Of a stretch of 60,165 bases of DNA, positions 1 to 60,165 are shown piece by piece. The position numbers were made by a program, and so were the translations under genes. This DNA comes from Escherichia phage vB_Eco_SLUR76. Location of the stretch: the sequence record LR025195.1; one strand, written 5' to 3'. The notes below the pieces were generated by a model that saw nothing but the letters and a program-made list of their open reading frames with translations, made no database searches and was not told where the DNA came from. The first letter of the stretch is position 1. The number at the start of each line of letters is the position of its first letter.

Positions 1-127
1 AGCAGGAGGAAGAGAAAGATATGAAACATGCAAAAGCTGCCACGCAGGTTTCTGAAATCAAAATTGAAGAGCCAAAAGCTGCCGCGCCAAAACAGGATGC
101 AAAAGCTGCTCGCTGTGATTTCAAAAA
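1..127. repeat. Terminal overlap: bases 1..127 are identical to 60039..60165 (circular closure or terminal redundancy)
   Basis: Direct comparison of the first and last 127 bases of the window shows them to be identical. Confidence 0.9.
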
Positions 128-311
128 TGGCGCTCGCAAGCCTCTGAAAGGAAAAACCGCCGAAGTGTGGGCAATGGGCGACAAACTTTTAGCCGAACTG
201 GGCCGCACGCCGGAGCTGAAAGAAATGAAAGCGGCAATGCCTTCTTACAACGGGACAACGGTCGCCATTCAGTTTTATGCTTGGAGAAAGTTCCACGGAC
301 TGGACGCATAA
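1..311 (+). CDS. Hypothetical protein, 3' part of a junction-spanning CDS (59735..60038 joined to 1..311, about 204 aa)
   Basis: The ORF at 59735 reads in frame through the repeated end into 21..311; stop TAA at 309..311. Confidence 0.5.
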   Translation, partial: QEEEKDMKHAKAATQVSEIKIEEPKAAAPKQDAKAARCDFKNGARKPLKGKTAEVWAMGDKLLAELGRTPELKEMKAAMPSYNGTTVAIQFYAWRKFHGLDA

Positions 312-349
312 TCTATAACCACATCAACCAACGGGCTTTCTGCGGGAGC

Positions 350-685
350 CTATTTAAGATAAAGATTCTCAATCATGTCGTTCTTCGGGTCGTTAATATA
401 CTTCCCGAAGACAGCTTTCTTACCCTGCGCCCCGTTAAACATTTCGTATATAATACGCGCCCGTAAGACTTTACGGTTTTCCCCACCGCAAATTGGAGCA
501 ACACTAATCTTAGCTTGCAGATGTGCAGCGCATATATCCTTAGCCTCATCACCTTTAGATATGCCATATTTTTTAAAAGACTTCTTCCAGAATAGTTCTC
601 CGTCGCGGTATTCAAAATACCTATTCCAATTAGGTTCCTTCTTCCACCAGTGCTTTTCATAATCCCATTCAAGACTCATAGTCAT
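350..685 (-). CDS. HNH-AP2 endonuclease-like protein, degenerate and truncated paralog of 53272..53763
   Basis: N-terminus RDGELFWKKS and RARIIYEMFNG align with DGKLFWKTS and RHRIVWEMHNG of the intact HNH gene, but the IDHINH histidines and the AP2 region are missing. Confidence 0.45.
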   Translation of the reverse strand: MTMSLEWDYEKHWWKKEPNWNRYFEYRDGELFWKKSFKKYGISKGDEAKDICAAHLQAKISVAPICGGENRKVLRARIIYEMFNGAQGKKAVFGKYINDPKNDMIENLYLK

Positions 686-1059
686 TCCTCTTGATGATTT
701 AATTTGCGCGCGCTACGTAAGACAGCCTCCTTAGACTTGTTATTGCGGGAGCAGCTACCCGTGTTACCGGACCGCTGCAATAACTCCTCTCTGCCTTAAC
801 GCAGATTATAGCTTGATATACCTTCCGATCACAACAGTTCAATAAATTTCCCTCAAAAGCACTTGACTTCTCATTTTTGATCTGCATCCGTTCAGGTTTA
901 TTAAAATTTATAGAGTTTATATTGTGAAGTATAAACAATCACATAATACCAATAGGTACTATATACAATAATAATAAATCCTTATTTTATATATATTTAT
1001 AGTTATTATTAATATTAGTTTAATTAGGTTTATTTTAGTTAGTTGACTGAAAGTTTATA

Positions 1060-1356
1060 AGTTTATAGGGGTATACACCAAATTTTTTAGAATCATAGTA
1101 TAGGGAGTAGGGTATAGGTATTTGCCATTGTTATACCCTAGTACCCCTATCTTTAGTTTTTCTGCGGGGGCGCAAGGGGTAAACTAAAACTATAAATTTA
1201 GAAAGCTACATAGGGAGGGTATTTTATAGGGTGTTTATAGGGTTACCCTATACGAACCCTGTATTGCACCCTATACCTATTGTTTTACAATAACTCTTGC
1301 AATTTAATAGGGAGGGTCTTACCATAGGGTTAAGGCAATACCCTATCGGAGGCTAT
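1060..1356. repeat. AT-rich non-coding region with at least 12 copies of a TAGGG / CCCTA motif in both orientations (candidate origin or regulatory array)
   Basis: Repeated tataggg, atagggag, tagggt and their complements accctat, ccctatac, seen directly, with no plausible ORF. Confidence 0.6.
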
Positions 1357-2139
1357 ATGAATACAGAGCTGACTAACAATAACGCGGTGGCGGAGGAACA
1401 GCCAACCAGCACTCACTCCAATGTGGTTAAGGATTTGTGCTTCGCAGCCTGGGTCGTGCAAGCGTGTTCCCGTATTCGCGGAAAGGTGACTAAAGAGCAG
1501 GCTCTTAAGATGGTTGAGGATTATTTTGATAGTGCACAAGATGTGACGCCTAAAGTTAAACACGGAAAAGCTGCTGCAAAAAAAGAAAACCCTGAGCGTG
1601 ATAAGTTTATGGCATGGGTGCGCGAACAAATAAAGGAAAAAGAAAACCGTGAACTTACAACTAAAGAAGTTGCAAAGTTCCGCGGCAAGTTTGACTACTA
1701 CAAACGGTTTGGACCACAAGCGCCATATGAGAATGCTTTTAAGGTTTGCCAAACAAAGGATAAAAATAATGAGTCTGCGTTTAAAGTTTGGCTTGCCAAG
1801 AATGAGCGTGCGAAGGGTGAGCAGTTAACGGAAAAAGAAATCACATCTCTTAAAAATAGATGGTATTCGCGGCCGGATAAAAACGTGGAACCCTCAATTT
1901 GGGATAATCGTGGACGTTGGCCTGTTTGCAAGCTCAAGGCATATGGCAACGCCGCTACGGGCATAGAGGTTGCACTAGCTGGTGGAAACTTTTTTCCATG
2001 GCAAGCATTTCATGACATCACGAAGGCTCAGCAACGCCTTGGACAATTGGACGAATGGATGATAAATCTACGGGAAGGTCGCACTCCTGAAGAGGTATAT
2101 GAATGCGTTATGGAGTACGCAAACTTTGCCGCGCAATAA
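1357..2139 (+). CDS. Hypothetical protein
   Basis: Long ORF; ATG at 1357 preceded by RBS atcggagg. Confidence 0.6.
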   Translation: MNTELTNNNAVAEEQPTSTHSNVVKDLCFAAWVVQACSRIRGKVTKEQALKMVEDYFDSAQDVTPKVKHGKAAAKKENPERDKFMAWVREQIKEKENRELTTKEVAKFRGKFDYYKRFGPQAPYENAFKVCQTKDKNNESAFKVWLAKNERAKGEQLTEKEITSLKNRWYSRPDKNVEPSIWDNRGRWPVCKLKAYGNAATGIEVALAGGNFFPWQAFHDITKAQQRLGQLDEWMINLREGRTPEEVYECVMEYANFAAQ

Positions 2140-2200
2140 TGCAAATTTGGTTGCAATGGCTCCTCTTATCTGTGTATAGTGTGCGGACAAAGGAGGAGCT

Positions 2201-2404
2201 ATGACTGCACAAGACGAGTTTGATGCTAAATATATAACCACATCAGAGATTGAAGCCCGTTTCGGGGTTAGTCGTTATAAGTTGTGCCGCAATCGAGATA
2301 TACTTCCTGGAGCTGTTCGTATCGCTAACGTATTTGTATACGTGCGCGAAATTGCTGAGCCAGCACTTATAGCAATGCAAGGCGATAAGCGTCGGAGGTC
2401 ATGA
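2201..2404 (+). CDS. Small hypothetical protein, possible AlpA-like HTH DNA-binding protein
   Basis: RBS aaaggagg; sequence TSEIEARFGVSRYKL resembles a helix-turn-helix. Confidence 0.4.
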   Translation: MTAQDEFDAKYITTSEIEARFGVSRYKLCRNRDILPGAVRIANVFVYVREIAEPALIAMQGDKRRRS

Positions 2405-2616
2405 TGGTACTTAGTGAAGTTGGACAAAATAAGCTTCGGGAGCAGGGATGGTTCATTGGGCATTATATGCATTACCGCACAGCTTATATTATGGTTGCAG
2501 GGACTATTATTTACCTTGGACATTATGAGAGCTATCTGGATGCAGAGAAAGTGATCAACGAGACTAAGAAGCACTTATTTGCTGCTATCGGTTGTGCAAT
2601 GGTTAGTTCTCAGTAA
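2401..2616 (+). CDS. Hypothetical protein
   Basis: ORF with overlapping start ATGATG after RBS ggagg. Confidence 0.5.
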   Translation: MMVLSEVGQNKLREQGWFIGHYMHYRTAYIMVAGTIIYLGHYESYLDAEKVINETKKHLFAAIGCAMVSSQ

Positions 2617-2627
2617 AAGGATAAGTC

Positions 2628-4970
2628 ATGGAACTGTTTCCCGCTGAAATTAAAGCTTTCCCACAATGGGCGGTCGCCGATGCGGACAAAAAGCCGCTGG
2701 TATGGGATAGCGATATTGGACGTTTGATGGCGGCGGACGTTACCGATCCGGATATGCTTATGACGTTTGAAGCTGCCAAAGGTTGCGCCGCTCATTTCAA
2801 TAAACCTTATATTGGATTCGTGCTTACTGCACAAGACCCGTTCACCTGCATCGACCTGGATGTGAAGAACGCAACCAATGAACCTGATCCCAAGAAACAC
2901 ACGACGCCAGAGCAGTTGCGCCGCTTCGAACAGATCATGACTGCGTTCGATACTTACACCGAAGTAAGTCGCTCAGGCCTGGGTGTCCACCTGTGGTTAA
3001 GAGGTAACATCGGTAAAGGTCGTCGACGTGATGGTGTCGAGGTTTATAGTCAGGAGCGTTTTATTATCTGCACGGGCAATCCTGTCTACAACAAACCAGT
3101 TGCAGAACGTGATCATTACCTTACTATGCTTGTGAATGAAATTGATCTTCAGCGCAAGACATATGAAATTGAACTGGTAGAAAAAGATCCGGTAGAAGAT
3201 GATGCAACTATTCATCAGCGCGCACTTGAAGCAGATAACGGCGATAAGTATGCGCGGTTATTCAATGGTGAATGGGTTGAAATGGGTTTCCCTTCCCAGT
3301 CTGAAGCAGATCTTGCCCTTATTTCTATGTATGCATTCTACACGGAAAGTAATGAGCAATGTCGTCGTCTGTTCCGTTATAGCGCACTGGGCAAACGTGA
3401 GAAGGCTAATAAGAACAATGTTCATATTGACCGTTGCTTGCGCATGTGTCGCGGTCGCATGGAGCGTGAGCGCATTGCCCAGGAAAACGTAGCGGCGCTG
3501 GCGCGGGATTATGCTGCCCGTATGCAAGCGGCACACAGTGCAATGCAGCAGGTAGCGGAAATGCCCGTAACTGTTGAAACAACACAGGGGCAGACAGTAG
3601 TTGCAGAAAGTACATCTATTGATGCAACCGCTATTGACTGGCCGCCGGGACTTGCTGGGGAGCTTGCGAAGTACATCTACAAAGCATCCGTCCGACCAGT
3701 GAAAGAAATTTCTATTGTGACAGCACTAGGATTTATGGCTGGTGTATGCGGGAAGGTTTGGCAGATTCCACAATCGGGTCTTAATGGATATTTCGTCCTT
3801 ATTGCTCGTTCTGGTGTTGGTAAAGAAACGTTGAACAGTGGGCTATCTAATATAGTTAGCCAGCTTCAGGAACCGTTTCCGCAGATTCATAGCTTTGTAT
3901 CCTTTGACCGATGCGCTTCCGGCTCCGCACTGCGTAAATCTTTTGCGGACAAACAATCTTTTATCAACTTGAACGGTGAGTTTGGTAAGATTATTAAAGC
4001 AATGGCTACGGCGCCAGCAGGTTCACCGATGCAAAGCTTCAAGAACGACCTTACCGATGTTTATCAAAAGTCCGGTCAGATGTCTATTGTCGGTGGTATG
4101 TCTTATTCTGATAAGGCTAATAATACGGAAGCTCAACAAGGTGTGGCCTATAGCATCATGGGCGAAACGACACCGGATACGTTCTTTGAAGCATTAACCC
4201 GTGAAATGATGGAGGATGGTTTCTTATCCCGTTTCCATGTTGTCCGCTATGAAGGGGATCGACCGCCTTTAAACAAGAACCAGCAGACTACAATGGATCA
4301 GCATTTGCGGGATATGGTGTGTCATCTTGTTAACCACACCTTAGTCGCAATGGCAAAGCATCAAAGTATTGAAGTGCAGTTTAGCCCGGATGCGGAAGCA
4401 TTATGCGATCAGTTTAACGATGAATGTGACCGTAATATTAACGCAACCAAAGACGAAGCGATCCGTCAGCCGTGGAACCGTGCGCACCTGAAGGTGTTAC
4501 GTCTATCCGCCCTGTTAGCTGTGGGAGAAAACTGGATCAATCCGGTTGTGCAGACCTATCATGTTCAATGGGCCTTGGACTTTGTGCGTCATGGACAGGA
4601 TATCATTATGAAGGAATGGCATAGTGGGGGTATTGGTACTAATGACGAAGCTCGTATCCGTACTATGTGCCAGGTTTGTGTCAATTATCTAACTAAAGAT
4701 TGGGTGAAAGTTAAACGTGTAGATCTGCGTAAGGAAGGAATTATCACGAGGGGTGATATTACTACTCGTCTTGCAAGTAAGTCCGCGTTTAAAAACTATC
4801 ACCACGGATTGTCCGCAGCAATTGAGTCTACGATCAAGGAGATGGTTGCTATGGGTGCTCTTGTTCCGGTAACACGGGAGGAGACTATCAAACTGGGATT
4901 CACTGGCGCAGCTTGGCGCATTACGCAAGATGTTGAAGGTATTATAGCAAACTTAGGAGAAGAGGAATAA
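2628..4970 (+). CDS. Primase-polymerase (archaeo-eukaryotic primase fold) with C-terminal P-loop/helicase-like domain
   Basis: AEP motifs CIDLDV (DxD), SGLGVHLW (SGxGxH), ERFIICTG; later P-loop-like ARSGVGKET; 780 aa. Confidence 0.6.
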   Translation: MELFPAEIKAFPQWAVADADKKPLVWDSDIGRLMAADVTDPDMLMTFEAAKGCAAHFNKPYIGFVLTAQDPFTCIDLDVKNATNEPDPKKHTTPEQLRRFEQIMTAFDTYTEVSRSGLGVHLWLRGNIGKGRRRDGVEVYSQERFIICTGNPVYNKPVAERDHYLTMLVNEIDLQRKTYEIELVEKDPVEDDATIHQRALEADNGDKYARLFNGEWVEMGFPSQSEADLALISMYAFYTESNEQCRRLFRYSALGKREKANKNNVHIDRCLRMCRGRMERERIAQENVAALARDYAARMQAAHSAMQQVAEMPVTVETTQGQTVVAESTSIDATAIDWPPGLAGELAKYIYKASVRPVKEISIVTALGFMAGVCGKVWQIPQSGLNGYFVLIARSGVGKETLNSGLSNIVSQLQEPFPQIHSFVSFDRCASGSALRKSFADKQSFINLNGEFGKIIKAMATAPAGSPMQSFKNDLTDVYQKSGQMSIVGGMSYSDKANNTEAQQGVAYSIMGETTPDTFFEALTREMMEDGFLSRFHVVRYEGDRPPLNKNQQTTMDQHLRDMVCHLVNHTLVAMAKHQSIEVQFSPDAEALCDQFNDECDRNINATKDEAIRQPWNRAHLKVLRLSALLAVGENWINPVVQTYHVQWALDFVRHGQDIIMKEWHSGGIGTNDEARIRTMCQVCVNYLTKDWVKVKRVDLRKEGIITRGDITTRLASKSAFKNYHHGLSAAIESTIKEMVAMGALVPVTREETIKLGFTGAAWRITQDVEGIIANLGEEE

Positions 4971-4996
4971 ATAAAGGGCCGAAAGGCCCTTTATTG
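4971..4996. terminator. Bidirectional rho-independent terminator
   Basis: Perfect hairpin aaagggcc-gaaa-ggcccttt flanked by an A-run and a T-run, between convergent genes. Confidence 0.7.
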
Positions 4997-5221
4997 TTAG
5001 TTAAGGTAGTAATCATCGACGTCGTACCTTGCCATAATTTCGGATGCTTCCGCCGCACTTTCCGCTTCTTCATAAGCTTTCTCAGCGTCATCATAAGTAC
5101 CGTAATACATCCAACCTTCACCCATTGGACGGATGTATGCTTCAAATTTACCAGTACGCGGGTGACGTACAACTTTATAATCCGCGCCCATTGTGCTATA
5201 TACTTTATTCAGCATGACCAT
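4997..5221 (-). CDS. Hypothetical protein
   Basis: ORF with RBS cggagga 8 nt upstream of ATG on the minus strand. Confidence 0.6.
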   Translation of the reverse strand: MVMLNKVYSTMGADYKVVRHPRTGKFEAYIRPMGEGWMYYGTYDDAEKAYEEAESAAEASEIMARYDVDDYYLN

Positions 5222-5379
5222 TTTGTAATCCTCCGCTCTGTTTATGAGTTAATAGTACAGCTAGACGGATCAGAGGTAAAGGCAAATCGTGCTATTTTAT
5301 AGATGCATTTCAAGTCTAAAGTTGTTGCACACATCGCAAGTCCTGTTATACTTACAGCATAAAGTTAACGGAGGGAACA

Positions 5380-5457
5380 ATGTTCGAGCTTTTAAAATTA
5401 TTTGCGGGTGCTATTTTCGTAGCTGGTTATTTCTGGTTTATGTATATTCTGTGAGGT
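5380..5457 (+). CDS. Small hydrophobic peptide (25 aa)
   Basis: Strong RBS acggaggg then ATG; MFELLKLFAGAIFVAGYFWFMYIL; not in the ORF track because it is under 60 aa. Confidence 0.3.
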
Positions 5458-5462
5458 GTAAG

Positions 5463-5660
5463 ATGTCTCAACAATTATTCAATATTGCTTTACAAGCAAT
5501 AATAGATACCGCAAAGCAGGCTTATATTGAAGGTTATAATCAGTGCTTAATTAGTGCTGCTTATTCACCTGAAGAACCTTCACAAATCGAGGAAGACTGG
5601 CAAAACTCTTCTGTAAAAGCTGCCTGCGACAGAATGATTCAAAACTTAAGGAGTAACTAA
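5463..5660 (+). CDS. Hypothetical protein
   Basis: ATG at 5463 after tgaggtgtaag; in-frame part of track ORF 5289..5660. Confidence 0.5.
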   Translation: MSQQLFNIALQAIIDTAKQAYIEGYNQCLISAAYSPEEPSQIEEDWQNSSVKAACDRMIQNLRSN

Positions 5661-5986
5661 TGAAAGATAACGTTCTAAGATTATTTGCTTATGGTTTAGC
5701 AAGTAAATTTGGCTTCGGTGATGGTGATATTCTCGAATATTTTTGTGAAGACAATGATATTGATTTACAAGGACGAGATGAACATGACGTTTTAATTAAA
5801 CTGGTAAGGACTTATCTTTTGCCGCTTATCCCTCATGTTCAAGTATATGAGATTGGAAGTTTACATAATCCAATTCGTTGCGAGGAACAATTCGTAGAAG
5901 AGCTTAAAGATAGCAAAATATACGTTGATGTAAGTATTGATCAACTTGTACAATGTATCAACGAAACAGAAAAGGCGGACTGGTGA
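5660..5986 (+). CDS. Hypothetical protein
   Basis: RBS aaggag then ATG. Confidence 0.55.
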   Translation: MKDNVLRLFAYGLASKFGFGDGDILEYFCEDNDIDLQGRDEHDVLIKLVRTYLLPLIPHVQVYEIGSLHNPIRCEEQFVEELKDSKIYVDVSIDQLVQCINETEKADW

Positions 5987-6300
5987 TGGGAATTGTAAAC
6001 ACTATCTGTGAAGCAATTTATGCGGAGCTGATCCGTATTGAAACTAATCTGCATAAAGAAGGACGAAAAGAAATTAAAAGAATTCTTGTTGATTTCCCAA
6101 CGGCAATGGATATTCGAAGAGATGGGCATTTATACTATTGGGGCAATGAATACATCGATGAATGTGACGGAGGGCATCGTATCCACATGGCTATTATGAA
6201 TTACCCTATTGTTCCAACCGATCAAGTAACAGGTTTTGAGTTGATGTTAAATGATGGTACTTTAGCACCAAAAGCGGCAAAGGGAACCGCGCAAAATTGA
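5986..6300 (+). CDS. Hypothetical protein
   Basis: TGATG stop-start overlap with the upstream gene. Confidence 0.55.
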   Translation: MGIVNTICEAIYAELIRIETNLHKEGRKEIKRILVDFPTAMDIRRDGHLYYWGNEYIDECDGGHRIHMAIMNYPIVPTDQVTGFELMLNDGTLAPKAAKGTAQN

Positions 6301-6611
6301 AGCTTGCCATTCAAGACTGCATCCTTTAAGATAACCACAGTTAACGAGGTTTAACAATTTAACAACATTAACTTAGTGAACGATGCTTAACTCAAGCCCT
6401 TGAAAGCGGTAGCTGTACCTCCTTACAGCAACTACTTTCGCTGGGCTTCCTGGAGCGGACAGGGTAAACCCGCAACTTACTGAACGATGTAAACGATGTT
6501 TAACGCGACGGCGCCAGATGTACCAAACCGTCACCGGCCTTTGGCGAGGCTGTACAAGTAGGCCAGGATAGACGAAGACGGCAGTCAAAGTAAGCTATCC
6601 GACAATCAAGA

Positions 6612-6645
6612 GAGCCCAGGAATCCTTATGCCTGGGCTTTTTTGT
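6612..6645 (+). terminator. Rho-independent terminator
   Basis: Hairpin agcccagg...cctgggct followed by tttttt. Confidence 0.7.
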
Positions 6646-6717
6646 TCCTTGAGATCAACAGAACTTCAATATAAAATTCTTTATGAAGTGTTTTACATTA
6701 AAGTTATGGAGACAGAC

Positions 6718-7185
6718 ATGGCAGTAAATATTCGCGCTAAAGGTCAACGCGGTGAGCGGGAAGTATGTGATTTCTTTAATGCAATTTATGCCGAAATTTA
6801 CGCAGAGCTGGGGATGCAGTTACCGGAAAAACCTATTGCTCAGCGTAACCAGAATCAAAGTGCGGTCGGTGGTTGCGACATTAGCAATACATGCCACCAT
6901 GCAGTTGAAGTAAAAAACCATGCTACGCCACAAGTAAACACATGGTGGAAGCAGACTGTTCAATCTGCTAAAGAGCTTGGCAGATATCCAGTTCTGATGT
7001 ATAAAATAGAACGTAAAGGATGGAAGGTTGTTCTACCACTTAATCCGGTTGTCTTCAGTAATGGTGAATGGCAGTGGTATGAAGTTAAAGATTCCATCCG
7101 CGCGGAAATTAGTCTTGATGACTACCGCATTATTTTTAAAGCGCACGCGAAACAATGGTTAATTGATCGCGGCTCAATCCAATAA
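6718..7185 (+). CDS. Holliday-junction resolvase-like PD-(D/E)xK nuclease (Hjc-like)
   Basis: KGQRGEREV and GCDIS...AVEVK resemble the archaeal Hjc motifs GxxE, D and ExK. Confidence 0.55.
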   Translation: MAVNIRAKGQRGEREVCDFFNAIYAEIYAELGMQLPEKPIAQRNQNQSAVGGCDISNTCHHAVEVKNHATPQVNTWWKQTVQSAKELGRYPVLMYKIERKGWKVVLPLNPVVFSNGEWQWYEVKDSIRAEISLDDYRIIFKAHAKQWLIDRGSIQ

Positions 7186-7194
7186 GGTGAAATT

Positions 7195-7851
7195 ATGACT
7201 GACGTATTAAATAACATGCACACTATTTCTATGACTAATTCTAGCATAACTGCTACATCCTTTGCGCCAACTCTTCTCGGGGTAAAACGCTTAACAGACA
7301 CCGCAATCCTGCCATCGTTTGCCAGTGCTGGGGCAGCTTGCTTTGACCTGCACGCGGACCTTAAGAGTGAAGAAGGTTGTGAACAAATCATTTTCTCTTA
7401 TGAACACATATTCCGCACAGGGTTGGCGTTTGATATTCCTGAAGGTTACGCGCTTATGGTCTATTCCCGTAGCGGACACGGATTCAAAAACGACGTGCGT
7501 CTGGCAAACTGCGTGGGCGTCATTGATAGCGACTACACTGGGGAACTTAAGGTTAAGATTACTATTGATAACGATGGTAGTTTTACTGTCAATCATGGTG
7601 ATCGCATTGCGCAAGCTATGCTTATTAAGCTGCCCAGCGTGCAACTGGTAGAAGTGGACGAGCTTAAGAGCACTGAGCGCGGTGCTAATGGCTTTGGGTC
7701 CACTGGTACGGGCGAACTTAAAAAGGGTAACGGCAAAGGGTGGAAACTTGGAGACGAGCAGTCCAACAACTTTGTACCTGCGACTGATGTGGTTACATCT
7801 GAGGAAGAAGTGTCTTTGCATCCAATTATGACTTCCCGCTATTTGAAATAG
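7195..7851 (+). CDS. dut: dUTP diphosphatase (dUTPase)
   Basis: dUTPase motifs RSGHGFKN, GVIDSDYTGE, GDRIAQ and RGANGFGSTG. Confidence 0.85.
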   Translation: MTDVLNNMHTISMTNSSITATSFAPTLLGVKRLTDTAILPSFASAGAACFDLHADLKSEEGCEQIIFSYEHIFRTGLAFDIPEGYALMVYSRSGHGFKNDVRLANCVGVIDSDYTGELKVKITIDNDGSFTVNHGDRIAQAMLIKLPSVQLVEVDELKSTERGANGFGSTGTGELKKGNGKGWKLGDEQSNNFVPATDVVTSEEEVSLHPIMTSRYLK

Positions 7852-8092
7852 GCTATTTATGGGTAAACGGAAGAAAAAGTTATCAAAGCAAGTAATATCT
7901 GACATGGAACCCTATATACCTTGTCCGATACCTGAAGCGTATAAGCCTTCACCATTAATGGAGGATGCCGAATGGAGGAAGGTTGCTAGATTACTAATCC
8001 GTTTAAAAAGATTAATTGATACAGATTGAGTCTTGCCCTGTCACATGGATGTGCTATTATACATACATCGAAACACAACAGAGGATAGAAAA

Positions 8093-8503
8093 ATGTTCGA
8101 CGCAGATAAAGCAGTACAAGCAACCGAAGCAGATGTTATTGAGTGGTATAAAACCAAAGCAGAATTACAAAAGCTTCAAGCTCGCGAGCGAGCACTACGC
8201 GAAAAGATTATTAAGTCCTATTTCCCTGCTCCATCAGAAGGGACTAATAAAGTTGAAATTACTGGCGGGGTTATGAAAATGACACACAAGATTGATCGCA
8301 AGATTGATCTTCCAAGCCTTAACGGAATCCTGGGCGATCTGATTAAAGTTGGTGTTAACGTTGATCAGCTTGTGGAAAATAAACCTGTGTTGAAAGTTGC
8401 GGCTTGGCGTAAACTTACAGCGGAGCAAGCCGCAGTCTTTAACCAGTGCGTTGAATCGAAAGTTGGTTCCGCGTCTCTGGAAATTGTGCCGGATAAAGCC
8501 TAA
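8093..8503 (+). CDS. Hypothetical protein
   Basis: ATG at 8093 with RBS gaggatag. Confidence 0.55.
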   Translation: MFDADKAVQATEADVIEWYKTKAELQKLQARERALREKIIKSYFPAPSEGTNKVEITGGVMKMTHKIDRKIDLPSLNGILGDLIKVGVNVDQLVENKPVLKVAAWRKLTAEQAAVFNQCVESKVGSASLEIVPDKA

Positions 8504-8544
8504 CCACATTAACGGGCGGTCAATCCGCCCAAGAGGAAACTAAA

Positions 8545-9336
8545 ATGCGTAAAGAATTTCAGAAAGCTTATCATGCTCTGTTAAAAGGCGTTGTAACTGT
8601 CAAAGTTAAGTTTGAAGCAGGTGGTCGTCTTTATACCTACCGTGCTCTGGAAAGTGACGAATTGCAGCCGGGCGATACAGTTGTTATTCAATATAACGGC
8701 AAGTTCTTTACTACGGAAGTAGTAGAAGTAGATCAGTATCCGGACTTCAGCAAGGATGTTGAATATAAATGGATTGTGTGCAAAGTAGACGAAGAGCGCT
8801 ATGCTCACTTCCTGGAACAGGAACACATGTTCGAACAACAGATGTTGGCTTTGTCCGCAAACAAAGAAGCAGAAGCAACCAAGAAAGAACTGATCGAGTT
8901 GTACGGTGAAGAAAACGTCGGTTATTTGGCAGGCATTGCCCAGGGCAAAGTGACGGTTCCAACATTGAATGACGTTATTGAAACTATGCTACACAACTTT
9001 GCGGATGGTGCAGATCTTAACGGTAGTGTTGTTGAGTTTAAAACCGGACCTTATAATGGTGAAGCTGTACAACGTCAGAAAGATTTGTATGTACAGGTGC
9101 TTGGGCGCGGTTTACGCAAGATGGAAGGTCCGCGTCTGGACTGGGAAAGCCGTTACAACAAGCACATCGCTAAGATGCATAATCTGAACGGTTTTACATG
9201 GCGTGATTTTATGGCACCGGGCGCAAGTAAAGAGAGCGACGAAGACGTAGAATCTGCTAAAATCTTGTTTGATCGTTTCAAGCGTAAGCAGTATCCGATC
9301 GAGCAATATATCGAAGAGTTCAAAGACAAACTGTAA
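8545..9336 (+). CDS. Hypothetical protein
   Basis: 263-aa ORF with RBS agaggaaa. Confidence 0.6.
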   Translation: MRKEFQKAYHALLKGVVTVKVKFEAGGRLYTYRALESDELQPGDTVVIQYNGKFFTTEVVEVDQYPDFSKDVEYKWIVCKVDEERYAHFLEQEHMFEQQMLALSANKEAEATKKELIELYGEENVGYLAGIAQGKVTVPTLNDVIETMLHNFADGADLNGSVVEFKTGPYNGEAVQRQKDLYVQVLGRGLRKMEGPRLDWESRYNKHIAKMHNLNGFTWRDFMAPGASKESDEDVESAKILFDRFKRKQYPIEQYIEEFKDKL

Positions 9337-9347
9337 ACGGGGGAATA

Positions 9348-9578
9348 ATGGCTGTAAGAAAGATCAAAGCGACCGATGCGCTACCTGGAATGATTTACCG
9401 TGACTTTTACGGTAACGAAATGAAAGTAGAAAGTATCTGTCATTACGAGCAGGATAATACGATAGCCCTTACCTTTGCTTTCGGGCGTCCAGGAGACGGG
9501 TTTCGACTAACCTTCCAGAATGAGGAAGAGATCGAGATTGTTATTCCGGAAGCACCGGAAGAATCCATTCCTGCATAA
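9348..9578 (+). CDS. Hypothetical protein
   Basis: ORF with RBS gggggaa. Confidence 0.5.
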   Translation: MAVRKIKATDALPGMIYRDFYGNEMKVESICHYEQDNTIALTFAFGRPGDGFRLTFQNEEEIEIVIPEAPEESIPA

Positions 9579-9582
9579 CTAT

Positions 9583-9608
9583 AAGGGGTCAACAGACCCC
9601 TTTTTATT
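9583..9608 (+). terminator. Rho-independent terminator
   Basis: Hairpin aaggggtc-aaca-gacccctt followed by ttttatt. Confidence 0.7.
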
Positions 9609-9619
9609 AAGGATAAACA

Positions 9620-10273
9620 ATGAGAGTAACAATTATATCTGATGCAAGTTTTTGTCCAAATACAAAAGCTGCGGGATACGGTGGATGGGTAGTGTGCAAC
9701 CGTGGAAATAACGCTAACGGTGGACCGTTACGCGGAGCTCCTGATAATAATGCAGCTGAAACAATGGCAATCTGTAATGTTATTTGGGAGGGAATGAAGG
9801 CTAAATTAATCCATCCGGGCGATCATTTAATTGTGCAAACAGATTGTTCAACAGCTATTAAAGTGTATAAAGAAGCAAGCTGGAAAAGTGAACAGGAAGG
9901 TGTAGCTTTCAAATGGTTGAACGATCAATTGCGTAAATATAATCTAACTATTGAGTTCCGCCACGTTAAAGGTCATACGAGCACGCAAGACCAACGTAGT
10001 AAAGCACAAAGATTCTGCGATGAACGTGCGCGTTCTGCTATGCGATTGGAAAGAAGCAAAATCCGTTTGCAGGAATGCAAAGAGCTTATTTCCGAAGCAA
10101 AGAAAAAGGAAAATAGACCTAAAAAGGGCAGCGGACATTTACGTCGCAATACTCGTATGAAAGAGAAAGCTCAAAAAGCTGCAACCGTTTGGCGGCGTTC
10201 TATGGGTAAAGGTATGGGCGTAAATTCAATTACAACTCGCTCAGACTGGTCAGACTTTGACTATGAAATGTAA
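9620..10273 (+). CDS. RNase H-like protein with lysine-rich C-terminus
   Basis: RNase H-type acidic residues in the pattern ISDASF...GYGGW, ETMAI and QTDCS. Confidence 0.5.
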   Translation: MRVTIISDASFCPNTKAAGYGGWVVCNRGNNANGGPLRGAPDNNAAETMAICNVIWEGMKAKLIHPGDHLIVQTDCSTAIKVYKEASWKSEQEGVAFKWLNDQLRKYNLTIEFRHVKGHTSTQDQRSKAQRFCDERARSAMRLERSKIRLQECKELISEAKKKENRPKKGSGHLRRNTRMKEKAQKAATVWRRSMGKGMGVNSITTRSDWSDFDYEM

Positions 10274-10282
10274 GGAGGGTAT

Positions 10283-11197
10283 ATGGCATTCAAGCCACAT
10301 TTAGCGACTGACGCGGTTGAAAAAAAGATTAAGTTTCCGTGCTGTATACTGCCTAAAATCGACGGTGTGCGCGGTTTAAATCCGGACGGGCAGATAGTAG
10401 GGCGAAGCTTAAAGCTGTTTAAAAACCGCCATACAAGCGCAATTTTCAGCGGTCCCCAGTACATGGGCTATGACGGTGAACTTGCAGCAGGGTTGGAAAC
10501 AGATCCAGACCTGTGTCGTAAAACAACCAGTGCGGTAAATACAATTGAAGGTGAACCGTTGCTAATATGGCACATCTTTGATCTGTGTGCGGAAAGTGTA
10601 GCAGAGCTGGGGTATGAAGCTCGCTACAACATGATGAAAGACTTTATAACCACACAGCACGCGAAGGGTGAATTGTTCGACCTGAAAGTGGTAGAGATGC
10701 ATGTGGTTAAGTCTTTACAAGAGCTGCTCTACTGGGAAAACATCTGGCTTGATATGGGTTATGAAGGTATTATTATCCGTGATCCTGACAAGCCTTATAA
10801 ACATGGGCGCGGCACAGTTCGTGAAGGTGGATACCTTCGTATTAAACGCTTTATTCAGGAAGACGCTATCGTCCTTGATATTATTGAGGGTGAAACTAAT
10901 CTTAATGAAGCTACTGTTAACGAGCTGGGAAGGACTACACGATCTTCACATCAGGAAAATAAAGTTCCTAACGGTATGATCGGGACGTTGGTTTGTAAAG
11001 ACGTTAAGACGGGCAATACAATCAACGTTAGTCCTGGTAAACTAACGCAAGAGGATAAGATTTATTATTGGAATAACCCTGACAAAATTAAAGGTCGGAC
11101 TATTTCATATAAACACTTCCCTCATGGCGTGAAAGATAAACCGCGTTTTGCAAACTTTATGCATTTCCGCGATGAAAGTGATCAGGCTTTAGATTAA
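10283..11197 (+). CDS. ATP-dependent DNA ligase
   Basis: Nucleotidyltransferase motif I KIDGVRG, motif III DGEL, motif IV EGIIIR, motif V LRIKR; RBS aaggaggg. Confidence 0.8.
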   Translation: MAFKPHLATDAVEKKIKFPCCILPKIDGVRGLNPDGQIVGRSLKLFKNRHTSAIFSGPQYMGYDGELAAGLETDPDLCRKTTSAVNTIEGEPLLIWHIFDLCAESVAELGYEARYNMMKDFITTQHAKGELFDLKVVEMHVVKSLQELLYWENIWLDMGYEGIIIRDPDKPYKHGRGTVREGGYLRIKRFIQEDAIVLDIIEGETNLNEATVNELGRTTRSSHQENKVPNGMIGTLVCKDVKTGNTINVSPGKLTQEDKIYYWNNPDKIKGRTISYKHFPHGVKDKPRFANFMHFRDESDQALD

Positions 11198-11262
11198 AAA
11201 GTAATTGAGGGTTCAAAGTATATTACGTTACAATGAGCGCGAACTTAAAAGAGAGGCGTTAA

Positions 11263-11991
11263 ATGGCCATTGAAATTAAAATGTCTTCACAAGTTGTGCA
11301 GGACACAGGTGTTAAAATTCTGGTTTACGGTGAAGCAGGTATGGGTAAAACCAGCCTTGTAGCCACACTACCTAAACCAATTTTAATCAGCGCAGAATCC
11401 GGTCTGTTGTCTATTGCAGCGGAAAACCTTAACCGTGTTTATGGTAACATGGGTTTGCCCATCGTTTACGATATTCCGGTAATTGAAGTGAAATGTCTGG
11501 AAGACGTTGAAGCGGCTTATCAGTGGTGCGTAACTCCAGCTAACCAGCAGTATTTCGATTCTATTGCGCTTGACAGCTTGAGCGAAATTGCTGAACAATG
11601 TTTAAACAACGCGAAAAAGGGAACGAAAGATCCTCGTCAAGCTTATGGTACTTTGCTTGAAAAGATGCAAGATCTGATCCGTAAATTTCGCGATATTCCT
11701 GGCAAACATGTTTATATGTCTGCTAAAATGGGCAAAGACAAAGATGAAGTCTCCGGTGTTACCGCGTATGCTCCATCTATGCCTGGATCCAAATTGGGGC
11801 AAATGCTCCCTTACTTCTTCGACGAAGTATTTCGTCTGAATGTAAATAAGGATCAGCAAGGTAACTCGTATCGTTACTTGCAAACTCAACCGGACTTTAA
11901 TACAATCGCTAAGGATCGTTCGGGACGTTTAGATGCGGTTGAAGTCCCACACTTAGGTTCTGTTATCAACAAAATGAAAGGTATTAACTAA
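11263..11991 (+). CDS. RecA-like ATPase (Sak4-like recombination ATPase)
   Basis: Walker A GEAGMGKTS; about 240 aa, typical of phage Sak4-type ATPases. Confidence 0.6.
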   Translation: MAIEIKMSSQVVQDTGVKILVYGEAGMGKTSLVATLPKPILISAESGLLSIAAENLNRVYGNMGLPIVYDIPVIEVKCLEDVEAAYQWCVTPANQQYFDSIALDSLSEIAEQCLNNAKKGTKDPRQAYGTLLEKMQDLIRKFRDIPGKHVYMSAKMGKDKDEVSGVTAYAPSMPGSKLGQMLPYFFDEVFRLNVNKDQQGNSYRYLQTQPDFNTIAKDRSGRLDAVEVPHLGSVINKMKGIN

Positions 11992-12878
11992 TGACTATGC
12001 CAACTAATTTCCACTTTGACGCGAGCAGCTATCAAGCACCTTCTTACGGCGCATTGCCGAAAGGTTGGTATAAAGCAGTAATTGAAGCATCTGAATTTAA
12101 ACCGACCAAAAATGGCGGTATGGCGATCCAGGTAACGTTTAGCATCATTGATGGTTTTGCTAAAGGTCGTAAAATCTTTGCTCGTTACAACGTTATCAAC
12201 GACAACGAAGATACTGTGCGTATTGCATACGAACAACTGGGCGCGCTTTCCCATGCGGTTGGCGTAATTCGCTGGGATACTCCTGCTCAACTGCATAACA
12301 TTCCGCTGAACCTGCGTCTGAAAGTTCGTTCTCAGGAAGGTTATGAAGACAGCAACGAGCCTAACGGTTATGCTAACATCAACGATCCGGTTAAGTATGC
12401 AGAAAAAGAAGCAGGTGCTCCAGCAATGGGTGCTCAAGCGGCAGTAGCTAACCCGTTCGGTGCAGGTGCGCCAGCACAGCAGCCAGCTTTCCCGGGCGCA
12501 GCACCTCAGCAACCAGCAGCTAACCCGTTTGCACAGCAACAGCAAGCGCCTGTACAGCAGCAAGCTCCGGTGCAGCAACAGCAGCCAGTTCAGCAGCCTG
12601 TGCAGCAGCAACCAGCACCACAGCAGGGCGCAGCAGCACAACCGTGGCAGAATGCCGCACCGCAGCCGTGGGATAATCCTGCTCAAAACGCAGCACCACA
12701 GCAGCCAGTGCAGCAAGCTCCGGTACAGCAGCCAGTAGCACCGGATGCAGCCCAGCAGCCGTGGGCGCAGCAGGTAGCACAGCCGGGTCAGGCAGCAGCG
12801 CCTCAGCAGCAAGCTCAGCCGCAGCAGCAAGCTGAACCGCATCCAGCACAAGCAGCAGTCCCGCCGTGGCAGCAGTAA
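11991..12878 (+). CDS. Putative ssDNA-binding protein (DUF669-like) with Q/P/A-rich low-complexity C-terminal tail
   Basis: Position next to the Sak4-like ATPase; C-terminal 150 aa are QQQAPVQQ repeats. Confidence 0.45.
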   Translation: MTMPTNFHFDASSYQAPSYGALPKGWYKAVIEASEFKPTKNGGMAIQVTFSIIDGFAKGRKIFARYNVINDNEDTVRIAYEQLGALSHAVGVIRWDTPAQLHNIPLNLRLKVRSQEGYEDSNEPNGYANINDPVKYAEKEAGAPAMGAQAAVANPFGAGAPAQQPAFPGAAPQQPAANPFAQQQQAPVQQQAPVQQQQPVQQPVQQQPAPQQGAAAQPWQNAAPQPWDNPAQNAAPQQPVQQAPVQQPVAPDAAQQPWAQQVAQPGQAAAPQQQAQPQQQAEPHPAQAAVPPWQQ

Positions 12879-12903
12879 GATAACCCTCCCTCTGTAGTGT
12901 CCA

Positions 12904-12930
12904 TAAGCCGTCGAAAGACGGCTTATTTTT
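12904..12930 (+). terminator. Rho-independent terminator
   Basis: Hairpin ataagccgtc-gaaa-gacggcttat followed by ttttt. Confidence 0.7.
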
Positions 12931-12943
12931 CTAAGGTATTCCA

Positions 12944-13852
12944 ATGGCTATTTATATTGCAGAAAAAACACTTCAAGCGATCAATGACGGTGTGCAAAAA
13001 GATCAGGGTGGGACTTACCGTAAGTATCTTGGCGTAGTCATCCCCACAATTGAAGACGCTTATCGCCCTGAAAGCGGTAACCGCAGTCACTTAGGCGCTT
13101 CCCTTATTGGGCAGCAATGCGCACGCAAGCTTTTCTATGGATATCGCTGGGCTACACGCAAAGAGTTTGACGGACGCCAGCTTCGACTGTTTAACCGCGG
13201 ACATCTGGAAGAAGCCCGTTTCATTGCTATGCTGCTTGCGGCAGGTATGCAGGTCTACCAGCAGGACGAAAATGGACACCAGTTCCGTATCAGCGAAGCT
13301 GGCGGACACTTTGGCGGTTCCTGCGATGGTGTGGTTATAGGTTGTCCGGACGTGCAGCCTGGGATGCCTGTGCTCACCGAAATGAAGACACATAACGATA
13401 AGTCTTTTAAAAAGCTGAAAGCTAAAGGTGTTAAAGAAGCCAAACCTGAGCACTATGTACAGATGAACGTGTACATGCGAAAACTAGGTCTTGGCGCAGC
13501 GTTATATCTTGCTGTAAACAAGAATGACGATGAAGTTTACGCAGAAATTATTCCGTTTGATCCTGTTACCGCGGACATGTATATTGATCGTGGTGTGCAG
13601 ATTGCTATTGCTACAGATATTCCGGACCGCGCATTTAAAGATTCCACTTTCTTCGAATGTAAATGGTGCGATCACTCCTCACTATGCTGGCGTAAAACTA
13701 TGCCGGAAGTAAACTGCCGCACATGTCAATTCCTTGAGCCAAAAGAAGATGGAACATGGTATTGCAATTTCCATTCCGCCGCAGTGGATACGCAAGGGCA
13801 GAAAGTTGGTTGTCAAAACTATCAAGTAGCTAATTATTACGGGAAAGATTGA
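12944..13852 (+). CDS. Cas4/RecB-like PD-(D/E)xK exonuclease with Cys cluster
   Basis: CDGVV and TEMKT (D / ExK), N-terminal Cys plus C-terminal CKWCDHSSLC. Confidence 0.65.
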   Translation: MAIYIAEKTLQAINDGVQKDQGGTYRKYLGVVIPTIEDAYRPESGNRSHLGASLIGQQCARKLFYGYRWATRKEFDGRQLRLFNRGHLEEARFIAMLLAAGMQVYQQDENGHQFRISEAGGHFGGSCDGVVIGCPDVQPGMPVLTEMKTHNDKSFKKLKAKGVKEAKPEHYVQMNVYMRKLGLGAALYLAVNKNDDEVYAEIIPFDPVTADMYIDRGVQIAIATDIPDRAFKDSTFFECKWCDHSSLCWRKTMPEVNCRTCQFLEPKEDGTWYCNFHSAAVDTQGQKVGCQNYQVANYYGKD

Positions 13853-13853
13853 T

Positions 13854-15830
13854 ATGCAACTCCGCGATTATCAACAGGAAGCAGTTTATAGCGTATTCCG
13901 CTATTTTGATGCTGAAAAGGGTAACGCGGGGAACCCTTTGATCCTGTTACCAACAGGGACAGGAAAATCGCTCGTTATCGCGGGGTTCCTCGATCTGCTT
14001 TACAAATGGTATCCAAACCAGCGCGTAATGATGTTAACTCACGTCAAAGAGTTAATTGCACAAAACTATGATAAATTAATGAAAGTCTGGCCCGAAGCGC
14101 CAGCAGGTATTTACAGCGCGGGTTTGAAGCGTAAAGAAGTCTACAATCTTATTACCTTTGCAGGGATTGCGTCCGTTGCTAAGCATCCGAAAAAGTTCGG
14201 CAAAGTTGATCTTATTTTTGTGGATGAAGCACACCTTATTAGTCCGCGTGATGCAACAATGTATAAGAAGTTCTTTGCAGCGTTGCGTGAAGTTAACCCG
14301 TATTTAAAAATCATCGGTCTTACCGCTACACCTTATCGACTGGGGTATGGTTCAATTGTTAAGGAAAACGAAGACGATGATGCGTTATTTGATAAGGTAA
14401 CGTTCGATGCAACTACTCCGGAAGCCTTCAACTGGTTCCTGGAGCAAGGTTATCTTCTTCCGGTTGTGCCAAAGCGTACTAAGATGGAACTGGACCTCAA
14501 CGGGGTAGGTAAACGCGGCGGTGAGTTTATCCAGAGTGAGCTGCAAAGTGCGGTAAACCGCGATGACGCAACACTCCGCGCACTTGAGGAAGCAATTGAA
14601 TGTGGTGAAGACCGTCAAAGCTGGCTTATATTTTGTTCTGGTATTGAACACGCTAAAGACGCCTGCGATATGCTGAACGATATGGGTATTAGCTGTGGAT
14701 GTATTCACTCTAAGCTTGATGCAAAAGAACGTGACGAGATTATTGAAAAGTTCAAGCGCGGTGAATTTCGTGCATTAACTAACAATAACGTCTTAACCAC
14801 AGGTTTTGATCATCCAATGCTTGACCTGATCATCATGCTCCGCCCTACTGCGTCGGCGGTGCTATGGGTTCAGATGCTGGGTCGCGGTACGCGTCCGGTA
14901 TACGCGGAGGGCTTTGATCTTTCCACGCAGGAGGGGCGCTTACAAGCTATTGCGGCAAGCCCTAAGCAGAACTGCCTTGTACTGGATTTCAGCGGTAATA
15001 CGCGCCGTTTGGGCCCTATTAACGACCCTGTTAAACCCAAGCGCCCGGGCGAAAAAGGTGCTGGTACTGCTCCGGTTAAAGAATGCGATGTATGTGGGTC
15101 GTATAATCATGCATCCGCTCGCTATTGCGGTGGCTTCGCACCAATCCCAATGGACAGCGTCACACAGGAACAAGTTCAACAATTATATCTGAAAGGATTT
15201 AGGCTACGCGGGACGGATTACGTTAAAGAAGGCTTTTGCGGTCATGAGTTTAAGTTCCAGACCAAACTCAAGAAAGCTGCAAGTACGGAAGCCCTGATCA
15301 AGCAGGATATTCCAGTAGTTGAAGACTTCAAAGTTACGCATGTTACTTATGCAAAGCATACTAAACGCAATGACAGCTCTAAACCTCCAACAATGAAGGT
15401 GACTTATTATTGCGGTAGTAAAATATTCAGTGAATGGGTAGCTCTGCTTCATGGGGACTGGGCAGGTCGTAAAGCTGTCGCATGGTGGAAGAAAAGGACA
15501 CATTTACCTTTACCACAAACTATTGAAGAAGCTCTTGATGTTGCTGCAATGCTTAAAACACCAAAATACATCAAAGTTCATACCAATAAGAAATGGCCTG
15601 AGATATTGAACTATGATTATGATGGTACTTGTTTCGGTAAGTTTGAAGCTCCACAGGACGACGAAGCAATTCAGGTTAAAGTATACGGTCAGGATGGAAC
15701 AACGGAAGGTCCAAGCTATAACGATGATGTAAGCTGGGACGATATTGTTTCGCAGAATACGCAAGGTATAACGGTGAACAATGTGGTTAACCCTGTACAA
15801 GTAGATGATCCTGATTACGTTCCGTTCTAA
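13854..15830 (+). CDS. Superfamily 2 DNA helicase (DEAH-type) with C-terminal zinc ribbon
   Basis: Walker A PTGTGKS, Walker B FVDEAH, helicase C motifs, CDVCGSYN...YCGG. Confidence 0.8.
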   Translation: MQLRDYQQEAVYSVFRYFDAEKGNAGNPLILLPTGTGKSLVIAGFLDLLYKWYPNQRVMMLTHVKELIAQNYDKLMKVWPEAPAGIYSAGLKRKEVYNLITFAGIASVAKHPKKFGKVDLIFVDEAHLISPRDATMYKKFFAALREVNPYLKIIGLTATPYRLGYGSIVKENEDDDALFDKVTFDATTPEAFNWFLEQGYLLPVVPKRTKMELDLNGVGKRGGEFIQSELQSAVNRDDATLRALEEAIECGEDRQSWLIFCSGIEHAKDACDMLNDMGISCGCIHSKLDAKERDEIIEKFKRGEFRALTNNNVLTTGFDHPMLDLIIMLRPTASAVLWVQMLGRGTRPVYAEGFDLSTQEGRLQAIAASPKQNCLVLDFSGNTRRLGPINDPVKPKRPGEKGAGTAPVKECDVCGSYNHASARYCGGFAPIPMDSVTQEQVQQLYLKGFRLRGTDYVKEGFCGHEFKFQTKLKKAASTEALIKQDIPVVEDFKVTHVTYAKHTKRNDSSKPPTMKVTYYCGSKIFSEWVALLHGDWAGRKAVAWWKKRTHLPLPQTIEEALDVAAMLKTPKYIKVHTNKKWPEILNYDYDGTCFGKFEAPQDDEAIQVKVYGQDGTTEGPSYNDDVSWDDIVSQNTQGITVNNVVNPVQVDDPDYVPF

Positions 15831-15845
15831 TTGACTTCAACATCT

Positions 15846-15868
15846 AATGCCCCTACTATTGGGGCATT
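15846..15868 (+). terminator. Rho-independent terminator
   Basis: Hairpin aatgcccc...ggggcatt with a T-rich tail. Confidence 0.55.
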
Positions 15869-15889
15869 ACTTATTTATAGGGGATTGCA

Positions 15890-16384
15890 ATGTACGTCCT
15901 AATTGATACAGATAAATTTGAACTCTTGGCAAAACATCCCAATTGGTTGACACTACACCAACTTGGAATTATCTGTTGCCCGGAGTCAACACTGGTAACA
16001 CCAGTAAACGATTTAAAAGATCTTGAAGATGTTGATCTTCAAATGCTTTATATTAACCTGACAGAAAACTTAGGAGCTGCACCATATGAACGGGAAATCG
16101 TTGAGCGCATTTTGTCTGATTACTTTACGCAACTTCCAGAAACAATCCTGGATCACACCCAAATTAGCGCACAAGCCGAATTCTGTGTGGAATATGATAT
16201 CCAGGGCTTTTGCTCGCCTCAACTTGGGCAATACGTACCGTCAATGGATGAAGGACTTTGGAAACCTGCCCGTGTCAAATACGATGCTGAACGGGAGGGT
16301 GGTATTATTTCCGGTGCCAGGGTCATTTGTGAGCAACCCGCATTGCAAGCAGCATGGACACCGGGCAGAGGTGCGAAGAGCTAA
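15890..16384 (+). CDS. Hypothetical protein
   Basis: 164-aa ORF. Confidence 0.55.
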   Translation: MYVLIDTDKFELLAKHPNWLTLHQLGIICCPESTLVTPVNDLKDLEDVDLQMLYINLTENLGAAPYEREIVERILSDYFTQLPETILDHTQISAQAEFCVEYDIQGFCSPQLGQYVPSMDEGLWKPARVKYDAEREGGIISGARVICEQPALQAAWTPGRGAKS

Positions 16385-16511
16385 TAAGTTCTAACCCTGA
16401 TCAAAAATATTTTTAAAAATGTTTATGTAAGGGGTTGCGTGTCACAAAATCCTTTGGTACATTTAACCCCGTTGGTAACAAACGAACCCATAATAATTCG
16501 GAGTGAAGAAA

Positions 16512-17315
16512 ATGAGTAATATTGAAGATAAGAAAGCCGCTGCTGCCGCAGCCGCTGCTGCCGCTGCAAAATCTGCTAAGACTGCAAAGAAAGAAGCTAC
16601 TGCTAACGACGCAGAAGCTAAAAAAGCCGCTGCCGCTGAAGCTGCACGCGTAGCAAAAGAGAAAAAAGAAGCAGAGAAAAAAGCTGCCGCTGAAAAGAAA
16701 CAAGCTGAAATTCGTATTGAAGCGGAAAATAAATTTACCGCTCTTTCCCAGGCAGTTGAAACCGTGAAGTTTGCTTTATCCGGTATTACCGATGAAAGCA
16801 CTGTTGAACAGATTACGGAAGCAGAATCTAAGGGTTCCGAACAGCTGAAGCATTTAAAGAATGCTCTGAAAGAGCTGAAAGCAGTTGTTAAAAAATCCAA
16901 AGGTGAAGATCTGTCCGGTGCAGTAACTGCTGCTCAGAGCATGGTCGACGAACTGGATTCGTCTATCAAAGGCTTCAAAGACAAGATCCGCGCTGCTAAA
17001 CAGGCTGAAAAGGCTGCTGAAAAAGCCCGCGAAAAAGCTGAACGTGAAAAAGCGAAAGAAGCGAACCGTATGCCTGAACAGAATGGTGTTCGTCGTCCGC
17101 AACCGGAAACTTCCTGCGGTCGTGCCTGGGCTCTGATGGATCAGATTAGCGCTACGCTGGGTCAGCCTGCTCCGATCTCTTATGTTCTGAATCTGGCTGG
17201 TCGCCACGGTCTGAACGAAGATACTGTTAAAACTCAGTATGCGCGTTGGAAGAAGTTTAATGGTGTGACTGGTCGCGTACCTATGCCAGTACCGGAAGCC
17301 CTGAACGGCTTGTAA
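16512..17315 (+). CDS. Lys/Ala/Glu-rich histone-H1-like protein with structured C-terminal domain
   Basis: RBS ggag; the N-terminal 170 aa are low-complexity KAAAEKK repeats. Confidence 0.55.
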   Translation: MSNIEDKKAAAAAAAAAAAKSAKTAKKEATANDAEAKKAAAAEAARVAKEKKEAEKKAAAEKKQAEIRIEAENKFTALSQAVETVKFALSGITDESTVEQITEAESKGSEQLKHLKNALKELKAVVKKSKGEDLSGAVTAAQSMVDELDSSIKGFKDKIRAAKQAEKAAEKAREKAEREKAKEANRMPEQNGVRRPQPETSCGRAWALMDQISATLGQPAPISYVLNLAGRHGLNEDTVKTQYARWKKFNGVTGRVPMPVPEALNGL

Positions 17316-17340
17316 TATCAAAACATATCACGTTATAATG

Positions 17341-17369
17341 AAAGCGCCCAATGAGGCGCTTTCTTTTTC
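17341..17369 (+). terminator. Rho-independent terminator
   Basis: Hairpin aaagcgcc-caatga-ggcgcttt followed by ctttttc. Confidence 0.7.
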
Positions 17370-17384
17370 ACTAGAGGATTTAAG

Positions 17385-18092
17385 ATGAATATTAATCAAC
17401 AAGCTCCCGAGTCCCGTTCTAAAGAAAACGATATGTATTTAGACGTGCATTCGGTATTCTCTACCATTCAGGGTGAAGGTCCATTCTGCGGCCAACCTGC
17501 TGTATTTGTGCGTCTTGCTGGGTGTAATCTGCAATGCCCTGGCTGTGATACCGATTATACTGTTGGTCGTAGTCTTTATCATATTGTCGATATTATGCGT
17601 TTAATCGAAAGCCGTAAGCTGGAATCAGGTAATAGCACCTCACTTGTGGTTATCACTGGGGGTGAACCGTTCCGTCAGCAAATTAACCCGTTTATTGAAC
17701 AACTGTTATCGCGCGGCTATTTGGTGCAAATTGAAACTAATGGGTCTATGCCTTTACCTAAGAACTTTTCCCAGTTACCTATAATTGTATGTAGTCCCAA
17801 GACCTCAAAGATTCATCCTTCTGTGCTGCGCCGCGCTAATGCATTTAAATATGTACTTAAAGCGTGCTGTGTAAACGTGGAAGATGGTTTACCTCTTCAA
17901 GCATTAGATCATCAAGCTACGCCATTTATCGCTAGACCTCCGAAGGGTTTCAAGGGTAAGATATATTTACAGCCAATGGACGAGCAGGATGAAGACCTTA
18001 ACCACAGTAATATCCAAGCCGTTGTCCAAAGCTGTATGAAACACGGTTACACGTTGCAGCTTCAGGTTCACAAATATATCGGAGTGGAATAA
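17385..18092 (+). CDS. queE: 7-carboxy-7-deazaguanine synthase QueE (radical SAM)
   Basis: Radical-SAM cysteine motif CNLQCPGC and QGEGPF; QueE length. Confidence 0.8.
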   Translation: MNINQQAPESRSKENDMYLDVHSVFSTIQGEGPFCGQPAVFVRLAGCNLQCPGCDTDYTVGRSLYHIVDIMRLIESRKLESGNSTSLVVITGGEPFRQQINPFIEQLLSRGYLVQIETNGSMPLPKNFSQLPIIVCSPKTSKIHPSVLRRANAFKYVLKACCVNVEDGLPLQALDHQATPFIARPPKGFKGKIYLQPMDEQDEDLNHSNIQAVVQSCMKHGYTLQLQVHKYIGVE

Positions 18093-18346
18093 TGCGTGTG
18101 CTAAGCCAGGTTGTGCATACTAAAGATGTTAATTTTTGTGGTGTCACTTTAACCGTTCCAAGTCGAGTTGATTATCTGGCATCCGACAAGGATGGGAAGG
18201 TTTGGGGATATGAAGCAATTCCTCCAGAACTTAGCCATCGCTTTGATAGATGGTTGCCCGCAGATCCGGAAGCTTACGAGTACGATGAAATAGCTGATGT
18301 AGATCTTGAAGGCTTAGACTGGACTCAAACATTAACGGAGGTTTAA
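18092..18346 (+). CDS. Hypothetical protein (inside the deazaguanine island)
   Basis: Translationally coupled ORF between queE and queC. Confidence 0.5.
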   Translation: MRVLSQVVHTKDVNFCGVTLTVPSRVDYLASDKDGKVWGYEAIPPELSHRFDRWLPADPEAYEYDEIADVDLEGLDWTQTLTEV

Positions 18347-18559
18347 ATGATCACTTTGGAAGAAGCGAAACAGCATCAGGAAATGATCACTGAACTGGTA
18401 GAAAAACTTAATTCTTCAATTGCCCACGCTACTATGCAGGGCGTGCATGTAGAATTAGATATTAATTACGTTAGCACAATTGGAGCGCGCAATCACCCAA
18501 TTGTAATGTCTAACGTAACAATTAACCCTTGTGATATTAAAGGTGAAGTAAATGAATAA
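18347..18559 (+). CDS. Hypothetical protein (inside the deazaguanine island)
   Basis: Coupled ORF; overlaps the queC start. Confidence 0.5.
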   Translation: MITLEEAKQHQEMITELVEKLNSSIAHATMQGVHVELDINYVSTIGARNHPIVMSNVTINPCDIKGEVNE

Positions 18560-19259
18560 ATTAGATAAACTGGTATTCCCTGTAAAAAATCATAACTCCG
18601 CCGTTGTCGTCCTGTCTGGCGGCCAGGACAGCGTGACCTGTTTGGGTCTTGCACTTAATAACTATGATAAGGTCTACGCTATTGGTTTTGCATACGGTCA
18701 ACGTCATAACATTGAGCTGGCTTGTGCTAATCAAATTTGTAAAGAGCACGATGTCCCGTTTGTTGTCTTTGAATTACCTGCTTTGAAACAAATTGGCAAT
18801 AGCGCTTTAATCGGGAACGAAGGTGATGTTAACGAACATCACGAACAGCACAACAACCTTCCGGCAAGCTTTGTGCCCAACCGTAATGCTCTTTTCCTGA
18901 CTACCGCGCACGCCTACGCGCAGAAGGTTGGCGCGCGATATGTGGTTACGGGCGTCTGTGAAACGGACTATAGCGGTTATCCGGATTGCCGCCAGCAGTT
19001 TGTAGATTTGCTTGAAGCTACGTTAAACGTTGGATATGAAACAGATATCCATTTTGTTACTCCGCTTATGCGTTTAAACAAAGCGGAAACGTTTGAGCTG
19101 GCGGATAAGGTTGGTTTCTTAACCACAGTAATTGAGCAGTCCCATACGTGCTATAATGGCGTCCGTCGTACTCTGCATGACTGGGGATACGGTTGCGGGG
19201 AATGTCCAGCGTGTAAACTTCGTGCTAAAGGGTACAGCGAATTTATTAGCAAAGCTTGA
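18552..19259 (+). CDS. queC: 7-cyano-7-deazaguanine (preQ0) synthase QueC
   Basis: PP-loop SGGQDS and C-terminal zinc-binding cysteines CYNG...CGECPAC. Confidence 0.85.
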   Translation: MNKLDKLVFPVKNHNSAVVVLSGGQDSVTCLGLALNNYDKVYAIGFAYGQRHNIELACANQICKEHDVPFVVFELPALKQIGNSALIGNEGDVNEHHEQHNNLPASFVPNRNALFLTTAHAYAQKVGARYVVTGVCETDYSGYPDCRQQFVDLLEATLNVGYETDIHFVTPLMRLNKAETFELADKVGFLTTVIEQSHTCYNGVRRTLHDWGYGCGECPACKLRAKGYSEFISKA

Positions 19260-19379
19260 TCTTACCGCGAAAACCGCACCGCTAGCACATTGTTTAGGGT
19301 GCGGTAACCCAACTATACTACTAAAGATTTTAAACCCAACAACCAGCGAATAACGCTGTTAAAACTGGAGAACAAAAGT

Positions 19380-19859
19380 ATGAAATTTATCGTTGCTTAT
19401 CTGGCTGCAATTACATTCGTAAACCTGGGCTTTTCCTACCTTCCGATGCTTAATACGCCACTTGGCGTAGTCCCCATGATGGCTTTCTTTGTAGGCATTA
19501 TCTTTGTTCTGCGTGATTACGCACAGCGTAACGCTGGCAAAGGCGTCATCCCTGCAATGATTGTTGGTTGCATCCTTAGCTGGGTGTTCGGTAATCCTGC
19601 GGTTGTAGTTGCATCCGTTGCGTCTTTTGCGCTTAGTGAGTTTGCGGACTATGTAGTATACACGGTCACCAAGAAGCCTTTCCATCAACGAGTATTTATC
19701 AGCTCTTTGGTAGCTGTACCAATTGACTCCATTGTGTTCTTAAGTATTATAGGTATTGTTAATCCGGGATCGATGGTAGCAATGAGCTTAAGTAAGTTCA
19801 CAGCGTCTGCTATCCTTTGGGTTGTTTACGAAGTTCATTCACGTACAGCGAGAGCGTAA
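19380..19859 (+). CDS. Small polytopic membrane protein, YhhQ/DUF165-like queuosine-precursor transporter candidate
   Basis: Four or more predicted TM helices; VLRDYAQRNAGKG and FALSEFADYVVY resemble conserved YhhQ segments; sits within the que cluster. Confidence 0.4.
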   Translation: MKFIVAYLAAITFVNLGFSYLPMLNTPLGVVPMMAFFVGIIFVLRDYAQRNAGKGVIPAMIVGCILSWVFGNPAVVVASVASFALSEFADYVVYTVTKKPFHQRVFISSLVAVPIDSIVFLSIIGIVNPGSMVAMSLSKFTASAILWVVYEVHSRTARA

Positions 19860-19861
19860 AA

Positions 19862-20452
19862 ATGAAAGATAATTTGAATAAAATTTGGCACCAACACGAC
19901 GGTAAAGGAATGCCTATTTTTCTTCGTAATGAGAAGTTTGAAGTTCGTTTGCGCAACGGCACACACGTTAAGAATCTATTACATGGATGGGATTGGGCTA
20001 TGGAAGGGCGTTCAGCTATGGATGAAAATAGCCCTTATAAAGTTCAAGATATTATAGCCTGGCGCTATATCGTTGCGGATGATTACGTCAAACAGGCTAG
20101 CGAAAACACTCGCTCCGGATTGTACAATCAACCTTCTTCTGGAATAAGCATAAGTAATACATTTAATGGTGCGGTTTTTACGAAATACGAACCGTCTAAA
20201 ATTCCCATGAATAAATATCAGAAAGTTATTTATGGTAAAGATCAAAATGGGAATGTTGTAAAATGCATCGTGGACGTGTATGATGTCTTGGAAGCTTGGA
20301 AGACAACTAACCCAGCTTTACAACATTTGATTAAAAAGGCGTTGCAGCCTGGCGAACGCGGTCATAAGCATGTGGTAGAAGATTTGAAAGACATTATTGC
20401 GTCGGCGCAGCGTGCGTTAGAAATTGAACAGTCTAAAGAGGTATTAAAATGA
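19862..20452 (+). CDS. Hypothetical protein (inside the deazaguanine island)
   Basis: 197-aa ORF coupled between the transporter-like gene and queD; no recognisable motif. Confidence 0.55.
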   Translation: MKDNLNKIWHQHDGKGMPIFLRNEKFEVRLRNGTHVKNLLHGWDWAMEGRSAMDENSPYKVQDIIAWRYIVADDYVKQASENTRSGLYNQPSSGISISNTFNGAVFTKYEPSKIPMNKYQKVIYGKDQNGNVVKCIVDVYDVLEAWKTTNPALQHLIKKALQPGERGHKHVVEDLKDIIASAQRALEIEQSKEVLK

Positions 20453-20985
20453 GTTATACAGTAATTCGTTCACATGAAATTTGCGCTGGACATCGTGTTG
20501 TAGGGCATGAAAGCAAGTGTCGTCACCTTCACGGTCACAACTATAAGTTTCACTTTAAGGTTGCGCCGAAAGAAACAGTTAAAGAAGTACCAATTGAAAT
20601 GGGCGGAGGTCTTGTCAACGTCGAAGTAAAAGAGCGCGCTAAGCTGGACCATGTGGGCCGAGTTATCGACTTTAGTGTGGTTAAAACTACGCTCTGCCAG
20701 TGGCTGGAAGATAATTGGGATCATAAGTTCCTGCATTGGAATCGTGATAATTTGATTGACGCTTTGAAAATTGCAGCAAGTCGCCCGAGTTGTCCTCTGG
20801 AACATGAAGACCATGAGCATTTCTTAAGCTCATTGGTAGCTTTACCATTCAACCCAACTGCGGAAAACTTAGCTGCATATATGGTTGACGTGATTGGTCC
20901 GCAACTGCTTGACGAACATGGTGTTCAACTTGTAGAATGCACCATCGAAGAAACTTCGAAATGTCACGTAAACTATAGCCTGTAA
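20449..20985 (+). CDS. queD: 6-carboxy-5,6,7,8-tetrahydropterin synthase QueD
   Basis: QueD/PTPS motifs CAGHR and HGHNY; ATGA start-stop overlap. Confidence 0.85.
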
Positions 20986-20986
20986 T

Positions 20987-21625
20987 ATGACCACATTAAC
21001 AAGGAAACTGCAAACCATGCCAAAATTTACTATTGATAACGAAGGTACTCAATTCCGTATTGCTCGCGCGGTGCATACTTTACTAACTCAGATTGAAGAT
21101 TGCATTGAATTACGTCCAGGATTAGCAGAGACTCCAGACCGTGTCGCTAAAGCTTATGCTACATGGTTTAGCGGTTACGATGTAGATATCGCTGGTCTGT
21201 TTAAAACCTTTGAGGATGGGGCGGAAAACACCAATGAAATGGTCATTGTCCGTGATATCCCTGTATATAGTCATTGTGAGCATCACATGGCTCCTATCAT
21301 CGGTCATGCTGTCGTGGGTTATGTCCCCAATGGGAAGATCGTTGGGCTTAGTAAGCTGTCTCGCGTTGTGGATGCTTTTAGTCGTCGACTGCAAGTTCAG
21401 GAACGTCTTACTAACCAGATTGCAGACGCTATTCAGGAGCATTTAAACCCGAAAGCTGTATGTGTTTATATTGACGCCAAGCATATGTGCATGGAGTCAC
21501 GCGGTGTTAAGCAGGTATGCGGCAGCTCTACTATTACTAAAGCATTCCGTGGGGCTACCGCTAACCGTGGAGATGGAACAATTGGTGCTGTTTGGCGCCG
21601 GGAGTTCCTTGAAGCTTGTAAATAA
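20987..21625 (+). CDS. folE: GTP cyclohydrolase I FolE
   Basis: FolE signature SHCEHH, GLSKLSR and RLQVQERLT. Confidence 0.9.
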
Positions 21626-21643
21626 TAGATAGCTTTACAGATC

Positions 21644-21680
21644 AAGCCCATATCGGTCATAATACTGGTATGGGCTTTTT
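21644..21680 (+). terminator. Rho-independent terminator
   Basis: Hairpin agcccata...tatgggct followed by ttttt. Confidence 0.6.
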
Positions 21681-21696
21681 AGTCATTGGGGGAAAT

Positions 21697-21903
21697 ATGT
21701 CAAGACAATTAATTTTAGAAGCTGCATTCTACAAGCTTAAAGCAGGTACTGCGGATGCTTGCTCTGCAATACAGAATGATGCGCCTACAAATGTCTTAAA
21801 GCAGCAGCTTATTAACGCTAAACATCAAGCGGACGAAGCATTTAATAATGCATGGCGCACCTTAGAACTAATTGATCAGTTTGGAGGACCATTCCAAAAA
21901 TGA
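21697..21903 (+). CDS. Hypothetical protein
   Basis: ATG after RBS gggggaaat; the upstream ATG of the track ORF lies inside the terminator hairpin. Confidence 0.45.
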   Translation: MSRQLILEAAFYKLKAGTADACSAIQNDAPTNVLKQQLINAKHQADEAFNNAWRTLELIDQFGGPFQK

Positions 21904-22820
21904 ACGTTTTTATGGCAGCAGTTTACACAAACGGATATATGCCTGGCCAGCAGCGTTATGAAAAGCTGTCTGAGCATGAGAAAAATATCACGCGCAATCT
22001 GCCCCATATTTTGGAATCATACCACTACGTTGGACGTCAAAAGTATGTTGATCAGATGCGTGCGGACGGGGCTAAAGTGTTTCTCGACTCCGGTGCATTC
22101 TCCGCGCACTCTTTGGGTGCTCACATTGATATTGTCGAATACTGCGAATACATTAAGCGCAACAAAGACATCCTTCGCGTAGAAGATGGCGCAGTAATGG
22201 CGTCAGTGCTCGATGGCATCGGTGATCCGTTGCAAACCTACCGTAACCAGCTTGAAATGGAAGCACGCGGAGCTAAACCGTTACCTTGCTTTCACTTTGG
22301 TGAAGACTTCCGCTATCTTGAATACTACATGAAGAACTACGAATATATCACCATTGGAGGCATGGTAGGGCGTTCCACAGACACGCTTAAAACTTGGCTT
22401 GACCGCATGTGGGACAAATATATTTGCGATGGTAGCGGACGTGCTAAGATTAAGCTTCATGCGTTTGGTATTACGTCAACAACCATTATGGAGCGTTATC
22501 CGTGGTATAGCTGTGACTCATCCTCCTGGATTCAAGCGGCAGCGTTTGGAAGTGTGGTTACCCCTCCGTGGGGACCAATGCGCGTATCAGATAAGTCACC
22601 GGACCGCCATCATTTTGGTAAGCATGTTTCAACATTAACTGAAATTGAACAAGACGCTGTCCTTAAATACCTTGAGCAAAACGGTTTCACTTACGAACGT
22701 TTATCAACAATCTATGAATCACGTGCTGCCTTCAACTTATGGGCGTATGGTGTAATTGCTGCAAACATTAACGCCACCCATGACGGCACATTCCGTGATC
22801 GTGTGATGGAGTTGTTCTGA
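21900..22820 (+). CDS. dpdA: DpdA-like 7-deazaguanine DNA transglycosylase (tRNA-guanine transglycosylase superfamily)
   Basis: TGT-like motif FLDSGAF; located immediately downstream of folE, queD, queC and queE. Confidence 0.6.
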   Translation: MNVFMAAVYTNGYMPGQQRYEKLSEHEKNITRNLPHILESYHYVGRQKYVDQMRADGAKVFLDSGAFSAHSLGAHIDIVEYCEYIKRNKDILRVEDGAVMASVLDGIGDPLQTYRNQLEMEARGAKPLPCFHFGEDFRYLEYYMKNYEYITIGGMVGRSTDTLKTWLDRMWDKYICDGSGRAKIKLHAFGITSTTIMERYPWYSCDSSSWIQAAAFGSVVTPPWGPMRVSDKSPDRHHFGKHVSTLTEIEQDAVLKYLEQNGFTYERLSTIYESRAAFNLWAYGVIAANINATHDGTFRDRVMELF

Positions 22821-23047
22821 TGGCTAACTTAAGAAGACCAAAAGGTAGACGTAAATATACTCACACAGGCGTAAGAATTAATTATTACGGTGAAAACAGA
22901 GTAGTATTTCTCCACAAGACACCTAAGCAGTGGCAGGATCCGTCAGGCACATGGTTTAATGCACAAGGAAAACAAATGGGGCTTTATGGATACCCTCCAA
23001 CCTGTGAATTAGATTTAACCACAATTAGAGCAATCGAGGACCGCTAA
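22820..23047 (+). CDS. Hypothetical protein
   Basis: TGATG-coupled small ORF. Confidence 0.5.
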   Translation: MANLRRPKGRRKYTHTGVRINYYGENRVVFLHKTPKQWQDPSGTWFNAQGKQMGLYGYPPTCELDLTTIRAIEDR

Positions 23048-24000
23048 TGTTAGACGCTCTTAAATTTGTTCAAGGCTCCGTCGCTAAAAAGGAACTGGTA
23101 GAAGGGCTTACCAGCTTTCTTATCCGTGATGGACAGGTACAGGGCTTTAACGGTGTTATTGCACTGGGTAGCCCTATTGAGCTGGATATTGATTGCAAGC
23201 CCGAAGCTGGACCTATGATTAAAGCTATTTCAAACTGTGACGAAACCGTACAGTTAACAATGATGGCTAACGGTAAACTTAATATCAAGTCCGGACCATT
23301 TCGTGTTGCTATACGCTGCATTGACAAGGAAACGCCTCACGTATTCCCGGAAGGGGAGTTATACGAAATAGACGGTGCTCGCTTCGTACACGGTGTGAAG
23401 TCCGTTGCTCCGTTTGTAGGCTCAGATGCATCCCGCCCGTGGGCTTGCGGTATTCTGATTAATAACGGTAGCTTGTTTGCTACAAATAACGTCACCATTG
23501 CCGAATATTGGTTTGGTAATCAATTCCCTATTGACTGCATAATACCGTCTGTTGCTATTAAAGAAATACTGCGCATTAAAGCTAACCCGACACATATTCA
23601 GGTTAGCAAGAACAATGTGACGTTTCATTATCCGGAAGGTCGCTGGTTGCGAACACAGCTTATTGATGCGGAGTGGCCTGATATACGTCGTATTTTAAAT
23701 GTTCAATGCAATGCACATCCTGTTGATCCAGGTCTTTTTGAGGGTTTGCATAAAATTAAACCTTTTGCAGAAGATCGTCCTCGCGTATATATTGAAAACG
23801 GTCTAGCGCGTACCCATTATGACGATGCGGAAGGTGCAAGCTTCGTATTACAGGACCGCACAATAACGGGAGTGTACAATATTGACGTCCTGTTATTACT
23901 CGAAAATGTGGTTAAGACTGCGGACTTTAGTTTATATCCGCAACCTTGCGCATTCTTTGGGGAAAATCTTCGCGGTGTGTTAATTGGAGAACGTGTCTAA
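23047..24000 (+). CDS. Hypothetical protein (possible polymerase accessory or modification-associated protein)
   Basis: 317-aa ORF coupled TAATG to the upstream gene and ending on the polymerase start. Confidence 0.55.
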   Translation: MLDALKFVQGSVAKKELVEGLTSFLIRDGQVQGFNGVIALGSPIELDIDCKPEAGPMIKAISNCDETVQLTMMANGKLNIKSGPFRVAIRCIDKETPHVFPEGELYEIDGARFVHGVKSVAPFVGSDASRPWACGILINNGSLFATNNVTIAEYWFGNQFPIDCIIPSVAIKEILRIKANPTHIQVSKNNVTFHYPEGRWLRTQLIDAEWPDIRRILNVQCNAHPVDPGLFEGLHKIKPFAEDRPRVYIENGLARTHYDDAEGASFVLQDRTITGVYNIDVLLLLENVVKTADFSLYPQPCAFFGENLRGVLIGERV

Positions 24001-25985
24001 TGCGGACAGATGCTATTGGTTTCTTTTGGCAGGACTTACCGCCTGAGCCAAAAGCAAAGAAAGAAAAAGTTAAACGTTTACCGCCGGAGCGCACTTGGGA
24101 GCGCCCGGATTATTTGCCTAACCTTGAGGAAGCGCGGAACTTCCAATACAACCTGTATACACAGGATGAACTTATTCAAGCATGGATTAACCGCGAACCG
24201 CTTGTATACGATATCGAATGTTATCCAAACTATTTCTTAATTGCATTTCGCGGAGTACGAACTAAGAAAGTTGTCTACTTCGAGATGTATCACGGTTGTA
24301 GTTTGAATTGCTTGCTACTTAACTGGGTAATGACAAACTTCCTTATCGTGAGCTTTAACGGTAATGGGTACGATATGTCCATTGCTACGCTTGCGCTTAA
24401 CGGCTGCTCTAATGCTCAGCTTAAAGACGCAACTGATAAAATAATCGTTGAAGACTGGCGTCCTTCGGATGTATTGAAGAGTTACCGTCTCAAGCGTATG
24501 CAGAACGTTAACCACATCGATATTATGGAAGTGCTGCCTGGGTCCGGTGGTTTGAAACAATATGGCGGACGTGTACATACTCGTCGTATGCAGGATTTAC
24601 CGTTCAAGCCCAATACAATGTTGACGCAAGACCAGATGCTTATTGTGCGCTGGTACTGTATTAACGACCTTGTACAGACGGAAGAATGTTTTATTGCATT
24701 ACAAGAGCCTATTCACTTGCGTGAAATTATGTCGCAAGAGTACGGTGTGGACCTGCGTTCACGCTCCGATGCACAGATTGCAGAAGACGTGATTAAGCAC
24801 GAAATTCAAGCGTTAACGGGCGTGCGCCCACAGCGTCCGCAAGTTTATCCTGGAACAAAGTATGCATACAACATACCGGACTTTATTCGTTTTCAAACAC
24901 CTTTGATGAATAGTGTTCTGGATATTGTTCGGGACTGTCGCTTTATTGTTAGCGATAACGGTGGTGTCAGCTTACCTCCAGCATTAACAGGTCTTGAGAT
25001 CAAGATTGCAGACGGTGTCTACCGTATGGGTATTGGTGGTTTACATAGCTCCGAAGAGTGCGCTGGCCACGGTAAAGAGCCTGGTATCAAAAAGCGGGAC
25101 ATTGACGTAACGTCTTATTATCCTTCAATCATTCTTAATCAGGGCTTATATCCAGAACAGTTGGGACCAGCGTTCCTTCGTGTTTATAAGAGTATTGTAG
25201 ATCGTCGTATTGCAGCTAAGCACTCAGGGGATAAGAACACAGCCAACACGCTGAAGATCGTTATCAACGGATCGTTCGGTAAGTTGGGGTCCATGTGGTC
25301 TGTACTGTACGCGCCCCAATTATTGATACAAGTTACATTAACCGGACAGCTTTCACTGTTGATGCTTATTGAAGCGTTTGAGCTGAACGGTGTTAAAGTA
25401 ATTTCAGCCAACACGGATGGTATTGTGGTCAAGTATCCGGACCATATGCAGGACTTCGTTGATAATATGATCAAGTGGTGGGAATCCGTAACAGGTTTTG
25501 AAATGGAATCCAACTACTATGACAAGCTGTACAGTGCTAACGTCAATAACTATGTTGCCGTAAAAGAACCTGACGAGGAAGGAAATGTTGAAATTAAACG
25601 TAAAGGCTGGTTCGCAAAGACAGGTCTTCAAAAGAACTGTACTGGTGAGATCATTATGGAAGCTGTATGCGAATGTTTGGCCCACGGTACGCCTGTTTCT
25701 CGTACTATACGCAATTGCAACGATATTAGAAAATTCATTATCCTACGTGCGGTAAAAGGCGGCGCGGTATGGAATGGCGAATTTTTGGGTAAGGTTGTAC
25801 GCTGGTACTTAAGCACTAATGAAGAAACACCTGAAATAATCTATGCTAACACGGGCAACCGTGTAGCTGGTAGCGCGGGAGGTGTTCCGATCATGACGCT
25901 ACCGGATAAAGTGCCGGACGACATAGATTATGATGCTTATATAGCTAAAGCAGAGAAGTATCTCGAAGACATGGGATACGCCTAA
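24000..25985 (+). CDS. DNA polymerase with 3'-5' exonuclease domain, family-B-type motifs
   Basis: Exo I YDIE; Pol motif A DVTSYYPSII; motif B KIVINGSFGKLG; motif C ANTDGIVV. Confidence 0.75.
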   Translation: MRTDAIGFFWQDLPPEPKAKKEKVKRLPPERTWERPDYLPNLEEARNFQYNLYTQDELIQAWINREPLVYDIECYPNYFLIAFRGVRTKKVVYFEMYHGCSLNCLLLNWVMTNFLIVSFNGNGYDMSIATLALNGCSNAQLKDATDKIIVEDWRPSDVLKSYRLKRMQNVNHIDIMEVLPGSGGLKQYGGRVHTRRMQDLPFKPNTMLTQDQMLIVRWYCINDLVQTEECFIALQEPIHLREIMSQEYGVDLRSRSDAQIAEDVIKHEIQALTGVRPQRPQVYPGTKYAYNIPDFIRFQTPLMNSVLDIVRDCRFIVSDNGGVSLPPALTGLEIKIADGVYRMGIGGLHSSEECAGHGKEPGIKKRDIDVTSYYPSIILNQGLYPEQLGPAFLRVYKSIVDRRIAAKHSGDKNTANTLKIVINGSFGKLGSMWSVLYAPQLLIQVTLTGQLSLLMLIEAFELNGVKVISANTDGIVVKYPDHMQDFVDNMIKWWESVTGFEMESNYYDKLYSANVNNYVAVKEPDEEGNVEIKRKGWFAKTGLQKNCTGEIIMEAVCECLAHGTPVSRTIRNCNDIRKFIILRAVKGGAVWNGEFLGKVVRWYLSTNEETPEIIYANTGNRVAGSAGGVPIMTLPDKVPDDIDYDAYIAKAEKYLEDMGYA

Positions 25986-25994
25986 ATTCTACTT

Positions 25995-26018
25995 GCAGAC
26001 CCTTCGCGGGTCTGTTTT
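25995..26018 (+). terminator. Rho-independent terminator
   Basis: Hairpin gcagaccc-ttcg-cgggtctg followed by tttt. Confidence 0.65.
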
Positions 26019-26049
26019 AATATATGCATACAACAAGAGGAGATACAAA

Positions 26050-26334
26050 ATGAGCTTAGTAGACGATTACAATAAAGGTAAAATCGACGCGGTAGAACTT
26101 AACCGTCAGCTTAATAAACAAAATGAAGAACGCAAACAAGGTAAGTACCTTACAATGATTGTTGCGCTTATCTTCACTCTTATTGGTGGATGTGTTTACG
26201 GCTACATTAACCACACTGTTGAAGTCGGCAACGAATGTCGCGCTAAATATCCAATTCACGTTGGTGTAACTCCACAGGAAGACATTGATGCGCTTCTGGA
26301 ACTTCAAGCCTTATGTCGTAAAGGGAAAGCATAA
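26050..26334 (+). CDS. Small membrane protein
   Basis: RBS agaggaga; one TM segment LTMIVALIFTLIGGCVYGYI. Confidence 0.5.
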   Translation: MSLVDDYNKGKIDAVELNRQLNKQNEERKQGKYLTMIVALIFTLIGGCVYGYINHTVEVGNECRAKYPIHVGVTPQEDIDALLELQALCRKGKA

Positions 26335-26627
26335 TGAAACGTTTATTACTCGTAACTTTGCTGATAGCGCCTGGTGTCCAAGCTGTGGATTTAAAAGATG
26401 CAGCAAAGAAACTATGCCAAGACCATCCTATTAAGTTACAATGTGAAGAGCTTGTATCCAGCATGTTAACCCATTCTTACGTGATGGGACAAACGCAGCT
26501 TGGATGTGAGTTAGGTATTATTGATGCGTGCAAAGCAGCGCGTACCAATAAACATTTTGAAAAGAACGCACGTTGGCTGGAGCAGCGCATTAGAACCCTT
26601 GATCATATGGGTACTTTTGGGGGCTAG
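26334..26627 (+). CDS. Secreted Cys-containing small protein
   Basis: Signal peptide MKRLLLVTLLIAPGVQA. Confidence 0.5.
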   Translation: MKRLLLVTLLIAPGVQAVDLKDAAKKLCQDHPIKLQCEELVSSMLTHSYVMGQTQLGCELGIIDACKAARTNKHFEKNARWLEQRIRTLDHMGTFGG

Positions 26628-26659
26628 CCGCGTGTAAAACCTTAAAGGGGTACATTAGC

Positions 26660-26866
26660 ATGGCTGGTAAAGAAAAGAGCGTAGCAAGCGATTTAGGTGT
26701 GGATGTAGCAAGTCGCGAACCGTGGCAACATGGTGACAAACCAGTAGTTTACATTCACGTCTATTACTGGAATAATATGACCGCGGAGCAACAAGAAGCG
26801 TTAAAAGTTTTAGCCGACGTTATTGTTGTTCCTGATGAACCATCACCGGAAACACCGGAAGCGTAA
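26660..26866 (+). CDS. Hypothetical protein
   Basis: ORF with RBS aaagggg. Confidence 0.5.
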   Translation: MAGKEKSVASDLGVDVASREPWQHGDKPVVYIHVYYWNNMTAEQQEALKVLADVIVVPDEPSPETPEA

Positions 26867-26872
26867 TAAAAT

Positions 26873-26898
26873 AATACCCGCGTTCGCGCGGGTATTTA
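26873..26898 (+). terminator. Rho-independent terminator
   Basis: Hairpin aatacccgcg-ttcg-cgcgggtatt followed by t. Confidence 0.6.
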
Positions 26899-26908
26899 AG
26901 GAGTGAGC

Positions 26909-27097
26909 ATGGCTAGAGCTGCAAAAGGTTATCGACAGACTTTTAAATTGATAGGCGGACCGTGGGACGGACAAAAGGTGCAACTATATAGCACCGGAAC
27001 GCTGGAGTTTTCAGTGAAAAGCTTCGATCCACGTCCAGGGCGCTATGTACCAGCGGGAAATAATTATAATCTGATTTGGGAGTTTACCGATGTATGA
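26909..27097 (+). CDS. Hypothetical protein
   Basis: RBS aaggagtgagc then ATG. Confidence 0.45.
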   Translation: MARAAKGYRQTFKLIGGPWDGQKVQLYSTGTLEFSVKSFDPRPGRYVPAGNNYNLIWEFTDV

Positions 27098-27296
27098 ATA
27101 TGTGGTTATGTATTTTGTAATTGGTGCAGTTATTGCAGCAATGACTTATTTCTTTTGTTGGAATAACTATGATTATGCGCTAGCCCATAAGAAACGTTGG
27201 GAGAAGATTGTAAGTCTTCTATGTATACTCGCTTGCTGGCCAGTCACTATTATTGCGACTGCGTATGATCAATACATGTACAGGAGACGCAAATGA
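27090..27296 (+). CDS. Small membrane protein
   Basis: Two hydrophobic segments; overlaps neighbouring genes. Confidence 0.5.
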   Translation: MYEYVVMYFVIGAVIAAMTYFFCWNNYDYALAHKKRWEKIVSLLCILACWPVTIIATAYDQYMYRRRK

Positions 27297-27574
27297 TGGA
27301 ATATCTATTAGTTGTCGTTTCGCTATTTCTAATCATTGTTGTTATAATGACCGGAGATAGTAATGAGAAGGGCTTTACAGCAATGAGCAGGGCGTTATTA
27401 CGCGCCCTTGCTGTAGCACTGCTTGGGACCAGCTTTGCTATGGCGTTTGGGATTGTAGACATCCCTAGCACCTATTATGGCTTTGTTAAAGTTCAACACC
27501 AACTCACTTATGCTACCGTCGTCGGATTGGGTGCTGTAACACTTGCAATCCTGTCAGCTTTTCATAAGCGTTAA
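27293..27574 (+). CDS. Small membrane protein
   Basis: RBS caggaga; three hydrophobic segments. Confidence 0.5.
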   Translation: MMEYLLVVVSLFLIIVVIMTGDSNEKGFTAMSRALLRALAVALLGTSFAMAFGIVDIPSTYYGFVKVQHQLTYATVVGLGAVTLAILSAFHKR

Positions 27575-27576
27575 AG

Positions 27577-27603
27577 AAAGGGGCGTTTGCCCCTTTTCTC
27601 TTC
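27577..27603. terminator. Bidirectional terminator at the convergence of + and - transcription units
   Basis: Hairpin aaaggggc-gttt-gccccttt with A/T runs on both sides. Confidence 0.7.
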
Positions 27604-27807
27604 TTAGAATATACGAAAGAAAGCACCGTATGGGTATACGCCAAAAGTATTGAAAACAGGCGGTGCAAAAGCATTCACAAACACAGGAGTTGGCGCTACT
27701 GGTTGAAAAGTTTTGCAATTACACGCTGCTTGAGCCAATTGCCCCTGAAGTATACCTGCTTGTGTTGCAGGACTGCCTAGACAGCAACGGTTAGTATTAC
27801 CACACAT
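27604..27807 (-). CDS. Small Cys-rich protein
   Basis: RBS aaggagg 7 nt before ATG; 8 Cys in 67 aa. Confidence 0.5.
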   Translation of the reverse strand: MCGNTNRCCLGSPATQAGILQGQLAQAACNCKTFQPVAPTPVFVNAFAPPVFNTFGVYPYGAFFRIF

Positions 27808-27818
27808 AGTAGACCTCC

Positions 27819-28103
27819 TTAAAGGTCGCTTTCGTTATCCTGCTTGGAACTGGGCTTTTCAGCTTCAATCATCCCAAGTACCGCAATAACTTTAACAGCA
27901 ATACGCTGAGCTAGACTGATTTGCTGCTGGGTTAATTTTCCGGTCGAAACCACAGTCATTAACCCGCTTAAGTTTCCAAGAGACTTAAAATCGCTGAATG
28001 CAGATTTCATAATTGTAAGTTGATCATGACCTTCGTCTGCTATAACATGAGCACGAATAGAAAGTCCTTCAACGACTTTATCAATACCTTCATTCTTCGT
28101 CAT
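27819..28103 (-). CDS. Hypothetical protein
   Basis: RBS aggtga before ATG. Confidence 0.5.
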   Translation of the reverse strand: MTKNEGIDKVVEGLSIRAHVIADEGHDQLTIMKSAFSDFKSLGNLSGLMTVVSTGKLTQQQISLAQRIAVKVIAVLGMIEAEKPSSKQDNESDL

Positions 28104-28620
28104 TTGGTTTCACCTTCTGCTCCGGTTTCTGAGGGACCGTTTGAGCGGTCTTTGGTTGCAGCACTTCCTGATCAATCATGGGTGGCCACGGGCTAATATG
28201 CTCGCGTGCTTCTACAGGCTGCTCCGGTTGCATACCAAGAAACTTACTAATAAAATCCCCTGCGAAGTCTGTGCCATCGCTGACGTAAACATGCATACGA
28301 TCAAGATCTGATTGACTAATGGAGTTTGGAGCAATTGTAATCTTGAACTGGTGGAAGCCGACATACATCACATTCACGGGTCGTTCGATAGTGCCCGGCG
28401 TAGGCGGTATCACTCCCATAATCCAACAGTAATGAACCCTTCCATCACCCATAGGTTCACATCCAGCATTAAGCCAGCTCACCTTCTGGTGTGGGAACAT
28501 GGTAGTTGAATCGGTAGCGTCCCGACGTAACGTCCAATCAACACCGCCCATGTTGATGGAGTTTTTCGGTTTCATCCCGTTGAACTGGGTTACGCCCATT
28601 CCTGCGTTTACGTTTTGCAT
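28090..28620 (-). CDS. Hypothetical protein
   Basis: RBS aggaag before ATG. Confidence 0.55.
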   Translation of the reverse strand: MQNVNAGMGVTQFNGMKPKNSINMGGVDWTLRRDATDSTTMFPHQKVSWLNAGCEPMGDGRVHYCWIMGVIPPTPGTIERPVNVMYVGFHQFKITIAPNSISQSDLDRMHVYVSDGTDFAGDFISKFLGMQPEQPVEAREHISPWPPMIDQEVLQPKTAQTVPQKPEQKVKPNDEE

Positions 28621-28635
28621 GTCGGCTTCCTATTC

Positions 28636-29004
28636 TTACATATCTTTCATTTTTTGAAGAGCACAAGTACAAGCTGCGGCAAGATCGGTCAACTCTTTCA
28701 TGATCCCTGCGCGGTCGCCTTCTTTCTTACACTCCATTAATTCGCGGTATTCCATTTCAACAATGGACATCATACCGCCGGGCTTGTCGTGGTACGCCGC
28801 CCACGTATGCGGAGGTTCTTCCATCCGGTCAAGAACATTTGACATAGCTGCCATATGTTCATGATCTCGAGCATAAGAGTGAGCATGTTTATATTCCTCT
28901 TTCTCATGTTCATGGTGGTGCTCACCTACGCTAATGCGAGGTAAAGCAACCTTAGGCAATTTGACCCGTGGCATTCCCATCGTTGCAATTTTAATGTGGC
29001 TCAT
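28636..29004 (-). CDS. His-rich hypothetical protein (possible MazG-like or metal-binding)
   Basis: RBS agaggtag; N-terminal HHHEHEKEEYKHAH. Confidence 0.5.
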   Translation of the reverse strand: MSHIKIATMGMPRVKLPKVALPRISVGEHHHEHEKEEYKHAHSYARDHEHMAAMSNVLDRMEEPPHTWAAYHDKPGGMMSIVEMEYRELMECKKEGDRAGIMKELTDLAAACTCALQKMKDM

Positions 29005-29075
29005 GATACTACCTCTGTTAAAAGCGCCCCAAGCGGAGGAGCGAAAGGCGCTTTAGTTTAACCACACTTCAGCGA

Positions 29076-29783
29076 TTAGCAGCAGCCAGTCGGAGGAGTT
29101 GGAGGAGTTGGCAGTTTAAAGTTAACTAACTGCTCAACCTGATTGATTTTACAGGTAAGGCCAGCCGTCTGCGCCAACTGAGAGTTTGCAAAGCGAGCTT
29201 CCTGCAACTGGGACTTCAGGTCACAGATCAGAACAGCTTGCGCTTGTGCGTGCTGATCGCGCAGGAGAGCACGAGTAGCTTCTGCTTGACGCTCGATGTT
29301 TAGGTTGGTTTCGCAGCAACACTTCTGAGCTTCTAACTGAGCCTGGAAAGAACGGGTAATGTTAGCCGCTTCGTTGCTACACAGAGCCGCGAGCACTTGG
29401 CTGGTGCCGCCCTGGATCTGCGTGTTCAGACCAGCAAAGCCCTGAACGGAAGCGAGTAGGTTTTGAGTGTTCTGCTGAGTAATACCGTTATAGGTAGAAG
29501 CAGCGGAGCGCTCAACAGTCAGGTTAGTACCGTTCTGCCCCTGAATGGTCTGAAGAGTACCGTTGTTGATAGCTTGCAGAATTGCGTTGGTGTCAACAGA
29601 AGCTTGCACTTCCACCGGGCCAGCGAAGTTACCGCGACCACCCCAACCACCATTGCCGCCCCAACCATTACCGATCCAGGAACCAATTAAGCCACCGATC
29701 GCGCCACCGATACCAGCCGCACCAGCTTCACCACCGAAACCGTCGCCACCGAGATTAGTAGGTAAAAGAGTCATGTCAGACAT
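29076..29783 (-). CDS. Glycine-zipper / coiled-coil protein ending in Cys-Cys
   Basis: RBS ggagat; GGAIGGLIGSWIGNGWGGNGGWGG then Q/N-rich coiled coil and terminal GCC. Confidence 0.5.
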   Translation of the reverse strand: MSDMTLLPTNLGGDGFGGEAGAAGIGGAIGGLIGSWIGNGWGGNGGWGGRGNFAGPVEVQASVDTNAILQAINNGTLQTIQGQNGTNLTVERSAASTYNGITQQNTQNLLASVQGFAGLNTQIQGGTSQVLAALCSNEAANITRSFQAQLEAQKCCCETNLNIERQAEATRALLRDQHAQAQAVLICDLKSQLQEARFANSQLAQTAGLTCKINQVEQLVNFKLPTPPTPPTGCC

Positions 29784-29955
29784 AGGAAAATCTCCATATA
29801 TGGATTTGTTAAGCGGATGTAACCAACTGGTTACGAAGTAAAGCATACCCCTTAACATGCTTTTTACAATGATCCAAATGTAAAGATTTTGTAAATTAGG
29901 ATTGACAGTCAATAAAAAGCGCGCCCCGAAGACGCGCTGAGGAAGTTAGATGTGG

Positions 29956-32856
29956 TTATGGTAGTGATTCTTTATTAACAAGCGTCGCAACTAACTTTTT
30001 GAGTTCCTCAACTTCAGTTTCAAGTTTTGTAATGCGGTCATCTGCTTCACGACAAACCTGAACCAGAAGACCGGTTACCGCGGAGTAGTCGACGCTAAGG
30101 TAACGTTTACCAAAATCCAAGGTTATATCATTACCTTCTACGTCCTGACCATCCATATATTCATGCTTTGTGAAACTGCTAACAGCTTCAGGTAGTGCTT
30201 CCATAACTTCCTGAGCAATTACACCAGCATAAGGTAGACCGTTCTCCTTAAGTGTATATGTATAACCATTCATTTTCCGAATTGCTTCAGTAGCTGAACT
30301 TATTACCTGTATGTTATCTTTTAAGTCTCTATCGGATGACTGATTAACTGTAACACAGTTAACAGCACCATTTACTTGAAGTTGTAGGCTGTTATCCGGA
30401 TTCTGTTGACCATAAAAAATCCAAGTATCCGATGCATCCGTGTCGGGGTTTTTTACTTTACATTCAATAACTGTCGGTCTATCGGAGTTACCCCAAGTAT
30501 ACAGTTCAATATTCTTAGCAGAATTTCCGCCAGTTAATATGCGCGTAATTCTACCACCATTAACCACAGATAAATTATTTGTTAATAATCTATTGTTAAA
30601 TGTATTTGGCTGTGTCCATATATTTTCAATATCCAAAGCTGCTAACTGATGCCAGGGTGAATCAGTTTTCGATGCTTGTGGATTATCGGAGAGTAGGAAA
30701 CGGTAGTACATTTTACCATCCGCACCAATCCACGCTTGACCAATCCTTGATGTAGCATAGCATGATTGGAACCCTGCCCCATATGTAGGAACCCATGAAG
30801 GATTTGTTGATCCATCGCTAATAAAGCAATCGCGACCGTCCAGAGGTGTATTGGCTCCAAAAGATGAAGTAAGTAGCTTCAACCATTCGCCATTTGTACT
30901 AGCTTCGATTGTTCTAATAAAAGCATTGTTCCTACGACCTGCTATTTGAAATGCGTAGTTTCCGCTAAAACCTACATGTACACCACCATAAACAACATTT
31001 GTAGAATGTTCAGGACCGTTAACGCCTCCAGCAATCCCGTAGAATTTATTCACGGTATTGATTTGACCGTTCCAATCGGATCCAGTTGCTGATAACAATC
31101 CATTTGGGGAACTAAATGTTCCATCCAGATTAAAGTTAAAAAATTGATGTCTGGCAGCAGATGACATATCACGCACAACAATCTGTCCATTGCTATCTCC
31201 TGCGCGAAGTTCTGTCTGATCCAATGTTATATTTTTTTCAGCATTTGTTCTTCTGCTTATAAAAGATCTACCTTCAGTAGAATCGCTATACCCTATAAAT
31301 CCCTGTGTTGCTTGTATTTTTCCAAGTAATGTGAAACTAGGAATTGACGCAATAAAAGAATCACCTGTAGACAGATTATTTGTTAGTGCAAAGTTTTGTG
31401 AACTTCCTTGTCTAAATGGAGAATTGCTATAGAATCCACTACCACCACCTTCAAAGTTAAGGATGTTTGTAACGTTATTCTCCGTGTCACCTTCAGTTGG
31501 AGCGGACACTCCAAACTTAAAACGAACACCATTAGTACCTAAAACATAGTCTTCAATTGGTACTATGACATTTGCCTTGTAACCAACTTGAATCCTAATT
31601 GGAAAAGCTTTTTTGTGGATATAAAAAGCTATATGATTGCTATAATCCTTTTTAGAACCTTTGACGCAAAGTATTCCAACTTCTTTTGGATCATAAGTTG
31701 CTAGATAACCAAAAGCAGCATCTTTCAAATCTGACCAACCGCCACAACGAATGTATCCAAAGAACGAACTATTATTCATCGGATCGTTTGCTGGTGCACT
31801 TTTAGTGACAATATCAACAGGGCATAGCATGTTCCCATACCCGTTCATATTACCTGTATAGATTATAATAGGATAATATTTTTCATCCTCTGACCCTTCC
31901 GGGGCGTTGATGGTTATGATGTTTGACAAACCACCTTCCGGGATTTGGAGATTGGTCTTAGCGTCTGCTATTGTTAAAGCTCCAGTCCCACCTCTATTGA
32001 CAGGTAAAGGAAGATATCTACTACCAGAGACGTCAAATGCGCCCCAACTTATATTATTTTCAACTATAATTTTTGCATTACGATTTGGAGAGTATAAAGC
32101 TGTCTCTGTGCTTGCTTGCGCTAATCTGTCTACTTGACTATAAAGAACACCTTTCCACCATACAGTTCCAGTTTGAGCGGTCCATTTGTAGCTATAAACA
32201 GTTCCTGTCACATCACCTATAAACAAGCCAATAAAGCCCGGGCTTCCGTCCATAGGGGAAATAAAGCCACCTAGAACGTTATCACTATTAGCAATGCCCG
32301 GATACCCGACGGTTGAACTTCTAAGTATTCTTAAAAAACCCAGGAAGCTAGAAGGATTAACAGTAATATCTGCGACATGTCTTGCGCTGCTAGTTAAGCC
32401 GATAGATGCCTTCATGCCATTAGCGGTGTCTTCTGCCTTTTTAGCAGCAGCTTCTGCTTTAACTCTCTCCTGCTCGGATTTAGTAGCAGAAGTAGATGAA
32501 GCGTTCTTAGCTGTTTCGGCTTGTGAAACTAAATCTCTAACCTGTGCAATAACTTCCGGAGTTAATTCTTCCGGGGCCCATGTGGTTAAATAGTTATTCA
32601 GCGTACCTTCTTTACTGTCCGCGTAAATAGCAATTTCACCAGCTTTATAAGGCTCGCTACCTTGAGGCCCAATAATAACCTTGTAATAGCCTGTCTGGAC
32701 GGTGATGTCATAAGTTCCGGTTGCACTTGTTTTAAAGATAGCTTCGCTGCTGGATAATACGGTAAGACTGTTTCCTTTAGCTAAAAGCGCAACTGTAGCG
32801 TTGATAATTGGTTTGCCCAGTCCATCACGCAAAGTACCATATAAACGAGTTGCCAT
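29956..32856 (-). CDS. Long tail fiber protein with C-terminal S74-type intramolecular chaperone domain
   Basis: 966 aa; C-terminus SDRDLKDNI...GVIAQEV...LSVDYSAVTGLL matches the autoproteolytic chaperone domain of tail fibers; RBS gggaga. Confidence 0.8.
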   Translation of the reverse strand: MATRLYGTLRDGLGKPIINATVALLAKGNSLTVLSSSEAIFKTSATGTYDITVQTGYYKVIIGPQGSEPYKAGEIAIYADSKEGTLNNYLTTWAPEELTPEVIAQVRDLVSQAETAKNASSTSATKSEQERVKAEAAAKKAEDTANGMKASIGLTSSARHVADITVNPSSFLGFLRILRSSTVGYPGIANSDNVLGGFISPMDGSPGFIGLFIGDVTGTVYSYKWTAQTGTVWWKGVLYSQVDRLAQASTETALYSPNRNAKIIVENNISWGAFDVSGSRYLPLPVNRGGTGALTIADAKTNLQIPEGGLSNIITINAPEGSEDEKYYPIIIYTGNMNGYGNMLCPVDIVTKSAPANDPMNNSSFFGYIRCGGWSDLKDAAFGYLATYDPKEVGILCVKGSKKDYSNHIAFYIHKKAFPIRIQVGYKANVIVPIEDYVLGTNGVRFKFGVSAPTEGDTENNVTNILNFEGGGSGFYSNSPFRQGSSQNFALTNNLSTGDSFIASIPSFTLLGKIQATQGFIGYSDSTEGRSFISRRTNAEKNITLDQTELRAGDSNGQIVVRDMSSAARHQFFNFNLDGTFSSPNGLLSATGSDWNGQINTVNKFYGIAGGVNGPEHSTNVVYGGVHVGFSGNYAFQIAGRRNNAFIRTIEASTNGEWLKLLTSSFGANTPLDGRDCFISDGSTNPSWVPTYGAGFQSCYATSRIGQAWIGADGKMYYRFLLSDNPQASKTDSPWHQLAALDIENIWTQPNTFNNRLLTNNLSVVNGGRITRILTGGNSAKNIELYTWGNSDRPTVIECKVKNPDTDASDTWIFYGQQNPDNSLQLQVNGAVNCVTVNQSSDRDLKDNIQVISSATEAIRKMNGYTYTLKENGLPYAGVIAQEVMEALPEAVSSFTKHEYMDGQDVEGNDITLDFGKRYLSVDYSAVTGLLVQVCREADDRITKLETEVEELKKLVATLVNKESLP

Positions 32857-32938
32857 AATATCTCCCACATTTATTTGACTTACTCAACACAACAAGTATA
32901 TTAAAATTGAACCTTGACAACAACACAAAGGAGTCCCG

Positions 32939-33172
32939 ATGAAACACGCTCTAATTATGCTGGCATTATGTTTGTCCCTTACTGCATGTGGTAATGGTTT
33001 AAATACTGGTAAACCTAATTCCGGTGTCGTTCCAAAACCTTTGGATCGCGATGGTAACGGTTCTTTAATTTATGATACCGAAAAGCTTCCAATGACTGGG
33101 CAATGGTGTCATGAAATTGATCACGAATACCGACGAATTGGCTCACCTTCAAACTGTGTGATTGATTATTGA
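32939..33172 (+). CDS. Small outer-membrane lipoprotein, Llp/Cor-like superinfection-exclusion candidate
   Basis: Signal peptide with lipobox LTAC; 77 aa; opposite strand, wedged between receptor-binding tail genes. Confidence 0.55.
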   Translation: MKHALIMLALCLSLTACGNGLNTGKPNSGVVPKPLDRDGNGSLIYDTEKLPMTGQWCHEIDHEYRRIGSPSNCVIDY

Positions 33173-33174
33173 AA

Positions 33175-33203
33175 ATTAACCCCTCGTTTGAGGGGTTAAT
33201 TAT
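33175..33203. terminator. Bidirectional terminator
   Basis: Hairpin aattaacccctc-gttt-gaggggttaatt. Confidence 0.7.
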
Positions 33204-33206
33204 TTA

Positions 33207-36200
33207 TTACGACCAACTACCAGTTCCGCGAGTCATTAATATTACAGATGGGCGCAAGTAGCTCCCATAGACGTTCGTATACTCCTCCTTAACGCTTATT
33301 GTTACGCTCGACGCTGTCTTTCCTTTCACTGCTAAAGGTATGGTTACATCCATGGCAGGACCATTAGCAGCTCGCTCAATCCTCCTTGTAATTGATGTCC
33401 CCCCTATGTTAGCAGTCACAATTATACGACTTGCCTGATTTGATGTATATGCGGTTAAACTATAACTTAATAGCAACACAAAGTCTTTAGATAATGTTGA
33501 ACCAGATGAGTCTTTGAAAGTTTTTGTCCAGGTTCTTGAACTTGTAGTTTGTGTGTTTGGTATTGCAGACTCAGCAATGACACACATATTCGCAACATCA
33601 CCCACAAAACTGGTGGCTTCCACAGTACCCTTGAATTTACCGCTTGTTGCGTTCACTGTACCTGTGAAAGATCCGTTGCTAGCGTATACAGTACCTCTTA
33701 TCGTTACGTTGTTAAACTGAGCGCTACCATTCTTGTTAATCATCCAACCCGCGCTATTGTTAGCGTAGTTTGTTGACTGAATTTGGTTTGCTATCTTAGC
33801 ACTGTCGATAGTACCATTTTCAATAAATGTAGCCTTCATAAACACTTGACCGTTTTTAACGGCAAATGCTAATTCAGCGGCGCTGTTTGTCGGGTTATAG
33901 ATAGCAAAGTTGTTAGCACTTACCATAAAGTAAGACTGAACAGCGCCACCGGAACCCTCCATACCTAGCTGGATACCAGCGACGTATTTTTGTCCTTTAC
34001 TATCAACCTGTACCTTAGCGCCCCATTGAGCGTTAACATTACCTTCCAGATCTACAACTGCTTTACTTGTCTCCTGCACGGTCGCGCTAACCGTTTCAAT
34101 AGTCTTACCTTGAGTGTCAATCAACTTACCCTGTGCGTCGATAAGCTGTCCTTGTTCGTTAATGGTAACGCCCTGATCCTGAACAACACCGTCCAAAGTA
34201 ATAACGCTTTGTTGAACATTGCTAACGCTTTGACTTAAACGCTGTTCAGTTTCTACTACAGTTTGGCTAAGCTGAGTAACTCCATCTTTAACACCTGTGA
34301 TTTCAGTAGTGAGCTCTTTATAAGTCTCCGTCTTCTTGAATTCAGAATCAATTTGTGGCATCAAATCTGTAGCTGTTGTAAAGCACAATGCAGCTACTTC
34401 TACAAATGCAGATGATCCGAAAGCGTTAATGGTGCGGACATACCAGTAATAAGTGTGGTCATTCTTCAAACCTTCCGAAGTCCAGGTTGTGCCCATGCCT
34501 TTACGAGTTGCTTCACGCTCAACAACGTCTGTAGACACAGATGACAATCTTGTTTCACCGGAAGTCCAGAAATCATACTGCGTGCTAACGTTTGCAAGGT
34601 CCGCAGATTTAGGGATTAGGCTTATAGCAAAGTAACCCTGTTGTACTTCAATAGATGTTGGTGGCGGCGGAGCCTGAATATTAAATTCCAGATACGCTTC
34701 AGGCGATATTGCCCCGCTATAAGCTACCGCTTGAACATGCGCTGTATACGCGCCCCGCAGCAACCCAGTAACGCGAACGTTTTGGCCAGGGACTTGTGCG
34801 GTCCAAACCGTTGTACCTCCCTGTCGCACGGCTACGCGGTTATATGCTACCTGCCCAATATTGCTCCACGTTAAAACACCCTGCACAACATCGCTAATCT
34901 GCAATACCTGATACTGAAGGTTTTGCGGTTGAGCAATAGCACCAGACGGAAGGTCTACCAGATCCGGGCGCTCCATTGGCTTACCAATAGCGTCGTCCCA
35001 CATTTCCAGGAAGTCTTGACGAAGGACAAGATTAATCCCACCTTTAGGATCGAATGACCATTTAGTAACGCGCATCTCAACGTTTTTCATTCCGATATTT
35101 GAAATGGTTACGTTGACATACATGCCCGGGCGGAATTTATACCCCTTCATGTTACACGGCACTTCAATTGTTCGACCAACACGCTTACGACGTAAAATAA
35201 TATTAGCAAGACGTTGAGCTTGATATTCACTTGTAACAAAGCGGAAATCCATGTCTTGCGTTATTTCACCGCCATCTTTTTCCACCCATTCCTTAACCAC
35301 AACTGGAGGAAAATCTGCTTCAGCGTATGTTTGCTTCGGGTCGACGAATGTACCTGTAATGGTATTGGTACGCTCTTTATAAGACGTCTCAGGGATTATT
35401 TTGATATCCCCAGCAATGCAGCTTTCATCCAAAGTCATGGTGGCTGGGCCGTAATAAGCACCAACTAACAGACCATGCTTGCCGCCAATATAGGTTAGTT
35501 CCCCACCGCAAGCTTCAAGCATAGCATCAAGAATCTTGGCAGGTGCTTCGTCCACTTCAAACTCACCGTTAATGCGATAGCGTCTTTCCGTAGTGCTATC
35601 TGCGTTAGTAACAAACTCATCGCAGATGTTAGCAGCTTCCTTGAATTGGTCCCAGTTAATATTCTCGTCCTTTCGCTTTAAATACGTGCGGAAATAATCA
35701 AGAATAACAAGAGCAGCGTTATCGCTAAAGACAGTTTGACCGGAACGTGGGTCATAAACTCTACGTCCCTTTTTCAACACCTTGACGTTTGGCAAACCGG
35801 ATGGGAATTTTTCAGCATCAAACTTTAAGCTTAAACGTAGCCATGCAATACCCTTGCCAATCATATCCTCCTTCCAGGAAGGACAATGTTTTAACATGAA
35901 TGGGTCAACAGTCTGACGGTCGTTATGAAACTCCCAAGTAGCGTTTTCACCAAACCAATCAATTCCGTCATCACCCAACCAAATCGTTTCAATACCTTCC
36001 AATTTATGACTGGCAAGAACGACAACAAGATGCATCCATTCACCTTCATCTTGATCTCCAGCTTCTTCCTCCGCAAATGCTAATAGTCCGGACGCTACAG
36101 TCGTGCCATATACAACAGAACGTGACGCTGTAGCTGCACGCAGAACCTGTTTACGCTCTTGCTGCCCCTTGTAAGCATCAAAGTTCATATTTGGTGCCTT

Positions 36201-36329
36201 AGTTAAAAGAGCACCTGCCGCGGTTGCAGCAATACCGATAACGAGAGCGGTAGTAGCCGAAATAATACTAGCCGCAGCAGCAGCCGACGCACCTAAAGCT
36301 ATTGCTGCTCCAATTATTGCTGGTGGCAT
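33207..36329 (-). CDS. Tail tip / central fiber protein (lambda J-like host specificity protein)
   Basis: 1040 aa; position after the tape measure and minor tail genes; RBS ggaggg before ATG (the track start is an upstream TTG). Confidence 0.75.
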   Translation of the reverse strand: MPPAIIGAAIALGASAAAAASIISATTALVIGIAATAAGALLTKAPNMNFDAYKGQQERKQVLRAATASRSVVYGTTVASGLLAFAEEEAGDQDEGEWMHLVVVLASHKLEGIETIWLGDDGIDWFGENATWEFHNDRQTVDPFMLKHCPSWKEDMIGKGIAWLRLSLKFDAEKFPSGLPNVKVLKKGRRVYDPRSGQTVFSDNAALVILDYFRTYLKRKDENINWDQFKEAANICDEFVTNADSTTERRYRINGEFEVDEAPAKILDAMLEACGGELTYIGGKHGLLVGAYYGPATMTLDESCIAGDIKIIPETSYKERTNTITGTFVDPKQTYAEADFPPVVVKEWVEKDGGEITQDMDFRFVTSEYQAQRLANIILRRKRVGRTIEVPCNMKGYKFRPGMYVNVTISNIGMKNVEMRVTKWSFDPKGGINLVLRQDFLEMWDDAIGKPMERPDLVDLPSGAIAQPQNLQYQVLQISDVVQGVLTWSNIGQVAYNRVAVRQGGTTVWTAQVPGQNVRVTGLLRGAYTAHVQAVAYSGAISPEAYLEFNIQAPPPPTSIEVQQGYFAISLIPKSADLANVSTQYDFWTSGETRLSSVSTDVVEREATRKGMGTTWTSEGLKNDHTYYWYVRTINAFGSSAFVEVAALCFTTATDLMPQIDSEFKKTETYKELTTEITGVKDGVTQLSQTVVETEQRLSQSVSNVQQSVITLDGVVQDQGVTINEQGQLIDAQGKLIDTQGKTIETVSATVQETSKAVVDLEGNVNAQWGAKVQVDSKGQKYVAGIQLGMEGSGGAVQSYFMVSANNFAIYNPTNSAAELAFAVKNGQVFMKATFIENGTIDSAKIANQIQSTNYANNSAGWMINKNGSAQFNNVTIRGTVYASNGSFTGTVNATSGKFKGTVEATSFVGDVANMCVIAESAIPNTQTTSSRTWTKTFKDSSGSTLSKDFVLLLSYSLTAYTSNQASRIIVTANIGGTSITRRIERAANGPAMDVTIPLAVKGKTASSVTISVKEEYTNVYGSYLRPSVILMTRGTGSWS

Positions 36330-36745
36330 TAGACCCTCCAAATATCCGTAATTTTGATCTTATTAAGCGGGAATGTTTCCACACCGTTCGGACCCATAGC
36401 CCATACATATCCAGTCCATAATATGCCAGCAGTTAAGCCCAATGCTCCCTCAAATGTAACCACATCGCCTCTTTGCGCATAGTTCTTGTCAACTCGTTCG
36501 CTGAGGTAAGTATCCAATAACAATGGAAGGTAAGCGGTTCCAACTCTTTCAATAGTGAACTTTTTACTTCCAAGCTCGGTACTATATTTTCCAGCAACTT
36601 GTTCGTAGATATTTGTGCCGTATTGCGCATCAACACATTTAGCCGCGAAGGTGCAGCAATCATTTTCACCCCAAGAAAAAGGAGTCGATGACAACTCCTT
36701 TACTGTGGTTAATAAACGTGTCTGCCAGCCCGGCAACTTACTCAT
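36329..36745 (-). CDS. Minor tail / tail assembly protein
   Basis: Start ATG overlaps the upstream stop (ATGAGTAA); tail-module position. Confidence 0.5.
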   Translation of the reverse strand: MSKLPGWQTRLLTTVKELSSTPFSWGENDCCTFAAKCVDAQYGTNIYEQVAGKYSTELGSKKFTIERVGTAYLPLLLDTYLSERVDKNYAQRGDVVTFEGALGLTAGILWTGYVWAMGPNGVETFPLNKIKITDIWRV

Positions 36746-37322
36746 AGGAGAACCCTGGCGCATCTTTCTTACTCCCCCAAAAGATTGAACGTTCAGCCAT
36801 TTGTGCAATGTATCTAAAGAAACGGTCGCCTGGATATAAACGCTGTTGACTTTCATCTGTATAGCGATCCGGTAAACCTTGTGACCAACGCTCAAACACG
36901 TTGGAAATAACATAACTCAAGGCATTCTGTTGACCTGCTTGTAATGCGGTGTCTGTAATAAAACCTTCAAATAAAATATTAGCAGCAATGACATTACCTT
37001 GATCGTTCATCACTGCAATATAGCAAACAACATTACGCCCGATAACTTCTTCGTTTAATGTCTCCCCAACAAGACTCATGTCCAGACCGCTAAGCGCCAT
37101 GGACATTGTGCTGGAGCTAGTGCTGTTTTCCTCAGTCACTGACCCAACGTCCCCAAGAGTACCAACGCCAAGGAAAGTTTGACCATTAATAACAACAACC
37201 CCTGTCCCAGTATGCACACGCGTTACACCAGAAGGAAAGTCAATTTCCGCAGCAAGCACCAGACTAACGTTCGGCTGCTCCATTGCGTTGAGAAGCGTAT
37301 CGCTGAAAGGACTGAATAGCAT
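36738..37322 (-). CDS. Minor tail protein
   Basis: TAATG coupling; tail-module position. Confidence 0.55.
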   Translation of the reverse strand: MLFSPFSDTLLNAMEQPNVSLVLAAEIDFPSGVTRVHTGTGVVVINGQTFLGVGTLGDVGSVTEENSTSSSTMSMALSGLDMSLVGETLNEEVIGRNVVCYIAVMNDQGNVIAANILFEGFITDTALQAGQQNALSYVISNVFERWSQGLPDRYTDESQQRLYPGDRFFRYIAQMAERSIFWGSKKDAPGFSYE

Positions 37323-37906
37323 TAGAACGCCTCCGAGAATTTTAGAGTGAATGAATTATTAAAAGCTGGCTGACGCTTAACCCCGTTAGTATTTTCCGCT
37401 AACCGGAAAGCCCCTTGTGGCTTTTGAGTTTCGATTTTAGCCCCATTCGGTGGAATAGTCCTTAGCATCGGGGCGATATTTAATATCACGTTGCCAGAAG
37501 AATCGCTCCAAGCATCCTCGGTTATTAATTTTAATTCATTGTTTACTGCGATGTAATCCCCTTCCCATAAAACCTTTCTATTAGGTGTCCAACCTTTAGT
37601 TGATAAAGTTGTCCCCGTATTGTTTGCACCGTTAACCACAGGTGATCCAATCGGTGCACGTCCCCAACGACCAAAATCCTGGAGCATGATTCGACCAGCT
37701 TTACCATCAAGCTTAGCTAATGTTGATTCAAGCTTTCTGGATTGCCAGTCATTTAAATTACTAAATGTCAACGTTGCTTCCCATCGTGATCCAGGATAGG
37801 ACACAGTTTGGGAAGCCCCATTGAAGGGGCTTGTAAATTCTACAGAGTTTGAAACTAGATACCATTCCATCTCAGACGGTCTAATTTCTTCGGGCCAAGT
37901 GAGCAT
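37322..37906 (-). CDS. Minor tail protein (distal tail candidate)
   Basis: Immediately downstream of the tape measure gene. Confidence 0.55.
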   Translation of the reverse strand: MLTWPEEIRPSEMEWYLVSNSVEFTSPFNGASQTVSYPGSRWEATLTFSNLNDWQSRKLESTLAKLDGKAGRIMLQDFGRWGRAPIGSPVVNGANNTGTTLSTKGWTPNRKVLWEGDYIAVNNELKLITEDAWSDSSGNVILNIAPMLRTIPPNGAKIETQKPQGAFRLAENTNGVKRQPAFNNSFTLKFSEAF

Positions 37907-37909
37907 ATA

Positions 37910-40900
37910 TTACCCCATTGCAGTTCTACGAATTGTTCCTCGGGATGCAAAGTCATTGAGAACTTTATTATATCCCTGCTCAGCGCCATCACGGGCCGCT
38001 TTTTGCATGGCTTGTGTGAGTGCTGCATCGCCATTCCCTTGCACCGTGATATACTGAACAATGCTAACACCACCGGACATATTCACGCCACCTTGTTGTG
38101 AAGCTTGGCTATCCAGGAAGCGATTTAACTTGTCATTAGACGGAGCATTAAGTACACGTTCACCCTTATCCAGCAGCCATGTACCTTCACGCGGAACGTT
38201 ATCAATACCGTCGTGAGCCATACCAGCGATCGCTAAGCCACCCACAGTAGCAGCGGACGCATAACCCATAGTTTTCACTATAGCTGCCATTGTTGCACCC
38301 ATCGTAGCACCTCCTTGCTGTGTACCCCATGCAAGCGCCGCAGATGCTGCCGTTTCCGTGTTGGCAAGGATTGATGGGATTTGCATTGCTTTCTGTGCTG
38401 CAAACATAGCTTTATAAAAGAAGTTCTGCTGGCTTACAGCCTGTGACAGGCCATCCATTATAATGCTTAAGGATTCCTGAGAAAAAGATATCATTCGGTT
38501 CATAAGAACTTTATCCAGATTTTCTCTTTCCATACTTGCTTTCTTCAGGACTTGCGTCTTTGCATCTTCGTAGAGCTTATAATGCTCAAGATCATCCGCT
38601 TGTTGATCCCTGTGAAGCTTCATAATCTTTTCTTGCATCTCGTATTCAATTTGCGCGTAGTCTGTCATACCTTCATCTAACAGACCCTGAGCAAACTTAC
38701 GATTCTTCTTACGCTCGTCCAGTTTCTTTTGAGCTTCTTCTGCATCGTAAATTGCAGCAGCAAGACTAACAACTTCTGCTTTTTCCGCAGCCGTTGCGGA
38801 CGCATTTAACTTATTGAGTGCTACAGCTTGCGCTTTAGCTTTAGCGTTTTCCTTAACCCCTGTGGTTACTTCGTTAAGCTTGTTGCGTAAATCGTCAATA
38901 ACTTTGGCGTTCTGTTGATCCGCCTTAATAGCGTCTTCTGTAGCTTTGGTTCGATTTCTCTCCGCTTCTTCAAGATCATAATTCTTGCCGTAAGCTTCCG
39001 CTAGCTCTTGAGCATATTTAACAAGTTCTTTTGCGGACTCGCTTGTTGCTTCAGAGCTAACATCCTGCCCCATAGCTACTTTGCGAATTAGACTTCCGTA
39101 GGTGTCTGCATCTTTGCCCAGAGTTTGATACAGCCCACTAAGGATTGCAGCCTGGCGAGCATTACCAGCACCTTTAACCGTGTTAACGTCAATCTCACGG
39201 TTAACGTCACCTAACTGACCTTTAAAACGATCAAGCACTTTCTCGTCAATAAGCGGACCGGATTTGATATTAAGCACTGCTTTCATATCCGCTGCAAGCT
39301 GACGAGCTAACGGAATTATCTTCTCGATAGCAGGGCTTGTCATTTCTAAGACATTGTTGTAACGGCGTTGAGCTTCTTCAGCACGTTCAGCAGCAAGCTT
39401 GACGTTATCCGTAGCAATCTGTAAATTCTTCTCGGCACTAGCTGTATTACGACCGGACGCAGCGCGACGTTTTAATTGTGCTTCATAGAACTTCTGCGTT
39501 TCCGTTGCAGATTTAAGAGCAGTTTGCTCCCGCTTCATTTGCTCTTCAAGTTCGGGGAGAATTGCGCGAGCTTTAACTGCGTTAGCTGCCAACTGAGCTT
39601 CTGTCATCTGCATCAGTTTATCGCGTACAGTATCAACACTATCCGCAAACTGATTGTTTTCCGCACGACCAGCTTCCAACGATGCTTTATAGGAGTAAAT
39701 CGCACCCGCTGCCAGCATTGCTACACCAACAGGACCGCCAATTAACCCCATAGCACCGCGCAGCACGCTCATTGCTGTAGCTGCCCGGCTTGCGGCTGGT
39801 ACAGTTGCATTAAGTGCAGCATTGAGCGCTTGCCGCGCTTGTACGTCCGCCATAATTGCCGCAGAATGCGCACGGGTAGCGTTAATAAGCGCAAGACGTG
39901 CACCTGCTTCCGCTGCCGTACCTTTAGCAACCGCTAATGACCCGCGAGCAACCTGTAACGCTGCAAGCGAAGCAGCACGATCCGCAGCCGCTTTCTGTGC
40001 AGTAACGCCAATAGAGCTTTGCATCACCGCAGTAGTTGCCGCAGTCTGTGCAGCTTCCATCTGAGATGCTTTTGCAGCAGCTATAGACGCTTTAGTCTTA
40101 GCAAGCATCGCCGTAATGATACGCGCAGTAATCACTGTGGCTAAAGCTGAACCAACTGTTACAACCGTTCCTAAGTTTTCGGACAATGCGACAAACGTCT
40201 GTCCCAATGCAGCAACCGCACCTTGAGTCTTTTGGGATTCACCCATAAACTTAGTCAAGTTGTTTGTTGCAACCGTCCATTGCTGGTTGAACGTTGGCAT
40301 AGTGCGGCTAAATTCTTTATCAATTGTATCCGCAGCACCAGACAACGATTTGATAACCACATCAGCACTCAACTTGCCGCTGTAAGCCATTTCACGCAAT
40401 TGTCCAATGGTAACACCTAACGCATCGGACATGATTTGAGTTAAGCGGGGTGCTTGTTCTGCAACAGAGCGGAATTCATCCCCTCGCAGAACACCGGATG
40501 CCATCGCTTGCGAAAACTGAATAAGGGCAGCGCTTGCTTCATGTGACGTTGCACCGGAAACAATCATCGCTTTGTTAATTGTTTCAGTGATACGTCCAAG
40601 CTCCATACCCGTCATACCAGTATTCTTCATTGCATGCTGAAGACGGGAATATAGAGTTGCAGTTGCTTCCAAGCTTGTACGTGACCGCTGGGCAATATCA
40701 AACACGCGTTGCTGGGCATCCGCAACGGTTTCATTACCCGTACGAGCCAGTTCAAGCTTGTTGGTGAGGATAGTCCAGGAGTCCGATAGCGAAATAACAC
40801 GGTTAATGGTGTCGACGCTAACCAATCCTACAATTGCAGCATCTAAACGACTTGTGACAGTTGCAAGTTCGTTAGATGTGTTAGACAATGTCTTATAGCT

Positions 40901-41026
40901 GGATGTGACACGTTGAGCGGAACGCTCCGCTGTGTCACCTGTACGCGCAAGGTTACGCAGCATGGAGTCCGCTGTGCTAATCCCTTTCGCGTCAACCCTG
41001 ATTACTAGCGAAGCAGTTTCGGCCAT
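37910..41026 (-). CDS. Tail tape measure protein
   Basis: 1038 aa, Ala/Gln-rich helical protein immediately downstream of the G/GT chaperone pair. Confidence 0.85.
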   Translation of the reverse strand: MAETASLVIRVDAKGISTADSMLRNLARTGDTAERSAQRVTSSYKTLSNTSNELATVTSRLDAAIVGLVSVDTINRVISLSDSWTILTNKLELARTGNETVADAQQRVFDIAQRSRTSLEATATLYSRLQHAMKNTGMTGMELGRITETINKAMIVSGATSHEASAALIQFSQAMASGVLRGDEFRSVAEQAPRLTQIMSDALGVTIGQLREMAYSGKLSADVVIKSLSGAADTIDKEFSRTMPTFNQQWTVATNNLTKFMGESQKTQGAVAALGQTFVALSENLGTVVTVGSALATVITARIITAMLAKTKASIAAAKASQMEAAQTAATTAVMQSSIGVTAQKAAADRAASLAALQVARGSLAVAKGTAAEAGARLALINATRAHSAAIMADVQARQALNAALNATVPAASRAATAMSVLRGAMGLIGGPVGVAMLAAGAIYSYKASLEAGRAENNQFADSVDTVRDKLMQMTEAQLAANAVKARAILPELEEQMKREQTALKSATETQKFYEAQLKRRAASGRNTASAEKNLQIATDNVKLAAERAEEAQRRYNNVLEMTSPAIEKIIPLARQLAADMKAVLNIKSGPLIDEKVLDRFKGQLGDVNREIDVNTVKGAGNARQAAILSGLYQTLGKDADTYGSLIRKVAMGQDVSSEATSESAKELVKYAQELAEAYGKNYDLEEAERNRTKATEDAIKADQQNAKVIDDLRNKLNEVTTGVKENAKAKAQAVALNKLNASATAAEKAEVVSLAAAIYDAEEAQKKLDERKKNRKFAQGLLDEGMTDYAQIEYEMQEKIMKLHRDQQADDLEHYKLYEDAKTQVLKKASMERENLDKVLMNRMISFSQESLSIIMDGLSQAVSQQNFFYKAMFAAQKAMQIPSILANTETAASAALAWGTQQGGATMGATMAAIVKTMGYASAATVGGLAIAGMAHDGIDNVPREGTWLLDKGERVLNAPSNDKLNRFLDSQASQQGGVNMSGGVSIVQYITVQGNGDAALTQAMQKAARDGAEQGYNKVLNDFASRGTIRRTAMG

Positions 41027-41433
41027 TACCTTCTCCTTTTCCTTCTACCTTTATTCAGATTCTGCATTTGACTTTCCATGAGTTTAGCATTTTGTTCAGC
41101 TTCAGACACGCGCTTTTCAAGCCATAGCTGTCGCAGTATTTCGCATTCGTACGGTTGAAGATGTAAGCCCATTGTTACCTGATAGCTGTGCAATTCTGTA
41201 TAACTAAAATCCCCTCCAGTGTAAATGTCATCAAATAAAGTAGACAGGTATTCAAAGCAGATCGGTATTTCCTTTTCCCGATATTCTTTAAGCTTAGGTG
41301 GCGTCTTACCAGACTGTTCCTCAACCTTTTGCAGTTGCGATAATAAAGAAGATCCCCCGCCGGGGACTTTGCTATTTAGTTCCCATTGGAGGATCTTCTT
41401 ATCAATTAACTGTCTGCGCGCTTTTAGAAAAAA
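41026..41433 (-). CDS. Frameshift extension of the tail assembly chaperone (GT-like product = 41831..41427 joined by a -1 slip to ..41026)
   Basis: Slippery heptamer T_TTT_TTC (minus strand; + strand 41427..41433) two codons before the G stop; the -1 frame stays open for 133 codons and stops on TAA overlapping the tape measure ATG. Confidence 0.6.
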   Translation of the reverse strand, partial: FFLKARRQLIDKKILQWELNSKVPGGGSSLLSQLQKVEEQSGKTPPKLKEYREKEIPICFEYLSTLFDDIYTGGDFSYTELHSYQVTMGLHLQPYECEILRQLWLEKRVSEAEQNAKLMESQMQNLNKGRRKRRR

Positions 41434-41831
41434 TTACTATCTTTGGCGGCAAATACGTTAAGATCTTCTCGAACAGTTGGGTTCTCCGTTAAGAACTCAA
41501 ACACGTTGTCAACAGTCGGTGGCTCGTCAAAAGTCCAACCTGCTACAAGGTTACACAGTGAACGGGTAAGGATATCTTCCTTCATAGCATCCGTTACTTC
41601 ACCGTCTTTACCCTGCATAAGAGCCAACAGTTGACGCTGTGCTTTCAGTTCAGCATCACGGTACTCTGTGCAGTAGCGGCTACGAATGTAGAGTTTTTCG
41701 CCAGTGTCGCCTACACCAGGAATAACCACATTCATTGGCTTAGTGTTTGCCGGGTCGTTAGCCCGGCTCACAGTTTTAAAATCACGGAAGCTTTTAGCTA
41801 CTACAACTTTGGCTTTTTTGGTGTCGGTCAT
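41424..41831 (-). CDS. Tail assembly chaperone (lambda G-like)
   Basis: 135-aa ORF directly upstream of the tape measure gene with a slippery site at its 3' end. Confidence 0.7.
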   Translation of the reverse strand: MTDTKKAKVVVAKSFRDFKTVSRANDPANTKPMNVVIPGVGDTGEKLYIRSRYCTEYRDAELKAQRQLLALMQGKDGEVTDAMKEDILTRSLCNLVAGWTFDEPPTVDNVFEFLTENPTVREDLNVFAAKDSNFF

Positions 41832-41840
41832 TTCTTATCC

Positions 41841-42764
41841 TTAGGCTCCCGCTACAACGCGGGTAATTTTGATGGAACTTGCGGTTGTTGGGTCCAGCAA
41901 TCCGCGGTAGCCCATATTAAGCATGATATCCCCTTCGCCGTCAATAGGACGTGGAGCTTCAGTGAACTTCACGCGAGGGATTTCCACAGTGTATTTTTGT
42001 TCCGGATTGCTTGGGTCAATCAGATCAAACTTGATTGAAGTTTCCACTTCATCCAGATACTTCATACGCAGCTTGTTATCCAGGAAGTACACGTTAGCTG
42101 TACCAGTTACCGCACGACGACCAGCGGACGGTTCAATGGAGAACTTAGAACCAACAACAAAGCGTGGCGCAATATCGTTTTCAACGGTAAGACCGATTTC
42201 CGTAATAACGCTGATTTCTTCGTTGTTTTCCAGCAAGCGACCGGAGAAACCATCCATCGGTGACGTAGTTGTACGGTCTTTGATAGTTGCACCAGATGGA
42301 AGCGATTCCGCAATTTCCATCGAGCGCCCAACAATACCGAATTCCACTGTGGTCATGTTTTCCGCAGACAATGAGAAAGTCATGCTATTAACTTCGCAAC
42401 CGCGATAAATTGTATATTTACCTGACGGTAGATCTGCGTTATAGTCTACGAAAGTAAATGACTGACGGATAATACCGCCTTTAAGGACGTTGTCTTGCCA
42501 CTCCCCACGAAGTGCAGCAGCAATAAGATCATCGAAGGTGCCGAAGGACATTTCGCCCGTTACTGTACCTTCAACACTGCGAGCACCGAGGCGGAAGTCC
42601 GCAGTTTCAGCGTCATCGCGCAGTTCTTCAGATTCCAGCGTTGCAATATTAATGTCCAGACCGGAGCTGGTCACACGGAACGGAGTAAACTTCGCACTCG
42701 CTGGCGTAGTGTTGCTTACATCTTCTTTGACGTAGTAACACGAATAACGTGAACCTGTAGCCAT
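41841..42764 (-). CDS. Major tail (tube) protein
   Basis: 307 aa, immediately upstream of the chaperone-tape measure genes. Confidence 0.65.
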   Translation of the reverse strand: MATGSRYSCYYVKEDVSNTTPASAKFTPFRVTSSGLDINIATLESEELRDDAETADFRLGARSVEGTVTGEMSFGTFDDLIAAALRGEWQDNVLKGGIIRQSFTFVDYNADLPSGKYTIYRGCEVNSMTFSLSAENMTTVEFGIVGRSMEIAESLPSGATIKDRTTTSPMDGFSGRLLENNEEISVITEIGLTVENDIAPRFVVGSKFSIEPSAGRRAVTGTANVYFLDNKLRMKYLDEVETSIKFDLIDPSNPEQKYTVEIPRVKFTEAPRPIDGEGDIMLNMGYRGLLDPTTASSIKITRVVAGA

Positions 42765-42778
42765 ATTTAGATCCTCTC

Positions 42779-43228
42779 TTACCTCGGCTCACGAGCCGAC
42801 CAATAGATTGTGATAAAGTTAACGTCCCAGTTATCTTCAACCCCGCCTTTGGTAAAATCGTTCAGCGAAGTTTGTCCACCTTGCGAAAAGTCTAAACTGA
42901 CAATCCGTAACGTGTGGTCATCCGGGCACGGGATACGCAAGCCCAGTTTAAACTTTTTCCGAATAGAATCCAAGATTTGATTCTGCTTAGACGTTCCAGT
43001 GTTTAAAGGGCTATATACTGTGATTTGGTAGAAGCCTGGAATTTCATTCAGACCGTTATCACCTAGCGTTGCAGCGTAAGTGGAAGCGGGAGCATTGATT
43101 GCCTTTAACCACATCTGGTTGGCTTTAGGTGTCAACTTCTTATTCTTCCACGCTATACCAATCTCCGGTCCAACTGCTTCGCGTAGCATCTTATTAAATG
43201 CATCATTAATGAAATCGTATTCAAGCAT
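42779..43228 (-). CDS. Tail terminator / tail completion protein
   Basis: Position between the neck genes and the major tail gene. Confidence 0.45.
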   Translation of the reverse strand: MLEYDFINDAFNKMLREAVGPEIGIAWKNKKLTPKANQMWLKAINAPASTYAATLGDNGLNEIPGFYQITVYSPLNTGTSKQNQILDSIRKKFKLGLRIPCPDDHTLRIVSLDFSQGGQTSLNDFTKGGVEDNWDVNFITIYWSAREPR

Positions 43229-43635
43229 TATAGTTTTCCTTCTGCTATAGCTTGACGTATCAACATTGGAAGCTTCGCTACGTTAATACGAACCATACCG
43301 TTCGGGGCTTGCTGCGACCAACCTAAGAACTCCAGTTTGCCAGCATATGGTGTCAGGTTGCTAAAATAGAAAGTCCAGTCTTTATCATTAGGTAGTTGGC
43401 GTGCGACAACTCGGGCTTCAGCTTTAGCCATCTCTCCAGTAGGATCGAGGCGGATAGTTTCCGTTGCATACGGCGCACCAATGGATGACCGCCAACCACC
43501 TTTTGTGCGTCCGGTCTTAACAGGAGTATCCTGTATCACGTTCTCTGTGAACTTGACAACGACTTTTTTGGCCTGCTCGCTTGTCTGAACAAGTACCTTC
43601 TGACTTGCACGTCGAATATCCGCCCCGAATCCCAT
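43228..43635 (-). CDS. Neck protein (HK97 gp10-like)
   Basis: Size and position; GRTKGGWRSS resembles the gp10-family motif. Confidence 0.45.
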   Translation of the reverse strand: MGFGADIRRASQKVLVQTSEQAKKVVVKFTENVIQDTPVKTGRTKGGWRSSIGAPYATETIRLDPTGEMAKAEARVVARQLPNDKDWTFYFSNLTPYAGKLEFLGWSQQAPNGMVRINVAKLPMLIRQAIAEGKL

Positions 43636-44015
43636 TATCGCGTCACCTTAAAAGTGTAAAGAACAGAAACGTTAGCTGGTCGTGTATCAACAAACTCATT
43701 TATTGTCCACACTTCCAGCTCCCCATCCGGTGACACACGCTCAATGCGTGCAGTCATTGCTTTATCGCGAGTCAATGGAGGTGTCATTGGGTAAGTCAAC
43801 ACTTTCAGTTCACCAGCAGAAACAAGACTGCCGCCAATCATCTTTTCCTTCGGTGAAAGGAAAGCTCCAATGAATGGGTATCGTTTTTCAACGCTCGGAT
43901 CGTCCCATTCATCTTGACCTTCCCCTTGCTCCATAACAACAAGGGTACAGTTAACACCAGCATCGTTGATCATTTGCTTTGCAGCTTCAACTAGCTGCTC
44001 GTAAGGAAAGCTCAT
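43635..44015 (-). CDS. Head-tail adaptor / head closure protein
   Basis: Size and position in the neck module. Confidence 0.45.
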   Translation of the reverse strand: MSFPYEQLVEAAKQMINDAGVNCTLVVMEQGEGQDEWDDPSVEKRYPFIGAFLSPKEKMIGGSLVSAGELKVLTYPMTPPLTRDKAMTARIERVSPDGELEVWTINEFVDTRPANVSVLYTFKVTR

Positions 44016-44018
44016 AAA

Positions 44019-44525
44019 TCACCGTATCAATCTATTACCCATTTGATAACCCAGCAAAGGTGATAAAAACGTCATAGCTTTATCATATGTTTTTGCTGGA
44101 CCTGACTGTGCTGTGCTACCAGTTGCGTATTCAATCTCAAGACCTTCTACTTTAGTTCTTTTGACTGCATATGCAGTAGTTTTCCCATTAAGAGGACCGC
44201 CAGTAGCTGAGTCCGCTGTAAGCTGGCAAACAGCGTTTATAAGCGCCTTTGGTAAGGGGCTTTGGGGTAGCTCGAACCCATCCACAAACACCCCGTAGCG
44301 TGGCCAATTTAGCGGTTGCTGTGGGTCAATTTTATAACCTTTAAAGCGTTGGCTGTACCCTTCCACAAAATCCATAGCGTCAAAGATCTTTGTCTTTAGA
44401 TCTTCGTCTTCACTTGGAAGTACAATACCTCGCATTGCTGCATACATGCGGACTTGTTCAATGGTGACATAACTGTTGGCGTCCGGTACACCAGTACCAT
44501 CTTCAACTATCAGTGGAATCTCCAT
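44019..44525 (-). CDS. Head-tail connector protein (gp6-like)
   Basis: Size and position in the neck module. Confidence 0.45.
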   Translation of the reverse strand: MEIPLIVEDGTGVPDANSYVTIEQVRMYAAMRGIVLPSEDEDLKTKIFDAMDFVEGYSQRFKGYKIDPQQPLNWPRYGVFVDGFELPQSPLPKALINAVCQLTADSATGGPLNGKTTAYAVKRTKVEGLEIEYATGSTAQSGPAKTYDKAMTFLSPLLGYQMGNRLIR

Positions 44526-44663
44526 CTTTCTTCCTCATTGCGATGGTTGTAGGGATAAGCGGCGGGAGCTCTTCTTCAGGAACAGAAACGGCGTCTTCTT
44601 GACGCCGTTTTCTATTACGTCGGAGGAGCCACAACACATATTGTCTATGGCTCATTTCCATGG

Positions 44664-45317
44664 TTAACCTCGACGCATCATATTACGTGCAACCATACGG
44701 GCGACCGGATCGTCAATAGGGTTCTGGAAGCGATGGTCAGAAAGCATGTCTTCCGGTTTACGTTTTTTCTGCGCTTCAAGATACATCTGAGTTGCAGTAA
44801 GACCGGACTTAGGACGACGACGCTCCTGCTCAACGATAATCTTATCCAGATCCGCTTGAACGTCTGCGATAGCGAGCTCCAACGCGTGCTTAGTGTGGGC
44901 AATCTCTTTAACCACATTGCTAAGCTTTTCGCGCTTCGCTTTGAGTTCTTCATCGGTTAAGCTGGAAGCGTCACCGATTTTTTCCGGCTCCAGAATAGCA
45001 CGCAGTGCTTCGCTAATCTTAACTTCGATTTGCATCGTTGCAACCGCGACTTTCTTTTGTTCTTCATGAGCTTTCTCCTGTTTAACTGCTTCATGTAAAA
45101 CTGGATCAGCAGATTTAACGGGTTCCACAGGCTCAGGCTCTTCCAGCACGCGGTTGTCGCGGGTGAATAGAGGGGCAGCAGTTGTAATATCGTCGCGGGT
45201 TAAAGACGGGTTAGCGGTAGCGAAACGCAAAGCATCCACTTTAGGTAGACCGTCGCTAGTCCAATGATTCGGGTTATCCGGATCAAGTTCTAACAATGCT
45301 TCAATTAATGTCTTCAT
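44664..45317 (-). CDS. Hypothetical structural-module protein (acidic, coiled-coil)
   Basis: ORF in the head module. Confidence 0.5.
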   Translation of the reverse strand: MKTLIEALLELDPDNPNHWTSDGLPKVDALRFATANPSLTRDDITTAAPLFTRDNRVLEEPEPVEPVKSADPVLHEAVKQEKAHEEQKKVAVATMQIEVKISEALRAILEPEKIGDASSLTDEELKAKREKLSNVVKEIAHTKHALELAIADVQADLDKIIVEQERRRPKSGLTATQMYLEAQKKRKPEDMLSDHRFQNPIDDPVARMVARNMMRRG

Positions 45318-45333
45318 TGTTTAATCCTTATTT

Positions 45334-45657
45334 TTAGGTCACATTAATAACACATGTACCAGTAACACTATCCTTTGCCTTGGACGTTACTGTCAAGTTT
45401 GAAGTACCACTGCTTGCGGTTGTGGTTACGGTAATTGTACCGTCCCCGTTGTCTTTAATTGTAGCAGAGGAACCGTCAACTGACGCGCTATACGCTTTGT
45501 TTGTAGTTCCGCCTGGGACAAAGTTTATTTTAACAGTAACCGTTTTTACTTCTGAAGTTGTGGTGTCAATCGTAGCAGGATCGAGAGTAATCGAAATTGG
45601 CTCCACCTGCAACGATTTTTCCATCAAGTCATGTCGCTCATAACGTTGATAACGCAT
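45334..45657 (-). CDS. Ig-like domain protein (head decoration candidate)
   Basis: Thr/Ser-rich beta-strand sequence TITVTTTASSGTSNLTVTSKA typical of Big2 folds. Confidence 0.5.
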   Translation of the reverse strand: MRYQRYERHDLMEKSLQVEPISITLDPATIDTTTSEVKTVTVKINFVPGGTTNKAYSASVDGSSATIKDNGDGTITVTTTASSGTSNLTVTSKAKDSVTGTCVINVT

Positions 45658-45660
45658 GGT

Positions 45661-45692
45661 TGTTCTCCTAAAAAAGAGGGGACATAAGATGT
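45661..45692 (-). terminator. Terminator or attenuator downstream of the major capsid gene
   Basis: Hairpin ggggacat...atgtcccc followed on the minus strand by ctctttttt. Confidence 0.55.
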
Positions 45693-45727
45693 CCCCAAAA
45701 TACTACAGCGCGGCGTTGAGTGAAGCC

Positions 45728-46789
45728 TTAGGAACCCTGATACTCACGAGTGATCAGGCGTGCAACTTTAAGCTGCTTGCGCTCAGGGAACGCACGACGC
45801 CAGGAATCTTCATGGGCCAGGTTGTTAGTGGTAGCAGCGTTAGACGGACCACCTTTGGCAGTTTGAGAAGCTGCCCAAGCATGACCAACTGGATGCAGAA
45901 TCCATTCAACACGGTTGTGAAGAACTTCTTCACCAGCGCCTTGGTTAGCGGCTTCGTCACGAACCACGGCGGTCGGAACTTTCGGTGAACCAGCACCCAT
46001 TGCAGTAGCGCCCGGGCCGAACAGCCAGCTTTCAAAGATACCAGTAGACGGATCGTGCGGCATGGAGTCGTCTTCAATAATACGCAGACCCTGATAATAC
46101 TCAAACTGAGTTTCACCGCGAGCATCCGGAATGAAGTCGATCAGGTTCAACTGACGCATACGGTTACGAACGGTAGAGTGTACCATAATCATGGTCAGAC
46201 CGCGAGCAGCATCACCCATCGTTGCAGTTGCGTTGATGAAGTTAGACGCGGTAAAGTTGGTCTGGTTATTCGTAAAGGACTCGCCGGAAATGTCGAAAGT
46301 CAAATCGTCGTTATGAGATTTCTTCGCATTAGCAAATACACCTTTCCAGGTTGCGATGTATGCAGCTTGCAGACGGCGAACCCACCACGCAGACACGCGG
46401 TTACCGATAGCGGTCATTGGGTCGTTACCGATCAAAGCTGATACCAGATCCGCAGAACCCCAGGATTTTGAACGACTCATACGAACCTGAACTTCAGATC
46501 CGGTAGTGATGTTAGACGGTTTGGATGGATTGCCTTTATCAACTGCGATATCTTCGTCTTCATCTTTCAGGTCGTTATAGAACGGCTCGTTAAAAGTCAG
46601 ACCTGCACCAGCAAGGTTAGCAGATAAACGCTCGTCCATTACAACCGCACCGGATTGAATCAGAGCAGAAAGTTCAGCGGTCTGCGTCTGCACATAACCA
46701 GTGAAGATCTCAGGGACAATGACATCCGTCAAACGAGTTAGGTCAGTTTCACCACGACCAAATGGCAGAATAATTTTAGATTTAGACAT
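45728..46789 (-). CDS. Major capsid protein (HK97 fold)
   Basis: 353 aa; RBS ggaga; position after the scaffold gene. Confidence 0.8.
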   Translation of the reverse strand: MSKSKIILPFGRGETDLTRLTDVIVPEIFTGYVQTQTAELSALIQSGAVVMDERLSANLAGAGLTFNEPFYNDLKDEDEDIAVDKGNPSKPSNITTGSEVQVRMSRSKSWGSADLVSALIGNDPMTAIGNRVSAWWVRRLQAAYIATWKGVFANAKKSHNDDLTFDISGESFTNNQTNFTASNFINATATMGDAARGLTMIMVHSTVRNRMRQLNLIDFIPDARGETQFEYYQGLRIIEDDSMPHDPSTGIFESWLFGPGATAMGAGSPKVPTAVVRDEAANQGAGEEVLHNRVEWILHPVGHAWAASQTAKGGPSNAATTNNLAHEDSWRRAFPERKQLKVARLITREYQGS

Positions 46790-46911
46790 ACTTGTCTCCA
46801 GGAAAAGGATTGATTTGTTTACTGTTGGTAGCCTTTCCCCGTGGAAGGCTGTTTAGGAACCCGTGTCCCTGATGTGTTGAAACTTAACATCAGGGACGTC
46901 GGGATGTCAAC

Positions 46912-47784
46912 TTATTTCTTAGCAGGACGTACAGGCTTCAGCGGATCTACGCCATTCTTTTCAGCTAAGCGTTTAGCTAAAGATTGATTAGTTTTCCAGA
47001 GATTCATCTGCTTAGAGATGTTCCAACCGTCGTGACTGTATGGGTCTTCACCGTGATGACCGCCAGCGCCCGGACCAGATGCACCGCCGCCAGCAGAACC
47101 TTCAACCCAGTGAGGACGTTTCGGGAGGATCTCGTTAAGCCAATCCGCCGGGGTTAGGTATGGAGTTACACCCGCCCCATCTTTCGTAACCACATTGCCG
47201 TTCTCGTCGACGGTCATTTGCAACTGTGCATAAGTCACCGCATCTTCGATAGCAGACGGACGCAGCTTAGCACCGGATGCAGCGGCAATAACTGCGTCTT
47301 TAATTTTCGCTTTAGTTTCGCGAGTGCGGTAGCCTTCAATTTCCTGCTTAACGGAATCGCGTTCAGCTGCTACAGTTTGCAATTGACGCTCAAGCGGAGC
47401 AAGACGGGCTTTAACCATCTTTTCGATGTCTTCCGGAGTACCTTTACCGTTAGCGGCAGCTTCCAGTTGAGGGATACGATCAAGGTCCGCAAGGACTTCT
47501 TCAACCGGACGCCCAAGTGCGCTAATCTGTTGCTTCACCTGACGATGGTCGTTACGTTCTTTTGCCAATGCACTTTCCAGACGACGAACGCTATCAGCAG
47601 GGGCTACACCTTTAACTTTTGCAAGAACGTATTTACCGCCCTGCTCTGCGTAAAGAGTTGCAAACTCTGCCGGGATCTCTTCCGCAGATGCATATTCGTA
47701 TTCCAGTTCCACATCACCTTCACCGCGAGCGCGTGGATTAATTAAAGCCATACCAACACTAATAGCTACAGAACTCTTTTTCAT
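46912..47784 (-). CDS. Head scaffolding protein
   Basis: Charged helical 290-aa protein between portal and capsid genes; RBS ggaga. Confidence 0.55.
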   Translation of the reverse strand: MKKSSVAISVGMALINPRARGEGDVELEYEYASAEEIPAEFATLYAEQGGKYVLAKVKGVAPADSVRRLESALAKERNDHRQVKQQISALGRPVEEVLADLDRIPQLEAAANGKGTPEDIEKMVKARLAPLERQLQTVAAERDSVKQEIEGYRTRETKAKIKDAVIAAASGAKLRPSAIEDAVTYAQLQMTVDENGNVVTKDGAGVTPYLTPADWLNEILPKRPHWVEGSAGGGASGPGAGGHHGEDPYSHDGWNISKQMNLWKTNQSLAKRLAEKNGVDPLKPVRPAKK

Positions 47785-47879
47785 TTCTTATCTCCGTTGT
47801 CACCCGTGTGACGTTTCTGGAGCTGAGCCGTCCCAGCCCCGTGTTCGTTAATATAAACCAATCAACTTGGAAGTTGCAA

Positions 47880-49376
47880 CTATTCTTTATCGGAAGCGTC
47901 GTCTTCCTTAGGATCTTTGCTTACTTGCTGCTCTGCGTTTAAATCAGCTTTAGCATCATCGGGCAGAGGCCACTTCTTAAGCTCTTCTTCAAGAATTGCC
48001 ATTTCTTCTTCAAAGCTTAGTGTGGTTAAGCCCTGATCAACAAGCCAGCCATGAATAGACTGCAAGCTAATCGGAGCCTTAAGGTTGCGTGCAGTAATAA
48101 TTTGAACAAAGTCCTGACCGTTAAACATGCTCTTGGTAAATTCAAGATTAGGCTTGACCACAACTTTCTCGGGATCAGCACCCATCCACTTAGCGCAAAC
48201 CTTCAGCAAGTTCTCCAAACCAGCCGCACCAGTATACGCAATTCGAATCAAACTAGCTGTACGCGCAGCAATACGCGTTTTCATAGCTTCGCCTGATTCC
48301 TGCGTACTCTTGGTATTGTTTACCATTTGCCCGGCTTTAATTTGGGCTTCCTGCTTATCCGCTGCCAGTGCGAGACGTTGCTCGGACAAACCGTCACCGC
48401 TAACACCTACATATTTAGCGTCACCTCCCTGAGAAACGTTAATGACTGCACCAGGACCAATACGCTGAGGGGCTTTATCTCCATTTTCCATGGAACCACC
48501 AACAACAACTAAAGTATCCTGACCCTGCATATGCAAGCATTGGCGGTAATCCGCGTCACTTCGGTACATGCTTAGACAAATGTTAGCAAGACCCAACAAT
48601 GGCGGCGCTTCCGGTGCTGGGGTAATATCTGTTGTATTGACAAACTGGAAAGGAATTTCATCCAGCGTATTACCTTTATAATAAGGAGCAATCATTTGCC
48701 CTTCATCATAATTGGTATTGTTAATAAACAGATGTTGGGAGTAGACCGCCCCACCTGCAACTTCATCTGTGTCCATTGGACCTAATTGTAGAACGCGATA
48801 ACGCTTCTCTTCTTTCCAGTCAAACTGATTGACACGTACAGGGCCGCTTTCATCCAGAACAACCATGTTCAAGTTGATATTACCCAATTCATCTTTACCA
48901 TCATCCCAGTTGATAATGGATAAAGCATCATAAACACTAATATAAGGTCTGTTATTTACATCCTCACCTTTAGGCAAGTCCAGCAGCAGCCCCAAACGCC
49001 CATTTTTTAACTGCATTTCATTGATGCGACGTAGCAGAGCAATAATGTCTTCACCGTCCGCAGTACACAGCTCCCGCATGTATTCCATTTCAGGTGGGAG
49101 CTGGATTGTAGGGGGCTTCTGGTGCAGCAGACCTAAATTGTTTGTAACCGCACTTGAATAATCGTCAGGGAAGTTGGCACGCAGACGATAAGCGAGCCAA
49201 CGTTGAAAGCCCAAATCATTAGGATTATTCATCCCATCAATAATCATGGAAGCTAAAGGTGGTAGATATTTAACACCTTCTTCCTTAATTTTATCTTCAC
49301 CCTCATAGCAGTCGTTGCACTTAACCCATGCGTCCTTCCACTTGTCATATAGCGGGTGAGTTGCATCAATACCCAT
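47880..49376 (-). CDS. Portal protein
   Basis: 498 aa, immediately downstream of the terminase large subunit; acidic C-terminus; RBS ggaggg. Confidence 0.75.
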   Translation of the reverse strand: MGIDATHPLYDKWKDAWVKCNDCYEGEDKIKEEGVKYLPPLASMIIDGMNNPNDLGFQRWLAYRLRANFPDDYSSAVTNNLGLLHQKPPTIQLPPEMEYMRELCTADGEDIIALLRRINEMQLKNGRLGLLLDLPKGEDVNNRPYISVYDALSIINWDDGKDELGNINLNMVVLDESGPVRVNQFDWKEEKRYRVLQLGPMDTDEVAGGAVYSQHLFINNTNYDEGQMIAPYYKGNTLDEIPFQFVNTTDITPAPEAPPLLGLANICLSMYRSDADYRQCLHMQGQDTLVVVGGSMENGDKAPQRIGPGAVINVSQGGDAKYVGVSGDGLSEQRLALAADKQEAQIKAGQMVNNTKSTQESGEAMKTRIAARTASLIRIAYTGAAGLENLLKVCAKWMGADPEKVVVKPNLEFTKSMFNGQDFVQIITARNLKAPISLQSIHGWLVDQGLTTLSFEEEMAILEEELKKWPLPDDAKADLNAEQQVSKDPKEDDASDKE

Positions 49377-49387
49377 ATACCCTCCAG

Positions 49388-50947
49388 TTAAATACCGATA
49401 GTTTTGCCAACACCTGTATAAACAGCTTGATCCAGAACCATATAACGAACTTCATCACCCATATGGTCTTCACATTCCGTATCAACGTCGTCCTGATCCA
49501 CTTCATCGCGAGGCAGACTTGGAACCAGCTCAAAGAAATAGTTGCAGTTATCAAAAATGTACATTGCTGGATTCTCGCGCGGACCGGGCAAAGGTTTACC
49601 GTTCGCATCTTCCCGCAGTGCAGCTTTAAGGAACTCACGCATTTTCTGCCAGCCCCGTTTACGTGACCCAGCAGACTTATCACTGCGCTTCCAATGTATA
49701 CCGTCGTATAACTTCCCGTTAAGACGAATTTTCTTCGCCATTGTTGCAGCGGTGGAGTTATTGTTCTCCAGATCCCAAATGGAGTTATCCGCAGGACCAG
49801 GAACTACACGATCGTGTATACCCCAGGCCAATTCCCGCTCCAGTATACCGCTTGCAATTTCTGAGTCCAGCAAATGTAGACCTTCGTTTGTTTTACCGTT
49901 GGTCCCATACCATTCGTTAATCCTAAACAGGTCACCGCGGACCGTGGAGAATGTAGTGCCATCTTCACGCACAACATCCGAACCATCACTAATAGCCCAC
50001 CAACCGACAGAGAACGGTTTTGAAGAACCCCAGTCGAAAGAACGTGTAATCTTCCAACTCGCTGGAATCGGGAATGGTCGTACTTTGTGAACAGTGCTAC
50101 GCCACAGATCATCGAACATACCACCGGATGTAATATCCCAGCTCCCGCCCAACCATGCAGCACGCTTGTTCGGGTCTGTGATAGACATAAGTTCTGCAAT
50201 ATATTTTGGACTTAGGTTTTTGTTTTCACGGTACGAACCAAAGATATGGCATTGCGTCGTAACCACATCTTCGTCTTTCTGCGTCCTCGGGTTAAACACT
50301 CGCGTAGTCTTCCTGAGTATTTTACCCATCGGTGCAGCGTCAATGAAGCGTTTCTTAACCCAGTTATGCCCGGCGCCAAACGGGTTACTGGTGGCAAACA
50401 CTTCCAGAGGAATGTCTGGTAAATATGTGACCGTACCATCTGGATTGATAATTGGGTTATCTTCTGGTAAGAAAGATGAACGGTTACAGGACATCATAGC
50501 TTCAAACAAACGCCCGTCCGGATATTTTGTTAATTCGTTCCATCCGATAAATGGGTATTCGTGACCGTGATAAGACCAGTAATCCTTTTCTTTACAAGCA
50601 ACGCGGAACAGTAGCTCTTCACCTGTAGGCCAAACCCATTTATAATCAGACTTAGAGCTAAGGAATTTAGCCCCGTCTTTAAATTCAGGAAACCAACGCT
50701 GGGATTTAGTTACAAGGTCATCAAGGTTTTTATATTCACGGTCGAATATAATACCCTTCCAAAATTTACCGTACCCTACACCAACATTCTTACGGAAACG
50801 CATAAGCTGGCAGTCCGTTTTTCCAGGACCGCGAGTTCCGTGGTATAGGATAATATCAGCGGGGCAGGATAGAGCGAGTGTCTGTGAACCTGGATGTGGT
50901 TTCCAGACGACTCGCGGCATGTTATCAGGTTGTCGGTTTAGCTCCAT
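49388..50947 (-). CDS. Terminase large subunit
   Basis: Walker A HGTRGPGKT; 519 aa; position before the portal gene. Confidence 0.85.
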   Translation of the reverse strand: MELNRQPDNMPRVVWKPHPGSQTLALSCPADIILYHGTRGPGKTDCQLMRFRKNVGVGYGKFWKGIIFDREYKNLDDLVTKSQRWFPEFKDGAKFLSSKSDYKWVWPTGEELLFRVACKEKDYWSYHGHEYPFIGWNELTKYPDGRLFEAMMSCNRSSFLPEDNPIINPDGTVTYLPDIPLEVFATSNPFGAGHNWVKKRFIDAAPMGKILRKTTRVFNPRTQKDEDVVTTQCHIFGSYRENKNLSPKYIAELMSITDPNKRAAWLGGSWDITSGGMFDDLWRSTVHKVRPFPIPASWKITRSFDWGSSKPFSVGWWAISDGSDVVREDGTTFSTVRGDLFRINEWYGTNGKTNEGLHLLDSEIASGILERELAWGIHDRVVPGPADNSIWDLENNNSTAATMAKKIRLNGKLYDGIHWKRSDKSAGSRKRGWQKMREFLKAALREDANGKPLPGPRENPAMYIFDNCNYFFELVPSLPRDEVDQDDVDTECEDHMGDEVRYMVLDQAVYTGVGKTIGI

Positions 50948-51482
50948 CTTCAGTCTCTTTAACTAGTCGTTGTTGAGACTCGGATGCAGTTTTTTCCCAT
51001 TCGTCAATATTTGCTACAGCAGGGACTATCATTACGCCGCCTCTGTTAGTAACATCAATCTTAGCCTTCTTGGGAGCATCCAAATCATAAATTTGTGCAA
51101 GCTTGCCCAATGCGGCGACTCTAGCAGCTTGAGAAGATCCCGGTCCTGTATAATGAGCTTCACGTTTTAATGCTTCAATGATATGCTGACGCTCAAGGTC
51201 TGCTTCAATGTTAGCTTGCTCAGAAGTACGTTGAACACGGGATCTTTCAATCTCCTTGAGCTTCCATCGAACATAACAGTCCGTGGCAAAGCGTTGGCCA
51301 AGCTCCTGTGCAAACATAGCATTGAACCCGCATCTCATGCAAGCGTTAGTCCAATTGTAGTCGAACATGTACTCAGCAACAACTTTGTCACGTATTGCCA
51401 TCTCTTCAGCGGACAAGCTATTTGCATACTGGATGTAATTCGTCCAGTCACGATCATATTGCTCTTGACTTGCCCCGTTCAT
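50925..51482 (-). CDS. Terminase small subunit (candidate)
   Basis: 185-aa ORF whose 3' end overlaps the terminase large subunit start. Confidence 0.5.
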   Translation of the reverse strand: MNGASQEQYDRDWTNYIQYANSLSAEEMAIRDKVVAEYMFDYNWTNACMRCGFNAMFAQELGQRFATDCYVRWKLKEIERSRVQRTSEQANIEADLERQHIIEALKREAHYTGPGSSQAARVAALGKLAQIYDLDAPKKAKIDVTNRGGVMIVPAVANIDEWEKTASESQQRLVKETEDGAKPTT

Positions 51483-51503
51483 GGAAGCCCCCCTTTCTTA
51501 TTG

Positions 51504-51809
51504 CTATTTAGGCTGAATATAATTGCTTGATCCTACAAAATCAAGCGAAACATTTTCAGCTTCATAGCGTATGATTTCCTTAACCCTCAGTTTACATTCA
51601 GTCAGAGCTGTTTCTGTATCCTGCAAACGTTGGATAATATCCCTCGTATAAACCAAAGGATATTTATCAACTTCCCGACATTCTACCAATAGATGAGCTG
51701 GAAGTTTTATCTTCACTATCTGCGGCGGTGGTGGAGGTTGTATCTCCGTCGAGCAGCCTGCGCAAATCATCAGGAACACGCTCATTAAGATAAGCTTTGA
51801 CGTCGGCAT
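51504..51809 (-). CDS. o-spanin (Rz1-like outer-membrane lipoprotein)
   Basis: Signal peptide plus Cys (MICAGCS), proline run PPPPP; overlaps the i-spanin 3' end in another frame. Confidence 0.65.
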   Translation of the reverse strand: MPTSKLILMSVFLMICAGCSTEIQPPPPPQIVKIKLPAHLLVECREVDKYPLVYTRDIIQRLQDTETALTECKLRVKEIIRYEAENVSLDFVGSSNYIQPK

Positions 51810-52143
51810 TGCTTTTCTCCAGTGCTTTTAATTTGTCCTGAAGCAACCTGTGGTTATGTTGCTCACTTTCAATTGCTGAAGCCAATTTTCGATAAGATTC
51901 AGTATCCTTCTCCCGTTGGGAAGCAAGAAATACAACAGCCTCGCCCAGCTTTGCATTGTCCTGTTCCACAACGGTTAGTCTTTGCTCAGCATGATTTAGA
52001 TTAGTTTTGCTAAGCTCGTTCTGTGACCACAAGTATGCAGCCACCCCGCATAAAAACACAACCGCGCCGATCATCAAATACTCGATAAACAGACGCGGTT
52101 TAGTTTTTATAAAACTGAAGAAGTTATTTAGAATCGTTTTCAT
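51667..52143 (-). CDS. i-spanin (Rz-like)
   Basis: N-terminal TM anchor followed by a coiled-coil periplasmic domain. Confidence 0.65.
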   Translation of the reverse strand: MKTILNNFFSFIKTKPRLFIEYLMIGAVVFLCGVAAYLWSQNELSKTNLNHAEQRLTVVEQDNAKLGEAVVFLASQREKDTESYRKLASAIESEQHNHRLLQDKLKALEKSNADVKAYLNERVPDDLRRLLDGDTTSTTAADSEDKTSSSSIGRMSGS

Positions 52144-52468
52144 GTTTGCAGTCCCCTGAATCGAGTTTGATCCCTGTCCGTGAAGCTATAAGCGACGTTA
52201 GGGCTTTTAGCGTAGCACGTGAACCTGCCCAAGCAAATAGGCCAGCAAGGCCAAAAGCGAACCAAAGGCTGATGTTAAACTCCCTGTAGATCGCATACAT
52301 TATAACGCCAAAGAAAGCGGCGGATAAGCCTTCAAGAAATGCAATGCTTGCCCGTACTTTCTTACCAGCGTCTATTGTACGCATGACATAACCGAGAGCT
52401 CCCCCAATGAGGGAGATAAACGCAAACCCCGCTAGAACTGCCCAATGTTCGTTGGGTGAATTGAACAT
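52124..52468 (-). CDS. Holin (candidate, 3 TM)
   Basis: Three hydrophobic helices with a charged C-terminus; RBS ggaggg; position in the lysis cassette. Confidence 0.55.
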   Translation of the reverse strand: MFNSPNEHWAVLAGFAFISLIGGALGYVMRTIDAGKKVRASIAFLEGLSAAFFGVIMYAIYREFNISLWFAFGLAGLFAWAGSRATLKALTSLIASRTGIKLDSGDCKHENDSK

Positions 52469-52504
52469 GTTCCCTCCAAATAAAAGGGGCTAACGCCCCG
52501 TCAG

Positions 52505-52942
52505 TTAAAGTACCATTGCAATAGCGCGGTTAATTACGTCATCGGTATAGGGCATCATGCCATTTTCATGACGAATGATTGCTTTCACCAATCCTGACAT
52601 AATTGCCTTGTCGAAGACATTAATTGGATCGTTAGGTTGAACACCAATTGCTTTGGCAACAGAGCGAATATACGATTCCGTATCGTTTTCGTTAGGCGGT
52701 GCCCAGCGAGCGATGATTTCACGTACAGTGTCGATGTTTTTCTTACCCACATTGGGTAAGCCTTCACGTTTGGTGTAGTTTGTCAGGATTTTCGCTAGTG
52801 CGCGAATGCCGTAAATCGGTTGCGTGAATTGCGCAAAAGATTTATCGGTTCGCTTATCAACAGGAACCAAGCCCTGCCAATTATCACCCCAGCGAATATT
52901 GCCTGGATTGTTATTACGAATACCACGAGGTTGAAGTGCCAT
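52505..52942 (-). CDS. Putative endolysin (unassigned family)
   Basis: Soluble 145-aa protein with RBS ggaggagg, directly upstream of the holin and spanins; motif NNPGNIRWGD; family not identified. Confidence 0.4.
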   Translation of the reverse strand: MALQPRGIRNNNPGNIRWGDNWQGLVPVDKRTDKSFAQFTQPIYGIRALAKILTNYTKREGLPNVGKKNIDTVREIIARWAPPNENDTESYIRSVAKAIGVQPNDPINVFDKAIMSGLVKAIIRHENGMMPYTDDVINRAIAMVL

Positions 52943-53027
52943 AGATAAAGCCTCCTCCGCTTGATTTAGGCTTGATAATATTAACAGGCTTTGATCAAGA
53001 GGAGCAAGCTGAATTGGATATGACGAA

Positions 53028-53297
53028 TTATCTATTAAGGAATGCCAGAACGCAGGACTTAACGAATAATGAGCCCCCTTCGCCAAGATACTTTTCTGAA
53101 TATACTGAGTAATCGTTAACCCCATCCCAAAAGATAACAAGGCCATTAGTTTGCAGACTATCAATAATCGCAATAGCTACCTCCTCACAATTAGTGAAGA
53201 AAATATCATCGTTCACTTGGACATAGTTATGAAAATCTTTTATCCTCCAGTTTAATTGTGAAGGTAAAACATCAAAAACTCTTACGTTCAGTTCCAT
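53028..53297 (-). CDS. Hypothetical protein
   Basis: ORF between the HNH gene and the lysis cassette; weak RBS. Confidence 0.35.
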   Translation of the reverse strand: MELNVRVFDVLPSQLNWRIKDFHNYVQVNDDIFFTNCEEVAIAIIDSLQTNGLVIFWDGVNDYSVYSEKYLGEGGSLFVKSCVLAFLNR

Positions 53298-53763
53298 GGT
53301 TCTCGTGGTATTCATATACAATCTCAGCATTTTTACGAGCATTGACGGCATCTTCAAAATTAATAAAAGAGCCAAGTCTTACTTGACCGACCTGTGTATT
53401 AATATAAGCTATCCATCTTTTATTCCTTTTGTGATAGCAAACACCAGTAATACCAGACTTATTAAGCTTAGATCTGGTTACGTTCCTATTATTCAATGTA
53501 CTTGTAACTAATCTAAGATTCTCTATCCTATCATCTCCAGGAACGTGATTAATATGATCTATTTGCATATCTTTGGGAATAGGACCATTATGCATTTCCC
53601 ATACTATACGATGCCTTAGATAGAAACTACAACCGCATCGTATTTTGACGTAACCCCTCTTTGTAGCATGACCAGCAAGTGCTCCTGGTATAACTCTACC
53701 ACCTCTAGAAGTTTTCCAGAACAGCTTTCCATCCAAATAAGTGAATATGGAAGACCATTCCAT
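53272..53763 (-). CDS. HNH homing endonuclease with AP2-like DNA-binding domain
   Basis: HNH motif DHINHVPGDDRIENL; C-terminal ITGVCYHKRNKRWIAYI...EDAVNARKNAE resembles an AP2 domain. Confidence 0.75.
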   Translation of the reverse strand: MEWSSIFTYLDGKLFWKTSRGGRVIPGALAGHATKRGYVKIRCGCSFYLRHRIVWEMHNGPIPKDMQIDHINHVPGDDRIENLRLVTSTLNNRNVTRSKLNKSGITGVCYHKRNKRWIAYINTQVGQVRLGSFINFEDAVNARKNAEIVYEYHENHGTERKSF

Positions 53764-53764
53764 T

Positions 53765-54229
53765 TTAAAAAGCCTCAAATGATATTGTATCAACTCCCAG
53801 GAATGCGCATGTGGTGTGTTTAATTGCCAGCTCAATAGCTTCGCTTGCGCTTGCACCAGCGGCTAATGCACCAGCAGCAAACACACAACCGCTACCCTCA
53901 GATCCCCATCCATCCAGCATGGGCTCGCTCAAAGTACCATCATTATAAATAAAATGGCAAGTACCTTCCGGAGTGACAGCAAGACCGCAAGTTTGCCCGT
54001 AATCATCATCTTTACTGTAAAGTTTAATATCAGGGAACTTAACAGGTTCCGCGCTATTAAAATAACGCAACACCTGATCGGTAAATGCTGTCAAACCGCA
54101 CAAGCCCAGTAAAAACCGTCCACGATGTCCATTCACGCTATGAACTTTCTTATAAGCAGTCACAGCTTCCCCGCGCATAACGCCACGGTCCGCAGCTAAT
54201 ACTTTTCCATCAAACGCAATTGTGGTCAT
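53765..54229 (-). CDS. Ntn-hydrolase peptidase, HslV / proteasome beta-subunit-like
   Basis: N-terminus MTTIAFDGKVLAADRG matches the HslV TTI N-terminal nucleophile; GSEGSG glycine loop; RBS aggaaag. Confidence 0.5.
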   Translation of the reverse strand: MTTIAFDGKVLAADRGVMRGEAVTAYKKVHSVNGHRGRFLLGLCGLTAFTDQVLRYFNSAEPVKFPDIKLYSKDDDYGQTCGLAVTPEGTCHFIYNDGTLSEPMLDGWGSEGSGCVFAAGALAAGASASEAIELAIKHTTCAFLGVDTISFEAF

Positions 54230-54411
54230 TTAACTTTCCTTTGGTCTTGGATAATAACAATGCATAAAACAAATAGAATAAGACAGATGCAAAGCCCTGT
54301 ACTTGCAAAGATTCGGATAACCGTGGAAGGTTGTTCGACTACTGTATAGGTATAAAGCCCAGCGAACATCAACGTCGCAAATAAAAACAATCCGGCGTAT
54401 AGTTTGGTCAT
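54226..54411 (-). CDS. Small membrane protein
   Basis: Two TM helices; RBS agagggg. Confidence 0.5.
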   Translation of the reverse strand: MTKLYAGLFLFATLMFAGLYTYTVVEQPSTVIRIFASTGLCICLILFVLCIVIIQDQRKVK

Positions 54412-54473
54412 TGTGTACCCCTCTTATTCGATGGGTACACAATACAATGAAGGGTTATGTGATAGCAAGAAAA

Positions 54474-54896
54474 TTAATAAGGCAGGATTTCAACGTCTTT
54501 GACCCAAGTATGAATGATAAAAGCTCCAGGCTCTTCAGGATCTTGATCCGGACCAACATAGAACTTTTTACCTTCCCATCCTTTAATTGGATCATGCACA
54601 ATAAACTTGTGATCCGTCATATCAATCACAATCTGGTGCAATGCGCCAGGAATATTAAGACTTGGCACCGTGCACAGGAACAAACCTCCCATATGCAAAG
54701 TTTCACGCCCACCACCTTCTGAACAATGATGCCGGACGCCGTTTTTAGTCAAATATTCGCTGATAGTGATTTCCCAGTTGTTATAATAACGACTATGAAA
54801 TTCCTCAATGACCTTCTCAACAGGTTTATTAAGGATCATTGCCAAACACGCAGAAACGCATGTATTCAACGTTGGCTGTTTAACGTGTTTTATCAT
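54474..54896 (-). CDS. Papain-like cysteine peptidase, C39-like
   Basis: QPTLNTCVSACLAMIL resembles the C39 motif Q-x-x-x-x-DCGxACLxM, with downstream His; RBS ggagaa. Confidence 0.45.
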   Translation of the reverse strand: MIKHVKQPTLNTCVSACLAMILNKPVEKVIEEFHSRYYNNWEITISEYLTKNGVRHHCSEGGGRETLHMGGLFLCTVPSLNIPGALHQIVIDMTDHKFIVHDPIKGWEGKKFYVGPDQDPEEPGAFIIHTWVKDVEILPY

Positions 54897-55099
54897 ACAA
54901 GAGGTTCTCCGGTATAGTTACACCAGCAGCGTCGAGCGCGAGCCCAAGCACCCAATAAACCTTTAGGCGTGCTCTTACCCATCGCGTATTTAACGCTAAT
55001 TTCGTCAAATACCTGGGCAGTTCGACGCATAGCATGGTCTTCCGGTAAACCGTCCCGATCCGCACGCTCTATCATTTGTTTAGCTAATGGAGTTTCCAT
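54893..55099 (-). CDS. Hypothetical protein
   Basis: Coupled small ORF. Confidence 0.45.
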   Translation of the reverse strand: METPLAKQMIERADRDGLPEDHAMRRTAQVFDEISVKYAMGKSTPKGLLGAWARARRCWCNYTGEPLV

Positions 55100-55100
55100 C

Positions 55101-55571
55101 TTATGCCTCGTATATGACTTCCGGCTCGTTATTATAAGGACGCAGCAGCAAACGCGCTACCAGCGCCGTACGCTCGCTTAACCCTTGCGGATGTACAAAC
55201 CCAACGAACTGGTAATGACAGCCGCGCAGGTGGTGCAAGCTCTTAGCACAATGACACGCTTCCAAACGCAGTGTCTCACCCGACTGCCATTTAACCACAA
55301 TAGTAGAGCTCGCAGTCATATTGATTTCTACATCACCGATATCAATCTGAAGATATAATAAATCCTCAAGAATATTGCGGACGTAAACGAGGATCTGTGA
55401 TGTGGGCATAACAATAAGCCCGTTCCAGTCTTTCCCGCGCCCCAGTCCACAATAACGCGCAAAATTACAGACTAACTGAGTCTCTGTAACCTGTTTTACT
55501 TCAAACGACTTCTTCAGTTGGCAGTCTTTGGACTCGTCCATTGCATCAACAATAGTTTTAACGTCAGCCAT
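55101..55571 (-). CDS. Hypothetical protein (Cys/His-containing)
   Basis: RBS ggagtaa; CHCAKSLHHLRGCH cluster. Confidence 0.5.
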   Translation of the reverse strand: MADVKTIVDAMDESKDCQLKKSFEVKQVTETQLVCNFARYCGLGRGKDWNGLIVMPTSQILVYVRNILEDLLYLQIDIGDVEINMTASSTIVVKWQSGETLRLEACHCAKSLHHLRGCHYQFVGFVHPQGLSERTALVARLLLRPYNNEPEVIYEA

Positions 55572-55574
55572 TAT

Positions 55575-55967
55575 TTACTCCGCTAAAGTGTAAGGAATAC
55601 CGGATGCTTTAATCCGTCTGTACATATCCATAGTACCAGCTCCGCCAGGAAACACAATAGCGTGATCTGGTTTAGGATCAGTATCCAGCATTAATTGGTT
55701 GCGGTAAGCGCCTGCTTGTGCATTATAAGCACCTTTGGCATTATACCGTATCTTGGTATTTGGTAAGGAAAGATTGTCCCACGGGGCAGGGAATGCTTCT
55801 GTCTTAATACCGTTGCGCTCCGCCCAATGTGCGCAAATCCGGTCAACACCGTCAGCGTCACCGTGGCGAAGTGTGGTTATCCTTCTTTGCATATGCAGCT
55901 TATCCAATTGAGCGTAAATATACTCCACATGCTTAAAATCTCGACCTCCGGTGACGACTAATAGCAT
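55575..55967 (-). CDS. SLOG / DprA-like Rossmann-fold protein (DUF2493-like)
   Basis: LVVTGGRDF...HGDADGVD...VFPGGAGT pattern; RBS ggagaag. Confidence 0.4.
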   Translation of the reverse strand: MLLVVTGGRDFKHVEYIYAQLDKLHMQRRITTLRHGDADGVDRICAHWAERNGIKTEAFPAPWDNLSLPNTKIRYNAKGAYNAQAGAYRNQLMLDTDPKPDHAIVFPGGAGTMDMYRRIKASGIPYTLAE

Positions 55968-56034
55968 TATTTCTTCTCCAATGGTTTCAACATTTCGTCA
56001 ATAAAGCCTTTCCAATATTTGATATTTTCTTCAA

Positions 56035-56304
56035 TCACCATGCTACCTCAGTACGATCGTTATCACGTTGGTCCATGGAAGGATAATATAGCACCGTAAA
56101 ACCAGAATCGGCTAACCATTTAGCGATCTTCATAGTGGTTGGGTCTTGAGTGTCAGGATTGCCAACAGCGCCGTATTTGGTCACCAGTGATACTTTATTG
56201 TATCCCTTTGTAGCAGCTACGCGAATGCTGTCACTGATAAATTCAATATCTTCGCTAATATCCAGCTTATCGCTTAATTCACGAGCTTCTTGAGCAGTAA
56301 TCAT
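56035..56304 (-). CDS. Hypothetical protein
   Basis: RBS aaggaga. Confidence 0.5.
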   Translation of the reverse strand: MITAQEARELSDKLDISEDIEFISDSIRVAATKGYNKVSLVTKYGAVGNPDTQDPTTMKIAKWLADSGFTVLYYPSMDQRDNDRTEVAW

Positions 56305-56504
56305 TTCACAATCTCCTTAAAACGGTTATACAAATCACGATAGAACAAAGGACCATATTTATTACGACGCAGGAAGTCCTTTGCTACAGCTCGAAGTTCC
56401 TTCACCTCTTGTGCTAAAGACATAACCTCCTCATTGCTTGCACAGTCATATTCTGCAAGCTTAGCAACGCGCTCATCGGATAGTCTATCCATTATTATCT
56501 CCAC
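56301..56504 (-). CDS. Hypothetical protein
   Basis: Coupled ORF. Confidence 0.5.
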   Translation of the reverse strand: MEIIMDRLSDERVAKLAEYDCASNEEVMSLAQEVKELRAVAKDFLRRNKYGPLFYRDLYNRFKEIVK

Positions 56505-56719
56505 CTGTTACGGTCATTGCATTTATATTCATACTCAGTAATAACCTGAGGATACATTGACATAACATTACCTTTTGCATCGTAAATATATTGCCAAATG
56601 ATATCCTCACGGCTGTTACCAGTGCGTTGGCAGTTTTGCCGCTCCATTTCTTTAGAGTCTACAATTGCAAATACAACGAAAGCGGCAACTATAACGCCTA
56701 GTATCATGAATATTTTCAT
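56495..56719 (-). CDS. Small membrane protein
   Basis: N-terminal TM helix. Confidence 0.5.
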   Translation of the reverse strand: MKIFMILGVIVAAFVVFAIVDSKEMERQNCQRTGNSREDIIWQYIYDAKGNVMSMYPQVITEYEYKCNDRNRWR

Positions 56720-57018
56720 GGGTTAAGCCTATATTCTTTGATTTCCCTTAGCGTATCGCGCCAGTCCAAACCTTCAAGGTCAACTTCACCGCAGTAGCGC
56801 ACATGCAAACCGTATACGCCAAGCATCCATTGCTTACCAGATTCATAGCAAGAAGGTTTGGCGTCATAACAATGAACTTTACCGTCTGCATCTACAGCGA
56901 TAAAGTTAGCCCAGGGCTCAACAGGGACAGCAGACCCGTAATAGTCTGTAAATACTCGCGTCTCCTTGTTAACAGAAGGGATCGCGTGTCCAGTTTCGTC
57001 CATTCCTAAATACAGCAT
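56716..57018 (-). CDS. Hypothetical protein
   Basis: Coupled ORF. Confidence 0.5.
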   Translation of the reverse strand: MLYLGMDETGHAIPSVNKETRVFTDYYGSAVPVEPWANFIAVDADGKVHCYDAKPSCYESGKQWMLGVYGLHVRYCGEVDLEGLDWRDTLREIKEYRLNP

Positions 57019-57069
57019 AACAACCTCCAGATAATTAAGGGCTCCGTAGAGCCCATTATAGATTGATAA

Positions 57070-57360
57070 TTATACTTCTTCCAGGAAATTGGGACTTACC
57101 AGACCTGTATACGCAACTTCGTAAGTATCGTCTTCGCCATCAAGGTCCACATAACCATCTTTACCGAAGGTGACAATAACTGCATGTGGCCATCTGCCGT
57201 CATGAACACTGTATAAATCGGTAACGACCTTGTTAACTGTCACGATAGCACCTTGCGGAAGGACGTTAAAACAAGCCGCATTATCCGGAGTATACCCAAC
57301 ACCACCAATATCGGTCAGTAAACGATACTCTTTGCCTTCAACAATCTCTTCTACACGCAT
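57070..57360 (-). CDS. Hypothetical protein
   Basis: ORF in the early minus-strand operon. Confidence 0.5.
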   Translation of the reverse strand: MRVEEIVEGKEYRLLTDIGGVGYTPDNAACFNVLPQGAIVTVNKVVTDLYSVHDGRWPHAVIVTFGKDGYVDLDGEDDTYEVAYTGLVSPNFLEEV

Positions 57361-57602
57361 TCTTCTTGCTCCTCTACATATTTAGTGACACATTTTTGAA
57401 AATTAAGAACGATATTTTTCTCTTTTACGGAATGAAATTTAACACGTTCTGGACAGATAATCCAGCCTTCAAAACGTTGAGTAGCGTCATTCCATGCTGC
57501 CCGACCATAATACCCGCGATATGGGCCTAATCGCATTGCATTTACCTCTGTAACCACATTGCTGGAGGTGCTGGGTGCAGCGCTTGCACTGGAGTCGCAC
57601 AT
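57351..57602 (-). CDS. Hypothetical protein
   Basis: ORF in the early minus-strand operon. Confidence 0.5.
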   Translation of the reverse strand: MCDSSASAAPSTSSNVVTEVNAMRLGPYRGYYGRAAWNDATQRFEGWIICPERVKFHSVKEKNIVLNFQKCVTKYVEEQEECV

Positions 57603-57859
57603 AAATACCTCCTCGATGCTCTAAAAACAGGTGTGAACTGATAGAAATTGGTTGCATCCGCTTAAAGATGATAGCTATGGAGCAGCTACAAGACGAATTA
57701 TACGTTGACGACTCAGAATTTACTACCAAAATCCATATATTTAGAAAGGATGAGTGCAATATATTCAAAAAGAAGGTAGGTGGGGTCATGGATGTAGGTG
57801 GATAGGGATGTGACAGGTGAGATTTAGGCAAGGACTTACTATCAGGATAGACAGGGCAC

Positions 57860-58010
57860 GCCCCAGCGATCCAAGTACCTGGAAAAGGATGGGTCGGGTC
57901 GCGCGGCTGGGCCTGCGTGGGTCTGTGTGCGCTGTGCGAGCTGTGCGCGACGCTGTGCGTCTGTTTCGCCCGAGCTAATGCATTACCATTACCTATGTAC
58001 ATTAGCTCGC
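57860..58010. repeat. GC-rich tandem repeats (GCTGTGCG-like units, at least 4 copies) plus 10-bp perfect palindrome cgagctaatg / cattagctcg
   Basis: Seen directly inside a 550-bp non-coding stretch between two minus-strand genes. Confidence 0.6.
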
Positions 58011-58150
58011 TAGCGTGGCGCTGTGTGCGTTATTCAATGTGGTTAATTATTGCATAATAGATAGCACATAGTAACACAGTATACAGTGTCAGTGATAATA
58101 TTATCTTCCAGTGATTCATAGCGACCTCACAGTTTAATATTGAATTGTTA

Positions 58151-58480
58151 TCACTCTTGATTAATGTGAGCTGCAAGCATTGCCGCAGTGGCTAACGCCA
58201 AATAGTGCTTGCGAGCGTCATAGTCCGCTCCAAAACGGTCACGAAGGATATTATTAACCTGTTCAACATTTCGATATTGACCGTTTAAAAATAATCTTTT
58301 TACAGTTTGACAATAAGCAATGTCACTATCAAGCGTGGTTTTATTCTTATAGTTATCTTGTTTAATAAGCTCTGCCACTAAGGCTTTACAGCTATAGGCA
58401 TCTAGCACATAATCCGCAGCTTCACAACTATTGACTGCGAATACACCAGCAAACAAAGCAGCAATCAATAGACGTTTCAT
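58151..58480 (-). CDS. Secreted (signal-peptide) protein
   Basis: MKRLLIAALFAGVFAVNSCEA signal peptide; RBS gggagg. Confidence 0.55.
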   Translation of the reverse strand: MKRLLIAALFAGVFAVNSCEAADYVLDAYSCKALVAELIKQDNYKNKTTLDSDIAYCQTVKRLFLNGQYRNVEQVNNILRDRFGADYDARKHYLALATAAMLAAHINQE

Positions 58481-58481
58481 T

Positions 58482-58619
58482 TTACACCTCCCGCATCGCT
58501 TGATACATAGCGCGACCGAAATCCATTGCGCTGCGCCATCCGTAGGTTTTGTATTGCAGCTTCATTGCTTTAATTAATAACGCGTGCTGTGCGCGTGTAA
58601 GCGCGTATTTGCGTGACAT
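58482..58619 (-). CDS. Small protein (45 aa)
   Basis: RBS gagg then ATG; tightly coupled between flanking genes; not in the ORF track because it is under 60 aa. Confidence 0.4.
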   Translation of the reverse strand: MSRKYALTRAQHALLIKAMKLQYKTYGWRSAMDFGRAMYQAMREV

Positions 58620-58620
58620 A

Positions 58621-58770
58621 TTAAAATACCTCTACCAGTTCAATAATAGCTGCAAAATCGGCGATTCCAAGTTGCATCTCTGCGCGAACGAAACCTTCTG
58701 CATCTGCACGGTTTGGAGCTTTAACGTCTCCAATGTAGTTACCGTAGTACATGACTTTAAACTTTCTCAT
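58621..58770 (-). CDS. Small protein (49 aa), first gene of the minus-strand early operon
   Basis: Strong RBS ggcggaggaaaataaa then ATG. Confidence 0.45.
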   Translation of the reverse strand: MRKFKVMYYGNYIGDVKAPNRADAEGFVRAEMQLGIADFAAIIELVEVF

Positions 58771-58813
58771 TTTATTTTCCTCCGCCTTTCGGCTTTATCT
58801 TTCCTTTGACTAT

Positions 58814-58842
58814 ATAGTACGCCATGGCTTGATCTATGTCTA
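58814..58842 (-). promoter_or_regulatory. Candidate sigma70-type promoter for the minus-strand early operon
   Basis: Minus-strand TAGACA, 17-nt spacer, TACTAT, about 45 nt upstream of the first minus-strand ATG. Confidence 0.3.
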
Positions 58843-59227
58843 GGCCAAACGTGGCATTTATACTGACAAAACACATGTCATTTTATGACATCCCGGTTTG
58901 TTCCTTTTTATGCGCTACAAACATCAAAATTTTACACCCTTATAAATCAATACGTTAGACGCCTATAACGTCCAAATTGATACAAGATTTACCATAAATC
59001 AATAACTTAGCTATTTAACATAATAGACGTTATACGTACTAAGAGTGATGTGCACAAAATCTACATGTTTAGCAAACGTAAGACTTTGCATTTTTAGCGT
59101 AGCGTTACTGCAAAGCTGTAGATGTAATAGTGATCTAAAATAGCACTTTTGGCCTATTCAATATCACGATGCAAGGCTATTATTACTTCAACAAAGCAAT
59201 ACTGCTTAACCACAATAAGGGTTCACA

Positions 59228-59344
59228 ATGCGTAAATACCATCACATTAGTCTTGAGCTCGCTATCGCTCTGTTTGAAAAATACGGCTACGCTGTAGTCT
59301 GCGACGGTGACAGCAAGCGTATTGCCCACAAACAAATTAAGTGA
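59228..59344 (+). CDS. Small protein (38 aa)
   Basis: RBS aaggg then ATG. Confidence 0.3.
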   Translation: MRKYHHISLELAIALFEKYGYAVVCDGDSKRIAHKQIK

Positions 59345-59352
59345 TTTATATC

Positions 59353-59381
59353 TTGCCTAGTTGATCTGACTGGGCAATAAT
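59353..59381 (+). promoter_or_regulatory. Candidate sigma70-type promoter (TTGCCT, 17 nt, AATAAT) overlapping conserved motif TGGGCARTAATAAG
   Basis: Hexamers and spacing seen directly; the motif recurs at 59691..59704 upstream of the next gene. Confidence 0.3.
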
Positions 59382-59412
59382 AAGTCAACTTAAACAAAAC
59401 GAGGATTACATC

Positions 59413-59661
59413 ATGGCTACTTCTATCGTCACCAAATTTTTGGCACCAACCAACACTAAAGGCTCACGCATTGCAGTTAAAGGTTTTGGCAAGCGCAAAG
59501 TCTATAGCTGGGACTATGCTATCGACGTAACTCTTAACCATAAAGCAGCGGTGCAGCAGTTCCTCAAAGCTTTTAACGCGGACAACGACACCGACTATAG
59601 CATCGTTGCTTTCGCAAGCATGGATATCGCAACCGCCGATTTCGTAGCAATCGTGCAATAA
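59413..59661 (+). CDS. Hypothetical protein
   Basis: RBS acgagga then ATG. Confidence 0.55.
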   Translation: MATSIVTKFLAPTNTKGSRIAVKGFGKRKVYSWDYAIDVTLNHKAAVQQFLKAFNADNDTDYSIVAFASMDIATADFVAIVQ

Positions 59662-59734
59662 GTTTTCTTATACACTGCTCATCATTACGGTGGGCAGTAA
59701 TAAGCAAACTAATATTAATGAAAGGAGCTATACC

Positions 59735-60165
59735 ATGTCTAAAGTAACTCACCGCGAACAGGATAAAATGCGCTACACCATGAAAACGAATGCACGCCGT
59801 GCCCTTAAGACCCGTTGGGGTCAGGTTGCACGCGACGCACACGAACAGCTTATCCATCAGGACGAGGTCGGTTTTTACATCGTCGAGAAGGAAGTGCTTC
59901 AGGTGCTGCGCGACCATAAAAAAGCGCAACAGCCGGAGCAGAAAGTACCGGCACCGACCGCCGCGCCAGCTGCCAGCGTCTCGGTACTGCGCCCGATGGT
60001 AAATCCGGAAATCGTCAAAAGCTGCCTCGAAGCTCTGGAGCAGGAGGAAGAGAAAGATATGAAACATGCAAAAGCTGCCACGCAGGTTTCTGAAATCAAA
60101 ATTGAAGAGCCAAAAGCTGCCGCGCCAAAACAGGATGCAAAAGCTGCTCGCTGTGATTTCAAAAA
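59735..60165 (+). CDS. Hypothetical protein, 5' part of the junction-spanning CDS (continues into 1..311)
   Basis: RBS aaaggag then ATG; frame runs through the window end into the repeated start. Confidence 0.55.
   Translation, partial: MSKVTHREQDKMRYTMKTNARRALKTRWGQVARDAHEQLIHQDEVGFYIVEKEVLQVLRDHKKAQQPEQKVPAPTAAPAASVSVLRPMVNPEIVKSCLEALEQEEEKDMKHAKAATQVSEIKIEEPKAAAPKQDAKAARCDFK
60039..60165. repeat. Second copy of the 127-bp terminal overlap
   Basis: Same as 1..127; the reading frame of CDS 59735.. continues into 21..311. Confidence 0.9.

Follow-up and report, generated by a model that had tools for sequence, protein, structure and literature searches.

Homing endonucleases of the HNH_3-AP2 type (His-Me group 2, I-HmuI type; PF13392 plus PF00847; PHROG 99) carry an AP2 domain, which confers specificity in this class of enzymes. 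Degenerate remnants of homing endonucleases gather frameshifts and evolve neutrally. In the His-Me superfamily, the catalytic histidine is located at the end of strand 1 and the metal-binding asparagine or histidine in the first turn of the helix (PMC5714182). In Smad MH1 and other dead His-Me fingers (groups 16 and 21), the catalytic histidine has been lost and binding has been retained (PMC5714182). CapR of the PLE satellite and Odn of phage ICP1 are domesticated derivatives of homing endonucleases that take part in phage-satellite conflicts (PMC10448857 and references therein). Here we describe a small gene of Seuratvirus phages, read in the first-pass annotation as a decaying second copy of an HNH-AP2 homing endonuclease gene, whose product is homologous to the N-terminal approximately 90 residues of the HNH_3-AP2 homing endonucleases.

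DNA sequence and comparison sets

The window, i.e., the whole stretch of 60,165 nucleotides that was analyzed, was 100% identical to the genome of Escherichia phage vB_Eco_SLUR26 (LR025198.1, 60,165 bp; Seuratvirus, Queuovirinae) with an offset of 2 nt, and represented a whole Seuratvirus genome. Positions 1..127 were the same as 60039..60165, and this identity of 127 nt at both termini is an assembly k-mer overlap from a circular assembly. The window thus closes on itself, and the true genome size is 60,038 bp. Only two HNH_3-like genes were present in the window, at 350..679 and 53272..53763. Because the window ends are contiguous, the real spacing of these genes is approximately 6.6 kb; the first-pass annotation had placed them 7 kb apart across the junction. 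The annotated 96-aa ORF at 21..311 corresponded to the C-terminal half of a gene of 204 aa that runs across the window junction.

The short gene was read as DNA at 12 loci, and the layout of its slot was compared in 13 loci. The protein set of the family consisted of 29 distinct sequences in two 90% clusters, 22 of which were aligned. The edges of the cassette carrying the gene were mapped by comparison of SLUR26 with Seurat and CAjan, in which the gene is absent, and with locus L006, in which the gene is present together with a 108-aa gene.

Homology and missing parts of the short gene product

The minus-strand ORF of 111 aa at 350..685 was found as first annotated, and its start was better placed at 679. 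The ATG at 685 is an in-frame upstream start that is missing in some orthologs, and the start common to the orthologs is the ATG at 677..679, giving a protein of 109 aa (MSLEW...). We thus assigned the CDS of a 109-aa, catalytically dead HNH_3-derived protein to 350..679 (−), from the ATG at 677..679 to the TAG at 350..352. The same form is annotated in the GenBank record, under the product name "putative HNH endonuclease."

Comparison of the 109-aa protein with the product of the intact HNH-AP2 gene (53272..53856 (−)) by BLASTP gave an E value of 4e-11 with 35% identity over 91 residues. This significant pairwise alignment confirmed the homology claimed in the first-pass annotation, and the N-terminal motifs quoted there (DGELFWKKS and DGKLFWKTS; RARIIYEMFNG and RHRIVWEMHNG) aligned as they had been given. 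When the profile of the short family was compared with 50 HNH-AP2 proteins, hhalign gave a probability of 98.4% and an E value of 5.5e-15 over 85 columns. The 109-aa protein matched PHROG 99, "HNH endonuclease" (E = 4e-6), and this was its sole PHROG match. No Pfam model matched the protein even at E <= 1, the gathering score of HNH_3 (PF13392) not being reached. Searches of NCBIfam and PADLOC with the protein gave no match, and the PDB sequence search with the family profile gave no significant match.

In the 50 HNH-AP2 relatives, Arg52, Gly60, His70, Asn82, and Leu83 were invariant, and His51, Asp69, Asn91, and Asn94 were conserved in at least 90%. The HNH-AP2 residues retained in the 109-aa protein were Arg75, Gly83, Asn105, and Leu106. 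Asp69-His70 of the HNH-AP2 proteins was replaced by Gly92-Lys93, which was invariant in all 22 aligned family sequences, and His51 was replaced by Ala74. The C-terminus of the 109-aa protein (...IENLYLK) lay directly past the second beta-strand. Because the protein stops there, the core helix with Asn91 and Asn94 and the entire AP2 part are missing and have no counterpart in the 109-aa protein. The loss of the catalytic histidine and the AP2 domain, as claimed in the first-pass annotation, was thus verified and went further, since the core helix was also gone. There was no AP2-coding remnant downstream of the ORF, which stops at the cassette edge, because resident DNA begins at the stop codon.

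In comparison with the HNH-AP2 proteins, the family had two specific additions: a Trp-rich N-terminal extension of 15 residues and a variable internal loop. A zinc site in the inserted loop was considered and rejected, since the Cys and His residues of the loop were not conserved across the family. The pI of the 109-aa protein was 9.3, as compared with 9.6 for the same region of the active enzyme, so the protein was not more basic. These comparisons established that the 109-aa protein descends from an HNH_3 nuclease domain and that it has none of the elements required for one-metal catalysis. The name "putative HNH endonuclease" needs correcting.

Predicted fold

The AlphaFold2 model of the 109-aa protein had a pLDDT of 88.9 and a pTM of 0.82, and an independent BFVD model of the identical protein agreed with it at a TM of 0.89. 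DSSP assigned beta1 to residues 91-93 and beta2 to residues 106-108, followed by the C-terminus. The model suggested that both beta-strands of the His-Me finger are kept and that the core helix is missing. The fold of the N-terminal beta-sheet domain was kept in the model as in I-HmuI, and I-HmuI (1u3e, chain 1u3e_M) was also the best PDB match by Foldseek (probability 1.00, TM 0.57, 90 columns). The structural neighbors of the model among viral models were all HNH endonucleases.

Distribution and selection

The short gene was present in 2 of approximately 35 related records, and the sole other close copy among 50,697 phage records was that of Dru_SM1, with 82% amino-acid identity. A protein collection of 5.8 billion clusters contained two 90% clusters of the family with 29 distinct sequences. 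An exhaustive HMMER search of 1.84 billion representatives gave one 50% cluster, and the other hits were full-length HNH proteins with E values of at least 1e-5. One metagenome locus was found in the search for a wider family. The IMG/VR scan gave no further family members, and the DNA pattern of the leader described below was not found in viral contigs. The tiny size of the family limits comparative power.

Three metagenomic proteins that were weak matches in this exhaustive search, P0124, P0129, and P0130, had one or two N-terminal HNH_3-like modules without Asp-His, followed by an intact HNH_3-AP2. Identity of the 109-aa protein to these tandem modules was only approximately 27% over the whole module and 51% over one stretch of 35 residues. 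As judged from these sequences, the tandem architecture suggests that the half-domain has repeatedly been put to non-catalytic use.

The 109-aa ORF was kept in all 22 aligned distinct proteins (two of which had been called from an upstream start), its start and stop being identical and no frameshift occurring, and the 330-nt CDS contained neither a stop nor an indel in any of the 12 loci. In these 12 loci, variable sites at codon positions 1, 2, and 3 numbered 30, 15, and 68, respectively. The pairwise Nei-Gojobori dN/dS was 0.06-0.18 at dS of 0.58-2.0 (up to saturation), and the upper 95% bootstrap limits of pN/pS were <= 0.39. The last 21 residues were invariant in the 22 aligned sequences except for one Leu-to-Ile change, and His10 and several acidic residues were invariant in the family. 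There was no conserved overlapping ORF on the other strand or in another frame at the CDS. The term "decaying" used in the first-pass annotation is therefore not appropriate. The low dN/dS, together with the intact ORFs, indicated that the loss of the catalytic parts is old and fixed. The 109-aa gene is an old gene under purifying selection, which keeps it intact in the subset of Seuratviruses that carry it.

The short gene fell into three allelic clades with pS of 0.4-0.7, a greater depth than that of the neighboring 204-aa core gene (pS of 0.14-0.33). Third-position variation was lower at the gene ends, which was at least partly explained by low-degeneracy codons.

The cassette and its slot

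The gene was carried by a cassette of approximately 452 bp, which takes the place of 59 bp present in Seurat. The cassette is a presence/absence polymorphism at a fixed site and is missing from most Seuratviruses. In all 13 loci, the short gene occupied the same slot, convergent with the 204-aa gene, and the space between these two genes held nothing, a 37-aa ORF, a 44-aa ORF, a 160-aa HNH-AP2 gene, or the 108-aa gene.

The left edge of the cassette lay directly past the -10 box of a resident promoter. This promoter, of the sigma70 type (TTGTGA-18 nt-TATAAT; 805..834 (−)), reads into the cassette and is also present in phages without the cassette. In Seurat (L007 2940..2979) and CAjan (L008 2940..2979), the same promoter was antisense to, and directed into, the 3' end of the 108-aa gene. 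An AT-rich region at 900..1300 of the window, flanked by the divergent leftward promoter and by the replication genes that run rightward (primase from 2628), is probably an origin or early control region. PH_ORF76 of PhiDruSM1, a small predicted ORF in the equivalent stretch, is one for which a deletion was not obtainable (bioRxiv 10.1101/2024.04.14.589459).

At the right edge of the cassette, a boundary motif, GGCTCCCGCAGAAAGCCCG, which forms a small hairpin (332..350 (−)), abuts the stop codon of the short gene. The stop codon overlaps the motif TAGGGCTCCCGCAGAAGCCCG and its variants. The motif also flanks the 108-aa gene, and was likewise found upstream of that gene in CAjan, Seurat, and L006. 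Copies of TAGGGCTCCCGCAGAAGCCCG or TAGGAGGGCTGGCCCGG were located at 3394..3415 in CAjan L008, at 3030..3050 and 3576..3600 in Seurat L007, at 903..925 and 1258..1280 in L006, and at 332..350 in the window. What SLUR26 lacks is exactly the 108-aa gene between the two motif copies. The motif was not a genome-wide repeat, as no other copy was present in the window, and is probably a recombination boundary for the shuffling of gene cassettes in the slot. The first-pass annotation had taken the short copy to mark a homing site. The cassette encodes no functional nuclease, and since its edges lie at a resident promoter and at a recombination-prone motif, recombination exchange fits as well as homing.

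Between the promoter and the Shine-Dalgarno sequence, the 5' leader contained an imperfect hairpin of 92 nt (713..804 (−)). Its predicted folding energy was -36 kcal/mol, but the z-score was only -1.16 and by itself not significant. Over 11 distinct sequences, the hairpin had 33 pairs with 98.6% of cells paired, two compensatory pairs, and several G-U wobbles that pair solely on the sense strand. Identity of the leader among loci was 88-99%, whereas synonymous sites of the CDS differed by 40-70%. No Rfam family matched the leader in a scan of 1..1500, and a covariance model detected no second copy of it in the window and no copy in Seurat or CAjan. Alignment of the start of the leader with the 59 bp at the Seurat site gave a marginal score of 21 against 15.3 +/- 2, which was reached by 10 of 500 shuffles, and homology is not claimed. 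Possible roles of the leader are those of a cis-regulatory RNA, a stabilizing RNA, or a nuclease processing site. The Shine-Dalgarno sequence AAGAGGA (686..692 (−)) was located 6 nt 5' of the conserved ATG. A Shine-Dalgarno-like GGAG or GAGG was kept in 12 of 12 loci, and the 30-nt spacer before the start codon showed only 52-66% identity for most pairs.

Intact HNH-AP2 gene and its relation to the short gene

The intact gene at 53272..53763 (−), located between the endolysin gene and the HslV-like peptidase gene, encodes a free-standing HNH_3-AP2 homing endonuclease of 163 aa. The protein matched Pfam HNH_3 (E = 1e-19) and, weakly, AP2 (E = 0.003), as well as PHROG 99 (E = 2e-58). Its mechanical ORF extended 31 codons further upstream to a GTG at 53856, overlapping the end of the HslV-like peptidase gene (53765..54229); the likely start is the ATG at 53763, which fits the family alignment. 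The gene was found in SLUR26, SHIN8, slur01, and SA126VB, with 98% nucleotide identity in the latter three, and was missing from approximately 29 other Seuratvirus records. In the matched region, SeppeHuegi had a putative homing endonuclease under a different annotation. This presence and absence is the usual pattern for a free-standing homing endonuclease gene. The comparison with related phages proposed in the first-pass annotation thus showed that both genes are polymorphic, the intact gene being present in 4 records and absent from approximately 29, and the short gene being present in 2 of approximately 35.

Identity of the 109-aa protein was 35% to the product of the intact SLUR26 gene versus 38-40% to unrelated metagenomic HNH-AP2 proteins, and was 36% to the enzymes of Jersey-type Salmonella phages. 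There was no sign of duplication within this genome. The description of the short gene as a second copy of the 53-kb gene was consequently not supported; the two genes can be called paralogs only loosely, as members of one superfamily.

Seuratvirus genomes carry several polymorphic HNH-AP2 genes. A 71-aa ORF at 2401..2616 (+), just upstream of the primase gene, was weakly AP2-like (hhalign 51%, no Pfam AP2 match) and may be a genuine decayed remnant. In Dru_SM1, the slot of this ORF holds a full 174-aa HNH-AP2 gene (L004 673..1197 (−)). The first 16 codons of the 174-aa gene were identical in nucleotide sequence to the primase start of SLUR26, and the primase start of Dru_SM1 itself was recoded. 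This pattern at the 5' end of the primase gene looks like the footprint of an endonuclease-gene insertion.

Deletion data and neighboring genes

A knockout library of PhiDruSM1 has been reported by Ojima et al. (bioRxiv 10.1101/2024.04.14.589459, Table S1). The deletion primers for ORF70 of PhiDruSM1 matched the Dru_SM1 ortholog of the 109-aa gene exactly. The ORF70 deletion mutant was obtained, and no defense system was listed as affected (bioRxiv 10.1101/2024.04.14.589459); this deletion left the leader intact. The adjoining ORF71 (44 aa) is Druad1, an anti-Druantia type I factor, and ORF72 is the 204-aa gene, the deletion of which altered sensitivity to BREX I, AVAST III, and qatABCD (bioRxiv 10.1101/2024.04.14.589459). 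The recovery of the mutant and the identity of the neighboring ORF71 and ORF72 indicated that the short gene is dispensable in the laboratory and is located in an accessory counter-defense neighborhood. The 109-aa gene is a reasonable candidate for an accessory function. A paper on the comparative genomics of Seuratvirus contained no statement on this gene (PMC5758909).

Discussion

We consider it probable that 350..679 (−) encodes a functional, catalytically dead accessory protein that was exapted from HNH_3 and probably acts by binding. In the proposed course of events, the nuclease domain of an HNH_3 (I-HmuI-type) homing endonuclease would have given rise to a 109-aa accessory protein that no longer cuts DNA. 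This protein has kept the beta-sheet of the N-terminus and both strands of the His-Me finger, carries Gly-Lys at the sites of the metal-binding Asp and the general-base His, and ends before the helix of the metal-binding Asn, with no AP2 domain. It would be expressed from a host-type promoter beside an AT-rich divergent control region, via a structured leader and its own ribosome-binding site, as a dispensable cassette in a minority of Seuratviruses, in a slot shared with anti-defense genes.

We infer that the 109-aa protein works by binding and not by cutting. The target of binding would most likely be nucleic acid, contacted via the sheet that is retained and the basic, invariant "dead site" segment AVFGKYINDPKNDMIENLYLK. 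Such a mode of action would have parallels in the dead modules that precede an active HNH_3-AP2 in the tandem proteins and in dead His-Me fingers such as Smad MH1, which has kept DNA binding (PMC5714182), and both precedents favor a non-catalytic role. Since the AP2 domain is missing, DNA binding by the 109-aa fragment alone could be weak or non-specific. Candidate roles are those of a regulator near the origin region, a helper or blocker of homing endonucleases, and a counter-defense protein. It is also conceivable, if quite doubtful, that the leader RNA and the dead HNH_3 protein form a two-part module in which, for example, the protein binds its own hairpin or the neighboring origin or promoter DNA, so that the genome is protected from the endonucleases of co-infecting Seuratviruses or a host defense is neutralized. 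If this were true, a stand-alone "anti-nuclease" would have evolved from a nuclease.

A decaying pseudogene, i.e., the remnant of an old homing event that drifts neutrally, would account for the loss of the catalytic residues and the C-terminal half, for the dispensability of the gene in PhiDruSM1, and for its absence from most Seuratviruses. However, the dN/dS of 0.06-0.18 at dS of 0.6-2.0, the pN/pS limits of <= 0.39, the lack of stops and indels in 12 loci, and the 109-aa ORF kept in 22 of 22 aligned proteins, together with a conserved promoter, Shine-Dalgarno sequence, and leader and an essentially invariant stretch of 21 residues at the C-terminus, make this explanation hardly credible. 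It is also highly improbable that the protein is still an active nuclease or nickase with another catalytic arrangement, such as one using Lys93 or the invariant His10, because three elements are missing together, namely the general base, the Asp in front of it, and the entire metal-binding helix, and to our knowledge no His-Me nuclease works without this helix. In favor of such activity are the invariance of His10 and several acidic residues in the family and the replacement of the catalytic His in some His-Me fingers, for instance by Tyr in PacI (PMC5714182). That the selected element is the conserved hairpin RNA, as a small RNA or a cis-regulator, with the ORF riding along, would agree with the high identity of the leader (88-99%) against the 40-70% difference at silent sites, with its compensatory and wobble changes, with its being unique to the cassette, and with its having been left intact by the PhiDruSM1 deletion. 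This explanation seems improbable, as the strong constraint on the ORF at the amino-acid level is not explained by a function of the RNA only and the folding z-score was unremarkable; the hairpin-RNA and protein explanations are compatible and not exclusive.

Two further explanations concern what the protein binds. It might act in trans as a helper or blocker of active HNH-AP2 homing endonucleases, either as an in-trans version of the dead modules found in cis or by occupying target DNA and thereby shielding the genome from the related endonucleases of co-infecting phages. The tandem proteins, in which a dead module precedes an active HNH_3-AP2 and the module boundary of P0129 and P0130 is similar, point in this direction, as do the several polymorphic HNH-AP2 genes of Seuratvirus genomes and the 3 of 13 loci in which a 160-aa HNH gene of the CAjan type directly adjoins the cassette in convergent orientation. 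In contrast, most loci have no adjacent endonuclease gene, and no co-occurrence pattern was established from the partial contigs; we therefore regard this role as unlikely, although it can be entertained tentatively. Alternatively, the product could be a counter-defense or host-takeover protein that binds a host protein, its HNH ancestry being incidental. The islet lies beside Druad1 (anti-Druantia I) and the 204-aa anti-BREX/AVAST/Qat gene, the promoter is a host-type promoter of the early kind, and the distribution is patchy with deep allelic lineages. Against this, the PhiDruSM1 mutant lacking the ortholog was unchanged in its sensitivity to all of the listed defense systems, and there was neither a PADLOC nor an NCBIfam match, so that this role appears rather unlikely.

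The present results are narrow in scope, as they concern one small family in one phage genus and the PhiDruSM1 deletion has no reported phenotype. Within this scope, the exapted, non-catalytic protein that we favor would mean that selection can preserve the nuclease half of a homing endonuclease even after both catalysis and the DNA-recognition domain have been lost.

The closest known systems are the HNH_3-AP2 homing endonucleases, with which the 109-aa protein shares the fold of the I-HmuI N-terminal domain and the occurrence as a small, free-standing, polymorphic cassette between phage genes. It differs from them in the absence of Asp-His, the core helix, the metal-binding Asn, and AP2, in the addition of a 15-residue Trp-rich extension and a loop, and in not being recognized by Pfam HNH_3. 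The modules of P0129 and P0130 end at ENLFL and SNLYL, respectively, which resembles the ENLYL of the 109-aa protein; however, the modules of P0124, P0129, and P0130 are joined in cis to an active HNH_3-AP2, in contrast to the free-standing 109-aa protein. Smad MH1 and the other dead His-Me fingers are likewise derivatives without the catalytic histidine, but they belong to unrelated lineages in eukaryotic proteins. MH1 has the full fold, whereas the helix is deleted in the 109-aa protein, and DNA binding is known for MH1 and putative for the 109-aa protein. With CapR and Odn, the 109-aa protein has in common the theme of homing-endonuclease descendants in a new, non-homing role; CapR and Odn, however, belong to a different nuclease family (T5orf172/GIY-YIG type), their functions have been defined experimentally, and Odn is still a nuclease. 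True pseudogene remnants share with the 109-aa gene a truncated frame, but their frameshifts and neutral evolution are absent from it. A truncated endonuclease is thus not necessarily junk.

Follow-up and report, generated by a model that had tools for sequence, protein, structure and literature searches.

In this work, the analysed window, i.e., the whole stretch of 60,165 bp from Escherichia phage vB_Eco_SLUR76 (LR025195.1), was matched to the complete record of vB_Eco_SLUR26 (LR025198.1). The window coordinates given here equal the coordinates of that record minus 2, and the genome of the window is called SLUR26 below. SLUR26 belongs to the genus Seuratvirus of the Queuovirinae and is a lytic phage of E. 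coli. Its plus-strand genes extend from ~59.2 kb across the arbitrary start of the record to 27.6 kb, and the remainder of the genome carries minus-strand genes. The site array described here is located in an intergenic gap of 670 bp. The left neighbour of the gap is a minus-strand HNH endonuclease gene (350–685), an insertion which is missing in several relatives. On the right side, four plus-strand genes follow in the order of a 260-aa ORF (1357–2139, phrog_27223), a 67-aa ORF (2201–2404, phrog_11967), a 71-aa ORF (2401–2616), and a 780-aa primase-polymerase/helicase (2628–4970, phrog_3022) with an NrS-1-like helix-bundle domain (Pfam PF22763). Because of this gene order, the array is regarded as the head of the replication gene block. 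A gap of 600–830 bp is kept at the same position in all relatives examined. The module formed by the array and the 260-aa ORF found no match in E. coli genomes or in the plasmids searched, and Rfam covariance models gave zero matches to positions 600–1500 at E-values up to 1. In the literature searched, we found neither a description of the array element nor an account of replication control in Seuratviruses and their relatives.

The right part of the gap is densely occupied by the word TAGGG. Together with its complement, it is present in 13 copies in 1066–1345, compared with 38 copies in the whole 60,165-bp genome. For the interval 1060–1356 (297 bp), 20,000 mononucleotide shuffles contained 0.42 copies on average and never more than 4. 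The longer word ATAGGG occurs 11 times in this interval, whereas 0.12 copies were expected and at most 3 were obtained in the shuffles. A first-order Markov model trained on the same interval gave an expectation of 1.13 and a maximum of 7. Any other 297-bp window of the genome contains 3 or fewer copies of TAGGG. The unusual density reported in an earlier note on this DNA, which was made from the sequence alone, is thus well above expectation for the local base composition. That note had counted at least 12 copies of TAGGG(T/A); the number holds for TAGGG itself, but the base on its 3' side is T or A in only 11 of the 13 copies and G in the other two. The pooled consensus of the sites is A-T-A-G-G-G-(T>G>A) with the core ATAGGG(T). 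Only 6–7 bases are shared among the copies, which lie in both orientations and at an irregular spacing of 7–23 bp. The copy at 1066 belongs to a conserved left segment that is kept in relatives with another motif, and therefore the number of array-specific copies is 12. Outside the array, TAGGG occurs 25 times in SLUR26 and 27 times in a TAGTG-using relative. Since these numbers are equal in practice, the genome-wide scarcity of TAGGG represents a compositional trait and not an avoidance of cognate sites, and no type-specific avoidance of the cognate word was found elsewhere in the genome. Furthermore, no secondary regulon was found, as cognate motifs are neither clustered nor type-specific elsewhere in the genome. 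A possible secondary target at 15851/15878 was rejected because it is a terminator-like hairpin that a TAGTG-type phage shares without any change. In the early region of KS_S4, TAGTG forms a small cluster which looks like chance.

The gap has a composite structure. Its conserved left flank (805–896) shows 84–96% identity in all relatives regardless of motif type and includes a sigma-70-like site on the minus strand (TTGTGA-18-TATAAT, 834..805), which is a consensus match only. The flank is followed by an AT-rich segment of ~170 bp (897–1065, 16% GC), which we propose as a DNA-unwinding or helicase-loading region. The GC content of 897–1016 (14.2%) is the genome minimum for 120-bp windows, and the next lowest value is 25.8%. 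The nearly pure A/T stretch that had been noticed at 940–1060 has 16.5% GC and overlaps this minimum. Inside the AT-rich segment lie an invariant core, CCTTATTTTATATATATT (980–997), and a conserved TTGACT (1044–1049). The first TAGGG copy follows in the plus-strand element TAGGGGTATAC (1066–1076), which belongs to the conserved left segment and recurs unchanged in KurtStettler and L015, both of the TAGTG type. No ORF of at least 30 aa is wholly contained in 939–1296 and the annotated gene starts at ATG 1357, in agreement with the ~450 bp which had been described as free of ORFs.

The sites of the right part form two clusters, followed by three copies near the start of the 260-aa ORF. Array A (1099–1151) consists of forward sites at 1101, 1108, and 1114, the last of which is degenerate, a spacer of ~17 nt, and reverse sites at 1136 and 1145. 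It is an imperfect palindrome with arms 86% complementary, and its hairpin in single-stranded DNA has a z-score of –3.2 against shuffles. The same layout is found in TAGTG-type phages, in which the sites read TAGTG/TAGTA. Between the two arrays is a plus-strand G-run element, GCGGGGGCGCAAGGGG (1164–1179), and the GGGG run is retained at the same relative position in every relative of any motif type. Array B (1209–1277) consists of forward sites at 1211, 1227, and 1238, abutting reverse sites at 1246, 1257 (degenerate), and 1269. The perfect palindrome TATAGGGTTACCCTATA at 1236–1252 lies within array B and bears out the inverted motif pairs which had been pointed out earlier. The arms of array B are 28 nt long and 71% complementary, and the corresponding single-stranded hairpin has a z-score of –2.9. 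Its counterpart in TAGTG-type phages comprises 3–4 forward and 3–4 reverse sites, ~40 nt apart. A weak sigma-70-like promoter, TTGCAA-17-TACCAT (1297–1325, plus strand), is predicted from the sequence by 8 of 12 consensus matches and is below the threshold of promoter scans. The ribosome-binding site GGAGG (1350–1354, plus strand) precedes ATG 1357. The promoter-proximal ATAGGG sites (1306–1346) are located in the spacer (1308, forward), over the –10 hexamer (1325, forward), and in the leader (1341, reverse). At the homologous position, TAGTG-type phages have TTGCAA-17-TATAGT (9/12), and Dru_SM1 and SA126VB have TTGCCA-17-TATAAT (11/12), which overlaps reverse sites; in the SA126VB record, a promoter was annotated by the depositors at that position. 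At the level of consensus prediction, sites therefore overlap the operon promoter in SLUR26 as well as in relatives with stronger promoters.

Comparison with relatives shows that the repeated word exists in several types. ATAGTG(G/A) is present in 7–12 copies in KurtStettler, SeppeHuegi, Greed, CSP1, Dru_SM1, SA126VB, KS_S4, L015, L047, and L061–L064. The ATAGGG type includes SLUR26, Seurat, L012, and L058–L060, and it was assumed for slur01 and CAjan, which are 97% identical to SLUR26 over 805–1500. Finally, L011 uses TAGGGGTA. The sites are positionally equivalent between types, as illustrated by TATAGGGAGTAGGGTATAGG in SLUR26 and TATAGTAGTGATAGTGG in KurtStettler, and it follows that one core base (position 5, G or T) is changed at essentially every site. 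The left part of the gap including the AT core is conserved, and the right part keeps the same layout with the other word. The AT core CCTTATTTTATATATATT is invariant in nine loci, among them a GGAATAA-type module and metagenomic lineages with no more than ~67–70% identity in the flanks. In GottfriedDienst and L037, an unrelated module is present in which clusters of GGAATAA/TATTCCA flank the same AT core on both sides. This module has no 260-aa ORF. It contains CAAAAC repeats and a homolog of the 67-aa ORF, and it also encodes two small ORFs, of which one has a weak AP2 match. A query of IMG/VR with the AT core returned mostly chance AT-rich matches in addition to one TAGTG-type and one GGAATAA-type phage.

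The exchange between motif types is sharply bounded. SLUR26 is 95–97% identical to KurtStettler or KS_S4 at 805–1088 and again from 2375 on, whereas 1089–2374 is diverged. Besides the array, the diverged block covers the 260-aa ORF together with the larger part of the 67-aa ORF. In the metagenomic pair L012 (ATAGGG) and L015 (ATAGTG), which is independent of the first comparison, both sides are 95.6% identical and the diverged block is restricted to the array and the 260-aa ORF. Elsewhere in the genome, SLUR26 and KS_S4 differ in HNH genes, small ORFs, the tail fibre, and some of the modification genes. In four phages that are more distant but have a primase of the same family, no comparable array was found within 3.5 kb of the primase gene. 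Thus, this primase is not generally accompanied by an array.

The 260-aa ORF next to the array is the proposed reader of the motif, since its residues 61–130 co-vary with it. This is the only segment of the protein that sorts by motif type, with a within-type minimum of 52% and a between-type maximum of 44% identity; no such sorting was seen for residues 22–60, 131–180, and 181–260 of the family. Five positions of the ORF separate the two motif types perfectly. The motif type matches the type of residues 61–130 in all 20 loci compared, eight of which were added later, and these 20 loci are phylogenetically non-independent. The independent events behind the co-variation are few, namely two recombinant pairs with two or three states of the motif. 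Since the ORF directly adjoins the array, the co-variation may partly reflect linkage. Breakpoints are frequent just downstream of residue 130, and none were detected between the array and residues 61–130. The lack of sorting outside residues 61–130 is illustrated by the C-terminal domain of Dru_SM1, which is of the ATAGTG type and in this domain is closest to L011. Residues 22–60 are the most conserved part of the ORF and are common to all types, as would be expected of a region in contact with a conserved partner. The multi-site array for a phage DNA-binding protein suggested in the earlier note is therefore supported by the co-variation of the motif with an adjacent phage gene across the 20 loci.

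The family of the 260-aa protein is very narrow. It is represented by 23 phage records and by four clusters at 90% in 5.8 billion proteins. An exhaustive profile search returned only two real cluster representatives, and its third match was a spurious eukaryotic repeat protein. In IMG/VR, the protein query matched slur01 only. No match was obtained in Pfam, among PDB sequences or among folds, no NCBI-source name was found, and the protein was assigned to none of the Rep, RepA, or O families. A profile comparison with two other repeat-containing proteins of the same phage was also negative. The structural model is poor (pLDDT 63.6) and presents residues 61–130 as a basic stretch with helices at 79–96 and 102–118, followed by a better modelled C-terminal domain of three strands and a helix. 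Since a recognisable domain is lacking, the model is weak, and fold searches were uninformative, we infer DNA binding by the 260-aa protein from the co-variation only.

Other proteins were considered as readers of the motif, including two candidates named earlier. One of these, the 67-aa protein, has a MerR/excisionase-like winged-helix model (AlphaFold, pLDDT 84), for which Foldseek ranked BldC, Tn916 Xis, and MerR-family domains highest (probability 0.90–0.95, E ~0.2). However, it does not sort by motif type: the copy of L012 is closer to those of ATAGTG phages (69–75%) than to that of SLUR26 (52%), and no position of the predicted recognition helix or wing separates the motif types. Judging from its model, the 67-aa protein may have an accessory role in DNA binding, and its targets might be the conserved elements. 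The second candidate, encoded at 16512–17315, did not hold either, as none of the segments that vary with motif type includes it. The 71-aa ORF is not the specificity determinant, because it is identical in KS_S4 (TAGTG type) except for the called start, where SLUR26 has an extra N-terminal Met. Likewise, only 2 of the 780 residues of the primase-helicase differ between SLUR26 and KS_S4, and thus it does not read the motif. The small and large terminase subunits (terS/terL) were rejected as readers with at least 90% identity between motif types.

By comparing these candidates, the ATAGGG cluster is probably a binding array for the 260-aa protein. Whether the array also acts as a replication origin is a more delicate matter, and from the sequence data we consider it slightly less than an even proposition. 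The adjoining extreme-AT invariant core, the location at the head of the replication operon, and the minimum of the cumulative GC skew at 889 are all compatible with an origin. The origin step also draws on residues 22–60 of the 260-aa protein, whose conservation across all types would suit a contact with a conserved partner. GC-skew analysis had been recommended earlier as a check, and it answered only in part. The minimum in SLUR26 falls at the locus, shifted by the minus-strand HNH gene, but in KS_S4 the skew forms a flat basin of ~3 kb from the array to the divergent early region. Because of this flat basin, GC skew does not separate an origin from an operator. Taken together, we hypothesize that an iteron-like array read by the 260-aa protein is both the origin and the self-regulating operator of the replication operon, a reading for which we see the chances as evenly balanced.

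The main rival is that the locus is purely a transcriptional operator, in which the 260-aa or the 67-aa protein would be a repressor or activator that binds the arrays only to control the operon promoter, and the phage would begin replication at another place or have no fixed origin. We consider this rather unlikely, and it deserves serious attention. The sites overlap the –35, spacer, or –10 positions in every type, and inverted site pairs are typical of operators. Moreover, the modelled fold of the 67-aa protein is that of MerR, Xis, and BldC, and members of the BldC/Xis type bind repeat arrays cooperatively. The distant phages that have the same primase and no arrays would also be consistent with it. 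On the other hand, 12 sites over 250 bp, most of them 50–250 bp upstream of the promoter, exceed the needs of autoregulation, and no secondary regulon is seen in the genome. An operator also leaves unexplained why a 170-bp AT segment with an invariant core is kept when the array and its reader are replaced by an unrelated module. If the motifs were instead recognition or priming sites for the primase-polymerase itself, its NrS-1-like helix-bundle domain would provide a means of recognition, and short words in the template serve related enzymes as starting points of synthesis. NrS-1 PrimPol recognises 5'-GTGG/GTGA-3' via its helix-bundle domain (PMC8718748), and the ATAGTG(G/A) of many relatives contains exactly GTGG/GTGA. 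Nevertheless, the ATAGGG sites are mostly without GTG. The two differences in 780 residues between the SLUR26 and KS_S4 enzymes, like the 95.6% identity of the primase region in L012 and L015, would mean that one enzyme needs two words, and we judge this explanation to be improbable.

It is very improbable that the repeated word is just a by-product of stems in a DNA or RNA secondary structure such as a cruciform, single-stranded hairpins, or a structured leader. Arrays A and B do fold as hairpins better than shuffles, by the z-scores given above, and array A retains its dyad symmetry in phages of either motif type. However, the direct or isolated copies at 1211, 1227, 1308, 1325, and 1341 are needed by no stem, and every copy uses the same word, which stems do not require. 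In addition, the arms of array B abut in SLUR26 but are ~40 nt apart with other spacings in TAGTG-type phages, and no Rfam family was matched. Short-repeat arrays in both orientations are also found in pac sites and plasmid centromeres, and this resemblance to the mixed-orientation repeats of the locus would speak for a site of the packaging (pac/cos) or partition type, with the small terminase or a centromere-binding protein as its reader. It is hardly tenable here, as terS/terL are ~10 kb away (~49.4–51.5 kb on the circular map) and their high identity between types does not follow the motif. Furthermore, the annotation of this lytic phage includes no ParA/ParB-like gene, and the module was found neither in the plasmids nor in the E. 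coli genomes searched. Finally, the sites could be promoters for a T7-type phage RNA polymerase, which would be in line with the sequence TATAGGGAG at 1099–1107, which matches the start-site part of the T7 promoter consensus. The earlier note had stated that no phage RNA polymerase is encoded, and indeed every ORF of at least 500 aa is otherwise assigned, so no RNA-polymerase-sized ORF is left. T7-type promoters are conserved over ~23 bp, whereas the copies here share 6–7 bases, occur in both orientations at a spacing of 7–23 bp, and are confined to one locus. Without a polymerase gene and with so few shared bases, T7-type promoters are excluded.

The preferred reading of a combined origin and operator suggests the following mechanism. 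The 260-aa protein would read ~12 ATAGGG(T) sites with residues 61–130 and would assemble on the inverted clusters at 1099–1151 and 1209–1277. The resulting nucleoprotein complex would adjoin the AT-rich segment (897–1065), where the DNA would presumably be unwound. The primase-helicase (2628–4970) would then be loaded at this segment and would start phage DNA replication. Binding near the promoter (1297–1346) would feed back on the operon. Since three sites overlap the weak promoter of its own operon, the 260-aa protein would regulate its own synthesis.

This arrangement can be compared with several known systems. Iteron replicons (pPS10, F, P1) and the lambda origin with its O protein have the same order of parts, i.e., an AT-rich segment, initiator sites, an overlapped promoter, the gene for the reader, and helicase functions. 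In lambdoid phages, the site sequence and a protein segment likewise change together and the rest of the replication machinery remains constant. By contrast, iterons are 17–22 bp long, mostly direct, and regular, whereas the core here is 6–7 bp long, in mixed orientation, and spaced by 7–23 bp. The lambda array is inside the gene, but the array here is upstream of it. Moreover, the initiators of iteron plasmids and lambda are of the Rep, RepA, and O families, none of which is matched by the 260-aa protein. The ori and crr of P4, with an 8-bp word, also combine direct and inverted repeats in two clusters with a primase-helicase of ~780 aa. The P4 clusters are kilobases apart, in contrast to ~60 bp here. 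The P4 reader is the C-terminal domain of the alpha primase-helicase itself, whereas in the present phages the primase-helicase is unchanged and a separate 260-aa protein co-varies with the sites. In polyomaviruses (GAGGC, large T antigen) and papillomaviruses (E1/E2), words of 5–6 bases are likewise placed head-to-head beside an AT tract. Papillomavirus E2 recruits the E1 helicase, and the separate specificity protein here may do likewise; the proteins and hosts are unrelated, so this is a likeness of layout only. Sites of ~7 bp in mixed orientation over or upstream of promoters are also known from the omega heptads of pSM19035 and from BldC and Xis. The neighbouring 67-aa protein has a model of the BldC/Xis kind but, as described above, shows no sorting by motif type. 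Furthermore, the sites here are non-contiguous, unlike those of the omega, BldC, and Xis arrays, and nothing in these arrays corresponds to the invariant AT-rich core. By analogy, the locus would work like an iteron replicon with a self-regulated initiator in its layout and logic, and like lambda in the cassette-wise change of specificity. It is not a member of the iteron, P4, or Rep/O families, because its repeats are short and irregular, its reader is not the primase, and that reader is unmatched. Thus, the element itself is most likely of a familiar kind, and what is unfamiliar is the protein that reads it.

In a broader sense, we suggest tentatively that the 260-aa ORFan could represent a new kind of initiator that binds the origin in a sequence-specific manner. 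The array and the 70-residue segment reading it would be swapped as one cassette among Seuratviruses which are otherwise nearly identical, and this would create replicon-specificity types. If this is true, the types would be ATAGGG, ATAGTG, TAGGGGTA, and the unrelated GGAATAA/AP2 module, all with one AT core and one primase-helicase. The two natural versions, which differ by one base per site and one 70-residue segment in a near-identical background, make both the recognition code and the origin testable. Phage collections and work on deazaguanine DNA modification make use of Seuratviruses and related phages, which are common on E. coli. If confirmed, the proposal would give a function to an ORFan family and would mean that lytic phages, like lambdoid phages, exchange their origin specificity in the form of a cassette. 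In that case, it could also depend on the types whether relatives infecting the same cell are able to use one another's origins or to compete for them.

In the AT-rich segment to the left of the array, the core CCTTATTTTATATATATT (980-997) did not vary among the nine loci that were aligned, some of which belong to lineages whose flanks are only ~67-70% identical. Such conservation is too strong for a mere AT-rich spacer, and a conserved factor may bind or be loaded at this core. The same core is also retained in an alternative module, found in GottfriedDienst (L007, 3421-4250), in another relative (L037, ~1230-2150) and, in hybrid form, in Dru_SM1 (L009, 2860-2960). This module does not contain the 260-aa ORF, and its GGAATAA/TATTCCA clusters flank the invariant core on both sides. 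CAAAAC(T) repeats are present in it too, together with two small ORFs and a homolog of the 67-aa ORF; one of the small ORFs gave a weak match to AP2 (Pfam AP2, E 2e-4). The hybrid of Dru_SM1 combines the left GGAATAA cluster with a TAGTG array and a T-type ORF.

Two further elements are shared across motif types. The G-run GCGGGGGCGCAAGGGG (1164-1179) is situated between arrays A and B, and every relative, whatever its motif type, has a run of GGGG at the equivalent relative position, in many cases with AAAAC after it; the G-run is a candidate for a conserved priming or start site. KurtStettler and L015, both of the TAGTG type, keep the word TAGGGGTATAC (1066-1076), which is similar to TAGGGGTA, the array word of the relative L011. 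TAGGGGTATAC may be ancestral, or it may be a target of a conserved factor.

The best sigma-70-like match of the region, TTGTGA-18-TATAAT (10/12 to consensus), is located at 805-834 on the minus strand and faces left, away from the replication genes. Relatives without the leftward HNH gene also conserve it. HNH endonuclease genes were found at 350-685 (minus strand) in the window, at 5064-5597 in L011 and at 4534-5058 in Dru_SM1, and their insertion points around the module vary between phages. SLUR26, the phage of the window, and Dru_SM1 have an insertion left of the array, in L011 and Dru_SM1 another separates the 67-aa ORF from the primase, and in Seurat and KurtStettler such genes are absent around the module. 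This variable presence and position suggests active homing around the array locus.

Elsewhere in the genome, a TAGGG pair (15851/15878) lies downstream of the helicase gene within a hairpin that resembles a terminator, ATGCCCCTACTATTGGGGCAT, with TATAGGGG after it (15845-15885). A phage of the TAGTG type has the identical hairpin, so the pair is unrelated to the array system. A dense CAGCA/GCAGC repeat (12300-12700), with as many as 22 copies in 297 bp, lies within gene 11991-12878, in the sole 1-kb bin with 53% GC. It probably represents a coding repeat of low complexity, rich in Gln/Ala/Ser. The record start cuts through the gene of a ~204-aa phrog_22313 protein: ORF 21-311 encodes just its C-terminal 96 aa, and its N-terminal part is at the other end (1-311 and ~59736-60165); thus, the linear record is an assembly opened at an arbitrary point.

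In the close relative CAjan, dPreQ0 is reported to replace guanines in GA and GGC (PMC10484667). These contexts are present in the ATAGGGA sites and, in other phages, in the ATAGTGGC/ATAGTGA sites, and are absent from the ATAGGGT sites. Because the modified contexts fall in some site words, the strength of binding at the array sites (1099-1346 and the arrays of the relatives) may differ between virion DNA and newly made DNA.

What the first reader, a model, noticed from the sequence alone, without database searches (positions are those of the whole stretch)
17385..22820. 7-deazaguanine DNA hypermodification island (queE, queC, YhhQ-like, queD, folE, dpdA-like)
A contiguous + strand block encodes the full GTP-to-preQ0 pathway: FolE (SHCEHH), QueD (CAGHR/HGHNY), QueE (radical SAM CNLQCPGC) and QueC (SGGQDS PP-loop). 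It also encodes a TGT-superfamily protein with the DSGAF motif, which is the hallmark of phages that swap guanine in their own DNA for a 7-deazaguanine base to evade restriction. No amidotransferase (Gat-QueC/ArcS-type) and no QueF-like reductase is recognisable, so the predicted base is dPreQ0 rather than archaeosine-type or preQ1-type. That prediction depends on the unassigned ORFs in the island having no such activity.
Basis: partly seen in the sequence, partly recalled or inferred. Interest (0 to 1): 0.75.

Follow-up and report, generated by a model that had tools for sequence, protein, structure and literature searches.

The report
Known phage dPreQ0 DNA-modification gene cluster

Summary
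The window is the complete genome of Escherichia phage vB_Eco_SLUR26 (LR025198.1, 100% identity; Queuovirinae, Seuratvirus). Sazinas et al. 2017 already described its queCDE/folE genes.

DpdA is 100% identical to DpdA of the Seuratvirus CAjan. QueE is 99.6% identical, the YhhQ-like protein 99.4% and QueC 97.4%. In CAjan, LC-MS/MS found dPreQ0 as the only 7-deazaguanine (about 70,600 per 10^6 nt), a dpdA deletion abolished it, and nanopore mapping placed it on G in GA and GGC.

QueC here is stand-alone. No Gat domain, QueF, ArcS or methyl/formyl-transferase was found in the rest of the genome. GA and GGC contexts hold 28.4% of the window's G (about 63,200 per 10^6 nt), matching CAjan.

The dPreQ0 prediction is therefore supported, with three corrections:
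- Replacement is partial and motif-specific.
- DpdA is invisible to the Pfam TGT model and scores far below cut-off on the NCBIfam DpdA model. Only fold-level similarity to archaeosine TGT supports superfamily membership.
- The YhhQ assignment is borderline.

Novelty: already known.

The parts
17385..18092 (+). QueE, 7-carboxy-7-deazaguanine synthase (radical SAM, C47xxxCxxC)
   Evidence: The best NCBIfam hits are five QueE models (E = 7e-28 to 2e-20), all below their equivalog cut-offs. phrog_2076 gives E = 1e-68. It is 99.6% identical to CAjan QueE and 63% to 9g QueE; 9g QueE complemented an E. coli queE mutant (PMC6884629).
18092..18346 (+). orf84, small unassigned ORF; probably not part of the pathway
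   Evidence: It has no Pfam or NCBIfam hit and falls in phrog_1972, function unknown. It is absent from CAjan. Homologues occur in jumbo phages and Klebsiella siphoviruses, which to my knowledge lack deazaguanine genes, and next to QueE in a Nonagvirus.
18347..18559 (+). orf70, small unassigned ORF (orthologue of CAjan gp44)
   Evidence: It is 92.9% identical to CAjan gp44. phrog_26258 is labelled 'radical SAM domain-containing', but the protein is 70 aa with one Cys and no Pfam hit, so the label looks like annotation carry-over.
18552..19259 (+). QueC, 7-cyano-7-deazaguanine (preQ0) synthase; stand-alone, no Gat domain
   Evidence: PF06508 scores 251 bits and TIGR00364 scores 243 bits against a cut-off of 150. 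It is 97.4% identical to CAjan QueC. It aligns only to residues 241-457 of the 471-aa 9g Gat-QueC, at 28.6%.
19380..19859 (+). Short VUT/YhhQ-like membrane protein (putative preQ0 transporter)
   Evidence: PF02592 scores 26.5 bits against a cut-off of 27.2, and TIGR00697 scores 22.8 against 50.95. Of 108 homologues, many carry a precomputed PF02592 domain and some are named queuosine precursor transporter. Hydropathy shows several TM-like segments. It is 99.4% identical to CAjan gp41.
19862..20452 (+). orf196, unassigned two-domain protein (divergent orthologue of CAjan gp40)
   Evidence: It is 53.5% identical to CAjan gp40. Its C-terminal 80 aa recur in 694 phage records, in phage groups that to my knowledge mostly lack deazaguanine genes. 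The AF2 model has pLDDT 63.8 and no significant Foldseek PDB match.
20449..20985 (+). QueD, 6-carboxy-5,6,7,8-tetrahydropterin synthase
   Evidence: PF01242 scores 79 bits against a cut-off of 22. The C24xHxHGH motif is present. It is 73% identical to CAjan QueD and 72% to 9g QueD. The differences sit in two internal patches.
21017..21625 (+). FolE, GTP cyclohydrolase I (the ORF also has an upstream ATG at 20987)
   Evidence: PF01227 scores 214 bits and TIGR00063 scores 194 bits against a cut-off of 182. It is 86% identical to CAjan FolE and 82% to 9g FolE. The weak QueF hit (25 bits, below cut-off) reflects the T-fold the two families are known to share.
21697..21903 (+). orf68, small unassigned ORF overlapping the dpdA start by 4 nt
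   Evidence: It is 95.6% identical to CAjan gp36 and falls in phrog_20065, function unknown. No counterpart is annotated in 9g.
21900..22820 (+). DpdA (DpdA1-type DNA guanine transglycosylase), which inserts preQ0 into DNA
   Evidence: It is 100% identical to CAjan DpdA and 69% to 9g DpdA. D63, S64, F67, D105, H132, G153, G154, F189 and D206 are all present. Foldseek's best PDB hits are archaeosine TGT 1j2b/1iq8. There is no CxCxxC zinc motif.
   Evidence: It is 98.7% identical to CAjan gp34 and has no Pfam hit. Its start overlaps the dpdA stop and its stop overlaps the clamp gene start.

Best explanation
The block is the Seuratvirus-type dPreQ0 DNA-modification module of Escherichia phage vB_Eco_SLUR26.

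Proposed mechanism:
1. FolE converts GTP to dihydroneopterin triphosphate.
2. QueD makes 6-carboxytetrahydropterin.
3. The radical-SAM enzyme QueE makes 7-carboxy-7-deazaguanine.
4. The stand-alone QueC converts that, via the amide, to 7-cyano-7-deazaguanine (preQ0).
5. After replication, DpdA, a zinc-less TIM-barrel relative of archaeosine tRNA-guanine transglycosylase, flips out G in GA and GGC contexts of phage DNA. Asp206 excises the base as nucleophile, and preQ0 is inserted with Asp63 as the general base.

About 28% of all G (roughly 63,000 per 10^6 nt) would become dPreQ0. This blunts type I and II restriction.

The short VUT/YhhQ-like protein probably imports or retains preQ0. That role is inferred, not shown. 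The small ORFs have no assigned role.

Shown here: gene content, identities, motifs, the absence of a Gat domain, of any other domain for onward modification and of QueF (only FolE's sub-threshold T-fold hit), and the motif census. Taken from experiments on CAjan and 9g: the chemistry, the dpdA and queC dependence, and the GA/GGC specificity. Inferred: that SLUR26 virion DNA itself carries dPreQ0.
For: - The window is LR025198.1 at 100% identity, genus Seuratvirus.
- Identities to CAjan are DpdA 100%, QueE 99.6%, YhhQ-like 99.4%, QueC 97.4%, FolE 86% and QueD 73%.
- CAjan carries 70,628 dPreQ0 per 10^6 nt, other deazaguanines are below 6 per 10^6, and a dpdA deletion abolishes the modification (PMC6884629, read).
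- A CAjan queC deletion lowers dPreQ0 12-fold, and the modification lies at GA and GGC (PMC7544227).
- The active-site residues mapped in that paper are all present here.
- 9g folE, queD and queE complemented E. coli mutants. The window's orthologues are 82%, 72% and 63% identical to them.
- The Gat half of 9g Gat-QueC has no match anywhere in the window by tblastn at E <= 0.01.
- A Pfam scan of 61 non-structural CDS outside the island found no QueF, GATase, ArcS or methyl/formyl-transferase.
- GA plus GGC contexts hold 7,606 of 26,754 G, which is 28.4%. The CAjan figure is 23.96% + 4.28% (PMC10484667).
- BASEL Seuratviruses resist type I and II restriction in vivo (PMC8594841).
Against: - No chemical measurement exists for SLUR26 itself.
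- QueD, FolE and orf196 differ from CAjan in localised patches.
- orf84 has no CAjan counterpart, and CAjan gp39 and gp43 are missing here. The accessory gene sets are therefore not identical.
- DpdA's TGT-superfamily membership rests on a medium-confidence model (pLDDT 68.7) with moderate TM-scores of about 0.47. No sequence HMM supports it.
- The libraries used have no dedicated models for DpdL, DpdM or DpdN.
Confidence: 0.93

Rival explanations
1. The genes act on tRNA rather than DNA. The phage boosts host queuosine-precursor supply, and the TGT-like protein modifies tRNA.
For: This was one alternative discussed when the SLUR phages were described (PMC5758909). Some phages carry preQ0 genes without DpdA (PMC6884629).
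Against: - The identical DpdA in CAjan is required for DNA dPreQ0.
- 9g dpdA did not complement an E. coli tgt mutant.
- The protein lacks the TGT CxCxxC zinc motif and is only 306 aa, against 576 residues for arcTGT chain 1j2b_A.
Confidence: 0.02
2. The inserted base is not dPreQ0 but a derivative (dADG, dG+, dPreQ1 or another), made by one of the unassigned ORFs or by a host enzyme.
For: Five ORFs in and next to the island have no assigned function. orf84 is absent from CAjan and orf196 is only 53.5% identical to CAjan gp40. DpdL, DpdM and DpdN lack models in the libraries searched.
Against: - CAjan, which has orthologues of four of the five ORFs, contains dPreQ0 only.
- orf84 (84 aa) and the orf196 C-terminal domain occur widely in phage groups that to my knowledge lack deazaguanine genes.
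- orf196 shows no fold match to an amidotransferase or nitrile reductase.
- There is no Gat domain. The only QueF signal in the genes scanned is FolE's own sub-threshold T-fold hit.
- QueC passes the QueC equivalog cut-off.
Confidence: 0.04
3. The cluster is present but inactive in this isolate, for example because the divergent QueD and FolE patches impair the pathway. The DNA would then be unmodified, or modified only with host-made preQ0 at low level.
For: QueD is 73% and FolE 86% identical to CAjan, with localised divergent patches. A CAjan queC mutant still receives about 8% of wild-type dPreQ0 from host preQ0.
Against: - All ORFs are intact and catalytic motifs are conserved.
- The divergent patches lie outside those motifs, and the QueD and FolE HMM scores remain high.
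- The same alleles recur at 92-98% nucleotide identity in many independent Seuratvirus isolates.
Confidence: 0.02

Closest known systems
Escherichia phage CAjan (Seuratvirus) dPreQ0 system: FolE, QueD, QueE, QueC, DpdA and a putative YhhQ
   Same: - The gene order is the same: queE, small ORFs, queC, yhhQ-like, gp40-like, queD, folE, small ORF, dpdA, small ORF, clamp, polymerase.
- DpdA is 100% identical, QueE 99.6%, YhhQ-like 99.4% and QueC 97.4%.
- The share of G in GA plus GGC contexts is about 28% in both.
   Different: - QueD (73%), FolE (86%) and orf196/gp40 (53.5%) carry divergent patches.
- CAjan gp39 (107 aa) and gp43 (62 aa) are absent here.
- orf84 takes gp43's position.
- SLUR26 DNA has not been analysed chemically.
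Enterobacteria phage 9g (Nonagvirus) dG+ (2'-deoxyarchaeosine) system
   Same: - Same subfamily, Queuovirinae, and the same core order queE, queC, queD, folE, dpdA followed by clamp and polymerase.
- Identities are DpdA 69%, FolE 82%, QueD 72% and QueE 63%.
   Different: - 9g has a 471-aa Gat-QueC fusion that yields dG+. Here QueC is 235 aa, and no Gat domain exists anywhere in the genome.
- 9g has no annotated YhhQ-like gene, orf68 or orf75 in the cluster.
Pseudomonas phage iggy (Queuovirinae) dPreQ0 system
   Same: Same pathway, same gene order and same product, dPreQ0. Relatives of iggy such as PBPA162 have DpdA about 72% identical to the window's (PMC10484667).
   Different: - Iggy DpdA targets GA only, about 16.5% of G. 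The CAjan/SLUR26 enzyme also targets GGC.
- Iggy QueC is unrelated at the 30% threshold.
- That paper notes yhhQ for CAjan only.
Bacterial Dpd restriction-modification island (DpdA/DpdB/DpdC, Salmonella Montevideo type)
   Same: It uses a DpdA transglycosylase to put preQ0 into DNA. This rests on my own knowledge of Thiaville et al. 2016, which is cited in PMC5758909.
   Different: - The NCBIfam bacterial DpdA model scores only 16.9 bits against a cut-off of 200.
- The window has no DpdB or DpdC and no restriction genes.
- The bacterial product is largely dADG (my own knowledge).
- The phage enzyme belongs to the separate DpdA1 subfamily (PMC10516641 abstract).
Archaeosine tRNA-guanine transglycosylase (arcTGT, PDB 1IQ8/1J2B)
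   Same: These are the best structural matches to the DpdA model. Two catalytic aspartates and the preQ0 pocket are conserved according to the published CAjan model.
   Different: - Sequence identity is 13-15%.
- DpdA has no Pfam TGT hit, no zinc motif and no C-terminal tRNA-binding domains.
- Its substrate is dsDNA, not tRNA.

Membership tests
Phage dPreQ0 DNA-modification system (FolE + QueD + QueE + QueC + DpdA; Seuratvirus/CAjan type) | Complete GTP-to-preQ0 pathway: FolE, QueD, QueE and QueC | tested here: met
   - FolE: TIGR00063, 194 bits against a cut-off of 182.
- QueC: TIGR00364, 243 bits against 150.
- QueD: PF01242, 79 bits against 22.
- QueE: the top five NCBIfam hits are all QueE models but below their cut-offs; phrog_2076 E = 1e-68; 99.6% identical to CAjan QueE.
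- Catalytic motifs are present.
Phage dPreQ0 DNA-modification system (FolE + QueD + QueE + QueC + DpdA; Seuratvirus/CAjan type) | A DpdA1-type DNA transglycosylase | tested here: met
   It is 100% identical over 306 aa to CAjan DpdA, whose deletion abolishes dPreQ0 (PMC6884629).
Phage dPreQ0 DNA-modification system (FolE + QueD + QueE + QueC + DpdA; Seuratvirus/CAjan type) | No enzyme that converts preQ0 or CDG onward (Gat-QueC, ArcS, QueF/QueF-L, DpdL/M/N) | tested here: met
   - tblastn with 9g Gat-QueC matches only its QueC half.
- Pfam scans of the island ORFs and of 61 other CDS found no GATase, ArcS or methyl/formyl-transferase, and no QueF apart from FolE's own sub-threshold T-fold hit.
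- Caveat: the libraries used have no dedicated DpdL, DpdM or DpdN models, and structural genes were not scanned.
Phage dPreQ0 DNA-modification system (FolE + QueD + QueE + QueC + DpdA; Seuratvirus/CAjan type) | dPreQ0 actually present in virion DNA at GA/GGC | not testable with these tools
   Only a prediction is possible. 28.4% of G lie in GA or GGC contexts, about 63,200 per 10^6 nt. CAjan was measured at 70,628 per 10^6 nt.
tRNA-guanine transglycosylase superfamily (Pfam TGT, PF01702) | Significant match to the family sequence profile | tested here: not met
   There is no Pfam hit at E <= 10. NCBIfam DpdA (NF041059) scores 16.9 bits against a cut-off of 200. There is no PDB sequence hit at E <= 10.
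tRNA-guanine transglycosylase superfamily (Pfam TGT, PF01702) | TGT-like (beta/alpha)8 barrel fold with two catalytic aspartates | tested here: met
   - The AF2 model has pLDDT 68.7, with the core at 80-93.
- Foldseek's top PDB hits are arcTGT 1j2b_A (E = 1.3e-4, probability 1.00, TM 0.47) and 1iq8_A, followed by bacterial and murine TGTs mixed with generic TIM barrels.
- D63 and D206 are invariant in 45 homologues.
- Support is moderate and agrees with the published homology model.
tRNA-guanine transglycosylase superfamily (Pfam TGT, PF01702) | Structural zinc site (CxCxxC...H) of tRNA-specific TGTs | tested here: not met
The only cysteines are at positions 82, 130, 176 and 205, and there is no CxCxxC pattern.
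VUT / YhhQ queuosine-precursor transporter family (PF02592, TIGR00697, COG1738) | Match to the family profile above the curated cut-off | tested here: inconclusive
   - PF02592 scores 26.5 bits against a cut-off of 27.2, and TIGR00697 scores 22.8 against 50.95.
- Many of the 108 homologues, including the 97%-identical cluster representative, carry a precomputed PF02592 domain.
- The protein is 159 aa; the more distant, source-named queuosine precursor transporters are about 190 aa.
VUT / YhhQ queuosine-precursor transporter family (PF02592, TIGR00697, COG1738) | preQ0 transport activity | not testable with these tools
   Testing it needs a preQ0-uptake complementation assay in an E. coli queD yhhQ background.
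Nonagvirus-type dG+ (archaeosine) DNA-modification system | [quoted passage not shown] | tested here: not met
   QueC is 235 aa and aligns only to residues 241-457 of 9g Gat-QueC. Residues 1-240 have no tblastn match anywhere in the window.

The most novel reading that the evidence does not exclude
The accessory genes, which nobody has tested, may be working parts of the system. The 159-aa VUT/YhhQ-like protein could be a minimal preQ0 importer or retention device. It would let the phage top up its own synthesis, for example with preQ0 released from lysed neighbours. The small ORFs whose coding sequences overlap dpdA (orf68, orf75), present in Seuratvirus but not annotated in 9g, could tune DpdA's dual GA/GGC specificity. 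The patchy divergence of QueD, FolE and orf196 between SLUR26 and CAjan could also reflect selection rather than drift.
Probability: 0.15. Interest if true: 0.35.

Novelty: already known. Interest (0 to 1): 0.1.

Why it matters
7-Deazaguanine hypermodification is a real and interesting anti-restriction strategy, but this instance adds nothing new.

- The phage and its queCDE/folE genes were published in 2017.
- The chemistry (dPreQ0), the dpdA and queC dependence, the GA/GGC target motifs and the in-vivo restriction phenotype were established for the genus between 2019 and 2021, using an enzyme identical to the one encoded here.

The practical value is in three points:
- A sequence-only reader reached the correct, published conclusion.
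- Standard Pfam and NCBIfam profiles fail to recognise phage DpdA1.
- The accessory ORFs and the short YhhQ-like protein remain untested.

Tried and rejected
- **Loci not readable in scripts.** Loci L002 and L003 were not available to scripts. I passed their proteins through an alignment file instead.
- **Pfam at E <= 10.** A scan of the unassigned ORFs and DpdA returned only noise-level hits.
- **PDB sequence search with DpdA.** It returned zero hits at E <= 10.
- **orf196 structure.** The model had low confidence (pLDDT 63.8, pTM 0.36), and Foldseek against the PDB gave nothing with E < 0.6. No function is assigned. I recalled a possible resemblance of its C-terminal domain to DUF3310, but no Pfam hit supports it, so I dropped the idea.
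- **Promoter scan.** Sigma-70-like sites in 15800-26200 were not above chance, 19 against 20.6 expected. No promoter is claimed, and I mention only two terminator-like hairpins.
- **FolE as a hidden QueF.** I considered whether FolE's weak QueF hits (25-30 bits, below cut-off) might hide a QueF. I rejected this because FolE models score about 200 bits on the same region and the two families are known to share the T-fold.
- **SLUR26 in earlier surveys.** I searched the Hutinet 2019 supplements for SLUR26. Only slur01 and SLUR25 are listed.

Full report
**Identity of the window.** A megablast of 17385-22820 against the phage collection gives a 100% match over the full length to LR025198.1. That record is Escherichia phage vB_Eco_SLUR26, 60,165 bp, the same length as the window, offset by 2 nt. 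The record is classified Caudoviricetes; Queuovirinae; Seuratvirus. SLUR26 is one of the 14 cattle-slurry phages described by Sazinas et al. 2017 (PMC5758909). That paper already reported that all Seuratviruses carry queC, queD, queE and folE and lack gat-queC. It proposed that they modify their DNA to evade restriction.

**Observation check.** The + strand carries, in order:

| Gene | Coordinates |
|---|---|
| QueE | 17385-18092 |
| orf84 | 18092-18346 |
| orf70 | 18347-18559 |
| QueC | 18552-19259 |
| YhhQ-like protein | 19380-19859 |
| orf196 | 19862-20452 |
| QueD | 20449-20985 |
| FolE | 21017-21625 (an upstream ATG lies at 20987) |
| orf68 | 21697-21903 |
| DpdA | 21900-22820 |
| orf75 | 22820-23047 |

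The sliding-clamp and DNA-polymerase genes follow directly. Most gene junctions overlap by 1-8 nt or abut. Terminator-like hairpins at 17340-17363 and 25995-26015 bracket the whole QueE-to-polymerase block. Promoter-like sites are not above chance.

- QueC, FolE and QueD pass curated cut-offs.
- QueE's best NCBIfam hits are five QueE models, all below their strict equivalog cut-offs. Its PHROG match has E = 1e-68.
- DpdA is recognised only by PHROGs (phrog_887, E = 8e-96). It has no Pfam hit at E <= 10, scores 16.9 bits against 200 on NCBIfam DpdA, and has no sequence-level PDB hit.
- The YhhQ-like ORF is just under the Pfam cut-off (26.5 against 27.2 bits). Many of its 108 homologues carry PF02592, and some are named queuosine precursor transporter by their sources. 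It has several hydrophobic TM-like segments.

**Comparison with the experimentally characterised relatives.** I compared the window's proteins with CAjan (NC_028776) and 9g (NC_024146).

| Window protein | Identity to CAjan | Identity to 9g |
|---|---|---|
| DpdA | 100% (306/306) | 69% |
| QueE | 99.6% | 63% |
| YhhQ-like | 99.4% | no annotated counterpart |
| orf75 | 98.7% | no annotated counterpart |
| QueC | 97.4% | 28.6%, to residues 241-457 of the 471-aa Gat-QueC only |
| orf68 | 95.6% | no annotated counterpart |
| orf70 | 92.9% | no match |
| FolE | 85.9% | 82% |
| QueD | 73.2% | 72% |
| orf196 (CAjan gp40) | 53.5% | C-terminal 80 aa only (9g gp07, 50%) |

The Gat half of 9g Gat-QueC has no tblastn match anywhere in the window. 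A nucleotide alignment shows that the lower QueD, FolE and orf196 identities come from localised divergent patches. It also shows that CAjan gp39 is a 324-bp insertion absent here. orf84 occupies the position of CAjan gp43.

**What the literature shows for the identical enzyme.**

- Hutinet et al. 2019 (PMC6884629) measured 70,628 +/- 2,445 dPreQ0 per 10^6 nt in CAjan. dADG, dG+, dPreQ1 and dQ were below 6 per 10^6 nt. A dpdA deletion removed all modification.
- 9g folE, queD and queE complemented E. coli mutants. 9g dpdA did not complement tgt.
- Kot et al. 2020 (PMC7544227) showed that a queC deletion lowers dPreQ0 12-fold and that the modified G lies in GA and GGC.
- Kot et al. also modelled CAjan DpdA on arcTGT. 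The pocket residues are Ser64, Phe67, Asp105, His132, Gly153, Gly154 and Phe189, the nucleophile is Asp206 and the general base is Asp63. All of these are present here, and D63 and D206 are invariant in 45 homologues.
- Maffei et al. 2021 (PMC8594841) describe dPreQ0 as the signature of Seuratvirus. They found these phages resistant to type I and II restriction-modification systems but sensitive to type III systems.

**Own tests of the interpretation.**

1. Fold. An AF2 model of DpdA (pLDDT 68.7, barrel core 80-93) finds archaeosine TGT 1j2b_A (E = 1.3e-4, probability 1.00) and 1iq8_A as the best PDB matches. Other TGTs follow, mixed with generic TIM barrels. This is moderate support for TGT-superfamily membership, in line with the published model.
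2. Zinc site. The only cysteines are at 82, 130, 176 and 205, and there is no CxCxxC motif.
3. Onward-modifying enzymes. Pfam scans of the island ORFs and of 61 non-structural CDS elsewhere found replication, recombination, dUTPase, HNH, holin and SLOG domains. They found no GATase, ArcS, methyltransferase or formyltransferase, and no QueF apart from FolE's own sub-threshold hit. That hit reflects the T-fold the two families are known to share.
4. Unassigned ORFs. orf84 homologues occur in jumbo phages and Klebsiella siphoviruses (which to my knowledge lack deazaguanine genes) and next to QueE in a Nonagvirus. The conserved C-terminal domain of orf196 occurs in 694 phage records, in phage groups that to my knowledge mostly lack deazaguanine genes. 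Its model found no fold match. None of these looks like a base-modifying enzyme.
5. Quantitative prediction. 6,529 G lie in GA and 1,077 in GGC, out of 26,754 G on both strands. That is 28.4%, or about 63,200 per 10^6 nt. CAjan has 23.96% + 4.28% (PMC10484667), and its measured level agrees.

**Verdict.** The block is the Seuratvirus dPreQ0 DNA-modification module, and the mechanism is as in the best explanation: five enzymes, with post-replicative base exchange at GA and GGC.

- Replacement is partial and motif-specific.
- Standard HMMs do not recognise DpdA.
- The YhhQ assignment is borderline, and transport is unproven.
- The functional block may include orf75, just beyond the stated end.

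The only step not shown is the chemistry of SLUR26 DNA itself. The finding is already known, so interest is low. The open questions concern the untested accessory ORFs and the short VUT protein.

Noticed in passing
whole window (both strands): The EcoKI recognition site AACN6GTGC is completely absent. Dinucleotide-preserving shuffles give 8.6 +/- 2.9. This suggests restriction-site avoidance on top of the base modification.
   Followed up: partly
window 12477-12875 (+), inside CDS 11991-12878: Seventeen CAGCAG hexamers cluster here; the whole window has 64 against 29 expected. They encode a Q/P/A-rich low-complexity C-terminal tail; the Pfam scan of this gene set includes one DUF669 match, which I attribute to this CDS. 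The tract coincides with the local GC bump to 0.50 at 12-14 kb.
   Followed up: partly
window 55575-55967 (-): This gene is annotated 'phosphoribosyl transferase' in GenBank. It actually matches PF10686, the YAcAr (YspA/cpYpsA-related) SLOG family, at 65 bits. It is a nucleotide-binding or nucleotide-processing domain of unknown role in this phage.
   Followed up: partly
window 18347-18559 (+): orf70 belongs to phrog_26258, and its CAjan orthologue gp44 is annotated 'radical SAM domain-containing protein'. The protein is only 70 aa, has a single Cys and has no Pfam hit. The label looks like carry-over from the adjacent QueE.
   Followed up: partly
window 20210-20449 (+), C-terminal 80 aa of orf196: This is a highly conserved domain (VDVYDVLxAWxxxNPALQHLIKKALQPGERGHK...) fused to variable N-termini. 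It occurs in 694 phage records from Salmonella, Escherichia, Klebsiella, Vibrio and Aeromonas phages. It has no Pfam family and no structural match.
   Followed up: partly
window 19862-21200 versus L002 (CAjan) 8000-10100: The island is mosaic relative to CAjan. DpdA, QueE, QueC and YhhQ-like are near-identical. Divergent patches lie inside QueD (two internal segments), in the FolE N-terminus and a C-terminal patch, and in the orf196 N-domain. CAjan also has a 324-bp extra gene, gp39.
   Followed up: partly
window 17340-17363 (+) and 25995-26015 (+): Two strong terminator-like hairpins (9 and 8 bp stems followed by T-runs) bracket a co-directional, mostly overlapping block from queE to the DNA polymerase gene. 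This suggests the modification genes are co-transcribed with the replication genes.
   Followed up: no
window about 28000: GC skew changes sign near 28 kb. This coincides with the switch from + strand early and replication genes to - strand tail, head and lysis genes. It matches the bidirectional genome layout described for Queuovirinae.
   Followed up: no
window 350-679 (-) and 53272-53763 (-): GenBank annotates two free-standing endonuclease genes, an HNH endonuclease and a homing endonuclease. A Pfam HNH_3 hit (E = 8e-20) occurs in the scanned set that includes the second gene.
   Followed up: no

Follow-up and report, generated by a model that had tools for sequence, protein, structure and literature searches.

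Two small open reading frames, ORF1 and ORF2, lie packed between queE and queC, two core enzymes of a phage 7-deazaguanine pathway, and the locus raises the question of whether they belong to that pathway or only travel with it. An earlier sequence-only reading had proposed that their placement, if conserved, would speak for accessory roles in the modification pathway such as a carrier or specificity factor. Within the window, i.e., the whole 60,165-nt stretch of DNA analyzed here, the queE–queC stretch is 100% identical to Escherichia phage vB_Eco_SLUR26 (LR025198.1, 60165 bp; Queuovirinae, Seuratvirus), whose record coordinates equal window coordinates + 2; the window is this genome in full. 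The surrounding genes form the known Seuratvirus 7-deazaguanine cluster, in the order queE, ORF1, ORF2, queC, a transporter, one gene of no known function, queD, folE, a small ORF, and dpdA. The features used below are the following:

17310-17339: promoter-like site, overlapping the 17340..17363 hairpin
17340..17363, + strand: terminator-like hairpin with a T-run (9-pair stem, 6 GC pairs)
17385..18092, + strand: queE, 7-carboxy-7-deazaguanine synthase, radical SAM, 235 aa (Pfam Radical_SAM and Fer4_12)
18092..18346, + strand: ORF1, 84 aa (phrog_1972), in the slot directly after queE
18347..18559, + strand: ORF2, 70 aa (phrog_26258), the constant gene of the queE–queC interval in Seuratvirus-like phages
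18523..18560, + strand: ORF2/queC junction (approximate span, from the 18512-18592 stretch)
18552..19259, + strand: queC, 7-cyano-7-deazaguanine synthase, 235 aa (Pfam QueC, 9.2e-75)
19380-19859: YhhQ/Vut_1-type transporter
20449-20985: queD/PTPS
20987-21625: folE
21900-22820, + strand: dpdA, annotated as queuosine tRNA-ribosyltransferase
56716..57018, - strand: ORF1 paralogue, 100 aa, distant from the que cluster and within a small-ORF array

Both ORFs are genuine protein-coding genes under purifying selection. Their length alone is uninformative, as ORFs this long often arise by chance in the window and its ORF listing includes many spurious ones; the case is made instead by Shine-Dalgarno sites, CDS annotation, homologues, and dN/dS ratios. 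Specifically, a GGAG/GGAGG motif lies 5–8 nt upstream of both starts, both ORFs are annotated as CDS (“hypothetical protein”) in GenBank LR025198.1, homologues of both reach down to 34–50% identity, and pairwise Nei-Gojobori comparisons to relatives yielded dN/dS ratios of 0.085–0.285 for ORF1 and 0.073–0.194 for ORF2, with 0.009–0.16 for the flanking enzymes. The ORF listing bears out the coordinates of the sequence-only reading for the two ORFs (84 and 70 aa), while matches of the queE product to Radical_SAM and to phrog_2076 (QueE-like, 1.3e-68), together with the Pfam QueC match, bear out its naming of the two neighbors. The gene ends are interlocked: the ORF1 ATG has one base in common with the queE stop (TAATG), the ORF2 ATG is immediately 3′ of the ORF1 TAA, and the queC ATG at 18552 is overlapped by the last 8 nt of ORF2, an overlap already seen in the sequence-only reading. 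Upstream, the 17340..17363 hairpin marks the boundary of the queE–ORF1–ORF2–queC unit, and a terminator is annotated at the matching place upstream of queE in phages Seurat and SA80RD. Given these start/stop overlaps, Shine-Dalgarno sites, and upstream terminator and promoter signals, the four genes form one tightly coupled unit. An Rfam scan of 17000-19600 returned no family at threshold, with only sub-threshold noise at the terminator. ORF1 and ORF2 show no relationship to each other; Pfam, NCBIfam, and PADLOC scans of ORF1, ORF2, and the alternative cassettes described below gave no match, nor did profile searches of the ORF1 and ORF2 families against PDB sequences.

Next, we evaluated the content of the queE–queC interval across relatives. 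The interval was read in twelve genomes, and ~31 distinct Seuratvirus-type phages match the region; counts for the genomes beyond those fetched derive from tblastn tables and interval lengths and are approximate. Overall, the interval is a mosaic of three slots: a variable slot A directly after queE, slot B, i.e., ORF2, and slot C, a 62-aa ORF before queC. Among the ~31 phages, slot A holds ORF1 (≥96% identity) in ~11 and a 48–49% identical allele of the ORF1 family (82–99 aa; Greed, SLUR25/63, CSP1, STP-SP5, and others) in ~9, with ~11 having neither. The slot is taken by an unrelated ORF in SA80RD (53 aa) and by another in SD04 (86 aa), and it is empty in CAjan, SHIN8, KurtStettler, yong3, and three metagenomic Seuratvirus-like contigs; for CAjan, SHIN8, and KurtStettler, we read directly that queE abuts ORF2. 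Slot C is present in most E. coli Seuratviruses (e.g., L002, 1668-1856; L006, 1413-1601) and missing from SLUR26 (at ~18552 in the window), SLUR75, KS_A3, KS_S4, STP-SP5, and the divergent lineages. Its 62-aa product is a diverged tandem paralogue of ORF2 (BLASTP 2e-4; hhalign probability 91%, E 1e-6, 33 columns). Slot B was occupied in every Seuratvirus-like genome examined. The conserved placement that had suggested accessory roles therefore holds for ORF2 and fails for ORF1, which is absent from the near-identical islands of CAjan, SHIN8, and KurtStettler and replaced in those of SA80RD and SD04.

The junctions between slots suggest how this mosaic arises. With slot A empty, queE ends in ...GGTGGAATAATG, which is joined straight to ATGATCACT of ORF2, and the slot-A cargo of SD04 ends in a second copy of GAGGTGGAATAATG. 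Cassette C is flanked by repeats TTAAAGGTnnnnn(n)A(A/G)ATGAAT in Seurat, CAjan, and KurtStettler. The direct repeats bounding C are roughly 20 nt long and made of Shine-Dalgarno, stop, and start signals. Compared with C-carrying relatives, the ORF2|queC junction of the window consists of the left half of their B|C junction and the right half of their C|queC junction, and 18523..18560 is the site where the 62-aa cassette is missing. From these repeated junction signals, we conclude that cassettes are gained and lost cleanly at Shine-Dalgarno–stop–start repeats, with translational coupling kept intact. In addition, dS between SLUR26 and Seurat (L002) amounts to 0.054, 0.18, 0.31, and 0.20 for the four adjacent genes of 17385-19259, several-fold differences that are consistent with recombination within the queE–queC unit.

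A further reading takes ORF2 mainly for a translated spacer, which would bring ribosomes to the queC start by translational coupling rather than act through its protein product. The queC start and its Shine-Dalgarno sequence do lie inside the 3′ end of ORF2 or C in all genomes examined, with gaps or overlaps of 0–8 nt. However, purifying selection acts on the ORF2 amino acid sequence (dN/dS 0.07–0.19), its fold is confidently predicted (pLDDT 88), and its protein family is conserved across unrelated operons, so that we regard a pure spacer as very improbable.

CAjan lacks ORF1 and yet has ~32% of its G replaced by dPreQ0 (PMC6884629), and ORF1 is therefore unneeded for dPreQ0 synthesis or insertion; the synteny comparison thus runs counter to the accessory role proposed for this gene by the sequence-only reading. 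ORF1 is an acidic protein (pI 4.3, net charge about −10) predicted to be all-beta, and belongs to phrog_1972 (HMM E 2.8e-22, residues 2–83 vs profile positions 22–103 of 160), a family that carries no assigned function. G17, D32, G35, P45, and W54, as well as VDLEGxDW motifs, are conserved in distant members. By tblastn, the family was found in 61 phage records: next to queE in Seuratvirus and in Nonagvirus (ChristophMerian, 54%), in the jumbo phages CBB, GAP32, and BF and in Erwinia phages, and also in Klebsiella siphoviruses (~48 kb), Carvajevirus, and Nonanavirus. At 19 of the 20 IMG/VR loci recovered with the ORF1-family motif, there was no que gene within 3 kb. Second family copies occur elsewhere in Seuratvirus genomes: in the window, the paralogue at 56716-57018 is 32% identical to ORF1 over 71 aa, with F/Y-x-A-x-D-x-D-G and VDLEGLDW common to both, while SHIN8 has no ORF1 in its que cluster and two copies within an array of tiny ORFs. 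Taken together, the fully modified CAjan, SA80RD, SD04, the IMG/VR loci, jumbo phages, Klebsiella siphoviruses, and Nonanavirus AVIO78A show ORF1 to be neither consistently co-occurring with nor required by the 7-deazaguanine pathway, as a dedicated component would be. Instead, phrog_1972 is a mobile family of small, beta-rich proteins that is widespread among phages, with members mostly encoded in arrays of tiny early-type genes.

Two further features of this family were observed. Close relatives of the SHIN8 type carry two ORF1 paralogues at the region matching window 56716-57018. The members from Klebsiella phage Carvaje and from AVIO78A have an N-terminal Cys-rich extension of ~30 aa (L016, 2402-2737; L017, 9520-9855); this extension matches zinc-ribbon Pfam models (best E 2e-4), and a Pfam scan of 11 diverse family members identified only such an extension, in two of them.

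ORF2 follows a different pattern. The order queE-(A)-B-(C)-queC is found in all E. coli Seuratvirus members, STP-SP5 encodes an ORF2 of 67% identity between queE and queC, and B is the sole gene of the interval in four divergent lineages, i.e., yong3 (44%), L011 (58%), L046 (62%), and L047 (52%). Because these four lineages have only B, ORF2 alone looks like the ancestral state of the interval. The placement of ORF2 stays constant while QueE diverges to 66%, ORF2 to 44%, and both neighboring slots vary. Vertical inheritance of a small accessory gene may account for this persistence, which would also be expected from a lineage-specific functional link to QueE or QueC.

Such a link would make ORF2, along with C where present, a Seuratvirus-specific accessory of the preQ0 branch, with ORF1 as unrelated cargo. 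Specifically, ORF2 could be a small oligomer that bridges or stabilizes QueE and QueC, e.g., handing over CDG, or alternatively could adjust the phage enzymes with respect to their Que counterparts in the host. Such a role would fit the invariant position with start/stop overlap of a gene that is the only one of the interval in the four divergent lineages, and the purifying selection on ORF2, which is comparable to that on the enzymes. ORF2 also accompanies QueC in its stand-alone form and is missing from the sister genus Nonagvirus, which makes dG+ using a Gat-QueC fusion. In ChristophMerian of this genus, the interval has no ORF2; it contains a homologue of ORF1, an ORF of 33 aa, and the gene of a 252-aa protein.

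Set against this link, ORF2 homologues exist in phages without any que or dpdA genes. Nonanavirus AVIO78A carries both an ORF1-like and an ORF2-like gene, and a search of its whole genome revealed no QueE, QueC, QueD, FolE, DpdA, or YhhQ. Further ORF2-like genes (L012, L044, L048) sit in small-ORF arrays or other contexts without que genes, and those of the Nonanavirus-type loci L021–L023 likewise have a non-que context. These homologues from que-less phages are 33–45% identical to ORF2, and judging from this divergence may serve another role. For ORF2, an exhaustive HMMER search against 1.84 billion representatives recovered only three 50%-identity clusters, which argues, as far as the search alone can tell, against its presence in other dPreQ0 phages. 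ORF2 is also without any cofactor or ligand motif, and has no similarity to Gat-QueC or to any Que protein. Bacterial QueE and QueC work without an ORF2-like partner, as established in preQ0 biochemistry. The same is true of phage QueE and QueC (PMC6884629): in phage 9g, QueE, QueD, and FolE each complement the corresponding E. coli mutants alone, and DpdA with Gat-QueC alone led to 9–18% modification of plasmid G, so that the pathway enzymes act without partners of the ORF1 or ORF2 kind (PMC6884629). Overall, we consider a QueE/QueC accessory unlikely, although it is the main rival to the reading favored below; if true, it would extend the phage 7-deazaguanine pathway only modestly. The more specific proposal of a carrier or specificity factor found no positive support, the ORF2 family being narrow, absent from Nonagvirus, present in que-less AVIO78A, and devoid of a cofactor motif.

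The sequence and predicted fold of ORF2 are likewise those of a small non-enzymatic protein. ORF2 is acidic (pI 5.0) and spans the full phrog_26258 profile (HMM E 2.4e-50, residues 1–70 vs 1–70 of 70). Word-indexed searches gave close relatives only, until a profile was used: the profile search retrieved 57 proteins in three groups, i.e., Seuratvirus-type proteins, intermediates with 45–62% identity, and Nonanavirus-type proteins with 33–37%. The predicted model comprises a helix (residues 4–30) followed by a beta-hairpin (33–45, 48–59) at pLDDT 88, a simple and confident fold with no enzyme-like match; a BFVD fold search with this model returned nothing at E ≤ 0.001. No Cys, His, or cofactor motif is conserved, and the single Cys (C62) is replaced by T, Q, E, or R in homologues.

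These features bear on a propagated database label. Radical SAM superfamily proteins bind a 4Fe-4S cluster through a CX3CX2C (or variant) triad and have a SAM-binding partial TIM barrel of ~200 aa or more. The label “radical SAM domain-containing protein” given to ORF2 homologues is wrong, because ORF2 has 70 aa, one non-conserved Cys, a helix-hairpin fold, and no match to Radical_SAM in Pfam at E up to 0.1. The label goes back to CAjan AJT60529, from which it spread at least as far as Dru_SM1, KS_A3, SHIN8, and phrog_26258.

Several other identities for ORF2 were tried. A derivation of ORF2, as a remnant, from the Gat domain of the Nonagvirus fusion protein (hhalign probability 4%) or from the Nonagvirus 252-aa protein (hhalign probability 1%) was rejected. 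At four Nonanavirus-type loci (L010, L021, L022, L023; ~3001-4110), the last 4 nt of the ORF2-like gene always coincide with the start of a 304-aa RdgC-like gene; a link between ORF2 and RdgC was rejected, since this arrangement is confined to a single lineage and no RdgC homologue is encoded in the window. E. coli GnsA (PDB 4xo2) is 14% identical to ORF2. The ORF2-family profile retrieved no GnsA chain at E up to 10 from all PDB sequences, 4xo2 included, and a Pfam scan gave no GnsA/GnsB family match; hhalign against GnsA was also negative, although its GnsA query sequence was approximate, which makes the PDB profile search the valid test. We do not claim GnsA/GnsB membership for ORF2, since the fold is simple enough for convergence.

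The turnover in slot A may point to another function for these genes. The interval could be a counter-defence hot spot within an anti-restriction operon; ORF1, the other cargos of its slot, and perhaps ORF2 would then inhibit host defence or nucleic-acid enzymes of the host, with cargos swapped between phages according to host range. Among phages with flanks that are >95% identical, slot A is either empty or filled by one of at least four cargos that are unrelated or divergent, a pattern that fits this view, and the neighboring genes are themselves an anti-restriction system (PMC6884629). ORF1-family genes are also found in tiny early-type ORF arrays in many phage lineages, and ORF1 and ORF2 are both small and acidic (ORF1 about −10 over 84 aa), although acidity alone is weak evidence. 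However, there is no sequence or fold match to a known anti-defence protein or DNA mimic, the PADLOC models covering defence rather than anti-defence proteins, and we judge the hot-spot interpretation to be somewhat less probable still than a QueE/QueC accessory. The two may also be combined: ORF2 and C would be a small, Seuratvirus-specific oligomeric adaptor physically coupling QueE to QueC (or to DpdA) and directing the preQ0 precursor to DNA rather than to host tRNA, next to a slot for swappable counter-defence cargo. This composite, more doubtful again than either of its parts, would turn the interval into a compact anti-restriction island combining chemistry and inhibitors.

We thus favor, with a probability of roughly 0.6, a reading in which ORF1 and ORF2 encode small binding proteins that are expressed together with the modification genes and stay outside the 7-deazaguanine chemistry; most likely, they are ordinary small accessory genes of the phage and not components of the pathway. 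Under this reading, two unrelated, small, acidic, and presumably non-enzymatic proteins would ride in the queE–queC transcription and translation unit, each gene bringing its own Shine-Dalgarno, stop, and start signal, and for that reason able to be inserted or lost without breaking the translational coupling from queE to queC. ORF1 would be one of several interchangeable occupants of slot A, alongside unrelated cargo or nothing, while ORF2 would be inherited vertically at its place in Seuratvirus-like phages, with a tandem duplication in most of them. ORF2 is probably an oligomer. Both proteins may bind other proteins in host takeover or counter-defence type functions, and each would be dispensable for dPreQ0 synthesis and insertion.

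The published record on this cluster can be placed beside this reading. Kot et al. (2020, PMC7544227) described a 12-gene 7-deazaguanine cluster in CAjan in which 6 of the 12 genes are of unknown function, drawn as white boxes, and the published CAjan deletions cover only folE, queC, dpdA, and yhhQ; none of the small cluster genes is among those deleted. In CAjan, the orthologue of ORF2 (AJT60529 / YP_009196838) is 93% identical and in the same place between queE and queC; CAjan has C and no ORF1, whereas SLUR26 has ORF1 and no C. Hypothetical genes inserted between que genes have been noted before (PMC10484667), and Cui et al. (2023, PMC10516641) set aside short lineage-restricted ORFs of phage deazaguanine clusters as pathway candidates because they are short, absent from other phages with the pathway, and without a recognizable domain. 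Another taxon-restricted small phage protein, Ksap1, is conserved in one genus and yet deletable (PMC11564622). The points of resemblance are a length of ~60–75 aa, a location amid functional genes, absence from other phages with the pathway, and the lack of a recognizable domain; this is an analogy of kind only, as neither the ORFs of Cui et al. nor Ksap1 have any sequence relationship to ORF1 or ORF2. Ksap1 was also rejected as an identity for either ORF, being an unrelated Dhillonvirus protein (from the Avs2 paper). A literature search by locus tags and PHROG id retrieved no paper.

GenBank, PHROGs, and PMC7544227 already record ORF1 and ORF2, the families to which they belong, and their place among the cluster genes of unknown function. 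This analysis adds the three-slot description, the paralogy of B and C, the junctions bounded by repeats, the finding that a que-less phage has both families, and the correction of the radical-SAM label. Nothing in these results would surprise a phage genomicist, and they have little consequence for the pathway itself; mainly, they guard against over-reading ORF1 and ORF2 as pathway factors. They also correct a propagated misannotation of a 70-aa helix-hairpin protein, and document small-gene exchange in a translationally coupled operon via repeated Shine-Dalgarno–stop–start junctions. Slot A is a reasonable place to seek counter-defence genes in Queuovirinae.

Three other genes of the region drew our attention. 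Directly 5′ of queE, window 16503-17315 (+ strand) encodes a low-complexity protein of 270 aa that is rich in Ala, Lys, and Glu and contains a run of 11 alanines, and for which no family match was found above curated cut-offs; its relatives are named “plectin 1”, “FtrA domain-containing”, or hypothetical. Between yhhQ and queD, the gene at window 19864-20452 (+ strand) has a C-terminal domain of ~80 aa (phrog_23361/2452) in common with the Nonagvirus ChristophMerian 252-aa protein (49% identity, E 6e-18; L009, 4370-5128, in the queE/gat-queC interval). This domain is found in both Seuratvirus and Nonagvirus, like the ORF1 family; unlike for ORF1, no variation was noticed in the genomes read, and the gene may be a better candidate than ORF1 for a cluster-associated role. 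Finally, the DpdA homologue (21900-22820) gave no Pfam match at E up to 0.1, and is 89–95% conserved across divergent Seuratvirus-like phages, far above QueE, QueC, and QueD in the same comparisons.

Follow-up and report, generated by a model that had tools for sequence, protein, structure and literature searches.

Why should a phage that can make its own preQ0 also carry a gene that looks suited to importing it? In Escherichia phage vB_Eco_SLUR76 (LR025195.1; the whole stretch of 60,165 nucleotides is referred to here as the window), a 159-codon reading frame lies inside a que cluster, and the original prediction was that it encodes a phage-carried miniature of the queuosine-precursor transporter YhhQ, feeding DNA modification. 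The setting was borne out, as the frame at 19380-19859 is flanked by queC and by queD, folE and dpdA. The features of the locus are as follows.

17385-18092, plus strand: queE, 7-carboxy-7-deazaguanine synthase (NCBIfam QueE models, E 1e-27 to 1e-28, with scores under the curated cut-offs of those models; phrog_2076, E 1.3e-68)
18552-19259, plus strand: queC, preQ0 synthase, without a Gat domain (Pfam QueC, E 9.2e-75; TIGR00364, 243 bits, over the cut-off)
19260-19379, plus strand: intergenic spacer of 120 bp separating queC from the transporter gene; a stable hairpin lies at about 19273-19305
19367-19370, plus strand: GGAG, a Shine-Dalgarno-like motif 9 nt before the transporter ATG, read from the sequence
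19380-19859, plus strand: gene for a short-form VUT/DUF165 (YhhQ-type) membrane protein, an ORF of 159 codons from ATG to TAA
19862-20452, plus strand: gene for a 196-aa protein, homologue of CAjan gp40 (phrog_23361, function unknown, E 4.9e-100)
20449-20985, plus strand: queD, 6-carboxytetrahydropterin synthase (Pfam PTPS, E 3.9e-22; phrog_2389, E 2.8e-54)
20987-21625, plus strand: folE, GTP cyclohydrolase I (Pfam GTP_cyclohydroI, E 1.7e-63)
21900-22820, plus strand: dpdA, DNA guanine transglycosylase (phrog_887, E 8.2e-96)

The order of genes is queE, two small ORFs, queC, the transporter ORF, the 196-aa protein gene, queD, folE, a small ORF and dpdA, and queE belongs to the preQ0 pathway encoded by the phage itself. 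The que region, 5.4 kb long, shows 100% identity to Escherichia phage vB_Eco_SLUR26 (LR025198.1; Queuovirinae, Seuratvirus), and DpdA is 99-100% identical to DpdA in other Seuratvirus phages. LR025198.1 labels the transporter gene 'hypothetical protein', a label that can now be replaced. The gene for the 196-aa protein begins 2 nt past the transporter stop codon. A Pfam scan of this protein found no family, and its C-terminal 90 or so residues also match several further PHROG families, one bearing the label 'ATPase' and the rest without an assigned function. QueD, at 178 aa, is matched by the 121-position Pfam PTPS model in two stretches, which suggests an insertion of about 50 residues compared with a typical QueD. 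The GenBank-annotated start of folE is 30 nt further in than the ORF start. Between the gene for an alanine-rich protein (16503-17315) and queE, positions 17310-17363 hold a promoter-like TTGTAA-18-TATAAT and, right behind it, a hairpin and T-run resembling a terminator; the counts of promoter-like and terminator-like sites in the region are not above those in shuffled sequence.

Neither the gene nor its proposed role is new. Kot et al. 2020 (PMC7544227) named the gene yhhQ in phage CAjan and called it a 'putative preQ0 transporter', and Morozova et al. 2021 (PMC8310023) reported an orthologue in EC151 as well as relatives in Seuratvirus and Vibrio phages. A preQ0-transporter role is the accepted, published annotation for CAjan, EC151 and the BASEL Seuratviruses. 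CAjan gp41 (YP_009196835.1) shares 158 of 159 residues with the phage protein, the one difference being N72D, and has the same position in the same cluster of 12 genes, with queC on one side and the gp40 homologue on the other. For practical purposes the phage protein is CAjan gp41. The wider analysis adds a predicted complete S-component fold, a large phage and bacterial clade whose bacterial genes lie by queF and queC, and an operon-like pair with dpdA, away from synthesis genes, in most of the viral contigs sampled.

The likeness to the YhhQ/DUF165 family had been noticed in two segments, VLRDYAQRNAGKG (residues 43-55) and FALSEFADYVVY (residues 83-94). Both are present, and the resemblance goes beyond chance. 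The Pfam model Vut_1 (PF02592, formerly DUF165) matches residues 66-145 with an E-value of 9.3e-6 and 26.5 bits, 0.7 bit under the gathering score of 27.2 bits. The NCBIfam model TIGR00697 (queuosine precursor transporter) matches residues 69-128 only, with an E-value of 6.6e-5 and 22.8 bits against an equivalog cut-off of 50.95. NF008406, the model for enterobacterial YhhQ as a preQ0/preQ1 transporter (cut-off 252 bits), gives no match to the phage protein at E<=0.1, while E. coli YhhQ scores 391.8 bits on it. As the protein lies under the cut-offs of all three models, curated thresholds do not establish functional equivalence to YhhQ. PHROGs assigns it to phrog_4899, function unknown.

Direct comparison with E. 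coli YhhQ (221 aa, from NC_000913) is weak. BLASTP is not significant (E 1.3), and hhalign of the family against YhhQ alone or 120 enterobacterial YhhQ sequences gives E-values of 0.013-0.04 and probabilities of 1-3%, because the aligned sequences on the YhhQ side are nearly uniform. The case for homology is therefore built on the Pfam and TIGR profiles together with intermediates. From 5.8 billion proteins searched, 108 homologues were recovered. They are mostly 150-190 aa long, and PF02592 had been precomputed for many of them, including one that is 97% identical to the phage protein (P0001). From these homologues 48 family members were chosen for alignment A1. Vut_1 matches all 48 at E<0.01 (best 4.7e-8), and any other family matches at most a single member. 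Several proteins of the clade, P0111, P0112 and P0178 among them, reach 32-35 bits on Vut_1, over the gathering score. Intermediates of about 190 aa match the A1 profile at E-values around 1e-25 (about 77 bits) and TIGR00697 at 1e-9 to 6e-6 (26-38 bits, also under its cut-off). Membership is thus seen directly at the superfamily level, and we regard it as almost certain that the phage protein belongs to the VUT family.

With the A1 profile, 1.84 billion representative proteins yielded 1,292 clusters (50% identity) at E<=0.001 and 95 at E<=1e-30, and the best 150 matches were mostly 150-190 aa long. The short form is thus a large clade and not the oddity of one phage. It is common to phages and bacteria and is also chromosomal. 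The description of the gene as phage-carried is therefore right for this copy, which sits in a phage que cluster, but the clade is not phage-specific. The short VUT domain is apparently fused to other domains in P0112, P0115, P0222 and P0139 from the representative library, the apparent partners being an HD-type dNMP phosphatase (phrog_318, E 7.6e-59), a nucleoside 2-deoxyribosyltransferase domain and an unknown domain (phrog_17812). The phosphatase is the extra domain in the long relatives P0112 and P0115; read-through fusion of these two with a downstream gp40-like gene was checked and ruled out.

The prediction that the protein is polytopic agrees with its hydropathy, which has six hydrophobic stretches, and with the helices of its AlphaFold model (pLDDT 80.9, pTM 0.68). 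The model has helices at 2-20, 33-70 (TM2 and TM3 continuous), 73-97, 101-124 and 129-158, and a beta-hairpin at 23-32, giving this predicted topology (residues of the phage protein).

About 2-20: TM1
23-32: periplasmic beta-hairpin
About 33-50: TM2
About 55-70: TM3
73-97: TM4
101-124: TM5
129-158: TM6

Lysines and arginines are confined to the two termini and the TM2-3 and TM4-5 loops, except for the conserved K139 in TM6. This distribution fits the positive-inside rule and a topology with both termini inside, and agrees with experiments, cited by Zallot 2017 (PMC5372724), that put the C-terminus of YhhQ in the cytoplasm. A control AlphaFold model of YhhQ (pLDDT 79.4) has helices at 6-30, 45-63, 65-89, 99-103 (short), 106-133, 141-163 and 169-219 and a hairpin at 34-43. 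The two models share the same order of elements, the TM1-TM2 hairpin included, and the same PDB matches. The best structural matches of the phage model are the S components RibU, BtuM, FolT, ThiT, BioY and others; searching PDB sequences with either the phage protein or YhhQ gave no relative of solved structure. An S component is the substrate-binding membrane subunit of an energy-coupling-factor (ECF) transporter. The model thus describes the phage protein as a complete six-helix fold like that of an ECF S component, in agreement with the placing of COG1738 in the VUT/ECF family by TCDB (PMC5372724).

Conserved residues follow the same lines. Alignment A2 holds 47 sequences (10 YhhQ-type, 18 intermediate and 19 short-form, the YhhQ-type branch being shallow), and in it the phage protein aligns with YhhQ end to end. 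Six columns are invariant in all 47 sequences, phage N15, D46, S79, D90, S109 and D116, equivalent to YhhQ N28, D57, S115, D126, S146 and D154. Phage R50, G53 and S67 (YhhQ R61, G64 and S83) are near-invariant. The phage protein and E. coli YhhQ (P37619; NF008406; COG1738/QPTR), a preQ0/preQ1 importer with experimental support, thus share a Pfam family, six TM helices, the hairpin and the invariant N/D/S/D/S/D pattern at about 20% identity, while the phage protein lacks the N-terminal extension and the 20-aa TM3-TM4 insert and has a shorter tail. YhhQ has 62 residues more, made up of about 13 at the N-terminus, the insert at 88-107, a few in loops and those of a longer TM6 and C-terminal tail. 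The description of the protein as about two-thirds of the usual length is fair against YhhQ (159 versus 221 aa, or 72%) and less striking against the 152-position Pfam model or S components of 155-190 aa. 'Miniature' likewise suits a protein 62 residues shorter than YhhQ but should not suggest truncation, as the models have shorter loops and tails with all six helices and the hairpin kept.

A protein shorter than E. coli YhhQ that scores just under the Pfam threshold might be a decaying, non-functional remnant of a captured yhhQ. Compared with a relative of 93.8% nucleotide identity, the gene has 25 synonymous and 5 non-synonymous differences (pN/pS 0.063), so it is under strong purifying selection, and the protein is 97-100% identical among Seuratvirus isolates. 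Selection and the complete predicted fold effectively refute decay, and the size of the clade, with its 1,292 clusters and the mostly short best 150 matches, also speaks against it. We consider a remnant extremely improbable.

If the protein is functional and resembles an S component, does it need the rest of an ECF transporter? A Pfam scan of the ten cluster proteins found no ABC ATPase and no EcfT. E. coli K-12 has been reported to be without ECF core components, and YhhQ, which has six TM helices and is needed for preQ0 uptake, has been argued to act without an ECF module (Zallot 2017, PMC5372724). The solitary ECF-type S components BtuM, BioY and RibU have other substrates and no detectable sequence similarity to the phage protein (7-14% identity). 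The short-form protein most likely needs no ECF ATPase module and imports a free 7-deazaguanine base with high affinity by itself.

The neighbours of the gene in bacteria bear on which base this might be. When bacterial genomes were scanned, one per species, a relative was encoded in 287 stretches, of which the best 80 came mainly from Desulfovibrionaceae and from Rhodospirillales and other Alphaproteobacteria. Of these 80 loci, 24 had queF in the flank, and at 14 of these it was no more than 500 bp away. Leaving aside two contigs that are probably of phage origin, queC was adjacent in 10 (L111, L114, L123, L132, L149 and L150 are examples linked to queF or queC). In Alphaproteobacteria the arrangement is queC, VUT, queF in order. 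On a Desulfovibrionaceae contig (L176, 3318-4481) the short-form gene is divergent from queF, and prfA, rpmE, thyX and cdaA also adjoin, a cellular and not a prophage setting. The dpdA gene was absent from the 80 loci except on these two contigs, which also had que genes of phage type and probably represent phage DNA that was binned with the bacterial genomes. The short form is thus a gene of cellular queuosine salvage, not of phages alone. QueF reduces preQ0, and its pairing with the transporter gene points to preQ0 as the cargo.

A VUT-family importer of some other cargo, whether preQ1, queuine, CDG, another 7-deazaguanine derivative or nucleobases and nucleosides in general, is unlikely. 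In its favour, the phage protein falls under the equivalog thresholds of the preQ0/preQ1 transporter models, subfamilies of COG1738 with differing specificities have been proposed (Zallot 2017, PMC5372724), and the apparent fusions of relatives to a dNMP phosphatase or a nucleoside deoxyribosyltransferase could hint at broader nucleobase or nucleoside uptake. Set against this, CAjan DpdA inserts preQ0 (PMC7544227), dpdA is the commonest partner of the gene, and a place beside queF would be pointless for a protein importing preQ1 or queuine. The cargo is most probably preQ0.

The partnership with dpdA shows in viral contigs. A scan of IMG/VR with A1 gave 80 loci, 69 of them with a DpdA homologue within a flank of up to 10 kb and 52 with dpdA immediately downstream on the same strand. 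These uncultivated viral contigs are not independent: they form 42 clusters at 90% identity, 22 of which have adjacent dpdA, and 19 clusters at 70% identity, with dpdA adjacent in 5 and in the flank in 14. The pairs (L016-L095; for example L010, 8001-9214, and L008, 8001-9091) are operon-like, with stop and start codons often overlapping, and use three types of DpdA, the type found in the window, a short phrog_887 type and the phrog_15826 type of Arthrobacter phage Aoka (types confirmed on examples with PHROGs and BLASTP). Of the loci with dpdA immediately downstream, 15 extend for 5 kb or more in both directions, and none of these had preQ0-synthesis genes in the flank.

Among GenBank phages, 75 records encode a relative, comprising Seuratvirus and its allies, 19 Vibrio phages, 14 Rhizobium phages and singletons. 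In Aoka the transporter (gp38) is followed by a 109-aa protein (gp39) and a DpdA-like gene (gp40), and in Vibrio phage K392 the transporter gene and dpdA abut. A tblastn search of both complete genomes found the transporter and dpdA and detected no queC, queD, queE, folE or queF. Aoka gp39 (L006, 5486-5812) has a partial match to phrog_5949, 'GTP cyclohydrolase' (E 7.7e-9), and may be a small T-fold enzyme for the imported base. The transporter and DpdA sets in GenBank were compared by genus-level counts; organism names beginning 'Enterobacteria', the label of phage 9g, account for none of the 75 transporter records yet 8 of those with DpdA. Roseobacter phage CRP-701 (29 kb; L014, 3884-4399) has a VUT-family gene between those for an ssDNA-binding protein and a primase/helicase, with no dpdA annotated within the 7.6 kb examined, and is a possible exception to the linkage.

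Hutinet et al. 2019 (PMC6884629) reported YhhQ homologues in some phages without correlation to any phage group, and the phage survey of Hutinet 2023 mentions no transporter. The tight pairing of transporter and dpdA is absent from these two key surveys. In bacteria, yhhQ genes have been described within dpd clusters (Hutinet 2017, PMC5699537). The linkage observed here to dpdA, queF and queC, across unrelated phages and bacteria, supports a role in handling 7-deazaguanines.

The only experiment made with a member of this clade was a deletion in CAjan, whose DNA carries dPreQ0 in GA and GGC motifs and requires DpdA for it (PMC7544227). Deleting folE, queC or dpdA abolished the modification signal, while the yhhQ deletion mutant, in rich medium, had a nanopore dPreQ0 modification profile like that of the wild type (PMC7544227). 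This result counts against import. So does the setting, as the benefit of importing preQ0 is hard to see for a phage that makes its own in a host that has YhhQ. Table 1 of Kot 2020 places 'delta-yhhQ' at 31,850 in a mutant genome of 59,120 bp, which corresponds to 550 bp lost. In the CAjan RefSeq record (NC_028776) yhhQ lies at 32,084-32,563 and gp40 at 31,513-32,082, both on the minus strand. A deletion of 31,850-32,399 (L001), equivalent to about 19540-20090 in the window, would take in the C-terminal 105 or so codons of yhhQ and the N-terminal 78 or so of gp40, so the published mutant may be a double knock-out. The positions given for the other three mutants lie inside the named genes.

The lack of a modification phenotype and the apparent redundancy with host YhhQ and the phage pathway would also fit a membrane protein re-purposed for something other than import, such as export or retention of intermediates, superinfection exclusion or lysis timing. 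We think this improbable. The polar residues invariant across the family are kept within the membrane, the short form occurs in a housekeeping context in bacteria, and phages that pair the gene with dpdA alone have no synthesis pathway from which to export.

Both computational checks proposed with the original prediction, a DUF165/VUT profile search and topology prediction, favoured it, and the interpretation is supported. On balance, the family, the fold and the gene neighbourhoods make it reasonably probable that the phage protein imports preQ0; we infer the direction of transport, the substrate and the operation without an ECF module. On this explanation the protein would enter the inner membrane during infection and bind a free 7-deazaguanine base on the periplasmic side, in a pocket that may be lined by the conserved polar residues N15, E87, D90, D116 and K139. 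As a solitary S-component-type carrier it would then bring the base into the cytoplasm. [quoted passage not shown] In Seuratviruses, import would be a back-up to de novo synthesis, dispensable in rich medium. In phages with only the transporter and dpdA, import may be the sole phage-encoded means of obtaining the base.

A broader proposal, which we put forward tentatively as one that may or may not hold, is that the short-form VUT proteins make up a distinct clade of minimal, solitary preQ0 importers of the S-component type. Together with dpdA, such an importer would form a two-gene module for salvage and insertion in many uncultivated and some cultured phages without preQ0-synthesis genes. 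Hypermodification in these phages, and hence evasion of restriction, would depend on base brought in from outside the cell and not just on de novo synthesis, and the Seuratvirus copy would be a back-up of the same device. If preQ0 import is correct, the members of the clade would be the smallest queuosine-precursor transporters known and could serve structural and biochemical studies, and the anti-restriction DNA modification of some phages is predicted to need salvaged preQ0.

The spacer in front of the transporter gene is a separate matter. QueT and QrtT, predicted preQ1 ECF S components, are also predicted to take up queuosine precursors and are also linked to que genes, but they belong to a different family and often lie behind preQ1 riboswitches, with none at the phage gene. 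A preQ1 riboswitch 5' of the transporter gene was rejected after an Rfam scan of 19150-19480 (E<=10), in which the sole match was a chance-level RAGATH-26 on the opposite strand. An intrinsic terminator with a T-run and a sigma-70 promoter were looked for in the 120 bp, and neither was found. The hairpin at about 19273-19305 has a predicted RNA folding energy of -26 kcal/mol (z -2.27), and the spacer is better conserved than the ORF, with 97.5% against 93.8% identity to a slur01-like contig.
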